DNA of 64,000 bases, taken from assembly GCA_902492105.1 (NCBI GenBank), contig CABUKD010000004.1:4301-68300 (forward strand). Direction: 5' to 3'. This stretch comes from an uncultured Clostridium sp. Lineage in GTDB: Bacteria > Bacillota > Clostridia > TANB77 > CAG-508. Both the position numbers and the translations under genes were made by a program. Below, piece by piece: positions 1 to 64,000 of the stretch (positions are counted from its first letter, which is position 1; each line of letters opens with the position of its first letter). The notes below the pieces were generated by a model, which saw nothing but the letters and a program-made list of their open reading frames with translations, did no database searches and was not told the origin of the DNA.

Positions 1-1548
1 ATTGTTAGGATCAACTTCTCCCATTAAACTTGCACTATATGCTACAATGTCTTGATTACGATATAGTCCAATATATGGGACTTCTTTTTGATAAATTTCT
101 AGTATTCTTTTATACTTTTCTTTTTGTAAATTTTCTTCTGTAATATTATTTAATTCTTGCAAAATTTGCTTTATTTCTTCATTCTCGTAATTCGCTAAGT
201 TACTTTCTCCTAAAAAGCCAGAAAGGTCAGGAGAAAGAGATGTATTCACCCCGGTAAGAAGAATTTCATATTGATGGTTGGCAAGATATTTTTGATACTG
301 TGTATCTGATATTTGTTCAATAGAAACTTTAATACCTACATTTTCTAACTCTTTTTTTATTTCTTCTGCTATTTTTACTCTGGTTTCATCACTTTTTCTC
401 ACAGATAAAGTAAAATTAAGTGTTTTTGTTCTGCCTTCAATTTCTTTTTGCCATATTCCATATTCATAGCTCCATCCTGCATTTTCTAAAGTTTCTTTTG
501 CTTTTTCTGTATTGCTTTCTTGCTTTACATTTATCTCATTTAATAAATAGGATTTAGTATCTAATGGGAAATAAGACGCTATTGCTTGGTCTTCTAATAC
601 AGATGCTACAATTTTTTCTTGATTAATGCTAAGGCTAATAGCTTTTCTTACTTCTTGATACTGTAAAATAGTATCCTGGCAATTCATTGCTAAATAATCA
701 TATTCTCTATTTCCATACACTTTTTTGCCATAGCCCATACTTCCAATATATTCTTCTATATTATGATTTGCTGTATGGAAAAAGTCAATATTTCCTAATT
801 TAAACTCATTATATACTTCTCCCATAGTATCATACAAAAATATTTCTATGGTTTTCATATTTTGATTGTTTAAATTACTTTCCCTATAATTATTGTTTCT
901 AGTTAGTTCTATACTATCTTTTGTCATTTTTGTAATTTGATATTTTCCTGTTCCTACAGGAATTTGCGTAGATTTTTCTAAGTCTTGCTTTTTATATTGT
1001 TTTGAAGAAATAATAGGGAAAATTAAATTATATTCATAAAATGGGATTGCCTTATTTAGTTCTATTCTTATGGTATGTTCATCTACAATTTCTACCTTAC
1101 TAATTTCTTTTACATTTTCTATATAAATAGAATTTGTAGTTTTTTGCAATGTTTCTATGGAAAATTTAACATCTTCTGCTGTAAAGTCACTACCATCTTG
1201 CCATTTTACATTTTCTTTTAATTTAACAACATAACTTTTGTCTCCTACTTTTGACCATTCTTGTGCTAAACAAGTAGTAATATGATAGTCCTGGGTAATA
1301 GTAAGTAGTGGTTCAAAAATTAATTGATCTAAATAGAGAATTTCTCGGTTTTGTGTAAGATATGGATGGATATTATCATAGTCTGAAATACCTAATCGCA
1401 TATTGGTAATCATATTTACTGTTTCATAAGTAATTTCTTGGTTTTCTTCTTGTTCCTGAAAAGGATTTTGCAAAAGGAAATAAACTACTCCTGCTATAAT
1501 AAACAAAATAAATAAAATGATTATTATTTTTATAGAGTTTGACTTCAT
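1..1548 (-). CDS. ABC transporter substrate-binding protein, family 5 (oligopeptide/nickel type); C-terminus runs off the window
   Basis: Open minus-strand frame from ATG at 1548-1546 behind AAGGAGAG. N-terminal anchor MKSNSIKIIIILFILFIIAG. SBP_bac_5-like sequence throughout. Absent from the ORF track because it is truncated by the window edge. Confidence 0.65.
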   Translation of the reverse strand, partial: MKSNSIKIIIILFILFIIAGVVYFLLQNPFQEQEENQEITYETVNMITNMRLGISDYDNIHPYLTQNREILYLDQLIFEPLLTITQDYHITTCLAQEWSKVGDKSYVVKLKENVKWQDGSDFTAEDVKFSIETLQKTTNSIYIENVKEISKVEIVDEHTIRIELNKAIPFYEYNLIFPIISSKQYKKQDLEKSTQIPVGTGKYQITKMTKDSIELTRNNNYRESNLNNQNMKTIEIFLYDTMGEVYNEFKLGNIDFFHTANHNIEEYIGSMGYGKKVYGNREYDYLAMNCQDTILQYQEVRKAISLSINQEKIVASVLEDQAIASYFPLDTKSYLLNEINVKQESNTEKAKETLENAGWSYEYGIWQKEIEGRTKTLNFTLSVRKSDETRVKIAEEIKKELENVGIKVSIEQISDTQYQKYLANHQYEILLTGVNTSLSPDLSGFLGESNLANYENEEIKQILQELNNITEENLQKEKYKRILEIYQKEVPYIGLYRNQDIVAYSASLMGEVDPNN

Positions 1549-1801
1549 GTATCTCTCCTTGTAAATATTCCTAGTTGTTTTATTATTGTTGTTATCATAT
1601 ACTATCTTTCCACTTTTTGCAATTATTCATACAAAAAAAGCACAAAAATATTGTTATTTTTGTGCCCTATATAAATATGGTTTACCCATTAAACCTATTT
1701 TTTTACTTTATAACCTAGTATTAATTTTCTTTTTGTTTTTTAGCTTTTAATCTTTTATCTTTTTATCATTTTATCTTGTTTTTATACTTTGATTTTGCCT
1801 A

Positions 1802-2065
1802 CTATTTTCTACTTTCTACAATTAATTTAATACCAGTTCTGTCCTCCCCTTCTACTTCTACTTCTGCAAATGCTGGTATGCATACTAAATCTACTCCTGC
1901 TGGTGCTACAAACCCTCTTGCAATTGCAATAGCCTTTACTGCTTGATTTAATGCTCCTGCCCCAATTGCCTGCATTTCTGCCTTATTTGATTCTTTTACC
2001 AAACCAGCTATTGCTCCTGCTACTGAATTTGGATTTGATTTTGATGAGATTTTTAAAACTTCCAT
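1802..2065 (-). CDS. spoVS: Stage V sporulation protein S
   Basis: 87 aa, MEVLKISSKSNPNSVAGAIAG...GAGALNQAVKAIAIARGF, the characteristic SpoVS sequence. Confidence 0.9.
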   Translation of the reverse strand: MEVLKISSKSNPNSVAGAIAGLVKESNKAEMQAIGAGALNQAVKAIAIARGFVAPAGVDLVCIPAFAEVEVEGEDRTGIKLIVESRK

Positions 2066-2195
2066 TTTTGCCTCCTATAATTTATTTTTTTGTTTCGCGA
2101 ACAATTATATTTATATTATATTTTTCTTTTTTTGTCTAGTATTTTTTGGAAAAAAGTGGAAGTTTTTATCGCCATTTTTTTACATTTTTTGTCAT

Positions 2196-2969
2196 CTATT
2201 TTAAGAAAATTCTTTCTATTTCACAAATGTGACCATTTTCTTCATTTAATTCAAAAATACATCCATTAAAAATACATTCGCCTTCTGCTAATTTGTACCT
2301 CTCTGGAAGAGAAGTTAAAAATCTTTTTACAGAAGCCTCTACTTCCATACCTATTACAGAAGTTTTTGGACCTGTCATACCTAAATCTGTAATATAGCCC
2401 ATTCCTTTTTGTGTGATTTCTTCATCTGCAGTTTGCACATGGGTGTGAGTTCCTACTAAAATAGAAACTTTTCCATCTAAAAAATATTTCATAGCAATTT
2501 TTTCAGCAGTAGCTTCTGCATGGAAATCTACCACAAAAAAATCTACCTCTGATTTTATTTTTTCTATTAATTCATCTACTACTGTAAAAGGATTTTCAGA
2601 TAAAACATTCATATCTGTTCTACCAATTAGATTTATAACTGCTATTTTTTTGTTATTGCACTCATAAACTCCATATCCTTTACCTACCACACCTTTTGAG
2701 TAATTTGCCGGTCTAATTAGTTTTGGATGATCTATAAAAGTAAAAATATCTTTTTTAGCCCAAGTATGATTTCCCATAGTTACACAGTCAAGAGGTAGTT
2801 TTAATAACTCGTTCCATGTTTTAAAAGTAAGTCCCATTCCTCCTGCTGCATTTTCTCCATTGACTACTACAAAATCAATATTTTTTTCTGCTTTTAGCTT
2901 TGGCAATATTTGTTTTACTTTATCTAAGCCATTTTCTCCTATAATATCTCCAACCATTAATATTTTCAT
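2196..2969 (-). CDS. ymdB: YmdB-family metallophosphoesterase (2',3'-cyclic-nucleotide phosphodiesterase)
   Basis: MKILMVGDIIG...VVNGENAAGG...GNHTW...DFHAEATAEK...GTHTHVQTAD motifs. Start moved to the internal MKIL; the 8-codon upstream extension looks non-coding. Confidence 0.85.
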   Translation of the reverse strand: MKILMVGDIIGENGLDKVKQILPKLKAEKNIDFVVVNGENAAGGMGLTFKTWNELLKLPLDCVTMGNHTWAKKDIFTFIDHPKLIRPANYSKGVVGKGYGVYECNNKKIAVINLIGRTDMNVLSENPFTVVDELIEKIKSEVDFFVVDFHAEATAEKIAMKYFLDGKVSILVGTHTHVQTADEEITQKGMGYITDLGMTGPKTSVIGMEVEASVKRFLTSLPERYKLAEGECIFNGCIFELNEENGHICEIERIFLK

Positions 2970-3280
2970 TTGTTGCTTCCGTCCTCGTATCATATATTTA
3001 GGTTTTTTTAAAGGCTACCTATAAACCTTTTTATTATCATACTATAAAATTTTTAAATGGTCAATTGCTTGTTACAAGCATTACTAATAATTATCTTTTT
3101 GTTTAAAATTATTGTTACAATTATAAGTTGTAAATAATCATTATTCTAAGATTGAAAAATTCTGCAAAAAAGCTAGATTTTTTATAAAAAATATTATAAA
3201 ATAAAAAAGGTGACTTTCTCATATGCACATGATTGTTTTACAATCCGCATAGTGCATTGAGTACCATTAATAAAACACAT

Positions 3281-3365
3281 GCGAATATGCTGGAACTGGC
3301 AGACAGGCACGTTTGAGGGGCGTGTGCTTTATAGCGTGTGGGTTCAAGTCCCACTATTCGCACCA
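3281..3365 (+). tRNA. tRNA-Leu (anticodon GAG), class II with long variable arm, CCA encoded
   Basis: Hand-folded. Acceptor GCGAATA/TATTCGC, 3-bp D stem, anticodon stem CACGT/GCGTG with loop TTGAGGG, variable arm GCT-TTAT-AGC, T arm GTGGG-TTCAAGT-CCCAC. Confidence 0.85.
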
Positions 3366-3369
3366 AAAA

Positions 3370-3398
3370 TTGTCAAAAATCTCCGTCCCCATTGACAA
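3370..3398 (+). repeat. GTCCC-family repeat, type C copy 1 (TTGTCAAAAATCTCCGTCCCCATTGACAA)
   Basis: Same about 29-nt unit recurs at 33241-33289 and, inverted, at 50342-50380. 7-bp inverted repeat TTGTCAA/TTGACAA around CTCCGTCCCCA. Confidence 0.8.
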
Positions 3399-3401
3399 AA
3401 G

Positions 3402-3431
3402 AAAAAGCCCTAATTAGGGGCTTTTTCTTTT
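3402..3431. terminator. Bidirectional rho-independent terminator
   Basis: AAAAAGCCC-TAATTA-GGGGCTTTTTCTTTT hairpin with A/T runs on both sides, between tRNA-Leu and the convergent ORF 3463-4029. Confidence 0.6.
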
Positions 3432-3462
3432 GGAATTCTAATTTCATTTTTCAGAACCAAAA

Positions 3463-4029
3463 CTAAATGTTGTACAAATACAACAACTGAAGTAAATTTG
3501 AAAACTGCATCGCGGAAAAGTAACGGTTGTTTAGATAGTCCCTTGCCATAGCTTCAAGAATTCTCTGTTTTAAAGGTGAATTTTCAATGGTTCCCCTTGG
3601 AACCGTAATACCTTTAAGCTTTGGCTGTTCCAAAGCCATCCATGTTCCATTTTCATCTTTTTTAAAGGTCACAGGCTCTTTAATCATCTCACAGGCAACT
3701 GTGAATGCGATGTCAAAGTTTAGAAAAAGTACTTCCTTTGGTATATCTTCATCAAGCTTAAAACTAACTACTCTTTCTTGAATTAATGCCTTACACATGC
3801 AGGATGCTCTTATGAATGTATCTGCCGGTCCTACGATATCATGTTGATGAATATACTCCATTGTTTGATAATAACAAGCAAGATAATTATCTCCTTGGAT
3901 GCCTTGCAATATGGTTACATTGTACTTTTTCCGCACATCATCGTCAAGTTCTAATACTTTTTGTTCGGCAATGCCTTTTACAACTTCGTCAATATTTTCT
4001 TCCACAGGTCTAAGATATTTCATTTCCAT
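3463..4029 (-). CDS. Hypothetical protein (188 aa), compositionally GC-richer than its neighbours
   Basis: Long ORF with no family recognised by eye. Contains one of the very few in-frame CGG codons in the window (3931-3933). Adjacent to a tRNA gene. Confidence 0.5.
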   Translation of the reverse strand: MEMKYLRPVEENIDEVVKGIAEQKVLELDDDVRKKYNVTILQGIQGDNYLACYYQTMEYIHQHDIVGPADTFIRASCMCKALIQERVVSFKLDEDIPKEVLFLNFDIAFTVACEMIKEPVTFKKDENGTWMALEQPKLKGITVPRGTIENSPLKQRILEAMARDYLNNRYFSAMQFSNLLQLLYLYNI

Positions 4030-4327
4030 TATGTTTCCTCCACTCTAAAGTTTTATTGTGAATTTCTACAAAGGGAATCTTCCCTACTCATTTTTTAATT
4101 ATACCTCATTTTTCCAGAAATTGCAAATCTATTTAGTTTTTCTAGAATTATTCATCAAAATGATACAATTTCTACTGTAATTATGATGCAAATTTTTATT
4201 TATAAAAATCAAATTTACTCTAGGCATTGTATTTTTTCTATTTTATATGTTATACTAGATTTTGTTAATATAAGTTAGTAGTTTTTAATATACTAAAATC
4301 CATAACACAGAAAGGAATAATGTAAAA

Positions 4328-4897
4328 ATGAAAGAAGAATTTTTAAATTTATTAAAATCGGTACAAAGAGAAGGCATAGAAAAATTAATTACTTATTTAG
4401 AAAAAACTGACTTTTTTAAGGCTCCAGCAAGTACCAGATTTCATGGCAATTATGAAGGTGGTTTGTTGGAACATAGTTTAAATGTCTATCACCTTTTAAA
4501 GGAAAAAGTATCACAAAAGCCATATTCAGAAGTTATTTCAGCTTCTGATGATACCATTATTTTAATTACTCTTTTACATGATATTTGTAAAACTAATTAT
4601 TATACTGTAGATTATCGTAATAAGAAAAATGCAGATGGTGTTTGGGTAAAAGAGCCATACTATACAACAAATGATACCATTCCTTATGGTCATGGTGAAA
4701 AATCTGTTATGATGATTAGTAAATTTATAGATTTAACCATGGAAGAAATGTATGCAATCCGTTGGCATATGGGATTTACAGAACCTAAAGAATTTTATAA
4801 TATGATTGGAAATGCTTACGAAAAATATCCTTTGGCTTTAGCTTTACATGAAGCAGATTTAGAGGCTACTTATTTCTTAGAATCTAAAAATAGTTAG
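4328..4897 (+). CDS. HD-domain phosphohydrolase
   Basis: ...STRFHGNYEGGLLEHSLNV...LLHDICK..., an H...HD metal-binding signature. Confidence 0.8.
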   Translation: MKEEFLNLLKSVQREGIEKLITYLEKTDFFKAPASTRFHGNYEGGLLEHSLNVYHLLKEKVSQKPYSEVISASDDTIILITLLHDICKTNYYTVDYRNKKNADGVWVKEPYYTTNDTIPYGHGEKSVMMISKFIDLTMEEMYAIRWHMGFTEPKEFYNMIGNAYEKYPLALALHEADLEATYFLESKNS

Positions 4898-5053
4898 AAA
4901 TTTAGAATAATAGCCAAATTATAACAATTATAGAAAAATACTAATAAATATAAAAAACAATTAATAAATATTAATATTTATTAAAAAGTAATAAGGTTTA
5001 ACTGTCATAATAAAACATGAAAAATATTAAATGAATAAAGGATGTAACCTTAA

Positions 5054-6023
5054 ATGAAATTAATTTATAAAGTTCCTAAAACAAATCATTATCAAAATGT
5101 AAAAGAAGTTTTGAAGGCAGAATTTCAAATGTCTGATAGACTTCTTTTAAAGCTGAAAAAACTTCAAAAAATTTATTTAAATCAAAATATAGTATATGTG
5201 CACCATGCAATTTTGCCAGGAGATATGATTACTTGTGATTTAGATGATGAAGAAGATAATTCTATCATTGTTCCTATCAACATGCCTCTTTCTATTTTAT
5301 ATGAAGATGAAGCTTATTTGATTATAAATAAACCTGCTGGGATTCCTGTTCATCCTTCTATGGAACATTATACAGACAGCTTATCTAATGGTATACGTGC
5401 CTATTTTGATCAAATTAGCTTAAGGAAAAAAATAAGACCTGTAAATCGCTTAGATAAAGATACTTCCGGTATTGTGGTATTTGCCAAAAATGAATATGTT
5501 CAAGAAGCTTTGGTGAGACAAATGCAAAATCATCTTTTTCAAAAAGAATATATTGCTATTATTAGTGGTAAATTAGAAAAAAGTAAGCGGAACTATTTCT
5601 TTGCCAATTGCTAGAGAACAAAATAGTATTATAAAACGTTGTGTTGCAGAAAATGGTGCTAGAGCTATTACCCATTATGAAGTAATAAATCGCAACTCTG
5701 AAATATTTAATAATTTGCGAAATACACAAATTCATGCTAAAATACTACAAAATGTTGGTACTGCCAATCGCAATTTAGAAATTACAGAAGATTTTGAAAT
5801 AGTAAAATGCTTATTAGAAACCGGAAGAACTCATCAGATTCGTGTTCACTTTGCTGCTATTGGTCATCCTTTATTAGGGGATACACTTTATGGTTCTGCT
5901 TCTTCTCTTATTGCAAGGCAAGCGCTACACGCTTATCGAGTAACCTTTTTTCATCCTATTAGCAAGAAAAAGGTTTGCTATGTAGCGCCTATTCCAGATG
6001 ACTTTAATGCGTTTTTTTCATAA
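5054..6023 (+). CDS. RluA/RluD-family 23S rRNA pseudouridine synthase, reading frame interrupted (+1) at 5588-5591
   Basis: ORF 5054-5614 carries the S4-like N-terminus, PAGIPVHPS and RLDKDTSGIVVFAK. It continues in ORF 5601-6023 with GTISLPIAR and TGRTHQIRVH. The junction is AAG CGG A -> AAG (C) GGA ACT, and an A6 run 6 nt upstream is an alternative error site. Confidence 0.8.
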
Positions 6024-6025
6024 AA

Positions 6026-6236
6026 GAAGCTGTTCTAAAATATCATAATATATAGCAAAAGTATAATAATTGTCTTTTGAGATTTTAAGCCTTGCGTGGG
6101 CGACCATTGTGACAGCTGTTCGAGGCATTTATGCCGAGTTACAGATGTCCAAAAGGGGAAAGGTTTTAAAAATCGATAAAGACAATTATTATACTTTTAT
6201 AGAAATAAGAGATTTGTTCTTTTTTAGAACAGCTTC
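6026..6236. repeat. Foldback element copy 1: outer IR GAAGCTGTTCTAAAA/TTTTAGAACAGCTTC, inner 18-bp IR 6060-6077/6178-6195, 100-bp GC-richer core
   Basis: Paralog at 20081-20290 has collinear arms but the core in reverse complement. Lies between the rluD-like stop and the 3' end of rnpB. Confidence 0.85.
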
Positions 6237-6250
6237 TTTTCATATATATA

Positions 6251-6599
6251 ATAGTAAATCTATAAGCCGGGTTCTGTCTAGGATAGTCATTTATCTAGAA
6301 TTTATATTACTATAAATTTCATGCCACCAAATTAGAAGATGACGAGTAGTCTTAGCCTTCTGCTTTCGGTGTTGCTCCAGATGGGGTTTACACTGCCTAG
6401 TATGTCACCATACTAGCGGTAGGCTCTTACCCTGCCTTTTCACCCTTACCTAAAATTTTAGGCGGTTATTTTCTGTTGCACTTTCCTTAAGGTTGCCCTC
6501 ACTGGACGTTATCCAGCATCCTTACTCTATGGAGCCCGGACTTTCCTCGTACGCTGCCTTTCGACCTTGCTATACGCGACTATCCAACTTACTACTATT
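6251..6599 (-). ncRNA. rnpB: RNase P RNA
   Basis: The minus strand reads ...GAGGAAAGTCCGGGCTCCATAGAG... (P4 5' strand) and ...ACAGAACCCGGCTTATAG (P4 3' strand). P1 pairs ATAGTA/TACTAT at the ends. Ends approximate. Confidence 0.85.
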
Positions 6600-6718
6600 T
6601 TATTCTAACATGTTTTCTAAAAAAAAGCAAACACTGTTATCGTAACCCCTAAAATTGCTTTTTTATTATAATCTAAAAGGATATCCTGTTGGACATTCTT
6701 TTGTTTCATTTTTATAAT

Positions 6719-6766
6719 GAAGTGTCCCAAGTGACCCCTTTAGGGGCCACTAAGAACCGTCCCTAA
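6719..6766 (+). repeat. GTCCC-family repeat, type A copy 1
   Basis: GAAGTGTCCCAAGTGACCCC-TTTA-GGGGCCACTAAGAACCGTCCCTAAAG. Its end supplies the TAG stop of ORF 6763-7710. Confidence 0.8.
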
Positions 6767-7710
6767 AGTAGTGCCATTTTTGGAATTAAGTTTTGAAATT
6801 GAATATAAAAAATATCCTTATCTTGTAGGGTAACTGCACTTTTTAGTTCATTTAATAAAATATAGCATTGATTTTTTACAGTTTGGTTTTGATTTTCACT
6901 TGTATTTACTGTATTTAACAAATTGGCAAAATCATTTTCTGCTTGTGTTAACTCTTTGCTAGCTTCTTCCCATTTTGCATTTGTTACATTTGTATATGCT
7001 TGTATGGTATAATTTTGAATTGTCATTAGCTTTGTTTCTTCACTATCTGGTTCATACTGTTTTTTATAATCTAATAATAAGCCATATAGTTTTGTAACAT
7101 CATTCATTGCATCTTCCTTTTGTTTGTTTTTGATATTTTGTGTTGCAGTATTTAAAAAATTGCTAAATGATAAAATAGAATTTCCCTCTATATTTAATGC
7201 ATGTAAATCTATTGTAACAGTATTCCAGGTCTGGTAAAGATGTTCTATTTGTAGTTCTATTTTACTCCAATTCGTGGAATATTTTCCATCTTTTGCTAAA
7301 ATACTATCAGCTGAACTAGATTGTCCATTTTGATTTACTGTATTATCTTCAACATTTCCTTGTGAAGTATTCGTATTTTCGTTAGAAGAACTTTGTATTT
7401 CTTCTGTAGGACTAACTGTTCCTTCCTGTTGTGTGTTAGCACTCTGTTTTGTTTCTGCTTGTTGTTCTTCACTTGTTGTTTTATCAGATTTTAATTGAAT
7501 TGTATTTTCTTGTATAGAAAGAGAATTAAAATCTCCTAAAATAGATATTAAATAATTTTCTAAATAATTAATTTCTTCTGTTACTTTTGTTTGCAGTGTT
7601 AGTTTTCCTTCTTCATTTTTAGCATAAACAATAAAAGATCCTATTAGGCATGCTATAATTACAAAAGTAAGTATTAAAATAATAATATTTTTTTTCACAG
7701 TTTTCTTCAC
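6763..7710 (-). CDS. Hypothetical membrane-anchored protein (315 aa)
   Basis: N-terminal TM segment IIILILTFVIIACLIGSFIVY, then a low-complexity S/T/N/Q-rich region. No family recognised. Confidence 0.5.
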   Translation of the reverse strand: MKKTVKKNIIILILTFVIIACLIGSFIVYAKNEEGKLTLQTKVTEEINYLENYLISILGDFNSLSIQENTIQLKSDKTTSEEQQAETKQSANTQQEGTVSPTEEIQSSSNENTNTSQGNVEDNTVNQNGQSSSADSILAKDGKYSTNWSKIELQIEHLYQTWNTVTIDLHALNIEGNSILSFSNFLNTATQNIKNKQKEDAMNDVTKLYGLLLDYKKQYEPDSEETKLMTIQNYTIQAYTNVTNAKWEEASKELTQAENDFANLLNTVNTSENQNQTVKNQCYILLNELKSAVTLQDKDIFYIQFQNLIPKMALL

Positions 7711-7953
7711 AATTCCTTTCTTTGCTTTAACGTTATATAGAACACTAAAATTATCCTATACATCTATATAAAATATCTAAAATTGAATCACTGTTTTCAA
7801 TTCTTTATTTTTATACTACCCCAAAAAATTACCTTTTATTCTCATGTATAAATATTTTTATTTTATGTATACTACTAATAAGAAAAATGGAAAATTTATT
7901 TTGGTATAAAAAGGAAAGAAGAACTGTTTAATACAATTCTATTGGTAAAAAAT

Positions 7954-8238
7954 ATGAATGCTATTGTAAAATTATATAGTGATAAAAGTGGAGAAATTTT
8001 TAGATTTTTAAATCATTTTCAAAAAAAACCTCTTGAAAAAATAGAGAATCATTTATTATGGCAAAAAGAATATGAAAATCCTATTGAAATTGCAGATATT
8101 ATTGGTGCTTATATAGAAAATAAAGAAGAATATAAAATGAACATGTGGGTTAGCTTAGATAAGGACTTATTTATTAATATTACTCCCAATAATGCAGATG
8201 AGGTTATTCGTTATTTATATGAGCGCTATCCTTATTAA
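7954..8238 (+). CDS. Small hypothetical protein
   Basis: ORF 7942-8238, with the likely start at the MNAIVKLY methionine. No family recognised. Confidence 0.35.
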
Positions 8239-8684
8239 TTTTTTTCTAATATAATAGTTACCGGTCCATCATTTTGCAATATTACTTGCATTTCTGCTCC
8301 AAATTTACCTGTATCTACTTTTTTAATATTTTGTTTTTTACATTGCTCTACAAAATATTCATATAAAGCATTTGCCATGTTTGGTTCTGCTGCTCCAATA
8401 AAACTTGGTCTATTTCCATGATTGCAATCTGCATATAAAGTAAATTGAGAAACAATTAAAAGTTCTCCATCTATATCTTGAATAGATAAATTCATTTTTT
8501 GATTTTCATCTTCAAATACTCTTAGTTTAATTAGTTTTTGAACTAAAAAATCTGCAATCTCTTTAGTATCTGTTGGGGCAACACCTAACAAAACCATAAA
8601 ACCTTTTTCAATTTCACCTATTACGTTTCCTTCTACTACTACTTTTGCATTTTTTACTCTTTGTACTACTAATTTCATATTCAT
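8235..8684 (-). CDS. dtd: D-aminoacyl-tRNA deacylase
   Basis: [13 protein letters not shown]...GFMVLLGV...[17 protein letters not shown]..., the canonical Dtd sequence, 149 aa. Confidence 0.9.
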
Positions 8685-8850
8685 TCCTCACATTTATTTT
8701 ACTTTTTTTATTTAAAATACTATTTGTTCTGTTGTTTTATATAGTCATTTGTAAGTAATTTAGCCCATTATCATTAACCGCCATTTATAATTATTTTAAC
8801 TTATTTTATTTATATTTACATACTATCTAGCTAGTATATTAATTCATATA

Positions 8851-9354
8851 CTAATTTTCAACATTATTATTTGCATTATTTGCATTATTTTCGTTATTTT
8901 CGTTATTTTTGTTATAAGAATTAGTTAGCAAACTATCTTCTGTGTCTGTTGTCTCTAAGGTAGGTTTTGCTGTACTTTTCATTGTTTCTTGTTGTTCAAA
9001 ACCACAATTAGGACAATAACGAAATTCCAAGTCAATTTCGCTATGACAATTTTTACATTGTTTCAAATCCTTTAAGTTTAAAAGTTGCATACGATAATCT
9101 TCTACTTCATTGGCAAGTACATCGATCATAGAACAGTCATTGTCAAAATCTTTTTGCATATCTATATTTTCTTTTAGTAAATATTTTTCATATACTTTCT
9201 TTCCTATTTTCTCGTACAAATCATTAATTTGTGATTTATTGTCAGCCATATTTGCTTTTAGTTTAATTTCACGTGTAATTCTATTTGTTGCCTCTGCTGC
9301 ATTACGATAAGTCTGCATAGCTGTTTTACTTAATTTATTCATTACATTTTCCAT
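8851..9354 (-). CDS. Zinc-ribbon domain protein
   Basis: CKNCHSEIDLEFRYCPNCG zinc ribbon and an N/E-rich tail. Start set at MENVMNK behind GAGGA. Confidence 0.5.
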   Translation of the reverse strand: MENVMNKLSKTAMQTYRNAAEATNRITREIKLKANMADNKSQINDLYEKIGKKVYEKYLLKENIDMQKDFDNDCSMIDVLANEVEDYRMQLLNLKDLKQCKNCHSEIDLEFRYCPNCGFEQQETMKSTAKPTLETTDTEDSLLTNSYNKNNENNENNANNANNNVEN

Positions 9355-9613
9355 AACATTTTCCTCATAATATATACTTATTAAATTCAATAAGTATATC
9401 TTCCTTTCTATATATCTTTATCTATATTATCTTTTAATTATTAGATAGTCAAAGGAAAAAATCCTACAAGATAATATATATTTAAGAATTAAAAACTAAT
9501 TACATAACTTTTTAATAATTCCTTTTATTATTATGAAGAAAAAAATAAAAAATATACAAAAATCTATTTATATTTTTCAATTTTTGATACCTTTTATTTT
9601 CTTATTTTTTAAT

Positions 9614-10600
9614 TTACTCACACTTTTTTTCACGAGTCATTAATTTGGTAACTGCTTCCATTGGCTTTAAATTGTGATATAGAACATCATATACTGTATT
9701 TACAATTGGCATTTCAATGTTATATTTTTTTGCAAGCTCATAGGCAACTTCAATATTATCTATACTTTCAATAGTCATACCCACTTCTTTTTTAGTTTCT
9801 TCTATGCTAAGACCTCTACCAATACATTTACCTGCTTTTCTATTTCTACTATGCTCACTAAGACAAGTAACAATTAAATCTCCTAAACCTGATAATCCAT
9901 AAAAAGTATTGTGTTCACCACCCATGGCTACACCTAATCTAGAAAGCTCTGTTAATCCTCTAGTAATTAAGGCCGCGAAGGTATTATCTCCTAAATTTAA
10001 TTCTGCAATAATACCAGCGCAAAAAGCAATAATATTTTTTAAAGCTCCACCAAGTTCTACCCCTTCTACATCATTAGAAGTATATACTCTTAAATTTTCA
10101 TTCATAAGAGTATCTTGCACTTGGTATTGCACATCTTCATCTTTAGAAGCAATTACAATTGCTGTAGGTATATCAATACAAACTTCTTCTGCATGACTTG
10201 GACCAGAAAGAGCTCCTATTTTTACATTTGGAATTTCTTCTTCTGCCACTTTGCTTAAAGTAGATAAAGTTTCTTGTTCAAAACCCTTAGAGCAGATAAT
10301 AACAGGTTGAGTTGTAATATAGTCTTTATACTGCTTTAAAGTACTTCTAAAAAATCTAGAGGGTGTAACATGTAAAATTAGATCGGTATTTTCTACTGCT
10401 TCTTGAATATTGGTAGTACATACTATATTATCTGGCATAATTGCCATTGGTAAAAATTTGCATTTTCTTTTTTGATTAATAATATCTGCTTCTTCTTGTA
10501 AAAAAGACCAAATTTTTACTTCATGTCCCATTTTAGCAGCATGAATTGCTAAAGCACAACCCCAACTACCACTGCCAATAATTGCAATTTTTCTTTTCAT
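9614..10600 (-). CDS. gpsA: NAD(P)H-dependent glycerol-3-phosphate dehydrogenase
   Basis: MKRKIAIIGSGSWGCALA...LSGPSHAEEV...GALKNIIA... Confidence 0.9.
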   Translation of the reverse strand: MKRKIAIIGSGSWGCALAIHAAKMGHEVKIWSFLQEEADIINQKRKCKFLPMAIMPDNIVCTTNIQEAVENTDLILHVTPSRFFRSTLKQYKDYITTQPVIICSKGFEQETLSTLSKVAEEEIPNVKIGALSGPSHAEEVCIDIPTAIVIASKDEDVQYQVQDTLMNENLRVYTSNDVEGVELGGALKNIIAFCAGIIAELNLGDNTFAALITRGLTELSRLGVAMGGEHNTFYGLSGLGDLIVTCLSEHSRNRKAGKCIGRGLSIEETKKEVGMTIESIDNIEVAYELAKKYNIEMPIVNTVYDVLYHNLKPMEAVTKLMTREKKCE

Positions 10601-10612
10601 TTTTTCTCCTTT

Positions 10613-10666
10613 CAGCCATTTGGGACGTTCCTTTTTGGCTGAAAATCAGCCAAAAGGGACACTCCT
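10613..10666 (-). repeat. GTCCC-family repeat, type B copy 1 (inverted relative to copy 2)
   Basis: CAGCCATTTGGGACGTTCCTTTTTGGCTGAAAATCAGCCAAAAGGGACACTCC. Ends about 12 nt upstream of the gpsA ATG, directly abutting its GGAG Shine-Dalgarno. Confidence 0.8.
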
Positions 10667-10748
10667 TAATTTTGAGTCCTAATTTATATCATTATATCCA
10701 TTATATTATGACTTTTATCATAATATTAAAATTAAAAACATTTTAGAT

Positions 10749-10797
10749 GAAGTGTCCCAAGTTACCCCAGATGGGGCCACTGAGAACCGTCCCCAAC
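10749..10797 (+). repeat. GTCCC-family repeat, type A copy 2
   Basis: GAAGTGTCCCAAGTTACCCC-AGAT-GGGGCCACTGAGAACCGTCCCCAAC, a few nt 3' of the plsY stop codon. Confidence 0.8.
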
Positions 10798-10801
10798 TCA
10801 G

Positions 10802-11452
10802 CTATTTTTTAAAGCTAATCGTACTTTCTGTTCCAGAAAATAATCTTTTTAAGTTTTCCCTATGATTGAAGATAACTAGTAATGCTACAATTACACTATA
10901 AATAAAGTAACTCCAGTTATCCCATCCACTAGTAGAAACAATGTAGTTTTGGTCAATGAATAATACAAGTACTGGGAATAAGATAGCTGCTGCAATAGAA
11001 CCTACAGACACCATTCTAGTTAATGCAATTAAAATTAGAGCAAATACTAAGCAGATTAGTCCTACTTGCCAGTTTGTCATAAGCAAAACTCCTAATGCGG
11101 TAGCTACACCTTTTCCTCCTCTAAAGCGGAAAAATACTGGGAAGGTATGTCCTAGAATAACAAATACACCAGCTAGTTGTATTAATAAAGCATTATCTAA
11201 GCCAGATACCATTTTTCCCACTAAAAATGCAATTAATATTGCGATTACTCCTTTTAAAACATCACAAATTAAAGTAATAATAGCTGCTTTTTTTCCAACA
11301 GTTCTTAATACATTGGTACTTCCTGCATTTCCACTACCTTTTTCTCTTACATCAAAACCTGCCATCTTTTTACTAATAATAACTGAAAAACTAATACTAC
11401 CTAATAAATAGGCAACAATTGCAACAATAATATATGCTGCCATAAAAATCAC
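10802..11452 (-). CDS. plsY: Acyl-phosphate:glycerol-3-phosphate acyltransferase
   Basis: Polytopic membrane protein with KGSGNAGSTNVLRT and GGKGVAT motifs. Confidence 0.9.
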   Translation of the reverse strand: MIFMAAYIIVAIVAYLLGSISFSVIISKKMAGFDVREKGSGNAGSTNVLRTVGKKAAIITLICDVLKGVIAILIAFLVGKMVSGLDNALLIQLAGVFVILGHTFPVFFRFRGGKGVATALGVLLMTNWQVGLICLVFALILIALTRMVSVGSIAAAILFPVLVLFIDQNYIVSTSGWDNWSYFIYSVIVALLVIFNHRENLKRLFSGTESTISFKK

Positions 11453-11520
11453 TCTCCTTTTATACTATTTTTCTTTTTTTGTTTTAATGCATTGATTTTT
11501 CATTTTTGCTAACTTTTATT

Positions 11521-12849
11521 CTAATTTTCTTTTTCATTTTTTTCTCTTACTATCATTCTAACTGGGGTTCCTGTTAATCCAAATTCTTTCCTTATTTGGT
11601 TTAATAAATACCTTTCATAAGAAAAATGGAATAACTCTTTATCATTTACAAATACCACAAATGTAGGTGGTTTTGTACTAGCCTGTGTCATATAAAAGAT
11701 TTTTAGCCTTTTTCCTTTATCTGTTGGCGGTTGAACTATGGTAACTGCCTCACTTAACACTTCATTTAAAACAGCTGTTGAAACTCTTAATGCATTTTGA
11801 CTCGCTACCATGTTAATCATTTCAAATAGTTTATTTACTCTTTGCCCTGTTTTAGCTGAAATAAAAATGATTGGTGCATAACTTAAATAAGATAATTTGT
11901 CATAGACTTCTTTTTTGTAATTTTCAATTGTATTATTATCTTTTTCTATTTCATCCCACTTATTGACTGCAATAATAATACCTTTTCCTGCCTCATGGGC
12001 CTCTCCTGCTATTTTAGCGTCTTGCGCAGATACTCCCTCTTTGGCATCTAGTAACAAAATGCACACATCTGCTCTTTCAACAGCTAAAAGACTTCTCATA
12101 ACACTATATTTTTCTAGATTATCATTTACTTTACTTTTTCTACGAATTCCTGCTGTGTCAATTAACACATATTTTCCAAATTCATTTTCAAATTCAGAGT
12201 CGATAGCATCTCTTGTAGTTCCTGCAATATCACTTACAATCATTCTATCTTCTCCTAAAATTTTATTTACCAAAGAAGATTTTCCTACATTTGGTTTTCC
12301 TATAATTGCTACTTTAATTATATTTTTGTCCTCTTCCTCTTCTACTTGTTCTGGAAGCTTGTCGTAAATTGCATCTAGAACATCACCAATTCCTTTTGCA
12401 TTAACAGCAGAAACAGCATATGGCTCTCCTAAACCTAAATTATAAAATTCATATAATTCATCTGGTACTTTTCCAAAAGTATCTGACTTGTTACAAACTA
12501 GAACAATTGGTTTTTTAGATTTTTTTAACATTAATGCAATATCTTTATCTGCTGCAGTAACACCTTGCTTAATATCTGTTAAAAAGATAATAACATCTGC
12601 AATTTCCACTGCCATATCTGCTTGTCTACGCATTTGAGATAAAATAATATCGTCTGACTCTGGTTCAATTCCTCCTGTATCTATTAAAGTAAAGTCTCTT
12701 CCTCTCCAATTTGCTTCTGCATAAACTCTGTCTCTTGTAACACCTGGTGTATCTTCTACTATGGAAATTCTTTTTCCAACAATATAATTAAAAAAAGTAG
12801 ATTTGCCTACATTTGGTCTTCCTATAATTGCTACAATTGGCTTTGCCAT
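11521..12849 (-). CDS. der: Ribosome-associated GTPase Der/EngA (tandem GTPase domains plus KH-like domain)
   Basis: Two G domains (GRPNVGKST...DTGG; GKPNVGKSS...DTAG...NKWD), 442 aa. Confidence 0.95.
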   Translation of the reverse strand: MAKPIVAIIGRPNVGKSTFFNYIVGKRISIVEDTPGVTRDRVYAEANWRGRDFTLIDTGGIEPESDDIILSQMRRQADMAVEIADVIIFLTDIKQGVTAADKDIALMLKKSKKPIVLVCNKSDTFGKVPDELYEFYNLGLGEPYAVSAVNAKGIGDVLDAIYDKLPEQVEEEEDKNIIKVAIIGKPNVGKSSLVNKILGEDRMIVSDIAGTTRDAIDSEFENEFGKYVLIDTAGIRRKSKVNDNLEKYSVMRSLLAVERADVCILLLDAKEGVSAQDAKIAGEAHEAGKGIIIAVNKWDEIEKDNNTIENYKKEVYDKLSYLSYAPIIFISAKTGQRVNKLFEMINMVASQNALRVSTAVLNEVLSEAVTIVQPPTDKGKRLKIFYMTQASTKPPTFVVFVNDKELFHFSYERYLLNQIRKEFGLTGTPVRMIVREKNEKEN

Positions 12850-13028
12850 TTTTTCACCTTCTCTTTGTTTTTATGTTAAATTTATAATTCTTTTTTTACT
12901 ATTGAAATATATTTCTTATTAAACTATATTTCTTACTAAAAAATAATTTATATTTTCTGATTCTTATTATATTTTCCGATTTCATTTTACACTATTCGAA
13001 AAAAAATAGCAAGACTAAACTTGCTATT

Positions 13029-13526
13029 TTAATAAGTTAGTTTTCCCTCTAACATATCATCATTTTTTATCCAATCTTCTACCAAAATTTCTGTATATTC
13101 TTGGTCACTTTTTCCTCTTACAATTACTTTTTCAATTCCACAGTTAATAATCATTTTCCTACACATTTGGCAAGAATTAGCTCCTGGGTCATATTCTCCT
13201 GTTTCTGGTCTAAAAAGTACTAAATACAAAGTGGCACCTATCATTTCTCTTCTGCTTGCACTAATAATTGCATTCTGTTCTGCATGAACTGACCTACATG
13301 CATCATAACCGCCATGCCTAATATCTGGAAAATGTTTTTTCTTTGTACAATATCCTAAATCAATACAATTTATTCTTCCTCTAGGTGCTCCATTATATCC
13401 TGTCGCAATAATTTCATCATGATTTACAATTACGCATCCCGCTTTTTTTCGTAAACAAGTGCTTCTTTCCGCCACTGTTTTTGCAATATTTAAATAGTAA
13501 TTTGTTTTATCTATTCTTTGTTCCAT
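13029..13526 (-). CDS. comEB: Deoxycytidylate (dCMP) deaminase, ComEB-like
   Basis: VHAEQNAI ... CQMCRKMIINCGI zinc-binding CDA motifs. Confidence 0.85.
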   Translation of the reverse strand: MEQRIDKTNYYLNIAKTVAERSTCLRKKAGCVIVNHDEIIATGYNGAPRGRINCIDLGYCTKKKHFPDIRHGGYDACRSVHAEQNAIISASRREMIGATLYLVLFRPETGEYDPGANSCQMCRKMIINCGIEKVIVRGKSDQEYTEILVEDWIKNDDMLEGKLTY

Positions 13527-13543
13527 TTTTCTTTCCTTTCTGT

Positions 13544-13592
13544 GGGGACGGTTCTTAGTGGCCCCAAAAGGGGTCGCTTGGGACAGTTCACC
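13544..13592 (-). repeat. GTCCC-family repeat, type A copy 3 (inverted)
   Basis: GGGGACGGTTCTTAGTGGCCCC-AAAA-GGGGTCGCTTGGGACAGTTCACC, about 17 nt upstream of the deaminase ATG and next to its purine-rich Shine-Dalgarno. Confidence 0.8.
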
Positions 13593-13841
13593 TTAAAAGA
13601 CTGACTTTTTAATGATTTCATTTTATCATATTCTAAACAGTAAGTCTATAATTTCGTTTAAAAGAATTTTGTTTTCAGCCTATTTAATTTTTATTTGATA
13701 TTCTATATTAAAAAAACAATCTAGAACTTTTTATTCAATATATTTACTTGTTTACAGTCTTAAAAATAGTTTTCCCTTTCTTAACAAAAAAAGAAGCAAT
13801 CAAATGCTTCCTTCTTTATAACTTATTAATCATTTTTTATT

Positions 13842-14024
13842 TTAGTTTTCAGATTTTGCAACTACTTCTTTTCCATCATAATATCCACAATTTGGACATA
13901 CTCTGTGTTGCATTACTTTTTCATGACAATGTGGACAATCTACTAAATTTTGAGCTTCGATTTTCCATGTTGATCTTTTTAAGTGTGTTCTTGCTTTTGA
14001 CCATCTTCTTTTTGGTTGTGCCAT
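13842..14024 (-). CDS. rpmF: 50S ribosomal protein L32
   Basis: MAQPKRRWSKARTHLKRSTW...CPHCHEKVMQHRVCPNCGYY. Confidence 0.9.
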   Translation of the reverse strand: MAQPKRRWSKARTHLKRSTWKIEAQNLVDCPHCHEKVMQHRVCPNCGYYDGKEVVAKSEN

Positions 14025-14119
14025 TATAATTCCCTCCCTTAACTTCTGCTATTTTGCTGTAATCTATCTATATTTTTATTACCTAAAACGGATACTATAA
14101 AATTATACTCGTTTTTCTT

Positions 14120-15061
14120 CTATTTGTCAACTACTTTTTTTGCTACAATTGCAAATCTTCCATCTTCTACGTGATAATCACAGGTAGATAAAGTTATTAA
14201 TTGGTCACCATATTGGGCTGTTTCTGCAATATTATATAAAGATAATTTTTTTACATTTTCAATATAGTTATTAAATTCTTCTTCATTTTCAGCATCTTTG
14301 AAGAAATAATATTTAAATACATCCTGACTTTTTAAATATACTTGTGATTGAAATACAGCAATAATTTGATATTTGGAAACTTCCTCTAATGTGGCAAATT
14401 CAAAGGTAGGATGTTCTTTATAAAAATCTTCTTTTTTATATTTTGTTAATGTTTCAAACATTTGCCCACCATTACTTCTATGACCATAAATTAGGAAATT
14501 TGCTGTAGGCTTTTCTATACTGCAATCTTTATCTAAAAAGATACTTCCTAATTCATTGGATTGTTTTTTGAAATTATGATTTACATAGTAATCGTTATTG
14601 TCTGTTTGCAATACTGGATAGTCCACTTCTGTTCCCTCTATTGTTAACCATCCTACTAAATCTGAATTTTGCTGTTTTAATTCTTGTAAATTAGCCAATA
14701 GTATTTGTTTTCTTTGTTCCTCTTCTGAGGCATTTTGATTAACTTCTGTATTAGGTGTTGCTACAAAATTTGCTAAATCCTCCATCATTTTTTTATTTTG
14801 CCACTGTGTATAGACATAGTAAATTAAATAAGCAATACTTGCAATTAAGATAACAGATAAAATAATAATAGCTATTAATTTTCCATTTATTTTTTTCTTT
14901 CTGCCTTCATGAGTTTTTTCTTTATCTTTAAAGTGTTTTTCTTTATTGCTTTTATTTTCTCTATCTATTTGTTTTTGAATGTTTTTGTTGTCTTTTTCTT
15001 TACTATGTTTACTTATATTCTTTTTCATTGCCAAATCCTTTCTGAAATCTCTTTTCTGCAT
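14120..15061 (-). CDS. srtB: Class B sortase
   Basis: Lys-rich N-terminus, TM segment, then ...FLIYGHR...LITLSTCDYH...RFAIVAKK catalytic His/Cys/Arg context. Start codon uncertain. Confidence 0.8.
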   Translation of the reverse strand: MQKRDFRKDLAMKKNISKHSKEKDNKNIQKQIDRENKSNKEKHFKDKEKTHEGRKKKINGKLIAIIILSVILIASIAYLIYYVYTQWQNKKMMEDLANFVATPNTEVNQNASEEEQRKQILLANLQELKQQNSDLVGWLTIEGTEVDYPVLQTDNNDYYVNHNFKKQSNELGSIFLDKDCSIEKPTANFLIYGHRSNGGQMFETLTKYKKEDFYKEHPTFEFATLEEVSKYQIIAVFQSQVYLKSQDVFKYYFFKDAENEEEFNNYIENVKKLSLYNIAETAQYGDQLITLSTCDYHVEDGRFAIVAKKVVDK

Positions 15062-15318
15062 GGTTTTTACTTTAATCTTGTTAGGCTACTTTATGATATG
15101 AACTTCTTTTCAATGTATTATGAATTATATCATATTCTTATAAAAATTCAAATAAAGACTTTTAAAAATTACAAATATTTACAAACTATGTATTTAATTT
15201 TTAAATTGAACTATTTACAAACTATAGTTAATTTTATGCTCTCTAGCTTTATAAAAAACATAGTATGGTTTTAATTACATACTATGTTTTCTTGATTTTT
15301 ATAGTTTTATTTAGTAGT

Positions 15319-16779
15319 CTATTTTACTCTTTTCATTACTACAATTGCACCTAAAGAAATAACAACCAAAGCACTTGCCAATACAACATAAGTATTTACA
15401 CCTGTTTTTGGTGTCTCATCTTTTTCCTCTTCTGGTGTAGTAGTTTCTCCAGAAGTTGTTGTGTCTCCAGTACCTCCCAATTTTGTTTCTGTTACTGCAT
15501 AAGTTGAGCAATGTTCTAAAGATAATTTTAAGTTTCCATTGTTATATGTTGCTGTTCCCATATCTTCATATTTTGCTGTTAGTTCATTATAATAATATAA
15601 GTTTAGGTCTTTTTGACCGTCTCCATATTTGTCTGCTCCTACAAATATAGTGATATCTGCTTTTCCTGGTAATTTTCCATCATAAGCAAATTCTATAAAT
15701 AATCCATTTGTAATATCATTTGGCTTAATATGTGAAAATTTTTCTGCAGATACTTGTACAGATGGTGTAAAAGCAGTGTCTGTTTTTGTAATATCTTCAC
15801 TTGCAAATTCCCATGTAACATTTGCTACATTAATTTGTAAAGTAGCTTTTTTAGCATCTTTTAATGCTGAAAATACTTCTTTTTCTACTAAAGTTGGTGT
15901 GCTCATTGTTACAATAGTAGTTTTGTAGTCTTCTATTGCTGATACTATTTCTTCTGTAGTAGGGTCTGTTAGCTCGTTTACAGTTAATTCTCTGTATTTT
16001 GCTTCACTAATAGCACACATTTCAACTACGTCTATTTTGTCTAAATTCAAAAGATTTCTTACATTAAATGCTACTTGATGTTTACTATTAAGGGTAATAT
16101 CTCTTTTTGAGTCTCCCAAAACAATATCTATTTTTTCTCCCTCACCTTCTAGTCCGTCGCCAATTTGTCCACTATAGTCAAATCCAATATTTTCTGGAAT
16201 AGCTACTTTTTCGCCCGTTTCTTTATCATAAGCAACTAAAGTAACAGTATCTCCTACTAAAGTATACCAATCTCCATCAATATTTACTACATTTTCGCCT
16301 TCTAATACATAATCATATTGTCTTGCTTTAAGTGTAAGAACTTTTTGCTCATATACTTCATCATTTACTGTTAAATTAACACTTCCTACTTCTTCTTGTG
16401 TTGTAAGATCTGCTACTTTATAATTAATCCAGTCATCTGTACTTTTTACAGTAAGTTTGGTAGAAGTTTCATCTAAAGTAAATTCTGCTGTATCTGGAGC
16501 TTCTGGATTGCCTGATGCAATCGTGTTAGAATTACCATTAAATCCTACATTTTCTGGTAAAACTACTTTTTCTCCGGTTTCATAATCATAAGCAAATAAA
16601 GTAACAGTGTCTCCTTCTTTTGCAAAATAACGTCCATCTACTTCAATGACATTTTCGCCTTCCACACCATAACTTAAGCTTTTGGCATCTGTTGCTGCTA
16701 AAGTTGTTGTTAATGGTAATACCATTGCAATTAACATTACAGCCACCATTAACACTGAAATTGTTTTCAATTTCTTCAT
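15319..16779 (-). CDS. Sortase-anchored cell-wall surface protein with internal duplication
   Basis: Signal peptide. Duplicated about 110-aa module (YGVEGENVIEVDGRYF...TGEKVVLPENVGF / YVLEGENVVNIDGDWY...TGEKVAIPENIGF). C-terminal TPKTG, hydrophobic stretch and KRVK sorting signal. Confidence 0.8.
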   Translation of the reverse strand: MKKLKTISVLMVAVMLIAMVLPLTTTLAATDAKSLSYGVEGENVIEVDGRYFAKEGDTVTLFAYDYETGEKVVLPENVGFNGNSNTIASGNPEAPDTAEFTLDETSTKLTVKSTDDWINYKVADLTTQEEVGSVNLTVNDEVYEQKVLTLKARQYDYVLEGENVVNIDGDWYTLVGDTVTLVAYDKETGEKVAIPENIGFDYSGQIGDGLEGEGEKIDIVLGDSKRDITLNSKHQVAFNVRNLLNLDKIDVVEMCAISEAKYRELTVNELTDPTTEEIVSAIEDYKTTIVTMSTPTLVEKEVFSALKDAKKATLQINVANVTWEFASEDITKTDTAFTPSVQVSAEKFSHIKPNDITNGLFIEFAYDGKLPGKADITIFVGADKYGDGQKDLNLYYYNELTAKYEDMGTATYNNGNLKLSLEHCSTYAVTETKLGGTGDTTTSGETTTPEEEKDETPKTGVNTYVVLASALVVISLGAIVVMKRVK

Positions 16780-16844
16780 AATTTTCTCTCCTTTTATTTT
16801 AAATTTATATAAAAGTTAATAAATATTAACTTTATATACTATTT

Positions 16845-17166
16845 ATAACTAATATTATATCTTTTCGCACTTTTCATAATCGAGGACCATTAATAGTTTC
16901 GGTTAGTTTTTTTGTTCAAGCTCTATATATTGCAAAAGTGTAGACCGCATAAGCGACCAAACGGAGTGGCTTTGCCACGTAGTGCGAATTGGAGCAATTT
17001 TCATACTAGTATGTGCAGAAAATCATAGATTTTCTTGCACATTATGGAAATTGCGACACCAAGGTCAAACGTTGCAATATATAGAGTTTGAACTATATTC
17101 TTTATTAAGCTCTCACTTCTATGGGACGAACTTATGAAAAGGAAAAAAGATATAATATTAGTTTAT
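16845..17166. repeat. Foldback element 3 / candidate invertible promoter: outer about 35-bp IR (16845-16879 / 17132-17166), inner 22-bp IR (16914-16935 / 17072-17093, 21/22 match), 136-bp core
   Basis: Inverted repeats read directly from the sequence. Same nested architecture as elements 6026-6236 and 20081-20290. A partial third copy of the left arm lies at about 17179-17200. Confidence 0.75.
17041..17068 (-). promoter_or_regulatory. Sigma-A-like promoter inside the IR-flanked core, pointing toward the surface-protein gene
   Basis: The minus strand reads TTGACC (17068-17063), a 16-nt spacer, then CATAAT (17046-17041). Confidence 0.45.
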
Positions 17167-17218
17167 TTGTTTAAGAATTAATCTTTTGCACTTTTCATGA
17201 TTCAGAATTATGAATAAC

Positions 17219-19846
17219 TTATCTAGGGTTCTTAATTGCTGCTTGTGCTGCTGCTAAACGAGCAATTGGAACTCTAAATGGTGAGCAAGATACATAAGTA
17301 AGTCCAATATTGTGGCAGAATTCAACTGTAGGTGGATTTCCTCCATGTTCTCCACAAATTCCTAGGTGAATATCTGGTCTTGTTTGTTTTCCTAAATCAA
17401 CTGCCATTTTTACTAATTTTCCAACACCAACTTGGTCAAGTTTAGCAAATGGATCTGATTCATAAATTTTCTTATCATAGTAAGCTCCTAAGAATTTTCC
17501 AGCATCATCACGGCTAAATCCAAATGTCATTTGTGTTAAGTCATTTGTACCAAATGAGAAGAATTCAGCTTCTTTTGCAATTTCATCTGCAGTTAATGCT
17601 GCTCTTGGAATTTCAATCATAGTTCCTACTTCATATTTTAATTTTACTCCTGCTTTTGCAATTTCTTCTTCTGCTGTTTTTACAATAATGTCTTTTACAT
17701 ATTTTAATTCTTTTACTTCTCCTACTAATGGAACCATAATTTCTGGAACAATATTCATTCCAGTTTCTTTGTTTACATTAATAGCAGCTTGAATAATTGC
17801 TCTAGTTTGCATTACACCAATTTCTGGGTAAGTAACATCCAAACGGCATCCTCTGTGTCCCATCATTGGGTTGAATTCATGTAGACTATTTACTACTTCT
17901 TTTAATGCTTCAAAAGTCATTCCCATTTCTTTTGCTAAAGCAGAAATTTCTTCGTCTGTATGTGGTAAGAATTCATGTAAAGGTGGGTCTAGTAAACGAA
18001 TTGTTACTGGGTAGCCTTTCATTGCTTTGAATATTCCTTCAAAGTCTCCTCTTTGCATTGGAAGAATTTTGTTTAAAGCTTTTTCTCTTTGTTCTACTGT
18101 TTTAGAAACTATCATTTCACGAATAGCTGCAATTCTTTCTGGTGCAAAGAACATATGCTCTGTACGGCATAGTCCAATACCTTGTGCTCCAAAGTTGTAT
18201 GCTACAGTTGCATCTTTTGGAGTATCTGCATTAGTTCTAACTTCCATTTGACGATATTGATCTGCCCATCCCATTAATTTAGCAAAATCTCCTGAAACAG
18301 TTGCATCAACAGTGTCAATTTTTTCTCCATATACATTTCCTGTAGAACCGTCTAATGAAATGTAATCTCCTTCATGATATACATTTCCTTGTGGATCTTT
18401 GAATTCTCCTTTTTCTTCGTCTACTACTAATTCTCCACATCCAGCTACACAGCATGTACCCATACCACGAGCAACTACTGCTGCATGTGATGTCATACCA
18501 CCACGAACTGTTAAAATACCATGGCATACATTCATACCATCAATATCTTCTGGAGAAGTTTCAAGTCTTACTAAAATTAAATCTTTTTCTCCTGCTTCAT
18601 GTAGTTCTACTGCTCTATCTGCTGTAAATACTACTTTACCTGTTGCAGCTCCTGGAGATGCAGCTAAACCTTTAGCTACTGGTTTTGCAGCTTTTAATTT
18701 TGCTTGGTCAAAGTTTGGATGTAATAATTGGTCTAATTGATTTGGTTCTACTCTTAAAACAGCCTCTTTTTCTGTAATCATGCCTTCATTTACTAAATCT
18801 ACGGCAATTTTTAATGCAGCATTTGCTGTTCTTTTACCATTTCTAGTTTGTAAGAAGAATAGTTTTCCTCTTTCAATGGTAAATTCCATATCTTGCATAT
18901 CTCTATAATGTTTTTCTAGTTCATTTGCATATTTTACGAAATCCTCATATGCTTGTTTGTTGGTTTGTTCTAGAGTTGCAATAGGTTGTGGAGTTCTAAT
19001 TCCTGCAACAACGTCTTCGCCTTGTGCATTCATTAAATATTCTCCAAATAGTTTGTTTTCACCTGTTGCTGGGTTACGAGTAAATGCAACACCAGTTCCA
19101 CAGTCATCTCCCATGTTTCCGAAAACCATTTCTTGAACATTAACTGCTGTACCCCAGTCTCCTGGAATATCGTTTAATCTTCTATAAGTAATAGCTCTTG
19201 GATTGTTCCATGAACGGAAAACTGCTTTAACAGCTTCTTTTAATTGTTCTACTGGATCGCTTGGGAATTCACTTCCATGTTCTTTTAAGTAAATTGCCTT
19301 AAATGTTCCTACTAATTCTTTCAAATCTTCTGCTGTTAATTCTGTATCTAATTTTACGCCTCTTTTTTCTTTCATTTCGTCAATTGCTTTTTCGAATAGT
19401 GGTTTTGGAATTTCCATTACAACATCACTAAACATTTGAATAAATCTTCTGTAGCTATCATAAGCAAATCTTTCATTTTTTGCAGCTATTGATTTTAATA
19501 CTTCATCATTTAAACCTAAGTTTAAAATTGTATCCATCATACCTGGCATAGATGCTCTTGCTCCTGAACGTACAGATACTAATAATGGATTTTCTTTATC
19601 TCCAAATTTCTTTCCAGAAATTTCTTCTAATTTAGATAGTGCTTCGAAAATTTGATCTTCCACTTCTTTTGAAATGGTTTCACCATCCTCATAGTATTTT
19701 GTACATGCCTCAGTTGTTACTGTAAATCCTTGTGGAATTGGTAAACCTAAATTTGTCATTTCTGCAAGGTTAGCACCTTTTCCTCCTAGCAATTCTCGCA
19801 TGCTAGCATTTCCTTCTTTGAATAAGTAAACATACTTGTGACTCAT
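17219..19846 (-). CDS. ppdK: Pyruvate, phosphate dikinase
   Basis: 875 aa; ...GGKGANLAEM...GGMTSHAAVVARGMG...LGICGEHGG... Confidence 0.95.
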   Translation of the reverse strand: MSHKYVYLFKEGNASMRELLGGKGANLAEMTNLGLPIPQGFTVTTEACTKYYEDGETISKEVEDQIFEALSKLEEISGKKFGDKENPLLVSVRSGARASMPGMMDTILNLGLNDEVLKSIAAKNERFAYDSYRRFIQMFSDVVMEIPKPLFEKAIDEMKEKRGVKLDTELTAEDLKELVGTFKAIYLKEHGSEFPSDPVEQLKEAVKAVFRSWNNPRAITYRRLNDIPGDWGTAVNVQEMVFGNMGDDCGTGVAFTRNPATGENKLFGEYLMNAQGEDVVAGIRTPQPIATLEQTNKQAYEDFVKYANELEKHYRDMQDMEFTIERGKLFFLQTRNGKRTANAALKIAVDLVNEGMITEKEAVLRVEPNQLDQLLHPNFDQAKLKAAKPVAKGLAASPGAATGKVVFTADRAVELHEAGEKDLILVRLETSPEDIDGMNVCHGILTVRGGMTSHAAVVARGMGTCCVAGCGELVVDEEKGEFKDPQGNVYHEGDYISLDGSTGNVYGEKIDTVDATVSGDFAKLMGWADQYRQMEVRTNADTPKDATVAYNFGAQGIGLCRTEHMFFAPERIAAIREMIVSKTVEQREKALNKILPMQRGDFEGIFKAMKGYPVTIRLLDPPLHEFLPHTDEEISALAKEMGMTFEALKEVVNSLHEFNPMMGHRGCRLDVTYPEIGVMQTRAIIQAAINVNKETGMNIVPEIMVPLVGEVKELKYVKDIIVKTAEEEIAKAGVKLKYEVGTMIEIPRAALTADEIAKEAEFFSFGTNDLTQMTFGFSRDDAGKFLGAYYDKKIYESDPFAKLDQVGVGKLVKMAVDLGKQTRPDIHLGICGEHGGNPPTVEFCHNIGLTYVSCSPFRVPIARLAAAQAAIKNPR

Positions 19847-19935
19847 AAAGAACCTCCTTCTAATTTGGCATATTGCCTTTTACGTAAACAATATGTGTGT
19901 AATTTTGCTATTAAAATATACCTAATAGCTTTTTT

Positions 19936-19964
19936 ATTATATCCATATTTTGCTAAAATGTAAA
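19936..19964 (-). promoter_or_regulatory. Likely ppdK promoter
   Basis: The minus strand reads TTTACA (19964-19959), a 17-nt spacer, then TATAAT (19941-19936), about 90 nt upstream of the ppdK ATG. Confidence 0.5.
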
Positions 19965-20012
19965 GCAATTTTTCGTTAATTTCAACAATATTTTTTATTT
20001 TTGCGGAAAGTA

Positions 20013-20041
20013 TTGAAAGTGTTTTTAGAATCTGATATAAT
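20013..20041 (+). promoter_or_regulatory. Near-consensus orphan promoter aimed at foldback element copy 2
   Basis: TTGAAA (20013-20018), 17-nt spacer, TATAAT (20036-20041) on the plus strand. No plus-strand ORF follows; the next feature is the foldback at 20081. Confidence 0.5.
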
Positions 20042-20080
20042 GTAAAAAATTTGGTTTGTAAATATTTTATAAATAATAAA

Positions 20081-20290
20081 GAAGCTGACCTAAAATATCA
20101 TAATATATAACTAAAGTATAATAATTGTCTTTTTCGATTTTTAAAACCTTTCCCCTTTTGGACATCTGTAACTCGGCATAAATGCCGTAAGCAGCTGTCA
20201 CAATGGTCGCCCACGCAAGGCTTAAAAATCTCAAAAGACAATTATTATACTTTTATTAAAATAGATTTAATTTAATTTTAGGTCAGCTTC
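20081..20290. repeat. Foldback element copy 2: outer IR GAAGCTGACCTAAAA/TTTTAGGTCAGCTTC, inner 18-bp IR 20115-20132/20234-20251, 101-bp core inverted relative to copy 1
   Basis: Left arm is about 30/34 identical to copy 1 in the same orientation. The core matches the reverse complement of copy 1's core except for one about 6-nt patch. Confidence 0.85.
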
Positions 20291-20310
20291 TTTATTATAT
20301 ATTGTGTAAA

Positions 20311-20342
20311 AAAGGAATCCCAAAAACAGGATTCCTTTTGTA
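20311..20342. terminator. Bidirectional rho-independent terminator
   Basis: AAAAAGGAATCC-CAAAAACA-GGATTCCTTTTGT. Confidence 0.6.
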
Positions 20343-20364
20343 AATTATATATTTAACTTGTTTA

Positions 20365-21147
20365 TTATTCTATAATGGTATAGCCTACTAAATCTGGTTT
20401 TTCTACATCTTCGTCCGTTATGGTATTAATTTTCCAATCTGTATATTCTACTATTAAAGGCATTGTAATTCCGTTATCTATTGTACTGCCTTCCTCTGCT
20501 TTTACTTTTATACCAGTTTCTTTATTAACCCATAGTTTTCCATCTTGAAAACGATTAATTACATAGCAATCTTGTCCATTTACATTTTCAGAAGAGATAA
20601 AGCTTGTTAGAGCTAAGTAAAGTATGTTGTCTCTCCATCCTTGTAAAATTTCTGTAGAGAATGGATTATTTATAGTTATAACGTGAGTGCTATAACTTAC
20701 TCGTTGTACTTCTGGAAAGGCTGATATCATTTCATCTGTGTCCGTGTTAACCCACGCTATTAATTTTTCTGTGCCATCTGTGGTGTAAGTCATTTTATAG
20801 ATATTGTCTTTTACAGCAAGCTTGGTTGTTTCTCCTGTGTTTTGTGAAATTGTGTAGGCATAATTTTGCATATTCTCATATTGTGACATTTTTTCTAAAA
20901 TATCGCTCATAATGAGATAATTTCTAGTCCAGTTTAAGGCTACTGCAAGTAAGATAATAAAGATTAGAATAAATACTACTTTTAGTGCTGTTTTTCCCTT
21001 ACTTGGTTCTTTTTCTTTGACTTTTTTTGTTTCTGGTTTCTCGTTTTTTTCTTTTTTTGGCTTACTATCTTGCTGTTTCATTTTTTCTTTCTTCTTAGTT
21101 TCTTCTTGTTTTGCTTGTTCTACTTTTTTAATTTCTTTCTCTTCCAT
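20365..21147 (-). CDS. Hypothetical membrane-anchored protein (Lys/Glu-rich N-terminus, one TM segment)
   Basis: 260-aa ORF with TM segment ALKVVFILIFIILLAVAL. No family recognised. Confidence 0.5.
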   Translation of the reverse strand: MEEKEIKKVEQAKQEETKKKEKMKQQDSKPKKEKNEKPETKKVKEKEPSKGKTALKVVFILIFIILLAVALNWTRNYLIMSDILEKMSQYENMQNYAYTISQNTGETTKLAVKDNIYKMTYTTDGTEKLIAWVNTDTDEMISAFPEVQRVSYSTHVITINNPFSTEILQGWRDNILYLALTSFISSENVNGQDCYVINRFQDGKLWVNKETGIKVKAEEGSTIDNGITMPLIVEYTDWKINTITDEDVEKPDLVGYTIIE

Positions 21148-21253
21148 ATTTTTTCTTCCTTTCTTTGGTATTTATCATAAGCATAATAAAAAGTTTGTGT
21201 TGTGTCAAGAGATTTTTTATAATTTGTACACGCAATCCGTTTGTTGTTCAGTG

Positions 21254-22802
<1,549 letters not shown>

Positions 22803-23005
22803 TTTTATTTTCTCCTTTCTCATTTGTTTCTTATTGTTTATTTTTTTAATGCTTGAATTGGTTTTTATTTAAACCATTTTTATTTTATACTAACTAATTT
22901 TAAATTACAAGTATTTTTCAATTTTTTTAGTACAAATTGCATTTACTTCACAAAATTGCTTTTTCCTTTTCTCTTGACATTATTAAATAAGCAAGTTTCT
23001 AGCTT

Positions 23006-24664
23006 TCATGCCTTATTTTCGTTTTCTACTTCTGGTTCTTCTTTATATATTCTTAATTTTACTAATAGTGCATATAGTTTTGTTCCAAATGGAATCATCA
23101 TCATATCTTCCTTTTTCAAAATTTTGAAAAGGATTATAAGAATACCATAAATAATAGCTCCTAAAATAATAGAGATAATTGTACTAAGATTTGGAGAAAT
23201 AATACTACTTAAACCTTGATTAATAAAGTAAGTAGCAATTCCCATAATAGTTGCTGCACCTATTGGTGCTATCACCATTCTGCCTACTTTAAACTGCAAT
23301 TTGATATTTTTTCTTAGTACCGTAAAAGTAATTAAAAAAGCAACAAATTGACATACTATAGAGCTAATACCTGCTCCCATAATTTCTATATTTGGATTAC
23401 TGATTAAAATAATATTTAATACAAATTTAATGACTGCCCCTATTCCCAGAGCAATTGCTGCTACATAAGTTTTATTTAATCCATATAATCCTCCATTAAT
23501 GGTTTGATTTAATGCAATAAATATCATTGGAATGGAGAATATCATTAACACTTCTGCACCATCATTTGCAGATGGATAAATTAAGTTCAAAATTGGTTGT
23601 GCTAAAGCCATAAATCCTGCCGCACATGGTAGAACAATTAAAAGAGAGGCAAACATAGAAAATGTCATCCTCTTAGAGGCCGTTTGTTTATCCTTTTTAG
23701 CTAAGGCCGCTGAAATAGCAGGGGTAAGTGCTGTTGAAAATGCTACATTAATGGCAGTAGGTAAGTTTACCAAAGTATCTACTTTAGATAAAATACCAGT
23801 TTTGCTCATAGCAAAAGCTTCTAGTTCTTCTTTAATTGGATACATACTAGCAAACGCTGTTTGAATACAATTACTTACTGTACTAGTATCAATTAATGGA
23901 TTAACTACTGATATGACAGAGCTAATGGTAACTGGAATAGAAATTACTAATATTTTCTTTAATAATTGTCCTGCTGTTAAATTTTCTTCTGGTGATGGTT
24001 CTTTTTGTTCTACTTTTAATTTTTTACGCTTGTAATAAATAATTAAATAAACAAAAGTTAGTAATATAGCAAGTGTAGTAGATAAATTTCCACCTGCAGC
24101 CATAATATATGGTTCTTTTCCAATTAAAGCATATACAAAAGTAATAGATAATACACAGTTTAAAAACTGTTCAATAATTTGAGAATAGCTTGTAGGTTTC
24201 ATATCATTTAAGCCTGCAAAATATCCTCTAAATGTTGCAGAAGCTGCCACAAATGCAATAGCAGGTGCTAACACTTGCATAACATACTTGGTGTCTGGTA
24301 CATTAAATATAGCTGTTGCAATATATTCTGCTCCAAAGAATAATCCTATTGAAAAAATAGTACCTAGTCCAACAAAAAATGTCATACAAATTCTAAAAAT
24401 TCTTTGTGCACCTTTTTCATCTCCTATCGCAACTCTTTCTGATACTAATTTAGAAATAACACTTGGAATACCAATAGAAGATAAAGCAAGTAATACAGAG
24501 TAAATCTGATATCCTGCAGAATAATATCCAAGCCCTGTATCTCCAAATCCTTCAAAATTGGTAATTACAAATTTATAAATAAGTCCTAATACTTTTACCA
24601 TAATCTGGGCAAACATCAGGATTAAAACATTCTTCATAAAAGATGTTCCCTTTTTTGACATCAC
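23006..24664 (-). CDS. MOP-superfamily flippase (SpoVB / polysaccharide biosynthesis protein type)
   Basis: 552 aa, about 14 TM segments, with the typical N-terminus ...ILMFAQIMVKVLGLIYKFVITN.... Confidence 0.75.
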   Translation of the reverse strand: MMSKKGTSFMKNVLILMFAQIMVKVLGLIYKFVITNFEGFGDTGLGYYSAGYQIYSVLLALSSIGIPSVISKLVSERVAIGDEKGAQRIFRICMTFFVGLGTIFSIGLFFGAEYIATAIFNVPDTKYVMQVLAPAIAFVAASATFRGYFAGLNDMKPTSYSQIIEQFLNCVLSITFVYALIGKEPYIMAAGGNLSTTLAILLTFVYLIIYYKRKKLKVEQKEPSPEENLTAGQLLKKILVISIPVTISSVISVVNPLIDTSTVSNCIQTAFASMYPIKEELEAFAMSKTGILSKVDTLVNLPTAINVAFSTALTPAISAALAKKDKQTASKRMTFSMFASLLIVLPCAAGFMALAQPILNLIYPSANDGAEVLMIFSIPMIFIALNQTINGGLYGLNKTYVAAIALGIGAVIKFVLNIILISNPNIEIMGAGISSIVCQFVAFLITFTVLRKNIKLQFKVGRMVIAPIGAATIMGIATYFINQGLSSIISPNLSTIISIILGAIIYGILIILFKILKKEDMMMIPFGTKLYALLVKLRIYKEEPEVENENKA

Positions 24665-24680
24665 TTTCTCCTTTCTTTCT

Positions 24681-24727
24681 GGGACGGGGGAAAGTTACCC
24701 TATTTAGGGTAACTTGGGACACTTCAG
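24681..24727 (-). repeat. GTCCC-family repeat, type A copy 4 (inverted)
   Basis: GGGACGGGGGAAAGTTACCC-TATTT-AGGGTAACTTGGGACACTTCAG, about 16 nt upstream of the flippase ATG and abutting its Shine-Dalgarno. Confidence 0.8.
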
Positions 24728-24819
24728 TTAAAAATTTTATCTTAATATTATTATAAAAGTTAGAAAATATATTAGGATAAACATTTTATAATATAGTAAG
24801 ACAAATATTTTAAGTATAA

Positions 24820-24908
24820 GGAGTGTCCCTTTTGGTTGATTTTCAGCCAGAAAGGAACGTCCCCAATGGCTGATTTTCGACCAAAAAGGAACGTCCCTAA
24901 TGGCTGAA
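24820..24908 (+). repeat. GTCCC-family repeat, type B copy 2, with internal partial duplication
   Basis: GGAGTGTCCCTTTTGGTTGATTTTCAGCCAGAAAGGAACGTCCCCAATGGCTGA, followed by a second ...AAAGGAACGTCCCTAATGGCTGA. The last unit encodes the final codons (FSH) and the TAG stop of ORF 24897-25955. Confidence 0.8.
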
Positions 24909-25955
24909 ATTAAATTTAGGCATCATTCCTATTTTGTTTGGTGTGTGGACTGGTAATTGATAAATATCATGTCCTGGAAATTCGTTAGCTTCTACAAATA
25001 GTGGTCCATTTGGTGTAAAGGCAACATCCCAGCCTACATATCCCATTTCTGGTATTTCTTGACATGCTTTTTTGCAAAGTTCTATTGCTTCATTCCAATA
25101 AGGGAATTGAAAGCCTTTTATTTTTTCTCCTGTTTGTGGATGGTTTTCATATACATTTTTTTGTTTATCAATTGCTACTTGTGTTACAATTCCTGTTTTT
25201 TCATCTACTGGTGCTGCCATTCCTCCACTATTAAAATTGTCTACAAATTTGCCACCATTTCCTATTCTAAAATAAGCACAAATAATATGTGGTTCTAGTT
25301 CTGCATTTTTTCTTTCTTCTTTTGGTAAAGATAACAAAGATTTTCCATCTTTTGTGGTTACTACTGTAACAATGCGAACCGTATTAATAGAATTTGGATA
25401 AATTTTGGCAACCTCTGGATGTTGCTTAATTACTTCTTCTAGTTCAAAATTATTTCCTTCTTTGCTTAAATATTGGTATAATTCTTCTAAAGAAGAGTAA
25501 TCTTTCGTAGAAATTTTTTCAATTCCTTTGCCACATCCACCATCTATTGGTTTTGCCATAAATTCTCCATGTTTTTTCAAAAATTCCATTACCTGGTCTT
25601 TAGGTGTTCCATTTACCTTAATCCAATCTCTTTTTAGATATTTATTAAAAATAGTATTAAATTCGTCTTTATTTTTAAAATAATGTAAGGTATCTAAATC
25701 ACAGTATTTTGTTACTAAATTGTTATTTCTTCCTCTTGTTAAATAGGTATCTCTTTGCTCGTCTGTTAAGTTGTACATTTCAAATAGGTCATAGTCCATG
25801 TAACCTGCACCATAACGTCTTGCGCATTTTTGCATATCTAAAAATATTTTGAATTTGGACATTCCTGTTTTTTGATGAATGGAATTTATTTTTTCCATCA
25901 TTGCTTTTTTATCCATTCCTTTTAATCTTTTTAAAATGTAGATAATATTTCCCAC
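24897..25955 (-). CDS. ATP-grasp protein (sugar-transfer-associated ATP-grasp type)
   Basis: 352 aa. N-terminal ...FLDMQKCARRYGAGYMDYDLFEMY... and C-terminal ...GWDVAFTPNGPLFVEANEFPG... resemble the ATPgrasp_ST family. Confidence 0.6.
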   Translation of the reverse strand: MGNIIYILKRLKGMDKKAMMEKINSIHQKTGMSKFKIFLDMQKCARRYGAGYMDYDLFEMYNLTDEQRDTYLTRGRNNNLVTKYCDLDTLHYFKNKDEFNTIFNKYLKRDWIKVNGTPKDQVMEFLKKHGEFMAKPIDGGCGKGIEKISTKDYSSLEELYQYLSKEGNNFELEEVIKQHPEVAKIYPNSINTVRIVTVVTTKDGKSLLSLPKEERKNAELEPHIICAYFRIGNGGKFVDNFNSGGMAAPVDEKTGIVTQVAIDKQKNVYENHPQTGEKIKGFQFPYWNEAIELCKKACQEIPEMGYVGWDVAFTPNGPLFVEANEFPGHDIYQLPVHTPNKIGMMPKFNFSH

Positions 25956-26182
25956 CGCTTTTTCTCCTTTTTTCTCTTTATAGGATTCTAATTTCTATAA
26001 GAAAAGGCTTATTCTATAAAAAGAATCTTTCCATATCATCTCAAATATTCAAGTACTTAATTTTTTAGCTCTTTTCTTACAAAAAATAGTATATAATCAT
26101 TTTTACTGATTATATACTATTCTTTATATTCTTTTCAAGTATTCTATTTGTTTTCTTTAAAAAGTTTGTATAAGCTGACCAA

Positions 26183-26243
26183 ATAAGCCCATCTCTAATT
26201 GTCCATAAACTGTACCAGATAAGCCCGTCCCCAATTGTCCACT
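26183..26243 (+). repeat. GTCCC-family repeat, type C-like, two tandem units
   Basis: ATAAGCCCATCTCTAATTGTCCAT ... ATAAGCCCGTCCCCAATTGTCCAC, directly 3' of the glyQS stop. Confidence 0.6.
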
Positions 26244-27627
26244 AAAAGCTTATTTTTTCTTCTATATAGTCTTCTAATTCATCAATTTTTACTCTTACTT
26301 GTTCCATGGTGTCTCTATCACGAACTGTTACGCAGTTGTCTTCTAGAGTGTCAAAATCTATGGTTACACAATACGGTGTTCCAATTTCATCTTCTCTTCT
26401 ATAACGTTTTCCAATGCTTCCTGCTTCGTCATAATCACACATAAATTTTTTAGATAAGTTAGTATATACTTCTTCTGCTTTTTCGCTTAGCTTCTTAGAT
26501 AATGGAAGAACTGCTACTTTATATGGTGCTAGTGCTGGGTGCAAATGCAATATTACTCTTGTATCTCCTTCTGCAATTGTTTCTTCTTCATAACTGTTAC
26601 ATAAGAAAGCTAAAGCAACACGGTCACATCCTAAAGATGGTTCAATACAATATGGTATAAATTTTTCTCCGGTTTCTTGGTCTAGATAATTAAAATCTTC
26701 ATTAGAATATTGCATATGTTGTTTCAAGTCATAATCTGTTCTATCTGCAACTCCCCATAGTTCTCCCCAACCAAATGGGAATAAAAATTCAATATCTGTT
26801 GTTGCTACACTATAAAAACATAATTCTTCTTTACTATGATCTCTTAACCTTATGTTTTCTTCTTTTATTCCTAAACCTAAAAGCCAATCTCTGCAGAAGC
26901 CTCTCCAATATTCAAACCACTCCATATCTGTTCCTGGCTTGCAGAAAAATTCTAATTCCATTTGTTCAAATTCACGAGTTCTAAAGGTAAAGTTTCCTGG
27001 AGTAATTTCATTTCTAAAAGATTTCCCAATTTGTGCAATTCCCATTGGCAATTTTCTTCTAGTTGTACGAAGTACATTTTTAAAGTTAACAAAAATACCT
27101 TGTGCAGTTTCTGGTCTTAAGTATAATTCTGATGTAGTATCTTCTGTTACACCTTGGAATGTTTTGAACATTAAATTAAATTTTCTAATAGGTGTAAAAT
27201 CTTCTTTTCCGCAGTTTGGGCATGTGATATGATTTTTTTTGATAAATGATACCATTTCTTCGTCACTCATCCCATCTGCTACCATGTCTTTTCCATTTTC
27301 ATGTGCCCATTCTTCAATTAGTTTGTCAGCTCTATGTCTTGTTTTACAGCTTTTACAATCAATTAAAGGATCACTAAAACCTCCTACATGACCAGAAGCT
27401 ACCCATGTTTTAGGATTCATTAGAATAGCTGCATCTAACCCTACATTGTATTTACTTTCTTGTACAAATTTTTTCATCCATAGTTTTTTAATATTATTTT
27501 TTAGTTCTACACCTAATGGTCCATAATCCCATGAATTGGCAAGACCTCCATAAATTTCTGAACCTGGATAAATATATCCCCTTGTTTTGCATAAGTTTAC
27601 TAACTTTTCCATTGTTAAATCTGACAT
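26242..27627 (-). CDS. glyQS: Glycine--tRNA ligase (alpha2 type)
   Basis: 461 aa; ...[24 protein letters not shown]...[25 protein letters not shown]... Confidence 0.95.
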
Positions 27628-27644
27628 AAAAAATTCCTCCTTTT

Positions 27645-27870
27645 TCTATTTTATAACTAGAATTTAAAAGTCTATCAAAAAAACACTTTCTCCTCTAGCT
27701 ATTATAAGCTAGGGACGAAAGTGTTATATTCCGCGGTTCCACCCTATTTGATTAATTACTTTTTAATTAATCCACTTTATTTTTTGAATGCTCCAAAGCT
27801 CCACCATATAGTTTTTAAGGTTGGCTTCCACCTTTTCCAACTCTCTTTTACTTAAAATGCTATACTTCTT
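27645..27870 (-). promoter_or_regulatory. T-box leader (tRNA-Gly-responsive) of glyQS
   Basis: The minus strand reads ...AGAGAGTTGG... (AG box), ...AATAGGGTGGAACCGCGG (T-box), then the terminator CACTTTCGTCCCTAGC-TTATAAT-AGCTAGAGGAGAAAGTG plus a T7 run. 5' end approximate. Confidence 0.8.
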
Positions 27871-27998
27871 CTTTTTCACTGCATTTATTCATATGCTATA
27901 TCTTACTATTTTTTTCCAAAAAAGTCAAGTTATTTTACTGCTTTTTGTCATTCGGTTAATTCTTTTTTACCCATCTTATTGTTTTCATTATATTATAG

Positions 27999-28712
27999 TT
28001 ATTTTATCACCTTCATTGCCTCATCTGTAATTTTATTTTTATCAAATTTTCTCATAATAAGTACTATAATTGCTACAATTAAAAAAGTAACCCCATAAAT
28101 TAGTAAACTAAAATGCCAATTTCCTGCTAATAAATTTTGTCCTGCTAAAGTAGATGAAACAACAGATGGTAATCTTGCTATAGTAGAAATAATAATAAAG
28201 TTTAATGGTTTAATTGGAAGTAGTGCTGCTATATAGGTAAATAAATCTTTTGGTGTTCCTGGTATAAAAAATAAAATAAAAATAATAAAAGAAATGGTGC
28301 TTGGATTTTGAAATACCTTGCTATTTTCAATTTTTTCTATCTTTTTAGGGTCTACAAATTCATAAATAAATTTTCTTCCTAATTTATGAACTAATAAATA
28401 AATAAATGCTGTAATAATCATAGCTGATACCATAATAAATACTGTTCCCCATAGTCCACCATAACAAATTCCTGCTAATATTTCAATTGGTTCTCCTGGT
28501 ATAATAAATAAAAAGATTTGAGCAAATTGCAAGCCGAATAACATAAGTATACCTAAAAATCCAGAACTGTTTATCTTTTCTTGAAAAGCTTGTTGTCCTT
28601 CTGGAGTAGATAAATTTTGAATAAGAGGAATTAAGTAAATTGTAATTCCTATCATAATGGCAACTACCATACATAATAAAACTATTTTAAATATTTTTGT
28701 TTTCTTTTTCAT
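27999..28712 (-). CDS. TVP38/TMEM64 (DedA-related) family membrane protein
   Basis: 237 aa, multi-TM, ...FIIPGEPIEILAG... motif. Confidence 0.7.
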   Translation of the reverse strand: MKKKTKIFKIVLLCMVVAIMIGITIYLIPLIQNLSTPEGQQAFQEKINSSGFLGILMLFGLQFAQIFLFIIPGEPIEILAGICYGGLWGTVFIMVSAMIITAFIYLLVHKLGRKFIYEFVDPKKIEKIENSKVFQNPSTISFIIFILFFIPGTPKDLFTYIAALLPIKPLNFIIISTIARLPSVVSSTLAGQNLLAGNWHFSLLIYGVTFLIVAIIVLIMRKFDKNKITDEAMKVIK

Positions 28713-28885
28713 AACTTTCTCTCTTTCTTTATTTTATACCATTTATATTATATCTCATTTTGAGCCAATTTAAAAGTTATTTGTTAAAGTTTCATAATTT
28801 CTTAAGAAACTAATGAGAGTACTACTTAAGGAAAAGAGAGGAATTTTTAAACTCCTCTCTTTTGATTTACTATTGAATTTTTATG

Positions 28886-31324
28886 TTATTCTTCCACAAA
28901 GTTTACTGTAGCTTTAGCTGAATCTGGCATAGTATTACCTGCAGTATAATCAGCATAATAATATCCTACACGATTAGCACCAGTTCCAGTTCCCTCAATG
29001 GTATTAACCACATTACCATCTGTTCCTACTAAATTTTTAACATTTATTGTATATTTTGCAAAGTATGTATCTGCATGTGCAGGTGCCTTACTTCCAACAG
29101 CTTGGAAACATATAAATCCTCCCCAACCATCATTTGAACCATCTAAAACTGTATTATCATAAATGTTAAAAGTTGCACTAGTATTAAAATAATTTGATAA
29201 TCTTAATGCATTTCCAGAATAAGCAAATGTATTATTTTCAATGGTAATTGTTGCTCCATCTTCTATGTTAAACATGCTAATAACATTATTACCTGCTTTT
29301 GAGTTAAATACATTATTTCTAATAATTGTTCCATCTTTTACGGCCTTGTTTTGTGCTTGGCTAAATTCGATAAGATTATAAATACCAGTTAAGTCATCTG
29401 TTCCTGTTCCAAACGTATTATTTTCAATAACTATTTTTTCAGGAGTAGCAATGTTAATAAGATTATATGCTGTTCCTGTAACTTTAGAAATTGTTGAATT
29501 TGTTAGAGTAAATGGGCCATCTGAATTTACTTTAATTAAAGAAACTCCTGAAGGTTTGGAATTACTATATCCTGTATCAAATCCGGTCATTTCTACTTCA
29601 TCTAAAACAACATTTTCACCAGTAACTGTTACTGTATTATTTAGTTTAACATCTTGTATCTTTACTTCATTTCCAGTAATGTTTAATTTAGACTTTATTG
29701 TTGCGCCATTACCATTAATTGTTATTTTCTTGTCAAGTGTAAGAGTTTCTTCTTCAGTTTCAATTACAACATCTTTGGTTAATTCAACAGTATCTATATC
29801 TTCATTTGTAAGAGCTTCTAGTAATTCATCTGATGATTCAATTATTCCTGTAGTTGCATACTTTTCATCTGAATAATAATACGTTTGCTCTTTATTATTT
29901 GTTTCAGTTGTTGCATAATATTCTTCAATTCCACTTCCAGTAACTGTTCCTTGGTCTTTTTCTATCCAAATTATTGGTACTGTTCTTTCTTCATTATCCA
30001 TTACAATTGTTCCATTTACAGTTAATTGGCTATTTTCTAGTCCTTCTGCCACACCTTTAGATACTTCAATACCACCAAATACATTTCCAGATACATTAAT
30101 TGTTCCTCCTAATGTTACTTTTGATGCATTTACTAATAATCCTGCACTAGCTCCTGTAAATCCTAGGTCTTTTATTGTTGCTTCTGTATTATATACTTGT
30201 AGTACATAGTTATCTCCTGATCCTCCTGACCAGCTTCCTTCTTCTCCTACATAACTAATGATATTTCCATTTCCGTTGATAGTTACATCTCTACCTACTA
30301 CAATTACATGGTCTGTTTCATATTTATAATTGTCTCCTTTTAGCAAATTAATTACTTCTAGGTTTGTTTGTAATGCATGTTCTAATTCTGCTACACTTGT
30401 TACATTTGCTTCTGGCATTTCGTTAAAGTAAAATACTTGTCCTACTTTTACTCCTGTTACTTTTACTAAGTTTCCTCCTACTATGCAGTCATTTACTCCG
30501 TCTTCCCAAATTGTTGGATTTTCTAATACTTCTTCATGTTCTAATGTTGCATTTGTAATATCTAAACTTGGATTTTCTAGTCCTTCGCCTACTCCTTTAG
30601 ATACTTCAATTCCTCCAAATGCGTTTCCGTCTACATTAATGGTTTCTTCTAATACAACATCTGATGAATTTACTAATAATGCTGCATTTGCTCCTGTTAA
30701 TGTAATATCACTAATTGTTGCTTCTGTATTATATACTTTTACTACGTAATTTTCTGTATCTTTTCTCCATTCTCCACTTTCTCCTGTAAAGGTAATAGTT
30801 TCTCCATTTCCGTTAATTGTTACAGGTTTACTTACTAAAATGGAATGATCTGTCTCAAATTTATCTCCTGCAATTAAATTAATAGTTGTGATATCTGGAT
30901 TTGCTAAAGCTTCTTCTAATTCTGTTACATTTTTTACATTGGCTGTTGTAACAACATATTTTTCTAAATCTTTGTATTGAATGTCAAATTCAACGCCACT
31001 TAAGTCAACTGTTTCACCTGAGATTGCTTCAATCCAGTTTCCTTCTAAATCTCTAGAATATACTTTCATGTACTCTAAAGCATCTTGTCCTTCTACTCCT
31101 GTTGGTATATCTATTGTTCTAGCTGCATACATCATGATTTGAGTAGAAATATATGGTGTTTCTTCTGTAAATAAATGTGTACCAATGACATAAATTAATT
31201 CTTCACTATCTGTTTCAGCAATATTTTCATCTGTTGCTTGGAATGTTGCTGCATTTACAATTCCTGTTCCTGCTAAAACAAAAAGTAATAATACAATTAA
31301 AAAATACTTAATTTGTTTTTTCAT
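28886..31324 (-). CDS. Large secreted protein with triplicated right-handed beta-helix-like modules
   Basis: Signal peptide. Three similar modules (...INGNGETITFTGE...VYNTEATISDITLTGANAALLVNSS...INVDGNAFGGIEVSKG...). No sorting signal. Confidence 0.6.
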   Translation of the reverse strand: MKKQIKYFLIVLLLFVLAGTGIVNAATFQATDENIAETDSEELIYVIGTHLFTEETPYISTQIMMYAARTIDIPTGVEGQDALEYMKVYSRDLEGNWIEAISGETVDLSGVEFDIQYKDLEKYVVTTANVKNVTELEEALANPDITTINLIAGDKFETDHSILVSKPVTINGNGETITFTGESGEWRKDTENYVVKVYNTEATISDITLTGANAALLVNSSDVVLEETINVDGNAFGGIEVSKGVGEGLENPSLDITNATLEHEEVLENPTIWEDGVNDCIVGGNLVKVTGVKVGQVFYFNEMPEANVTSVAELEHALQTNLEVINLLKGDNYKYETDHVIVVGRDVTINGNGNIISYVGEEGSWSGGSGDNYVLQVYNTEATIKDLGFTGASAGLLVNASKVTLGGTINVSGNVFGGIEVSKGVAEGLENSQLTVNGTIVMDNEERTVPIIWIEKDQGTVTGSGIEEYYATTETNNKEQTYYYSDEKYATTGIIESSDELLEALTNEDIDTVELTKDVVIETEEETLTLDKKITINGNGATIKSKLNITGNEVKIQDVKLNNTVTVTGENVVLDEVEMTGFDTGYSNSKPSGVSLIKVNSDGPFTLTNSTISKVTGTAYNLINIATPEKIVIENNTFGTGTDDLTGIYNLIEFSQAQNKAVKDGTIIRNNVFNSKAGNNVISMFNIEDGATITIENNTFAYSGNALRLSNYFNTSATFNIYDNTVLDGSNDGWGGFICFQAVGSKAPAHADTYFAKYTINVKNLVGTDGNVVNTIEGTGTGANRVGYYYADYTAGNTMPDSAKATVNFVEE

Positions 31325-31420
31325 TTCTTACATCCTTATATCTTAGATTTACAATCAGTTTTTAAATTATTTACATTAAATAAATGATTGCATAAGAAAA
31401 CTTTAATGTAATATAGAAAA

Positions 31421-32623
31421 CTAATTTCCATTTGCAAATACTCTTGTTCCATTACTTAGCTCTATTTTATAATTATTGGCTGCACTAAATTGTTCATAAC
31501 TTACAATTCTTACACCATTTAATTTAGATGACCAGGCTCCCAATTTGTATTCAGAGTTGCCATTAAGGTTACCATAAATTGCTGTAATTCCTACTACTGT
31601 TCCATTTTTGTATGCTGTTACTAATCTATTTGGTGAGTTTTTATCGTTATTAATATATGATGTTACAAATGTATAGGTATCCCATTCACCAGTTACTGTC
31701 ATATTTTTTGTTACAGTAGTGCTATTTGTTACTTTGTTTCCATTGTTGTACCAACCTTTAAAAGTGTATCCAGATTTACTTGGATTTTCTGGTAAAGATA
31801 TTGTTTTACCTTCTTCTACAGTTTGTGTTTCTACTGTGTTTCCATCAACTTTAAAAGTTACTGTATATTTTTTTACTTCTGGCTCTGTTGGTTCCTCTGG
31901 TTCAGTAGGATCTTCTGGTTTGGTTGGTTCTTCTGGTTCTTCTACTGGTTTTTCAGGTTCAGTAGGTTCTTCTGGTTTTGTTGGTGTTTGTGGTTTGTTA
32001 GGTTTTGTTGATGTTTGAGGTTTTTTGTTTTCCTCTTCCCCACTTTCGTCTGCTGTTTGTTCTACTTTAGTATCATCTTCTTTTTCCCATTTTGCAGTTA
32101 TATTACTATCTTCTGTAAATGGCTTAGAAAAGTCTACTTTTTCATCATTCATATACCACCCTAAAAATTTGTATCCATCTTTTTCTGGGGTTTCTGGTTC
32201 TTCTAGCATTCCTTTTGGATCTGTTGTTAATATAGTTTCTCTACCATCTATATTTAAAGTAATTTTATAACCTGCTACTTCACCATTTTGAAGCCATCTT
32301 GCTTCTAACACAATATCTTGTGTAATTGGTGTATTAAAATTAAATTGTTCTGTTGATTCTAACAAAACATCTTGTTGTGTATTGGTTGTTGTTTTTAAAT
32401 ACCAACCTGCAAATTCATACCCTTCTAAGACTGGGTCTGCTGGTCTTGTAGCAGTTTTCCCTTCTTCTACTTGTTGAGAAGCAATAGGTTCTGCACCATT
32501 AGTATCAAAAGAAACTGTATAAATTTGTTTTGTATTTCTAGTAAGTAAAAATATAATAAGTGCAATTATCAATAGAATTACAATAATGGCAACTGCTATC
32601 ATAATTTTTTTCTTCTTTTCCAT
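31421..32623 (-). CDS. Membrane-anchored protein with Listeria-Bacteroides (Flg_new) repeats and a Pro/Glu/Thr-rich linker
   Basis: GYEFAGWY / GYKFLGWY / GYTFKGWY repeat signatures and a PEEPTEPEKPVEEPEEPTKPEDPTEPEEPTEPE linker. Confidence 0.65.
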   Translation of the reverse strand: MEKKKKIMIAVAIIVILLIIALIIFLLTRNTKQIYTVSFDTNGAEPIASQQVEEGKTATRPADPVLEGYEFAGWYLKTTTNTQQDVLLESTEQFNFNTPITQDIVLEARWLQNGEVAGYKITLNIDGRETILTTDPKGMLEEPETPEKDGYKFLGWYMNDEKVDFSKPFTEDSNITAKWEKEDDTKVEQTADESGEEENKKPQTSTKPNKPQTPTKPEEPTEPEKPVEEPEEPTKPEDPTEPEEPTEPEVKKYTVTFKVDGNTVETQTVEEGKTISLPENPSKSGYTFKGWYNNGNKVTNSTTVTKNMTVTGEWDTYTFVTSYINNDKNSPNRLVTAYKNGTVVGITAIYGNLNGNSEYKLGAWSSKLNGVRIVSYEQFSAANNYKIELSNGTRVFANGN

Positions 32624-32825
32624 TGTTTTCTCCCTTCCTTTTATTTTAAATTATAGCAACTTTATTATTAAATTTTTAGCCCCCTTTCAATTTTTTCCTT
32701 TTTCAGACATATTATAACAAAATATGCCAAATTTGTACATACTTATTTTTCATTTTTTTAATTTTTACTGTATAATTTAAAATATCATTTATCAGTTATT
32801 ATAAATTTTCAAAATTTCACAAAAT

Positions 32826-32890
32826 AAAACTAGCAGAAATTATTTACTTCTTAATAATATTATTAAAGAAGTACAATTTCTGCTAGTTTT
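32826..32890. terminator. Long palindromic bidirectional terminator
   Basis: AAAACTAGCAGAAATT...AATTTCTGCTAGTTTT, an about 65-nt near-perfect hairpin. Confidence 0.55.
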
Positions 32891-32909
32891 AACTTTTCAT
32901 TGCACATAA

Positions 32910-33173
32910 TTAATATAATCTCATTGAATTATTAAAAGCAAACATGCCTGCGCCTACTAATACCGCAAATAGAACAATAAGAATAACTGCAATAAGTAAT
33001 CCGCAAAAGTAAGAACGTGCAAAGTTTCTACGGTTTAAGTTAGAATTGTCAAAAGCAAATACAATAGCTAAAATAAAACCTATAAGTGGTATTGCAAATA
33101 GAATACTGTATCCAAAATAAGCCCATGGTGAAAGTACTCTATATTCACTTGGTATATTGTTGTTTATTTCCAT
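32910..33173 (-). CDS. Small membrane protein (2-3 TM segments)
   Basis: 87-aa hydrophobic ORF. No family recognised. Confidence 0.45.
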   Translation of the reverse strand: MEINNNIPSEYRVLSPWAYFGYSILFAIPLIGFILAIVFAFDNSNLNRRNFARSYFCGLLIAVILIVLFAVLVGAGMFAFNNSMRLY

Positions 33174-33240
33174 AACATACCCCTCCTTTTAATTTCTGCC
33201 ACTATTGTATCATATTCTTATTTTGGCTTCAATATTTTTT

Positions 33241-33289
33241 GACAAAAGTTGTCAAAATTCTCCGTCCCCATTGACAACCCATTGACAAT
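33241..33289 (+). repeat. GTCCC-family repeat, type C copy 2
   Basis: GACAAAAGTTGTCAAAATTCTCCGTCCCCATTGACAACCCATTGACAA, ending 1-2 nt from the stop of the ABC exporter gene. Confidence 0.8.
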
Positions 33290-33290
33290 T

Positions 33291-35138
33291 TTATTCTTCT
33301 GCCTCTTGGAATTGTGAGTTATACAAATTAGCATAAAATCCATTTTTAGCAAGTAATTCCTCGTGAGTTCCTTGTTCAATAACATCTCCTTGGTTCATTA
33401 CCAAGATAACGTCTGCATTTTTAATAGTAGATAATCTATGGGCAATAATAAAACTGGTTCTTCCCTTCATTAAATTATCCATAGCAGATTGAATTTGTTG
33501 CTCTGTTCTAGTATCTATTGAACTTGTGGCCTCATCTAGTATTAAGATTTCTGGATTTGCTAAAATAACTCTAGCAATGGTTAATAATTGTTTTTGCCCT
33601 TGCGATATATTGCTAGATTCTTCATCAATTACCATGTCATATCCTTTTGGTAATGTTTGAATAAAGTGATGTACATGTGCTGCTTTAGCTGCTGCTATTA
33701 CTTCTTCATCTGTAGCATCTGGTTTTCCGTATTTAATGTTTTCTTTAATAGTTCCGCCAAATAACCATGTATCTTGTAATACCATTCCAAACATTTGTCT
33801 TAACTCTCCACGGTTAAAATCTTTAACATTATGTCCATCTACTAAAATAGCTCCACTATTTACATCATAAAATCTCATTAATAATTTTACCATGGTTGTT
33901 TTTCCTGCACCAGTTGGTCCTACAATTGCTACTTTTTGGCCATCTTTTACAACTTCGTTGAAGTTATGAATAATTATTTTATCTTCGTTATAGCCAAATT
34001 GTACATGGTCAAATGTTACATTTCCTTTTAGTCCTTTTGTTGATACGGCATTTGGAATTTCTTGTATTTCTTCTTCCTCTTCTAAGAATTCAAATATTCT
34101 TTCAGAAGCTGCTACCATAGATTGTAACATACTAGAAATTTGAGCAATTTGGTTAATTGGCTGTGTAAATTGTTTGTTATATTGGATAAAAGATTGAATA
34201 TTACCAACAGTAATTCTTCCTTGTACTGCTAAATAACCACCTAAAATGGCAACTCCTACATATCCTACATTTCCTGCAAAGTTCATAAGTGGATGCATTA
34301 ATCCTGACATAAATTGAGATTTCCAACCAGAATGATAAAGTTCATGGTTCATTTTGTCAAAATCTGCTATGGCTTTTTCTTCTCCATTAAATACTTTTAC
34401 AATATTATGTCCACTATAAATTTCTTCTACTTGACCATTTACATGTCCTAAATAATCCTGTTGTGCCTTGAAGTATTTTTGAGATTTTTTAACAATAAAT
34501 CTTACTACTAGTGCTGTAATTGGTAAAATAATAATAGAAATAATTGTCATAGTTACACTAATAGATAACATCATGATTAAAATTCCAATAATAGTACATA
34601 TAGCAGTTATAATTTGTGTAATACTTTGGTTCATGTTTTGTGAAAAAGTGTCCACATCATTGGTGATAATAGATAATACTTCACCATTTGTTCTTTTATC
34701 AAAATATTTCATTGGCAATTTATTAATTTTAACAGCAATATCATTTCTCATTCGATAAGTTAGTTTTTGAGATACATTTGTCATTAAAAAGCTTTGAATT
34801 GCCGAAAATAGCATACTAACAATGTACAAAGTAAGTAAAGTAAGTAAAATTCCTGCAATTTTTCCAAAGTCAATTCCTGTACCACCTGATAATTTACTAA
34901 TTAATCCATTAAAGATTTCAGTAGTTGCATTTCCTAAAATTTTTGGTCCTACAATCATAAAAATAGTACTTCCAATGGCAAAAATAAATACAATTAATAA
35001 TTGCCATTTATAGTCTACCAAATAATTTTTAATTAGTTTTTTGGTAGTTTCTTTAAAGTTCTTTGGTTTTTCCACTGCTCCTGTTCCATGTCCAGGGCCC
35101 ATACCTCCCATTGGAGGTTTTTTATTATTATTTGCCAT
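33291..35138 (-). CDS. ABC exporter, fused permease/ATPase (heterodimer partner B)
   Basis: Six TM segments, Walker A GPTGAGKTT, signature SQGQKQ, Walker B ILILDEATS. Confidence 0.85.
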   Translation of the reverse strand: MANNNKKPPMGGMGPGHGTGAVEKPKNFKETTKKLIKNYLVDYKWQLLIVFIFAIGSTIFMIVGPKILGNATTEIFNGLISKLSGGTGIDFGKIAGILLTLLTLYIVSMLFSAIQSFLMTNVSQKLTYRMRNDIAVKINKLPMKYFDKRTNGEVLSIITNDVDTFSQNMNQSITQIITAICTIIGILIMMLSISVTMTIISIIILPITALVVRFIVKKSQKYFKAQQDYLGHVNGQVEEIYSGHNIVKVFNGEEKAIADFDKMNHELYHSGWKSQFMSGLMHPLMNFAGNVGYVGVAILGGYLAVQGRITVGNIQSFIQYNKQFTQPINQIAQISSMLQSMVAASERIFEFLEEEEEIQEIPNAVSTKGLKGNVTFDHVQFGYNEDKIIIHNFNEVVKDGQKVAIVGPTGAGKTTMVKLLMRFYDVNSGAILVDGHNVKDFNRGELRQMFGMVLQDTWLFGGTIKENIKYGKPDATDEEVIAAAKAAHVHHFIQTLPKGYDMVIDEESSNISQGQKQLLTIARVILANPEILILDEATSSIDTRTEQQIQSAMDNLMKGRTSFIIAHRLSTIKNADVILVMNQGDVIEQGTHEELLAKNGFYANLYNSQFQEAEE

Positions 35139-37396
35139 TATTCCAATTCCTCCTTTGAAAGTTGTGATAATGCGATTTGTCTATAAACCTCGCAATTTTT
35201 CATTAATTCTTCATGTGTTCCTTTTCCTGCAATTTTTCCATCATCAAGCACAATAATTTGGTCTGCATTTAAAATAGTGTTAATTCTTTGCGCTACAATA
35301 ATTACTGTTTTGTTTTCTGTTTTTTCTTTTAATGCTTCTCTTAGTTTTGCATCTGTTTTATAATCTAATGCTGAAAAACTATCATCAAATACAAAAATTT
35401 CTGGGTCTTTGGCAACTGCTCTTGCAATAGATAAACGTTGCTTTTGCCCACCAGATACATTGCTACCACCTTGGGCAATTTCAGAATCATATTGATCTGG
35501 TTTTTGCTCAATAAACTCTGTTGCTTGTGCAATTTCTGCTGCTAATTTCATTTGTTCGTCTGACATATTTTCATTACTGTATTTGATATTTGTTTCGATA
35601 GTACCAGAGAACAATATTCCTTTTTGTGGCACAAAACCAATTGCATTTCTTAATTCTTTTTGTGTTACATCCTTTACATTTACCCCATCTACCAAAAGTT
35701 CTCCCCCTGTTACATCATAAAAACGAGGAATTAGGTTTACTACTGTAGATTTTCCGCTTCCGGTACTACCAATAATAGCTGTAGTTTTACTTGGTTCTGC
35801 AGTAAAACTAATATTGGTTAACATATCTTCATCTGCATCTGGATAACGGAATGATACATCTTTAAATTCTACATATCCTTTTTTGTTACTATCTAAATGT
35901 TTTGGTTCTTTTGGATCTTTTATCATATTTTCGGTTTCTAATACTTCATTAATACGTTTTGCAGATACACTTGCTCTAGGTAACATAATAGAGATAATAG
36001 ATATCATTAAGAATGCCATTACTATTTGCATGGTGTATTGTAAGAAAGCCATAATATCTCCTACCTGCATAATACCTGCATCTACATTATGTCCTCCTAC
36101 CCAGATGGTTAAAAGAGAAATACTATTCATTACAAGCATTAAGATTGGCATCATTAAGTTCATTGCCTTGTTAACAAACATATAAGTTTTCATTAAGTTT
36201 TTATTAGCATCATCAAAACGTTTTTCTTCTCTTTTTTCAGTATGGAAGGCTCTTATAACAGAAAGGCCTGTTAACATTTCACGAGATACTAAGTTTAGCT
36301 TATCTATTAAATCTTGCAATTTTTTGAATCTTGGCATTGCAATACCAAATAGAATTGCTACAATTAAAATAATGGAACCTACTGCCACCCCAATAATCCA
36401 TGCCATAGAATTATCACTTGTTGCTAAAACTTTAAAGAATCCACCTATTCCTATAATTGGTGCATAAACTACTACTCTAAATAACATAGTAATTAACATT
36501 TGAATTTGTTGAATGTCATTAGTACTACGTGTAATTAAAGAAGCAGTTGAGAATTGTTTAAATTCACTGGTTGAAAAGCCTAATACTTTTTTGAAGATTT
36601 TATCTCTTAAAGTTTCACCTAGTTTTGCAGCTACACGTGAAGATAAGAACATAATACAAACTGCTGCTGCCATACTAACAAAAGCTACTCCTAGCATTTG
36701 CAAACCAGTCCACCATATATAATTATTTTGGTAATTATCTGTATTAATACCTACTGCTTGATATTCCGCTTTTACGGCTGTGATGGCTGCCTGTTCTACC
36801 ATGCTTTCTGACATAGTATCTACTTGTGCCATAAGTTCTTCTAGCATTTGATTTGTTTGACTAGAAGTTTGCATATTAAACATTACTTTTACTAGTTCTA
36901 ATGCTGTTGCATCTTTATTAGCATTTTTAACAGGAACTGGCATTTGAGAAAGAATATTTTCTTTTACTGTTTCTGCAGTTTCTCCTGATGTTAAATTTTG
37001 TACTATCATTAATGGTTTTGCCATTTTTGCACTTAAATTTTCTTCTTCCTCTTCTTTTAAGGAATTACAAACATAAAGTTCTTCATTCTCTAAAGCAGGA
37101 TAATCTTTTACATAATCTTCATAATCTTCTTCATCTAAGCTTTCTTTAGAAATAAGAGTATAATTTTCTAGAATTTGATCATCCTCTTCTGTAAATAGTA
37201 ATAAGTCATCCATAGTAGATTTACGAATTACTTCTGGCACAGCATTTTCGATACCACCTTGCTGAATACCAATATTTACAATTTTAGAAGTATAGTCTGG
37301 CAAGGCTAAATCTGCTGTTGCTTGTAAAATTAATAGTAAAATAATTACAATCACAGCGGCCCAAGACTTACTTAAGTTTCTTAATACTTTAAACAT
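35138..37396 (-). CDS. ABC exporter, fused permease/ATPase (heterodimer partner A) with a long extracytoplasmic insertion after TM1
   Basis: GSTGSGKST, SGGQKQR and IFVFDDSFS motifs. Start set at MFKVLRN behind AAGGAGG. TAATG overlap with the downstream partner. Confidence 0.85.
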   Translation of the reverse strand: MFKVLRNLSKSWAAVIVIILLLILQATADLALPDYTSKIVNIGIQQGGIENAVPEVIRKSTMDDLLLFTEEDDQILENYTLISKESLDEEDYEDYVKDYPALENEELYVCNSLKEEEEENLSAKMAKPLMIVQNLTSGETAETVKENILSQMPVPVKNANKDATALELVKVMFNMQTSSQTNQMLEELMAQVDTMSESMVEQAAITAVKAEYQAVGINTDNYQNNYIWWTGLQMLGVAFVSMAAAVCIMFLSSRVAAKLGETLRDKIFKKVLGFSTSEFKQFSTASLITRSTNDIQQIQMLITMLFRVVVYAPIIGIGGFFKVLATSDNSMAWIIGVAVGSIILIVAILFGIAMPRFKKLQDLIDKLNLVSREMLTGLSVIRAFHTEKREEKRFDDANKNLMKTYMFVNKAMNLMMPILMLVMNSISLLTIWVGGHNVDAGIMQVGDIMAFLQYTMQIVMAFLMISIISIMLPRASVSAKRINEVLETENMIKDPKEPKHLDSNKKGYVEFKDVSFRYPDADEDMLTNISFTAEPSKTTAIIGSTGSGKSTVVNLIPRFYDVTGGELLVDGVNVKDVTQKELRNAIGFVPQKGILFSGTIETNIKYSNENMSDEQMKLAAEIAQATEFIEQKPDQYDSEIAQGGSNVSGGQKQRLSIARAVAKDPEIFVFDDSFSALDYKTDAKLREALKEKTENKTVIIVAQRINTILNADQIIVLDDGKIAGKGTHEELMKNCEVYRQIALSQLSKEELE

Positions 37397-37471
37397 ATTT
37401 TCCTCCTTGTAGAATTTCATTTTTTTCTGATAAAGCTTATTTTATCAGTATTTTTATAATAAATGTGTTAT

Positions 37472-38083
37472 TTATTTTAACACACCATTTTTTAAATAAT
37501 CAATCATTTTTAAATATTCTTTTCTTGCTTTTTCAGTCGATTGATATTTAAAATTGTTCACTAGTGCCTTTCTGGTAACTAAATAGAGCATTTGTATTAC
37601 AATATGTAATTCTTCTTCATTTTGTATTTGCAATTTTGATACATCTATTAATTTTAAAAATTCTTCTTGTTGAAACGGACCTTTTAAATCTTTAGGAATA
37701 CGTAGCATAGAAGGCTCATCTTCTATAACTTTTGCATTTTCTATTAGTCTTTTATAAAATGCTAAATCTTTATCTTCTCCCATTTTTTGTGTTATAAAGT
37801 CATAAATTGCTAGATATGCTTCAAAAATATCTCCATGTGTTTCTTTTAGTTTATCTTTAATAAAATTATCTAATTTTTCCTTATCGTCCTTCATCATATA
37901 TTGAAGTAAGTCTTCTTTGGATGTAAAATATTGGTAAAAGCTTCCTCTTGCAATTTCTGCCCCCTCTACAATATTTTTGATAGATGTTTGCTCAAAAGGA
38001 ACTCTAGTAAATTCTTTTTTAGCAGCTACTAATATTTTATTTTTCTTTTCCTCCGATAGTTTCATAAAAGTTTCTGTTGGCAT
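37472..38083 (-). CDS. TetR-family transcriptional regulator
   Basis: N-terminal HTH ...AAKKEFTRVPFEQTSIKNIVEGAEIARGSFYQYF... Confidence 0.85.
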   Translation of the reverse strand: MPTETFMKLSEEKKNKILVAAKKEFTRVPFEQTSIKNIVEGAEIARGSFYQYFTSKEDLLQYMMKDDKEKLDNFIKDKLKETHGDIFEAYLAIYDFITQKMGEDKDLAFYKRLIENAKVIEDEPSMLRIPKDLKGPFQQEEFLKLIDVSKLQIQNEEELHIVIQMLYLVTRKALVNNFKYQSTEKARKEYLKMIDYLKNGVLK

Positions 38084-38108
38084 TTTTTATTCCCCTTTAC
38101 TTTTAAAA

Positions 38109-38147
38109 ATGACACCATGTCATATATTATATGTGACACGGTGTCAT
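38109..38147. promoter_or_regulatory. Probable TetR operator (15-bp inverted repeat, 9-bp spacer)
   Basis: ATGACACCATGTCAT-atattatat-GTGACACGGTGTCAT, 13/15 symmetric, about 25 nt upstream of the TetR/ABC operon start. Confidence 0.5.
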
Positions 38148-38226
38148 TTGTCAACAGTTTTTTTGAAATTTTCTATAAATTTTTGCATGTTTTAAATGAT
38201 AATAATTTAATTTTATAAAAATTAAT

Positions 38227-38832
38227 CTATTCTATTTTTAAATCTTGATATTTCTTATAAATTTGTGGCCAAGAATACACTCTTTCTAAATTTGGTACTT
38301 CACAACCTTGGTTGCAAACTGTAGTATATAAAAATGTTTTTATATTCTTCTTTTCTACACTAAGGCAATGAGCAATACTATCATCTATTAATAAGTCTAT
38401 TTTTTCTTCTACGGCTACTTTAGATTTATCTTGTGAATTCATAATAAGTTTATCATATAAAATATGATGTGTTTCTAACCATTGTTTAGTAGCATCTTCT
38501 ACCAACTCTTTTCCTTCTACTATTTCATATCTTGAAGTAATTAAGATAATTTGGTTACCTTCTTTTTTTAATTTTTCGATTACTTTGGCACATTCCTTTT
38601 TGGCATTTGCCTTTGTTAATACATCCATAAAATATTTTTCCCAAAATGTTTTAACTTGTTCTGGTGACCAATGTGGATACATGGTTTCTATGTAATTGTG
38701 ATTATCTATTTTTCCATAATTGATTGGATTACCTTCTCTTCCTACTACATCTATATCAAAGTTTTGAGAATGGATAAATAGTTCTTCAAAAGAGGCTGAA
38801 ATGGTATCATCTATATCTATTCCTATTTTCAT
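38227..38832 (-). CDS. HAD-superfamily hydrolase, 5'(3')-deoxyribonucleotidase-like
   Basis: MKIGIDIDDTIS (DxDxT motif) and ...LIDDS.... Confidence 0.55.
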   Translation of the reverse strand: MKIGIDIDDTISASFEELFIHSQNFDIDVVGREGNPINYGKIDNHNYIETMYPHWSPEQVKTFWEKYFMDVLTKANAKKECAKVIEKLKKEGNQIILITSRYEIVEGKELVEDATKQWLETHHILYDKLIMNSQDKSKVAVEEKIDLLIDDSIAHCLSVEKKNIKTFLYTTVCNQGCEVPNLERVYSWPQIYKKYQDLKIE

Positions 38833-39117
38833 GTTTTTGTTTTCCTTTCTTTCATTTTTTTTACTAAAACGATAATTAAATATCTTTTCTTATTGTACCA
38901 AAGAACATAAAAAAGCACAATCGTTTTATTGTGTTTTTCTACTTTAATATTTTTTATTTTGCTAATAAACAAATTTTCTATTTTTATTTGACTTTTGATT
39001 TTCTATATGATATATTTTAGATACATTTGTTTGCAAAACATTGTTTTGTATTTTGCATGTAGATATTGTCAGCTATACAATAAACTATTAATTAACATTG
39101 AGAGGAAGAAAAATATA

Positions 39118-40471
39118 ATGGAAATAGAAGAAAAATTAAAAATCTTAGCAGATTCTGCAAAATATGATGCTTCTTGTAGTTCTTCAGGAAGCAAAAGGAA
39201 AAATACTTTAGACGGTGTTGGTAATGGAGATGTTTCTGGCATTTGCCATAGTTGGGGTGCAGATGGTAGATGTATTTCTCTTTTGAAAATCTTAATGACC
39301 AATTGTTGTATGTATAATTGTAAATATTGTATTAACCGTGCTAGCAATTCTGTAAAAAGAGCTACTTTTACTCCAAAAGAAGTGGCAGATTTAACCATTG
39401 GTTTTTATAAACGAAATTATATAGAAGGCTTGTTTTTAAGTTCTGCTGTTATTAAGTCCCCTAATTACACTATGGAACAAATGATACAAGCAATTTCCCT
39501 ATTACGAAACGAATATCATTTTAATCGGATATATTCATGCTAAAACCATTCCTGGTTGTAGCCAAGAATTAATAGATCAATTAGGCGTTTTAGTAGATCG
39601 TATGAGTATTAATATTGAACTTCCTTCTCAAAATAGTTTGCAATTACTTGCGCCAGAGAAAACCAAGGATAATATTGTAAAACCTATGAGCTATGTTGCA
39701 GGTAAGCTAAGTGCTACTGCCCAAAGATTGTTACCTAGTAAGAAAAGTTGGTCATTTGTACCTACCGTTTCTCCTGCTATTGCTAAAAAAGAAAATAGGA
39801 ACTTTGTACCTGCAGGACAAACCACCCAATTAATTGTAGGAGCTACTCCTGAAAGTGATTTAAAAATTATAAAACTTTCTGAAAGTTTATATCAAAAATT
39901 TCATTTAAAAAGAGTATATTATTCTGCCTATATTTCTGTAAACGAGGATTCTAATTTGCCTACTCTAGAGAAGCCACCACTTTTACGAGAAAATAGAATT
40001 TATCAAGCAGATTGGCTACTTCGTTTTTATGGTTTTAGAGCAGATGAACTGTTAAATGAGCAAAATCCAAATTTTAATACTTTATTAGACCCAAAATGTG
40101 ATTGGGCAATTAGACATTTAGAAAAATTTCCAGTAGAAATTAATACTGCAGATTATGCTACTTTGCTTCGTGTACCTGGTATTGGTGTAGTTTCTGCCAA
40201 AAGAATTTTACGTGCTAGAGGTAATTGCCATTTGCAATTTGACCATTTAAAAAAATTAGGAGTTGTATTAAAAAGAGCAAGGTATTTTATTACTTGTAAT
40301 TGGAAGTATGCAGACTCTATTTCCCATTTTGACCAAGGTTTTATTTCTGAAAACTTGCTCTATTTAGAAAGGAAATTACTCCCTACCCCTTCTTATATAC
40401 AAACTTCTTTGTTTGATACATTAGAGCCTGTGAAAGAAGATAAAATAAAAAGCCTTACTGGGAATTTTTAA
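39118..40471 (+). CDS. Putative DNA modification/repair radical SAM protein (TIGR03916-like), frame interrupted (+1) at 39526-39529
   Basis: MEIEEKLKILADSAKYDASCSSSG... and CxxxCxxC (CMYNCKYC). ORF 1 ends 5 codons after ...EYHFN. The sequence continues as GYIHAKTIPGCSQELIDQLGVLVDRMSINIELPS in the +1 frame. The junction is AAT CGG A, with no homopolymer. Confidence 0.75.
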
Positions 40472-40534
40472 AGCAACAAAGTTTATTGTGGAAATAAAAA
40501 ATTAATAAATCTAAATATAAAAATTAAAGATGAA

Positions 40535-41374
40535 ATGAATGAAAATTTTACACTACAAATTAAATATCATGTAAAAGTTATTATATTGGAGATGAATGTG
40601 ATAATGAATTGGAAACTATTAGAAAATGAAGTTTATTTATATGATGGTACATTTAATGGTTTACTAACCATTGCTTTTGATTGCTATATTCAACAAGTTA
40701 TTCCTTCTAAAATAGTGCCAGAATTAGATTATGAAACAAATTTGTTAGAGCAATGCAGCTATATTCCTACAAATGAAGAAAAAGCCAAACGCATTTGGAA
40801 TGGGCTTTATCAAAATGTATCTTACCAAGTTCTTTATGATTGCTATAATGCATTTTTATCTTGTGCTCCACAAAAAGAAATTGCTATTTTAAAATATATT
40901 TTAAATGGCTTTTGCATTGGAGGAAAAATTAGTAATTTATTATCTTTAGATTATGTGGTAGAAGTAATGAAGTTAAGAAAAAATGTATTACACGAAGCAC
41001 ACCGTTTAAAAGGTTTGGTTCGTTTGCAAGAATTGGAAAATAACTTGTGGTATGCTTCTATCCATCCAGATAATAATGTAATTGAAAATGTAGGACAATT
41101 TTTAATAAAACGATTTCCTACGCAAAATTTAATTTTACATGACAAAAATAGAAATTTAGCTTTTTTGTATAAGGCTTGTTCTAACAAAAATTATGAAATT
41201 GTTCCTGTGCCTGCTAGTGTTAGCTTGCCTAACCTATCTACACAGGAGAAACAATTTCAATCTTTATGGAAAACTTTCTTTCATGCAATTGCTATTAAAG
41301 AAAGAACTAACCCAAGATTACAAATGCAGTACATGCCTAAAAAGTATTGGCAGGATTTAGTGGAGAAGAAATAA
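40535..41374 (+). CDS. TIGR03915-like probable DNA metabolism protein (partner of the radical SAM gene)
   Basis: ...YLYDGTFNGLLTIAFDCY... N-terminal signature of the family. The true start is probably an internal Met (about 40592-40604). Confidence 0.65.
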   Translation: MNENFTLQIKYHVKVIILEMNVIMNWKLLENEVYLYDGTFNGLLTIAFDCYIQQVIPSKIVPELDYETNLLEQCSYIPTNEEKAKRIWNGLYQNVSYQVLYDCYNAFLSCAPQKEIAILKYILNGFCIGGKISNLLSLDYVVEVMKLRKNVLHEAHRLKGLVRLQELENNLWYASIHPDNNVIENVGQFLIKRFPTQNLILHDKNRNLAFLYKACSNKNYEIVPVPASVSLPNLSTQEKQFQSLWKTFFHAIAIKERTNPRLQMQYMPKKYWQDLVEKK

Positions 41375-41379
41375 AGCAA

Positions 41380-50705: not shown

Positions 50706-50978
50706 ATGATATCTACAGTTAAAAGAGAAATAACAATGAGTAAAGAATTACATTCTAAAATTGAATGGGCTTGCACTTTTAGTAATTGTGAACCAAAGAT
50801 AAAGAATGGTAATTTGAGAATGGTAGAAAAAACTAATCTTGCTTATGTAGAACCACATACTGCTGTTATTAAAGATAAGCTATATTTATTCTTTAATGAA
50901 CACGAATATTTTTACATCGGTAATTTAGCAAACAAATATCCACTCTCAAAGTTAAGAGATTTTATCAATGGTAACTAA
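50706..50978 (+). CDS. Hypothetical protein
   Basis: ORF behind AAAGGAGG. No family recognised. Confidence 0.4.
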   Translation: MISTVKREITMSKELHSKIEWACTFSNCEPKIKNGNLRMVEKTNLAYVEPHTAVIKDKLYLFFNEHEYFYIGNLANKYPLSKLRDFINGN

Positions 50979-51088
50979 TACTAGAAGTTTTCTTTATGTT
51001 CAGCAAGTTGTATTACAAGTAAATAATAAAGTTTGTTTTGAGTGTTAGTTATCATACTAGCACTTTGTTTGTTTTTAGGAGGTTTTAA

Positions 51089-52952
<1,864 letters not shown>

Positions 52953-53039
52953 TTGTTGCAACTATTACACTAATTGAAGTCTATGTTGCAACAAGCAAAT
53001 TAACGAATACAAATTTATATTTGCATTAGCAATATAAAT

Positions 53040-53148
53040 TTTGTGTGAGGTAATTTGAATAAATTTTATCCCTGTGGGAGAAAATTTATTGCCTCGCAGA
53101 GCCCCCGAGTTATGATGGTACGTCATAACTCATAGGGGGTTAGGACTT
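53040..53148 (+). promoter_or_regulatory. Candidate oriT / relaxase-gene leader
   Basis: Inverted repeats AATAAATTTT...AAAATTTATT (53058-53090) and GAGTTATGA-TGGTACG-TCATAACTC (53107-53131), plus a GC-rich block, directly upstream of the MobV gene. Confidence 0.4.
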
Positions 53149-53202
53149 ATGACAAGGTCAAAGTCCTCTGCTCCGAAGCAAATTCTAAAGGAGGAAAAAA
53201 AG

Positions 53203-54588
53203 ATGAACCAAGAATTAGCATATTCATTTCACTTAGGTAGTGATAAAAATAAGAGTAAGTTATCAAAGAAGGTTGCAAAAGAAAATGTATCTGGTTCTAC
53301 TTCTTTAGCAAATAATGCAATTCAAAATGTAAATGATTTATCTAGAGTAAATAAACACAATTTACGAGATTATGATAATCAAAGAGAACTAATTAGAGTA
53401 ATCTATGGTACAGATAATATTCTAACTGATGTGCAAGATTTATATTTACAAGAATTTGAAGAAGCCAAACTAGAATATAATAAGCAAACTAGAAATGATA
53501 GAAAGATAACTAATTACTTTGAAAAAATTTGCGAATCTCAAAATGATGTAGCTTGTGAGATTATAATTGAACTTGGAGATATGGATTTTTGGAATGATAA
53601 AGATGACAAATATAGATTTAAAATGATTGATGTATATAATGAGCAAGTAAAAGATTTAATTAATATTGTACCAACATTTAAAATAGCAAATGCAACAATA
53701 CATTTTGATGAAACCTCTCCCCACATGCACGTTGTTGGTGTTCCAGTAATTGAAAATTGCAAAAGAGGAATGAAAAAGCAAGTTGGAAAATCACAAGTAT
53801 TTACCAAAACGTCACTAACTGAAATACAAGATAAAATGAGAATGTCTTGCATTAAGTCTTTTAACAAGTTCTATGATATGGATTTCAAACTTAAAGATAA
53901 ACAAAAAGGTAGAAATCAAGATATAAATGTTAAAGATATGAGCGATTATAGACAAATTAAAAAGCAACTTGAAAACAAAGAGAAAAAACTTGCTGAAGCA
54001 AATAAACAAACTAAAAAATTAGATAATACGACAAAATATATAAATTCTATATTAGATAATTTAAAACCATCAAAACTAAATAAAAATAATATGCTTATTT
54101 CAATCGAAAATGTGCAAATAATAAAAAATTATACTGAAGATGTAAAAAATACTACTAAAGTTGTTAGAAACGTAAATGACTTAAATATGGCAATTAAAGA
54201 TTTTGAACACAGTTCTTTTGAAATAAAACAAGAAAACAATTCTCTAAAATATCAATTAGAACAAAAAAATGATGAAATAGATAACTTAAAAGGAGAATTA
54301 TCAGCTAAAGACAAAGTTATAGATAAATTACGAAATGAAAAAGAAAAGATAAAACAGGAATTGCACAAGTTTAAAGACTTTTGGTATAGTATTATGGGGC
54401 ATTTTCATAAAAGAATTTGCTATAATAAAGATGAAAACTATAAAATTGTTAGTGATGACTTATATAAAAATGGTATATTTACTGATGATGAAAATGAGAT
54501 AGCAAATGATATTAGAAGAAAAGTAAAACCTAAAGAAGATATTGAACAAATTAAAACTAAAAACAAAAATAATTTTGAATTAAAGTAA
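53203..54588 (+). CDS. MobV-family (Mob/Pre) plasmid recombination / relaxase protein
   Basis: ...ATIHFDETSPHMHVVGVP... (HxDE...PHxH motif) and a coiled-coil C-terminus. Start set at MNQELAY behind AGGAGG. Confidence 0.8.
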   Translation: MNQELAYSFHLGSDKNKSKLSKKVAKENVSGSTSLANNAIQNVNDLSRVNKHNLRDYDNQRELIRVIYGTDNILTDVQDLYLQEFEEAKLEYNKQTRNDRKITNYFEKICESQNDVACEIIIELGDMDFWNDKDDKYRFKMIDVYNEQVKDLINIVPTFKIANATIHFDETSPHMHVVGVPVIENCKRGMKKQVGKSQVFTKTSLTEIQDKMRMSCIKSFNKFYDMDFKLKDKQKGRNQDINVKDMSDYRQIKKQLENKEKKLAEANKQTKKLDNTTKYINSILDNLKPSKLNKNNMLISIENVQIIKNYTEDVKNTTKVVRNVNDLNMAIKDFEHSSFEIKQENNSLKYQLEQKNDEIDNLKGELSAKDKVIDKLRNEKEKIKQELHKFKDFWYSIMGHFHKRICYNKDENYKIVSDDLYKNGIFTDDENEIANDIRRKVKPKEDIEQIKTKNKNNFELK

Positions 54589-54601
54589 AGGAGCTAAACT
54601 T

Positions 54602-54850
54602 ATGGAAAAAGATAAAGTTAAAAATGTAATAGATATAATTAAAGATATGGATATAAAAGATAAATTAAGGTTAGGAATATGCTTAACTACAAGTGATTGG
54701 GCTAATATTTTATATAATAGAGCTGAAATGTATGAGAAATTTAATATTATGCTAAAAGAAATTGATGAAGAATATAGGGCTACTTTAATAAATTTTGCTA
54801 AATATAAAATTGTAATGTTTACAATGGCTAAAATAATGGAAACAGAATAA
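54602..54850 (+). CDS. Small hypothetical protein
   Basis: 82-aa ORF behind AAGGAG. No family recognised. Confidence 0.4.
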   Translation: MEKDKVKNVIDIIKDMDIKDKLRLGICLTTSDWANILYNRAEMYEKFNIMLKEIDEEYRATLINFAKYKIVMFTMAKIMETE

Positions 54851-54973
54851 AGTGGAAGAAATAAAGTTGCATTGTATTTGTTTAATAATATACAATAGAT
54901 TTTTTAGTAATTTGTAATTTTATAGAAAAAATGTTATACTAATTTTAGTTTTATAAGAAATCGAGGAAAATAT

Positions 54974-55771
54974 ATGAATAAACAAAGCAATGAAAGATTT
55001 AATGATTTAATTAATTATATAGAAGATAATCTTTGTGAAGAAATTAGTTATAAAAAACTATCTCAAATACTTGGTGTTAATGAATATACAATGCATAGAA
55101 TATTTTTATTTGTAACTAATTATACCCTAGCTGATTATATAAGAAAAAGAAGATTAAGTATGTCTGCTTTAGATTTACTTGAAGGGAAAGAAAAAATAAT
55201 TGACATTGCGGTAAAATACAATTATGAATCTTCACAAGCTTTTTCTAGAGCTTTTAAATCTATGATGGGCTTTATTCCAAGTGAGATAAATAATAATAAA
55301 AATAATATAAAATTCTTTTCGCAATATGAGCTAATAAATGAAAATGTGACAGATGAATTTCATTATCATATAGAAAAAAATATAAAATTTAACTTATATG
55401 CTATTTACATGAAAACAACAATCAAGAACTGCCATAATGAAGCTCCTATATTTTGGAAAGAGAATTATAAGTATATAAAAGGGAAAAAAGAATATGGTTT
55501 ATTAGAATATGATAAAACTTGTAGTATAGACGAAGCAATATATTATATAGCCTCTACAGAAACGTTTGAAAATGCAATAGAATTAAATTTAAAACCTAGT
55601 AATTATTTAGTTTTCGAATGTGATTATATAAATTCTACTTCATTGTATGAATTTTGCAAAAAAATATATAGGACAATTATTCCTAATATTGAATGTGAAT
55701 TAGAAGATTTACCAGATATTGAAGAATATTTACCGAACAACAAATTAAAATTATATATTCCAATAAAATAA
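54974..55771 (+). CDS. AraC-family regulator with GyrI-like effector-binding domain
   Basis: HTH_18-like N-terminus (...LSQILGVNEYTMHRIF...YESSQAFSRAFK...) and a C-terminal about 150-aa GyrI-like region. Confidence 0.7.
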   Translation: MNKQSNERFNDLINYIEDNLCEEISYKKLSQILGVNEYTMHRIFLFVTNYTLADYIRKRRLSMSALDLLEGKEKIIDIAVKYNYESSQAFSRAFKSMMGFIPSEINNNKNNIKFFSQYELINENVTDEFHYHIEKNIKFNLYAIYMKTTIKNCHNEAPIFWKENYKYIKGKKEYGLLEYDKTCSIDEAIYYIASTETFENAIELNLKPSNYLVFECDYINSTSLYEFCKKIYRTIIPNIECELEDLPDIEEYLPNNKLKLYIPIK

Positions 55772-55883
55772 ATAAAACAAGTGATTTTTTTAGTGTTAAA
55801 AAGGTCACTTGTTTTATTTTGAAAAGAGATACAATAAATATGTAGAATGTTATCTCAATTTGAATTAACTAGGAGGTTATGAG

Positions 55884-56867
55884 ATGAATGAATATTTAAC
55901 TCGTGAAATCTGGAAAATGCGGAAAAATATCAGAACTGAAGCAGGAACACCAGTAGTATCTCTGGTTCGGGTAGAAAATAAAACTTATCAATTGCTTTTT
56001 ATGTCTTGTGGATGCGAAAATGCTTGTACTTTTTGCAATTATGGCTTTGACTACAATCTTACGTTAGAAATGGTCAAACCAGAACTTCAAAAAATAAAAC
56101 TTGAAGATTTTGATATAGTTGAGTTGGAACTCGAGTCAAATGGCTCTTTTCTTTCTGAAAGGGAAATTCCCTATGATTTATTTCTTGAGATATTACATTT
56201 TGTATCCAATAGGAACATTCCTGTAATTACAATGGAAACTCATTATAATACAATCACAGAGAAGAAACTTCAGGACATAAGAAGAATTCTTGGTGAAGAA
56301 CAGGAAATACAGTTTGAGATGGGATTTGAATCAGCTGATGAAGATGTTAGAGCAATCTATAATAAAGATATAGATATGGAAAAGTACCTTGAAGTAACAA
56401 GATTGTGTAAAAAATACAAAATTGGTCTCCAAATCAATGTACTTTTAGGTGCTCCATTCTTGACTCGCGAAGAACAAATTCAAGACTGTTTAAATTCTCT
56501 CGAATTTATCTATGGTAAGATGCCTAAAGGAACTATTGCAGTACTATTTCCAATAAACATCAAGAAGAATACAATGTTAAAGCATTGGCAAGATATTGGT
56601 GTTTATGACCAAATTTCATCTTGGGAATTTGTTGAACTTCTTCATAGAATTCCTGAAGAATATTTGGACAAGTTTACTATTGCATGGTGGGGAAACAGAG
56701 AAAATACTTTCACAAAAGGTATTATGCAATTTCCTAAAACATGTGATAAATGTAGAGAGCGATTGATGAAATTCTATGTTGATTTTTATTGTAACTGTAA
56801 TCCTCACTATCGCAAGAAGATACTTGATGAAATTTGGACAACAAGGTGTGAATGCGACAAGAAATAA
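55884..56867 (+). CDS. Radical SAM protein (Elp3-like, TIGR01210-like class)
   Basis: CENACTFC (CxxxCxxC) cluster motif and a Cys-rich C-terminus. Uses two in-frame CGG codons (55920, 55968). Confidence 0.6.
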   Translation: MNEYLTREIWKMRKNIRTEAGTPVVSLVRVENKTYQLLFMSCGCENACTFCNYGFDYNLTLEMVKPELQKIKLEDFDIVELELESNGSFLSEREIPYDLFLEILHFVSNRNIPVITMETHYNTITEKKLQDIRRILGEEQEIQFEMGFESADEDVRAIYNKDIDMEKYLEVTRLCKKYKIGLQINVLLGAPFLTREEQIQDCLNSLEFIYGKMPKGTIAVLFPINIKKNTMLKHWQDIGVYDQISSWEFVELLHRIPEEYLDKFTIAWWGNRENTFTKGIMQFPKTCDKCRERLMKFYVDFYCNCNPHYRKKILDEIWTTRCECDKK

Positions 56868-56883
56868 AATTCCGCAATGCAAA

Positions 56884-56910
56884 GCAGATGGCTCTTGCCA
56901 TCTGTTTTGT
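56884..56910. terminator. Bidirectional terminator between convergent genes
   Basis: GCAGATGGC-TCTT-GCCATCTGTTTTGTG. Confidence 0.6.
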
Positions 56911-56915
56911 GTTTG

Positions 56916-57467
56916 TTAATTTAATAGTAAATCTTTTAAGTCTTTTTTTATTTTTGGTGGATAGTTATATATTGGATTACCAATAATAAATCCACATATT
57001 TGTTCAAAATCTTTAATTCCTAGATATTTATCAATTTCATTTTCTATATATAACGTATCACATAAAATGCAACTACCCAAACCTAAATTTACAGCTTGTA
57101 AGCTCATATTTTCTATTGCACATCCTAAAGATATATAATCAGGTTTTTTATAATTCTCATTTTTAGATTTAGATTTATACCCGTCACTATAAATCATTAT
57201 CATTTTATTGGCTGTACGTATTTGCTCTGCTGAGCCTTTTACACTGGTTCTTTCTTTTAGATTTTGTTTATCCCATTCGAAAAGCATATTCATAATATCA
57301 TCTTTTTGTTTATCGTTTAAAATATAAAATTTCCAAGGTTGCCTATTTCTTGCAGAAGGTGCTAGACTTCCACTTGATAAAATCTTTTCCAATTGTTTTT
57401 CAGAAACTTCATCATTTGTAAATAATCTAGCAGAACGTCTAGTATCAACTATTTCATCAAAATTCAT
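56916..57467 (-). CDS. Nitroreductase-family protein
   Basis: ...DTRRSARLFTNDEVSEKQLEKILSSGSLAPSARNRQPWKFYIL... Confidence 0.8.
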   Translation of the reverse strand: MNFDEIVDTRRSARLFTNDEVSEKQLEKILSSGSLAPSARNRQPWKFYILNDKQKDDIMNMLFEWDKQNLKERTSVKGSAEQIRTANKMIMIYSDGYKSKSKNENYKKPDYISLGCAIENMSLQAVNLGLGSCILCDTLYIENEIDKYLGIKDFEQICGFIIGNPIYNYPPKIKKDLKDLLLN

Positions 57468-57616
57468 ATCAATACCTCATAAAAATATTTTAAATATATT
57501 TTATTGAATTTATAATATAAAAAAATGACTTTAATGATATCAAATTTGTTTATATAAATTAATCAAAAGTTTACTGTGGTTTAATTATACTATTAAGACT
57601 ATAATTTAATTATATA

Positions 57617-58414
57617 TTATTTTAAATATTTAACATCTGTATCGTTCAAAATTTGCATTTGAGATATAGCAATTTTATTTAATTTTTCAAGTCTTTCAGA
57701 TTGTTTTAACCCTTCTTTTATAAAAACCGAATTTAAATTTTCTAAATTTGCTAAACATATCAATTCATTCATAGTCGCATAATTTCTTATGTTTCCATTT
57801 AAATTAAGATTATTGGTACGCCATTCTTTTGCAGTCATACCGAATAGTGCCATATTTAAAACATCAGCTTCTTCTGCATAAACAAAATTTATTTGATTTT
57901 TGTTTAATTCTTTAGGAATTAAATTGTTTTTTATTGCGTCAGTATGTATTTTATAATTTATTTTTGAAAGTTCTCGTTTTGCATTCCATCCTATTTGTTT
58001 TTGTTCTTCTGCTTTTAGTCTTTCGAATTCTTTTATTAATAATAATTTGAATTTTGGGCTAATCCACATTCCAAATTCAAAAGCAATATCCTTATGAGCA
58101 TAAGTTCCACCATATCTTCCAGCCTTTGAAATTATTCCAATTGCATTTGTTTTTTCAGTCCACTCTTTAACACTAATTTTATAACTATTTAAACCTGCTT
58201 GACTTTTAATTATGGCGAATTCGCCATAATTAAAATTAAGATTGTGAATTTCTTCCCAAATTCCTAAAAATTCAATAGTATTCCTGTTTCTTAACCAATC
58301 TGAAACAAAAAAATCACCATCTTTAGACTTTAACATATCAGTAATAGATATGTAATCTTCATTTTCGATTTTTATATAAGATATCTTTTGATTTAAAACA
58401 CTTAATTCTGCCAT
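57617..58414 (-). CDS. KilA-N domain-containing protein
   Basis: ...YISITDM...WLRNRNTIEFLGIWE...GGTYAHKDIAFEFGMWISPKFKL... Confidence 0.75.
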   Translation of the reverse strand: MAELSVLNQKISYIKIENEDYISITDMLKSKDGDFFVSDWLRNRNTIEFLGIWEEIHNLNFNYGEFAIIKSQAGLNSYKISVKEWTEKTNAIGIISKAGRYGGTYAHKDIAFEFGMWISPKFKLLLIKEFERLKAEEQKQIGWNAKRELSKINYKIHTDAIKNNLIPKELNKNQINFVYAEEADVLNMALFGMTAKEWRTNNLNLNGNIRNYATMNELICLANLENLNSVFIKEGLKQSERLEKLNKIAISQMQILNDTDVKYLK

Positions 58415-58579
58415 ATCTTGACCTCCTCTTTGAAATAATATAACAATTAATTTTTATCATTATACCAAACATAAGTTCTACAATCAATACTATTTGAAAA
58501 TTTTGTAAAAATATTCTATTATATAGTAGAAATATGACTTTGAAAAATGTAAATTAAATTTATTATACGTGGAGGATTT

Positions 58580-60205
58580 ATGAAAATAGAAAATATACTA
58601 ATTAGTGGAAAAGAAGAAAGCATTGATATTTGTTGTAGCTTATTTGGATATGCAGAGCTATTAAATAAATTACACATTCCAACAGGATACAATATAAAAC
58701 ATCAACCATATGAATTCGAGAAAATTTGTAAAAATTTTAATATAAATATAAACAATTCTAGTATTTCTAATAAAAAGACAATATTAGTAGGATTTTCTCA
58801 AAAATATTTTAATGAAAATAATATAGATAATTACAATATAAATAAAATTGTAACTAATAAAGATGTTGAAAAAATAATAGAAGATAATATTTCAATAAAA
58901 TATATAAAATGTGGATGTATTTCTAGTATCATAGCCAAAGAATTTTTGAATAATAATATTAAGCCTTCTAAACAAAGTGCAATATTATTATACTATGGTA
59001 TTGTTTATCAAACGGTAAATTTAAGATCAAAAAATACAAAAGTTATAGATTTAGAAATGGCACAATATTTAAAAGAAATTTATGAAGATGTTTTTTTAAA
59101 AGATAATATCAACAATATTTTTGCAATTAATAATTTTAAAGATGTATTATACAATAAATTAGAAAAACATTTAGTGAAGATTAACAATACGTTTGAAAAT
59201 CTATATATAGGTGTTATATGTATTCAAACAATAAATTGCCAGACGATTATTGAAGAAAATTTCAATTTAATATGTGATACTTTAGAAAGGTATAGAAGAA
59301 TAAATGAATTAGATTTTTGTATTCTACTAATGCAAGATTTTGAAAAAGGATATTCCTATATTATTAATCCTGTAAAGGAATATGAAAAACTAATTACTCG
59401 CTTGTTTCATTCTCAATTTAATAATTCTACTTTAGAATACAATCGTATAATATGTAACAGTGAGATTATATCTAGATTATATAAACTATGTACTTTTAAA
59501 GATGATATTAATACATTATGTACAGAGAAAAATATGTTCTTTAGCAATGTTAGATGGTGGGTGAATTTATGCATTGCTTCTATGAAAAAAATAGATTTAA
59601 ATCAGCTTGAATACGGAAAAAATCAACCAATAAAACGAAAACGAGAAATCATAAAAAATGCTTGTAATAAAGATTTATATTATTCAACATTTACTTACTT
59701 AGTTGCAGGAATGGAAGACTTTTTTACACAATTAATAAAACTAATTTTACAAAAAGATAATAGACGTTTATTAGTAACTATAAAAGATATAAATTTTAAA
59801 AGTAAATATGACCTTAAAAATATAGTATTAGCTAATAATAAAGAAGAAATAATTGATTTTATTATTGAAGACAGAATTATTTCTATTATGTATGCGAATC
59901 CAAGATGTCAAGCTGAATATTTTAGAAAAGCATTAAGTATAAATATATCTGATGATGAATGGAATAAATGGTATGAGATAAAAGCTACAAGAGATATAAT
60001 TGTTCATAATTTAGGAATAATAAATGAAACCTATATTGAGAAGGCAGGTGTATCTTCAAGAGGAAATTTAGGAGATACTATTAGAGTAGATACAAGTTAT
60101 TTTCTTTCTTCTATAAAGTTTATGAAGAAAATTATAAGTACGTGCAATGTAATTATAAAAGATGAATTTGTATTTAATAATAATTATTATTATCAAGAAT
60201 TTTAA
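58580..60205 (+). CDS. Fusion protein: degenerate DHH/family-II-pyrophosphatase-like N-terminal half plus C-terminal HEPN-like domain
   Basis: CGCISSIIAKEFLNNNIKPSKQSAILLYYGIVYQTVNLRSKNTKVIDLEMAQYLKEI aligns with ppaC from this window ([57 protein letters not shown]). The DxD, D and DHH catalytic motifs are lost. The C-terminus has ...ATRDIIVHN... (Rx4H). Confidence 0.55.
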   Translation: MKIENILISGKEESIDICCSLFGYAELLNKLHIPTGYNIKHQPYEFEKICKNFNININNSSISNKKTILVGFSQKYFNENNIDNYNINKIVTNKDVEKIIEDNISIKYIKCGCISSIIAKEFLNNNIKPSKQSAILLYYGIVYQTVNLRSKNTKVIDLEMAQYLKEIYEDVFLKDNINNIFAINNFKDVLYNKLEKHLVKINNTFENLYIGVICIQTINCQTIIEENFNLICDTLERYRRINELDFCILLMQDFEKGYSYIINPVKEYEKLITRLFHSQFNNSTLEYNRIICNSEIISRLYKLCTFKDDINTLCTEKNMFFSNVRWWVNLCIASMKKIDLNQLEYGKNQPIKRKREIIKNACNKDLYYSTFTYLVAGMEDFFTQLIKLILQKDNRRLLVTIKDINFKSKYDLKNIVLANNKEEIIDFIIEDRIISIMYANPRCQAEYFRKALSINISDDEWNKWYEIKATRDIIVHNLGIINETYIEKAGVSSRGNLGDTIRVDTSYFLSSIKFMKKIISTCNVIIKDEFVFNNNYYYQEF

Positions 60206-60444
60206 ATGATTTCATTAATTATTTATAAAATAAAGTATTGATAATATTTCTAATTTATGTTAAAGTATAAACAATAAATCGAATTATATAAAAAGTGAGC
60301 AATTACATTGTTTTTAATTTTTTCGCATACCTGTTTCGTAATCGCTCCATTTGAATACAACTTACGGACTATAAAAAGTTCGTAAGTTTTTATTTTTATA
60401 TATGAAACTTAAATGTTCTCTTTCTAGGAAGGAGGACATTTTTT

Positions 60445-60729
60445 ATGCTTGAATTTAAGACCATTCAGACTTTAAAGCCGAATACGGAAATACTTGAAGT
60501 GATTAAGGATTATAAATACAAAATTAAAAACGGTAAGGTTAAAAATCTACTACACACCAATTTACAAGTTATAGAACCCACTGAATATCTGATTACATAT
60601 CCTATTACTCTTACAATACTAGAATACAAAGTAAATGAAATATCTAGTAAAACATTTTATATTAAAGAGCATAATCAAAAATACAATCTCAAAGAAATCA
60701 AACAAATTTTAAATAATTTTAAAGTTTAG
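60445..60729 (+). CDS. Small hypothetical protein
   Basis: 94-aa ORF behind GGAAGGAGG. No family recognised. Confidence 0.4.
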   Translation: MLEFKTIQTLKPNTEILEVIKDYKYKIKNGKVKNLLHTNLQVIEPTEYLITYPITLTILEYKVNEISSKTFYIKEHNQKYNLKEIKQILNNFKV

Positions 60730-60842
60730 GCTATACTTTTCTTTTCTTAATGAGGAAACTAATAAGAAATATTAAAAAAATTTCAATTTAGTGTCTGTTA
60801 TTTTGCGTTTAAGTGAGGAAACAAGTGAGGAGATGATATTTT

Positions 60843-62633
60843 ATGAGATGTGGTATTTATGTAAGAGTTAGTACAGACGACCAAAGAGATAACGGTTATT
60901 CTATTGATTCACAACTTCGTATGATTAAAGAATATTGTAAAAAGAATGATTATAATATTGTAGATGTTTATAATGACGCAGGACATTCTGGTAAAGATTT
61001 AATGCGACCAGAAATGCAAAGATTACTTGCTGATATAAAATCTAAAAAGATTGATAAATTAATTGCCATTAAAGTAGATAGACTTACAAGAAATAATTAT
61101 GATGGCTTTTGGCTACTTAACTATTGTGAAGAACATGATGTTAAAATAGAACTTATTTTAGAACCTTATGATGTATCTACTGCTAATGGTGAAATGATAT
61201 TTGGTATGAATTTAGTCTTTGGACAACGAGAAAGAAAAGAAATTGGAGCAAGAACGAAACGTGCTATGGAAGAAATGGCGTTAGAAAAAATACACCCTAG
61301 TAAAGCACCCTATGGCTATATTAGAAATAAGGAAACAGGTCATTTAGAAGTAGAACCTATTGAAGCACAAGTTGTTAAAGATATATTTGAACTATGCAAA
61401 CAAGGCAATTCAACAAGAAGTATAGCAACGATTATGAAAGATAATAACGCCTATTTAAAACAAGGCAAGTGGGCATCTGATAGAATTTATAAAATACTCA
61501 CTAATGCTATTTATATTGGTATATTTGAATATGGAAAATATAAAAGAAAGCCACAAGACATTTTAAGAGTTGAAAACTATTGTGAGCCAATTATAGATGA
61601 AATTACTTGGAATGTTACTAGAAATGTATTAGTTAAAAATAGGCACTCAAATTATGGAGAATACATTCATTTATTTTCAGGATTAGTAAAATGCCCTATA
61701 TGTAGAAATATTATGAGTTCATCAGAATCATTTAAATATCCCAATGGCAAATTAAAAGTATATTATCATTTAAGATGTAAAAATCATAATTGTAAAGGAT
61801 TTGGACTTCATTATAATACTGAAAAAATAGAAAACAAATTAAAACAAATACTAGAAGAATTAACAATATTTATACTTTGTATGGATAATGAAATTATTAC
61901 TTGTAACTCTACTAAAAGCAATGATGTAAAAGAAATAGAAAAAGCTATTGAAAAGTTAAAACTACAAGAAAAAAGATTAGTTGATTTATATCTAAGTTCT
62001 AACCTAGATGTAGAAACTATTAATTATAAAAATGACATTATAAAAAAAGAAATTGATAAATTAAACAAAAAGAAAATTAGTCTTGATCCAGACAACTCAT
62101 CACAAGAATATACAGTAGAACTCATAAAAAAACTAGATTGTATAGAAGAAAATGAAACTTTAATTTTTACCAGTATTAAAAATATCGGCTTTACTTTTCT
62201 ATATGATTTACTATCACGAGAAGTCAAAAGAGATATGATTCATAGACTTGTATCACAAATAGAAATTACTAGAGATAAAAATTATAATATTGAAATTAAA
62301 GATATAAAATTCACAGATGAATTTATAACAAAAAGCAGTAAAGAGTATTTAAAATATCTTAATAAAATAATGACTGATAACAATACCGGAATTAAATATC
62401 AAAAAGAAATTAACAAAGAAAAACTAAAAGATTTAGAACAAGATTATGATATTTTATCAGTTACAAAAATGAAAAATAATAAGTATTCTAATGAATTTTT
62501 AGGAGATTTTATATCAAAATCCAAAGAGCATTTATATATAGATGGTATTATCAGTTGTCCTTATGTTAAAGATAATAAGTTAAAAGACATTTTAATATTA
62601 GTACCTAAAACTAAAATGGAAATAGCAAATTAA
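60843..62633 (+). CDS. Large serine recombinase (TnpX/integrase type), intact
   Basis: CGIYVRVSTDDQ...IKVDRLTRN resolvase domain, recombinase domain, zinc ribbon CPICRNIM...LRCKNHNC, coiled coil. Confidence 0.85.
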   Translation: MRCGIYVRVSTDDQRDNGYSIDSQLRMIKEYCKKNDYNIVDVYNDAGHSGKDLMRPEMQRLLADIKSKKIDKLIAIKVDRLTRNNYDGFWLLNYCEEHDVKIELILEPYDVSTANGEMIFGMNLVFGQRERKEIGARTKRAMEEMALEKIHPSKAPYGYIRNKETGHLEVEPIEAQVVKDIFELCKQGNSTRSIATIMKDNNAYLKQGKWASDRIYKILTNAIYIGIFEYGKYKRKPQDILRVENYCEPIIDEITWNVTRNVLVKNRHSNYGEYIHLFSGLVKCPICRNIMSSSESFKYPNGKLKVYYHLRCKNHNCKGFGLHYNTEKIENKLKQILEELTIFILCMDNEIITCNSTKSNDVKEIEKAIEKLKLQEKRLVDLYLSSNLDVETINYKNDIIKKEIDKLNKKKISLDPDNSSQEYTVELIKKLDCIEENETLIFTSIKNIGFTFLYDLLSREVKRDMIHRLVSQIEITRDKNYNIEIKDIKFTDEFITKSSKEYLKYLNKIMTDNNTGIKYQKEINKEKLKDLEQDYDILSVTKMKNNKYSNEFLGDFISKSKEHLYIDGIISCPYVKDNKLKDILILVPKTKMEIAN

Positions 62634-62655
62634 ATAAAGAAATGGAGAGATGGGA

Positions 62656-63018
62656 ATGAAATTAACTTATATAAAAGTTGGAGATTATTTATTACCTAAT
62701 TTAACTATCAAAAATCAAAATTACAAAAAAATTAACAAATATGGATTACTAAAATTGAACTATCTGAAAAAAACTAACAAGGCACTTTATATTACTCTTT
62801 TAATGAAAAATGAACTAACTAATTATCTTATTTCAGTCAGTAATGAATGTGAAAATAGTTTAAATAACCTAATGGAACAATTAAAAAAATCAAACAAATT
62901 ACTATCTGAAAAAAGTAAAGAAATCAATCAATTAGAACGTACAAAACTAATAAATAACTACAAAAATATTGCAGAAGAAAATATTTTAAATGAACTAACT
63001 TATAATAAAAATGTGTGA
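62656..63018 (+). CDS. tnpV: TnpV-like transposon protein
   Basis: MKLTYIKVGDYLLPNL...KYGLLKLNYLKK...LY..LLM...L..YL resembles TnpV of Tn4451-type elements. Confidence 0.6.
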   Translation: MKLTYIKVGDYLLPNLTIKNQNYKKINKYGLLKLNYLKKTNKALYITLLMKNELTNYLISVSNECENSLNNLMEQLKKSNKLLSEKSKEINQLERTKLINNYKNIAEENILNELTYNKNV

Positions 63019-63051
63019 GTACAAACTATAATATTTGTACTAGCCAGCACT

Positions 63052-63075
63052 GAATTTGTACTCCCGTACAAATTC
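63052..63075. promoter_or_regulatory. Perfect 10-bp inverted repeat (candidate oriT or recombinase site)
   Basis: GAATTTGTAC-TCCC-GTACAAATTC. It is preceded by GTACAAA...TTTGTAC and followed by the GGGAAATTCCC palindrome, upstream of mobC. Confidence 0.4.
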
Positions 63076-63117
63076 TATTATGGGAAATTCCCATACCCTT
63101 ACTTTGAAAGGATAAAA

Positions 63118-63423
63118 ATGATTATGAGAAAAAGAAATATTAAAATTAATGTATTTTTAAATGAAGATGAAAAACGAATGCTAGTAGAAAAATCTAATAA
63201 AGCCAGACTATCACAGTCTGACTTTATTAGAAAATTAATTAACGATTATGCAAATGATGATGGAACTAAAAGCAATTTAGAAGAAGAAAGGGTACAACTA
63301 TTAAAAATAATTGAAAATTTATCGTTATTAAAACGACAAATGGATTTTCTCGGATATCGAGATTATTCTAATTTAATTATTAGGCAAATCAATCAAATTA
63401 AAAATATTTTAAATGATTGTTAA
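63118..63423 (+). CDS. mobC: MobC-like relaxosome accessory protein (ribbon-helix-helix)
   Basis: ...KINVFLNEDEKRMLVEKSNKARLSQSDFIRKLI... Confidence 0.65.
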   Translation: MIMRKRNIKINVFLNEDEKRMLVEKSNKARLSQSDFIRKLINDYANDDGTKSNLEEERVQLLKIIENLSLLKRQMDFLGYRDYSNLIIRQINQIKNILNDC

Positions 63424-63673
63424 GAAATAATATTATTGTAATTTTTATCACTCCTTTCTATTTTGAGCATAAAAAAAGAGCCTACCATTTCTGATAAGCC
63501 CATAATTATCTATTCGATAAATTGTAATTTGTCGCTATGCTTTATATTGATAACATTTTTGTGTACATAATCATTTACAATCTTTACCATTTATGTTATA
63601 ATAAAGTTATACTGTAATTTACAGTATGTTGCAGTTTTAAGAATATATACTTTATGAAAGGACGGTTGATGTT

Positions 63674-64000
63674 ATGGCTAAAAACTATAACTGGAGAATC
63701 AAACGGGACTACTACAACCTCATCAACAAAGGGATAAAAACCCTTGAGGTAAGAGTTGGATATCCTGATATTAAAAGAGTTCGAGAAGGTGATACAATCA
63801 CTTTTAAGGACTATTCTAATATCAAGTTTGAAGTTGTTCGTGTAACTCGCTATGAAGATTTCCCAGACATGCTCGACAATGAAGATTCCTCTAAGGCAAT
63901 TCCTGGTGTTACTAAGTATAAAGCTTTGGAAATGTATCAGGAAATTTATCCAGAAGAGAAGGAAGCTTTGGGAGTCTATGTGTTTGAACTTCGGAAACAA
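63674..64000 (+). CDS. ASCH-domain protein, C-terminus beyond the window
   Basis: My own translation from ATG 63674: MAKNYNWRIKRDYYNLINKGIKTLEVRVGYPDIKRVREGDTITF...GVYVFELRKQ. The ASCH-like EVR...GD pattern is present. GC-richer than the antisense ORF listed in the track. Confidence 0.6.
   Translation, partial: MAKNYNWRIKRDYYNLINKGIKTLEVRVGYPDIKRVREGDTITFKDYSNIKFEVVRVTRYEDFPDMLDNEDSSKAIPGVTKYKALEMYQEIYPEEKEALGVYVFELRKQ

Follow-up and report, generated by a model that had tools for sequence, protein, structure and literature searches.

Nested hairpin repeats in the genomes of uncultured gut Clostridia are inverted in place at two levels

The window analysed here, a 64,000-nucleotide (nt) stretch of a contig from an uncultured Clostridium species, contains two intergenic elements that the initial annotation had described as three-layered structures of 210 bp at 6026–6236 and 20081–20290; both were located there (Table 1). 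Copy 1 lies between two convergent 3′ ends, those of a rluD-like gene and rnpB, and copy 2 lies between ppdK and an upstream open reading frame (ORF), as had been proposed. A terminator-like hairpin of this ORF (around 20310–20340) separates it from copy 2, and a promoter-like TTTACA-17-TATAAT at 19964–19936 is placed between copy 2 and ppdK, outside the element.

Table 1. Coordinates of the two elements and of the adjoining genes in the window
Feature	Position	Strand	Remark
rluD-like pseudouridine synthase gene, two overlapping ORFs	5054–6023	+	Stop codon 2 nt ahead of copy 1
Copy 1, outer inverted repeat, left arm GAAGCTGTTCTAAAA	6026–6040	+	Repeat search
Copy 1, spacer S1 TATCATAATATATAGCAAA	6041–6059	+	Asymmetric marker for arm orientation
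Copy 1, long stem P1, 5′ strand	6057–6094	+	Structure alignment
Copy 1, inner inverted repeat, left arm AGTATAATAATTGTCTTT	6060–6077	+	
Copy 1, core	6078–6177	+	Orientation named core+
Copy 1, inner inverted repeat, right arm AAAGACAATTATTATACT	6178–6195	+	3′ strand of P1
Copy 1, spacer S2	6196–6221	+	
Copy 1, outer inverted repeat, right arm TTTTAGAACAGCTTC	6222–6236	+	Followed by TTTT
rnpB, RNase P RNA class A	6247–6595	−	3′ end adjoins copy 1; Rfam RNaseP_bact_a, 295.6 bits
ppdK	17219–19846	−	Start codon 234 nt from copy 2
Copy 2, outer inverted repeat, left arm	20081–20095	+	Repeat search
Copy 2, spacer S1	20096–20114	+	
Copy 2, inner inverted repeat, left arm	20115–20132	+	
Copy 2, core	20133–20233	−	Core+ on the minus strand; internal loop variant CTTACGG
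Copy 2, inner inverted repeat, right arm	20234–20251	+	
Copy 2, spacer S2	20252–20275	+	
Copy 2, outer inverted repeat, right arm	20276–20290	+	
ORF of 260 amino acids, upstream of copy 2	20365–21147	−	

In copy 1, the left outer arm and its flanking A-run resemble the 5′ half of a bidirectional terminator stem, and the inner inverted repeat is the outer, locus-variable portion of the long stem P1, the inner portion of which is conserved (TCTTTTGAGATTTTAAGCC). The outer repeat of copy 2 is perfect over 23 nt (ATAATAAAGAAGCTGACCTAAAA; left arm 20073–20095). A repeat search of the window aligned 6023–6086 with 20078–20141 (91%) and 6166–6207 with 20222–20263 (88%) as direct repeats, and 6083–6197 with 20113–20227 as an inverted repeat of 115 nt that is 96% complementary, which excludes chance. 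With copy 1 as the reference, the core of copy 2 is therefore flipped against S1 and S2. This agrees with the initial annotation in most respects: the left spacers are alike in the same orientation (89.5% direct identity for S1), and the core of copy 2 is the reverse complement of that of copy 1 (93% identity, versus 68% in direct orientation) with a single block difference, TTCGAGG versus CTTACGG. The right arms are collinear over the 88% direct repeat, as claimed, but S2 is less alike than had been implied (67% direct). The arms are not palindromic, as S1 matches the reverse complement of S2 at just 50–64%; arms as palindromic as the core, which the initial annotation had named as contrary to its reading, are thus not seen.

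The two elements had been presented as a pair of paralogues. Both are real; however, they are not an isolated pair but members of an undescribed multicopy family of non-coding, intergenic hairpin repeats. Searches beyond the window, which the initial annotation had suggested, recovered 68 full-length units with nhmmer (43 distinct, just 2 of them in the window) from about 8 genomes of uncultured human-gut Clostridia related to Clostridium sp. CAG:273. A search with a 20-mer from the core gave 28 exact matches in about 7 species of metagenome-assembled genomes, and a metagenome search added 18 loci. The family is restricted to this clade and extends the repeat inventory of a group that is common in the human gut but uncultured. 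No unit among the 43 overlaps an ORF. Nearly all abut the 3′ end of a gene, within tens of nt; of the flanking gene pairs, 11 are convergent, 23 tandem and 1 divergent, and relative to tandem neighbours the core is antisense in 14 cases and sense in 9, without bias. Plasmid and phage collections searched by blastn yielded nothing that matches the element, and neither did viral contigs scanned for exact patterns.

At about 150 nt, the basic unit consists of a near-invariant core (about 80 nt) and the stem of about 33 bp that encloses it; the stem is conserved in its inner half, whereas its outer half has a different sequence at each locus but remains complementary. In about one-third of copies, the unit lies between the asymmetric, AT-rich spacers S1 and S2 within a second, outer stem (the outer repeat is clear in 12 of 41 copies). 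The outer stem is likewise locus-specific and complementary, has an A-run on one side and a T-run on the other, and looks like the stem of a bidirectional intrinsic terminator; outer stems have just YCTAAAA in common, and the remainder differs by locus and covaries. Unit, spacers and outer stem together behave as a single insertable piece. Mean pairwise identity among 41 copies is 92% in the core, 85–87% in the inner stem, 62–64% in the outer stem and 41–42% in the flanks.

Complementarity of the closing stem is kept through two-sided change. In P1 (helix 1), 21 of 36 pairs have changed on both sides; across the stem alignment, 97.8% of cells are paired and 23 pairs show two-sided changes, values that none of 500 shuffles matched, and slid controls are just 40–52% paired. 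One-sided changes are almost absent. G·U and A·C combinations are about equally frequent in the variable stem (7 versus 8), so there is no strand asymmetry and the covariation looks DNA-like. Alleles of single loci show that the stem arms are converted to each other: L055 and L063 differ by a compensated T>G/A>C pair, and the arms of L060 are perfect where L040 has two mismatches. Stem covariation is usually taken as proof of an RNA helix; as it apparently arises here at the level of DNA, it calls for caution in RNA-motif discovery.

Comparison of orthologous loci between strains reveals inversion in place. Six of ten comparisons, covering five of nine loci, are flipped. At three loci (L041 versus L055 and L063; L040 versus L060; L044 versus L051), the inner stem and core are reversed between the inner repeats, with flanks that are 96.5–100% identical and with the locus-specific stem retained. 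At two other loci, the ppdK locus of the window among them, the whole interior of the outer repeat is reversed. Over both kinds of flip, flank identity is 97–100% in most pairs. The segment reversed at the ppdK locus is 20096–20275, found in one state in the window, L003 and L004 (state 1) and in the other in L001, L005, L008, L009 and L010 (state 2), and the same S2 allele is present in both orientations. Each perfect inverted-repeat layer (21–33 bp) has repeatedly inverted the DNA that it encloses. To our knowledge, this is an unusually clear bacterial example of a dispersed inverted-repeat element with repeated flips, two nested levels and co-evolving arms. Neither locus of the window was seen in an inner-flipped state, and we therefore infer the inner flip between copies 1 and 2 by analogy with the other loci. 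The initial annotation had explained the two copies by inversion across the inner repeats, and the orthologous loci show this type of event directly; it had also set aside insertion of the whole element in two orientations. The other observation that it had named as contrary to its reading, that each locus is fixed in one orientation and no further copies exist, does not describe the family, in which both flipped loci and additional copies occur.

The flipping rate obtained from these comparisons, in which about half of the allele pairs at around 1% divergence differ, is a lower bound and is compatible with slow spontaneous and fast enzymatic flipping alike. One unitig (L073, k = 31) ends exactly where a k-mer loses its last flank-specific base (1 + 23 + 7 nt), a hint that both states were present in that sample, although a mixture of strains would look identical.

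It is extremely improbable that the flips are assembly artefacts, created where inverted repeats bracket a repeated sequence. Contig breaks are frequent at the element, and one contig (L056) fuses the flanks of two loci through the common core. However, both copies in the window are on a single contig, flips recur across independent samples and assemblers with k values of 55 to 141, longer than the 23–33-bp repeats, and state 2 of the ppdK locus appears in five independent assemblies with its own single-nucleotide polymorphisms.

We also consider it very unlikely that no inversion occurred and that a small mobile core unit inserts either way into the apex of a pre-existing host palindrome, so that flips represent independent insertions or re-insertions. 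The conserved part of 114 nt is reminiscent of a miniature inverted-repeat transposable element (MITE), with imperfect terminal repeats of about 19 bp, and insertion polymorphism exists: the ppdK locus is an empty site in one strain (L002) and has just a short hairpin, CTAAA...TTTAG, in L006 and L007. Against this, flipped alleles retain stems that are unique to their locus (ATAAGAGGT in L040 and L060, AGTACAGTAATAAGTG in L044 and L051), whereas re-insertion would carry the donor stem unless the stems were target DNA; stems of different loci are mutually homologous and are thus part of the repeat. Host palindromes without a core are absent from the window and from 78 loci. The short-hairpin allele was found nowhere else among these loci, and hairpins with only the outer CTAAA...TTTAG show no enrichment in the window (13 versus an expected 11.8). 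Possible 5-bp target duplications are TCATA at copy 1 and, by comparison with the empty site, TTTAT at copy 2; inspection by eye of seven other composite copies revealed none, and there is no consistent duplication overall.

Template switching or recombination between short repeats is the probable cause of the flips, and we favour it over a dedicated invertase. It is favoured because two unrelated layers flip, the stems are locus-specific, the arms are converted, no recombinase gene is nearby and no promoter is evident. A nascent strand would switch template at the hairpin during replication and so invert the enclosed DNA, or a RecA-type exchange between the short repeats would invert the segment. 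Such a process would be independent of sequence and of a dedicated invertase, and would also keep the arms perfectly complementary; inversion would then be a by-product of palindromic architecture rather than a regulatory switch. Template switching generates perfectly paired stems, restores them and turns the loops of hairpins around (PMC8794818), and small inversions are described as flip-flopping recurrently in chloroplast stem-loops whose repeats are 11–24 bp long (Kim & Lee 2005, as cited in PMC12928735). In every flip of the inner layer, the asymmetric positions of the conserved inner stem, GAR at the left and YGA at the right, travel together with the core, which places the exchange within the perfectly complementary, locus-variable part of the stem.

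Some features of the family sit less easily with inversion as a by-product. Two stretches are conserved across copies, namely TGTCTTTTGAAATTTTTAAGG, which forms the inner half of the inner repeat, and the YCTAAAA end of the outer one; either is a possible recombinase-binding site. The inverted segments, of about 70–180 bp, exceed the loops for which template-switch inversion is documented. The asymmetric core is strongly conserved across about 8 species in either orientation, for which a passive process gives no reason. The two arm configurations are found at about 12 and 5 loci, not at 1:1, and copy 1 is identical and unflipped in 9 other assemblies despite its perfect repeats.

Programmed phase variation would instead have a trans-acting site-specific recombinase flip the elements, as invertons, at high frequency at conserved parts of the repeats; orientation would set which core strand is transcribed in a 3′ untranslated region (UTR) or would affect termination, and many loci would switch together. 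We regard this as unlikely, although several observations accord with it. Near-identical strains have both orientations of one locus, the L073 unitig hints at two states in one sample, the inner edge of both repeat layers is conserved, and orientation could matter given the conserved asymmetric core. Global invertases of gut bacteria act on distant sites, according to the inverton literature, and two large serine recombinases (51089–52952 and 60843–62633) are encoded in the window. However, the outer halves of the stems, which are the necessary site of exchange, differ at every locus; the repeats of the two flipping layers are unrelated; core orientation is unbiased relative to tandem genes; core and stem contain no conserved promoter; and all 10 assemblies examined, the window included, show copy 1 in the same state. 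The serine recombinases, the only recombinases found in the window, are at least 30 kb from the elements, with none among the window ORFs within 30 kb of either copy, and belong to an integrated element that adjoins a tRNA and encodes a relaxase, a setting that suits integrases.

Scans of the element for promoters returned only weak, AT-rich matches that depend on locus-specific stem sequence. A TATAAT-like box in S1 has no conserved −35 box upstream when the alignment is inspected by eye, and the same scans and inspection revealed no conserved promoter in the core and stem. A terminator scan called no intrinsic terminator on the element.

The core+ strand is predicted to fold into a Y shape. 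One arm is the hairpin GUGG-GCGA-CCAU, the other is a longer hairpin, GACAGCUG...CAGAUGUC, with the tip GGCAUUUAUGCC, and a purine-rich CCAAAAGGGGAAAGG is unpaired. The core had not been recognized as any known RNA family, and Rfam gives the same answer: Rfam 15 has no match on the elements at gathering score across the whole window, and at E ≤ 10 the only match to copy 1 is a chance one to CRISPR-DR25 (15.5 bits, E = 3.2). The helices of the core occur in 3–4 hairpin variants with pairing kept and are otherwise invariant, so that covariation is no test of them.

In a further reading, a family of small structured RNA genes would be transcribed from the core+ strand, the stem would be a selected RNA helix, and inversion would be incidental damage that inactivates the copy. 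Several aspects of the core point in this direction. Core+ folds better than the opposite strand (alifold, −53.5 versus −47.1 kcal/mol), and single copies behave likewise. G·U outnumbers A·C in core helices by 86 to 6, but two fixed positions contribute 69 of the 86. The GNRA-looped hairpin GUGG-GCGA-CCAU is exchanged in some copies for GGGU-CUUG-ACCU or GGGC-CCUG-GCCU, the tip hairpin GGCA-UUUA-UGCC covaries (GGCG...CGCC and GGCAC..GUGCC), and a tandem G·A is replaced by Watson–Crick pairs in L027. Nevertheless, the reading is improbable, given the lack of an Rfam match even at E ≤ 10, of a conserved promoter on either side (identity of the 5′ flank is 41%), of a bias in core orientation relative to genes and of a G·U excess in the variable stem.

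On the preferred reading of the flips, the constancy of the core is the result of selection, of gene conversion between copies, or of both. Its role may be that of a folded RNA or single-stranded DNA motif in a terminator or 3′-UTR position or, alternatively, that of a recognition site for a trans-acting factor that spreads the element.

A more speculative combination of these ideas, to which we give only slightly more credence than to the RNA genes, is that the elements are invertible RNA modules: conserved Y-shaped RNAs within terminator-like 3′-end hairpins of at least a dozen genes per genome, flipped by a trans-acting recombinase at two nested levels to give four states per locus. Judging from the predicted fold, one strand would expose the unpaired AAAAGGGGAAAGG, and its C/U-rich complement on the other strand looks like the anti-Shine–Dalgarno seed of Firmicute small RNAs. 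Each flip would then pick the core strand that enters the 3′ UTR, a form of multi-locus phase variation that acts through RNA and not through a promoter, in a lineage without a cultured representative. Enzyme-driven flips, or an RNA core whose strand is chosen by the flip, would constitute a new regulatory principle.

The preferred explanation, flipping without a dedicated invertase, has its closest parallel in hairpin-associated or template-switch inversions, including those of non-coding chloroplast stem-loops and of hairpins in RNA genes (PMC8794818), in which the inverted segment is likewise bounded exactly by the stem arms, closely related genomes differ recurrently by flips, the repeats need no particular sequence and the arms are repaired to perfect complementarity, sometimes with several compensatory changes together. 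Many small inversions of chloroplasts are also in 3′-end stem-loops. The loops in those cases are usually 4–50 nt in length and single-copy, whereas the elements described here invert 70–180 bp with a conserved, structured core, are nested in two layers and form a dispersed multicopy family. Recurrent flips between perfect repeats of any sequence, with conversion of the arms, are what spontaneous inversion predicts and what the family displays.

Invertons (fimS and the switches of Bacteroides and C. difficile) similarly are short, intergenic segments of gut bacteria that are bounded by inverted repeats and occur in both orientations, and at five loci of the family we find both orientations with breakpoints in the flanking inverted repeats. 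In invertons, however, the regulatory locus is fixed, conservation of the repeats serves a single invertase, and the segment carries a promoter or the end of a coding sequence. The repeats described here are locus-specific and dispersed at the 3′ ends of genes, and two nested layers flip; no promoter was found inside the segment (the promoter-like site of ppdK is outside the element), and no invertase was found nearby. Inverton callers would report these loci as phase-variable switches, and such calls should be treated with caution.

Among dispersed repeats, REP, BIME and REPIN sequences, which are mobilized by RAYTs, are comparable as extragenic, multicopy, hairpin-forming repeats that follow genes, show compensatory hairpin changes and persist vertically within one bacterial lineage (PMC3116915). 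Their pattern of conservation is the opposite: REP arms are conserved and the spacer is free, whereas here the centre is conserved (92%) and the outer arms are free (62–64%). MITEs such as bcr1 of the Bacillus cereus group, Correia, RUP and ERIC share a length of around 150–210 bp, the lack of coding capacity, terminal inverted repeats, a multicopy distribution (43 distinct copies here), presence/absence polymorphism (as at the empty site), an AT-rich target, the possible TCATA and TTTAT duplications and a long hairpin if transcribed. In true MITEs, the terminal repeats are conserved because a transposase binds them, and target duplication is consistent; the terminal repeats of this family vary between copies, and no consistent duplication was seen in seven other composite copies. 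We know of no description of spacer inversion in REPINs. The flip/flop hairpins of parvoviruses, exemplified by the inverted terminal repeat of adeno-associated virus, also combine a long stem with an asymmetric Y- or T-shaped interior in two orientations and fixed adjoining sequence. Those two orientations are produced at the termini of linear single-stranded DNA genomes, by hairpin transfer that involves nicking by a Rep protein, whereas the present elements are internal to a chromosome and have no associated Rep-like gene; the resemblance is one of form only.

We considered S1 as a dif/Xer-like site on the basis of TATATATTATG in the window copy, and dropped this reading as the TTATG that resembles a XerD arm is not kept in other copies. 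No link was found between the elements and a diversity-generating retroelement in the window. The intervals between closely spaced copies (L023, L027, L035 and L044) contain apparently ordinary ORFs, none of which is common to the intervals, although a transposase among them is conceivable; translations from the L027 interval correspond to housekeeping genes such as gatB, rpsT and hpf. A search of the protein database with a spurious ORF that crosses the core returned nine clusters, all of which are derived from this repeat family.

Both copies of the element in the window have the layered anatomy described by the initial annotation, in which a 15-bp outer inverted repeat encloses AT-rich spacers that are unlike each other (S1, 19 nt; S2, 24–26 nt), an 18-bp inner inverted repeat and a core of 100–101 bp. 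In a repeat search of the window, the left arms form a direct repeat (6023–6086 and 20078–20141; 91%), as do the right arms (6166–6207 and 20222–20263; 88%), and the centre forms an inverted repeat (6083–6197 versus 20113–20227; 115 nt, 96% complementary). Compared as reverse complements, the two cores share 93% identity, against 68% in direct orientation. The annotation's reading depended on arms that are not palindromic, and this is what we found: S1 is 89.5% identical between the copies in direct orientation, whereas S1 and the reverse complement of S2 are 50–64% identical. The elements thus have a defined orientation, and copy 2 truly carries its core flipped relative to its arms. The outer repeats of the two copies differ at two positions, both compensated (TT/AA versus AC/GT). 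Copy 1 is identical in 9 other assemblies.

The inversion is real. It occurs in place, recurrently and at both layers, and because such flips are seen directly between strains, the inversion originally proposed from a single sequence was essentially right. Public assemblies were searched for the ppdK protein, and the aligned intergenic regions fall into four alleles (L numbers denote individual loci or contigs of other assemblies or metagenomes): the window state (the window, L003 and L004), a state in which the whole interior between the outer repeats is reversed (L001, L005, L008, L009 and L010), an empty site (L002) and, in a more distant lineage, a short, unrelated-looking hairpin (L006 and L007). 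A spacer allele with two single-nucleotide polymorphisms was seen in both orientations at this locus (L070 and L076 versus the L001 group). The k=31 unitig L073 also carries the reversed state; its final k-mer consists of one flank-specific base, a 23-nt repeat and 7 nt of S1. Logan contigs are built at k=31, and if both states were present in one sample, the de Bruijn graph would branch exactly at the end of L073. The hairpin that replaces the composite element in L006 and L007 (AAAAAGTTCTAAAGTATAAAAATATTTTAGAACTTTTT, 2740–2790) ends in CTAAA...TTTAG, as in the outer repeat, and was found nowhere else in the DNA searched; the outer layer may have left it as a remnant or have arisen from it.

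Reversal of the unit alone (inner stem and core) across the inner repeat was found at three loci in related genomes: L041 and 10 more contigs versus L055 and L063 (flank identity of 97.7–98.9%), L040 versus L060 (98.8–100%) and L044 versus L051 (96.5–99.5%). L033 and L039 differ by an outer-repeat flip of the entire composite, and a further four orthologous pairs have matching orientations. Every flipped pair retains its locus-unique stem sequence, which excludes re-insertion of another copy as the source of the flips. In all inner-layer flips, asymmetric positions of the conserved inner stem move with the core, and exchange therefore took place in the perfectly complementary outer part of the stem.

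A search for further copies placed the two elements in a family rather than an isolated pair. One core 20-mer has 28 exact matches in contigs from one genome per species, carried by four ‘uncultured Clostridia’ metagenome-assembled genomes (MAGs), a long-read Bacillota MAG (at least 9 copies), MAG HGM13671 and Clostridium sp. CAG:273; a single match fell at the very end of a contig assigned to Treponemataceae, with no core sequence beyond the 20-mer, and no unit was recovered there. Another 20-mer of the core matched 18 metagenome loci. Across all DNA searched, the core profile search yielded 68 full-length units, 43 of which are distinct; within the window it detected the two known copies and no others. 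The element had no match in the viral contigs, plasmids and phages searched, and a protein search with a spurious ORF that crosses the core returned only 9 clusters; the family is therefore narrow.

Alignments A2 and A3, from which the family anatomy was read, show a nearly invariant core, with a mean pairwise identity of 92%. The closing stem has 85–87% in its inner half and 62–64% in its outer half, and the flanks have 41–42%. The closing stem (around 33 bp) is locus-variable in sequence yet paired throughout the family: 97.8% of alignment cells are standard pairs, both-sided changes occur at 23 pairs, the pairing values were reached by 0 of 500 shuffles, and the paired fraction falls to 40–52% in slid controls. 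On paper, the core would fold as a three-way junction, with a short arm (hairpin GUGG-GCGA-CCAU) and a longer arm (GACAGCUG...CAGAUGUC) that has an internal loop and the tip GGCA-UUUA-UGCC. The short hairpin is swapped for GGGU-CUUG-ACCU or GGGC-CCUG-GCCU in a few copies, the tip is altered by compensated pairs in a few, and a tandem G·A becomes Watson–Crick pairs in one. A clear outer repeat, present in 12 of 41 copies, is locus-specific in sequence, complementary and ends in YCTAAAA; flanked by an A-run and a T-run, it resembles a bidirectional terminator stem. The copy in L077 (2950–3150), 3′ of a spoIIM–xerD-like gene pair, has neither S1 nor a right outer arm. Within this copy, a 14-nt sequence (TTGAGATTTTTAAG) is duplicated in tandem, and its inner stem is all Watson–Crick (GAG/CTC); other copies retain a mismatch.

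One-sided changes are almost absent from the variable stem, and G·U cells (7) show no surplus over A·C cells (8), a pattern unlike that of a helix maintained only by selection on one RNA strand. L055 and L063 are alleles of one locus with matching orientation, separated by a compensated T>G/A>C pair, and arms that are perfect in L060 have two mismatches in its flipped partner, L040. The scarcity of one-sided changes, the compensated differences between alleles and between the two window copies, and the perfect arms of L060 therefore indicate that the stems evolve as DNA, with fast arm-to-arm conversion, and the arms evolve in concert. Exchange between copies is also indicated: core internal-loop variants (TTCGAGG/CTTACGG) and short-hairpin variants occur in every combination, and metagenome contig L056 (OLNO01020101.1, 1395–1505) joins the left flank of L040 to the right flank of L030 via the shared core. 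L056 reflects either a true rearrangement involving two copies or a chimera made in assembly.

The element is a dispersed, insertable, nested-hairpin repeat, and we infer that its flips would arise from a process requiring only a perfect inverted repeat. The nascent strand may switch template twice at the hairpin, or the short repeats may recombine with each other. Both halves of this model have precedents: template switching is documented to form perfect stems, to restore them and to turn loops around (PMC8794818), and recurrent flips of chloroplast stem-loops with 11–24-bp repeats are described in work cited in PMC12928735. Flipping by a dedicated invertase is less favoured because both layers flip although their repeats are unrelated, the exchanged parts are locus-specific, a repeat-only process also accounts for arm conversion and no recombinase lies close to either copy; among 40 of the larger ORFs in the window, Pfam scans identified only two large serine recombinases, in an integrated element beyond 51 kb. 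Of the allele pairs diverged by roughly 1%, about half are in opposite orientations, from which we roughly estimate that flips are at least about 100 times as frequent as point substitution at one site. Spontaneous events could attain such a rate, but an enzyme that flips the DNA far faster would fit it as well. The most probable reading is that a new palindromic repeat is structurally unstable, not that it is switched in a programmed way.

The element works like the hairpin-bounded small inversions of chloroplasts and template-switch loop inversions, but is larger, nested and multicopy. It shares with REP/REPIN sequences and MITEs the form of a dispersed extragenic hairpin, but lacks the conserved arms that define them. 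Invertons likewise have two states per locus; the present element differs in that no conserved promoter was found within the invertible part. The flip/flop of parvoviral terminal hairpins is similar in shape only.

The core is asymmetric, conserved in about 8 species and found in either orientation relative to genes; L032 and L045, which are orthologous, share an identical 168-nt unit beside coding sequence that is just 88% identical. Either selection or inter-copy gene conversion must maintain the core, or the two together. An RNA transcribed from the core+ strand (orientation as in copy 1, forward strand) is favoured by some signs: that strand is predicted to fold better and has two fixed G·U pairs and hairpin replacements of tetraloop type. 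Against such an RNA, the element has no promoter, no strand bias relative to genes and no match in Rfam. A single-stranded DNA hairpin bound by a trans-acting protein is equally possible.

The neighbouring genes lie where they were first placed, and copy 1 begins 3 nt past the stop codon of the rluD-like gene and ends 10 nt from rnpB. The rluD-like gene comprises two overlapping ORFs, a split shared by each of the 9 other assemblies with this locus and due to either a fixed or a programmed frameshift. No unit overlaps an ORF of 100 or more amino acids. Units lie between convergent genes 11 times, between tandem genes 23 times and between divergent genes only once, and the nearest gene 3′ end is a few tens of nt from the unit. 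Where the genes are in tandem, the core runs antisense to them in 14 cases and sense in 9, and therefore has no orientation preference.

Features of the window
Feature	Position	Strand	Remark
Outer inverted repeat, copy 1	6026–6040 / 6222–6236		
Outer inverted repeat, copy 2	20081–20095 / 20276–20290		
Pseudouridine synthase gene, rluD-like	5054–6023		neighbour of copy 1; ORFs 5054–5614 and 5601–6023
rnpB	6247–6595	-	neighbour of copy 1
ppdK	17219–19846	-	neighbour of copy 2
260-aa ORF	20365–21147	-	upstream ORF, neighbour of copy 2
479-aa ORF	21254–22693	-	
86% direct repeat	22516–22712 and 46405–46601		
Diversity-generating retroelement (DGR)	42914–46633		
DGR Rfam RT-14 RNA	42914–43025	-	
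DGR template repeat	43021–43165		
DGR reverse transcriptase ORF	43249–44268	-	
DGR variable repeat	45324–45468		C-terminal end of 439-aa ORF
439-aa ORF	45314–46633	-	DGR target
Further palindromic repeats	6710–6768, 10610–10668, 10720–10795, 13540–13613, 24681–24754, 24817–24909		
Further palindromic repeats, also	3366–3400, 33245–33276, 50349–50383		
tRNA gene	50448–50518		
Integrated mobilisable element	50448–62633		beside tRNA gene
Large serine recombinase	51089–52952		split; in integrated element
Mob_Pre relaxase	53149–54588		in integrated element
KilA-N protein	57617–58414		in integrated element
Second large serine recombinase	60843–62633		in integrated element

The window also holds no fewer than two other intergenic palindromic repeat families. 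These are rich in GGGAC(G)/GTCCC motifs and show no relation to the present element; the genome carries several hairpin repeat families. In the DGR, 17 of the 20 differences between template and variable repeats fall at template adenines, and between its parts is a 165-aa ORF that weakly matches MutS_I. The 86% direct repeat joins the N-terminal parts of the DGR target protein and the 479-aa ORF, which adjoins the neighbour of copy 2; the two are paralogous surface-protein-like genes.
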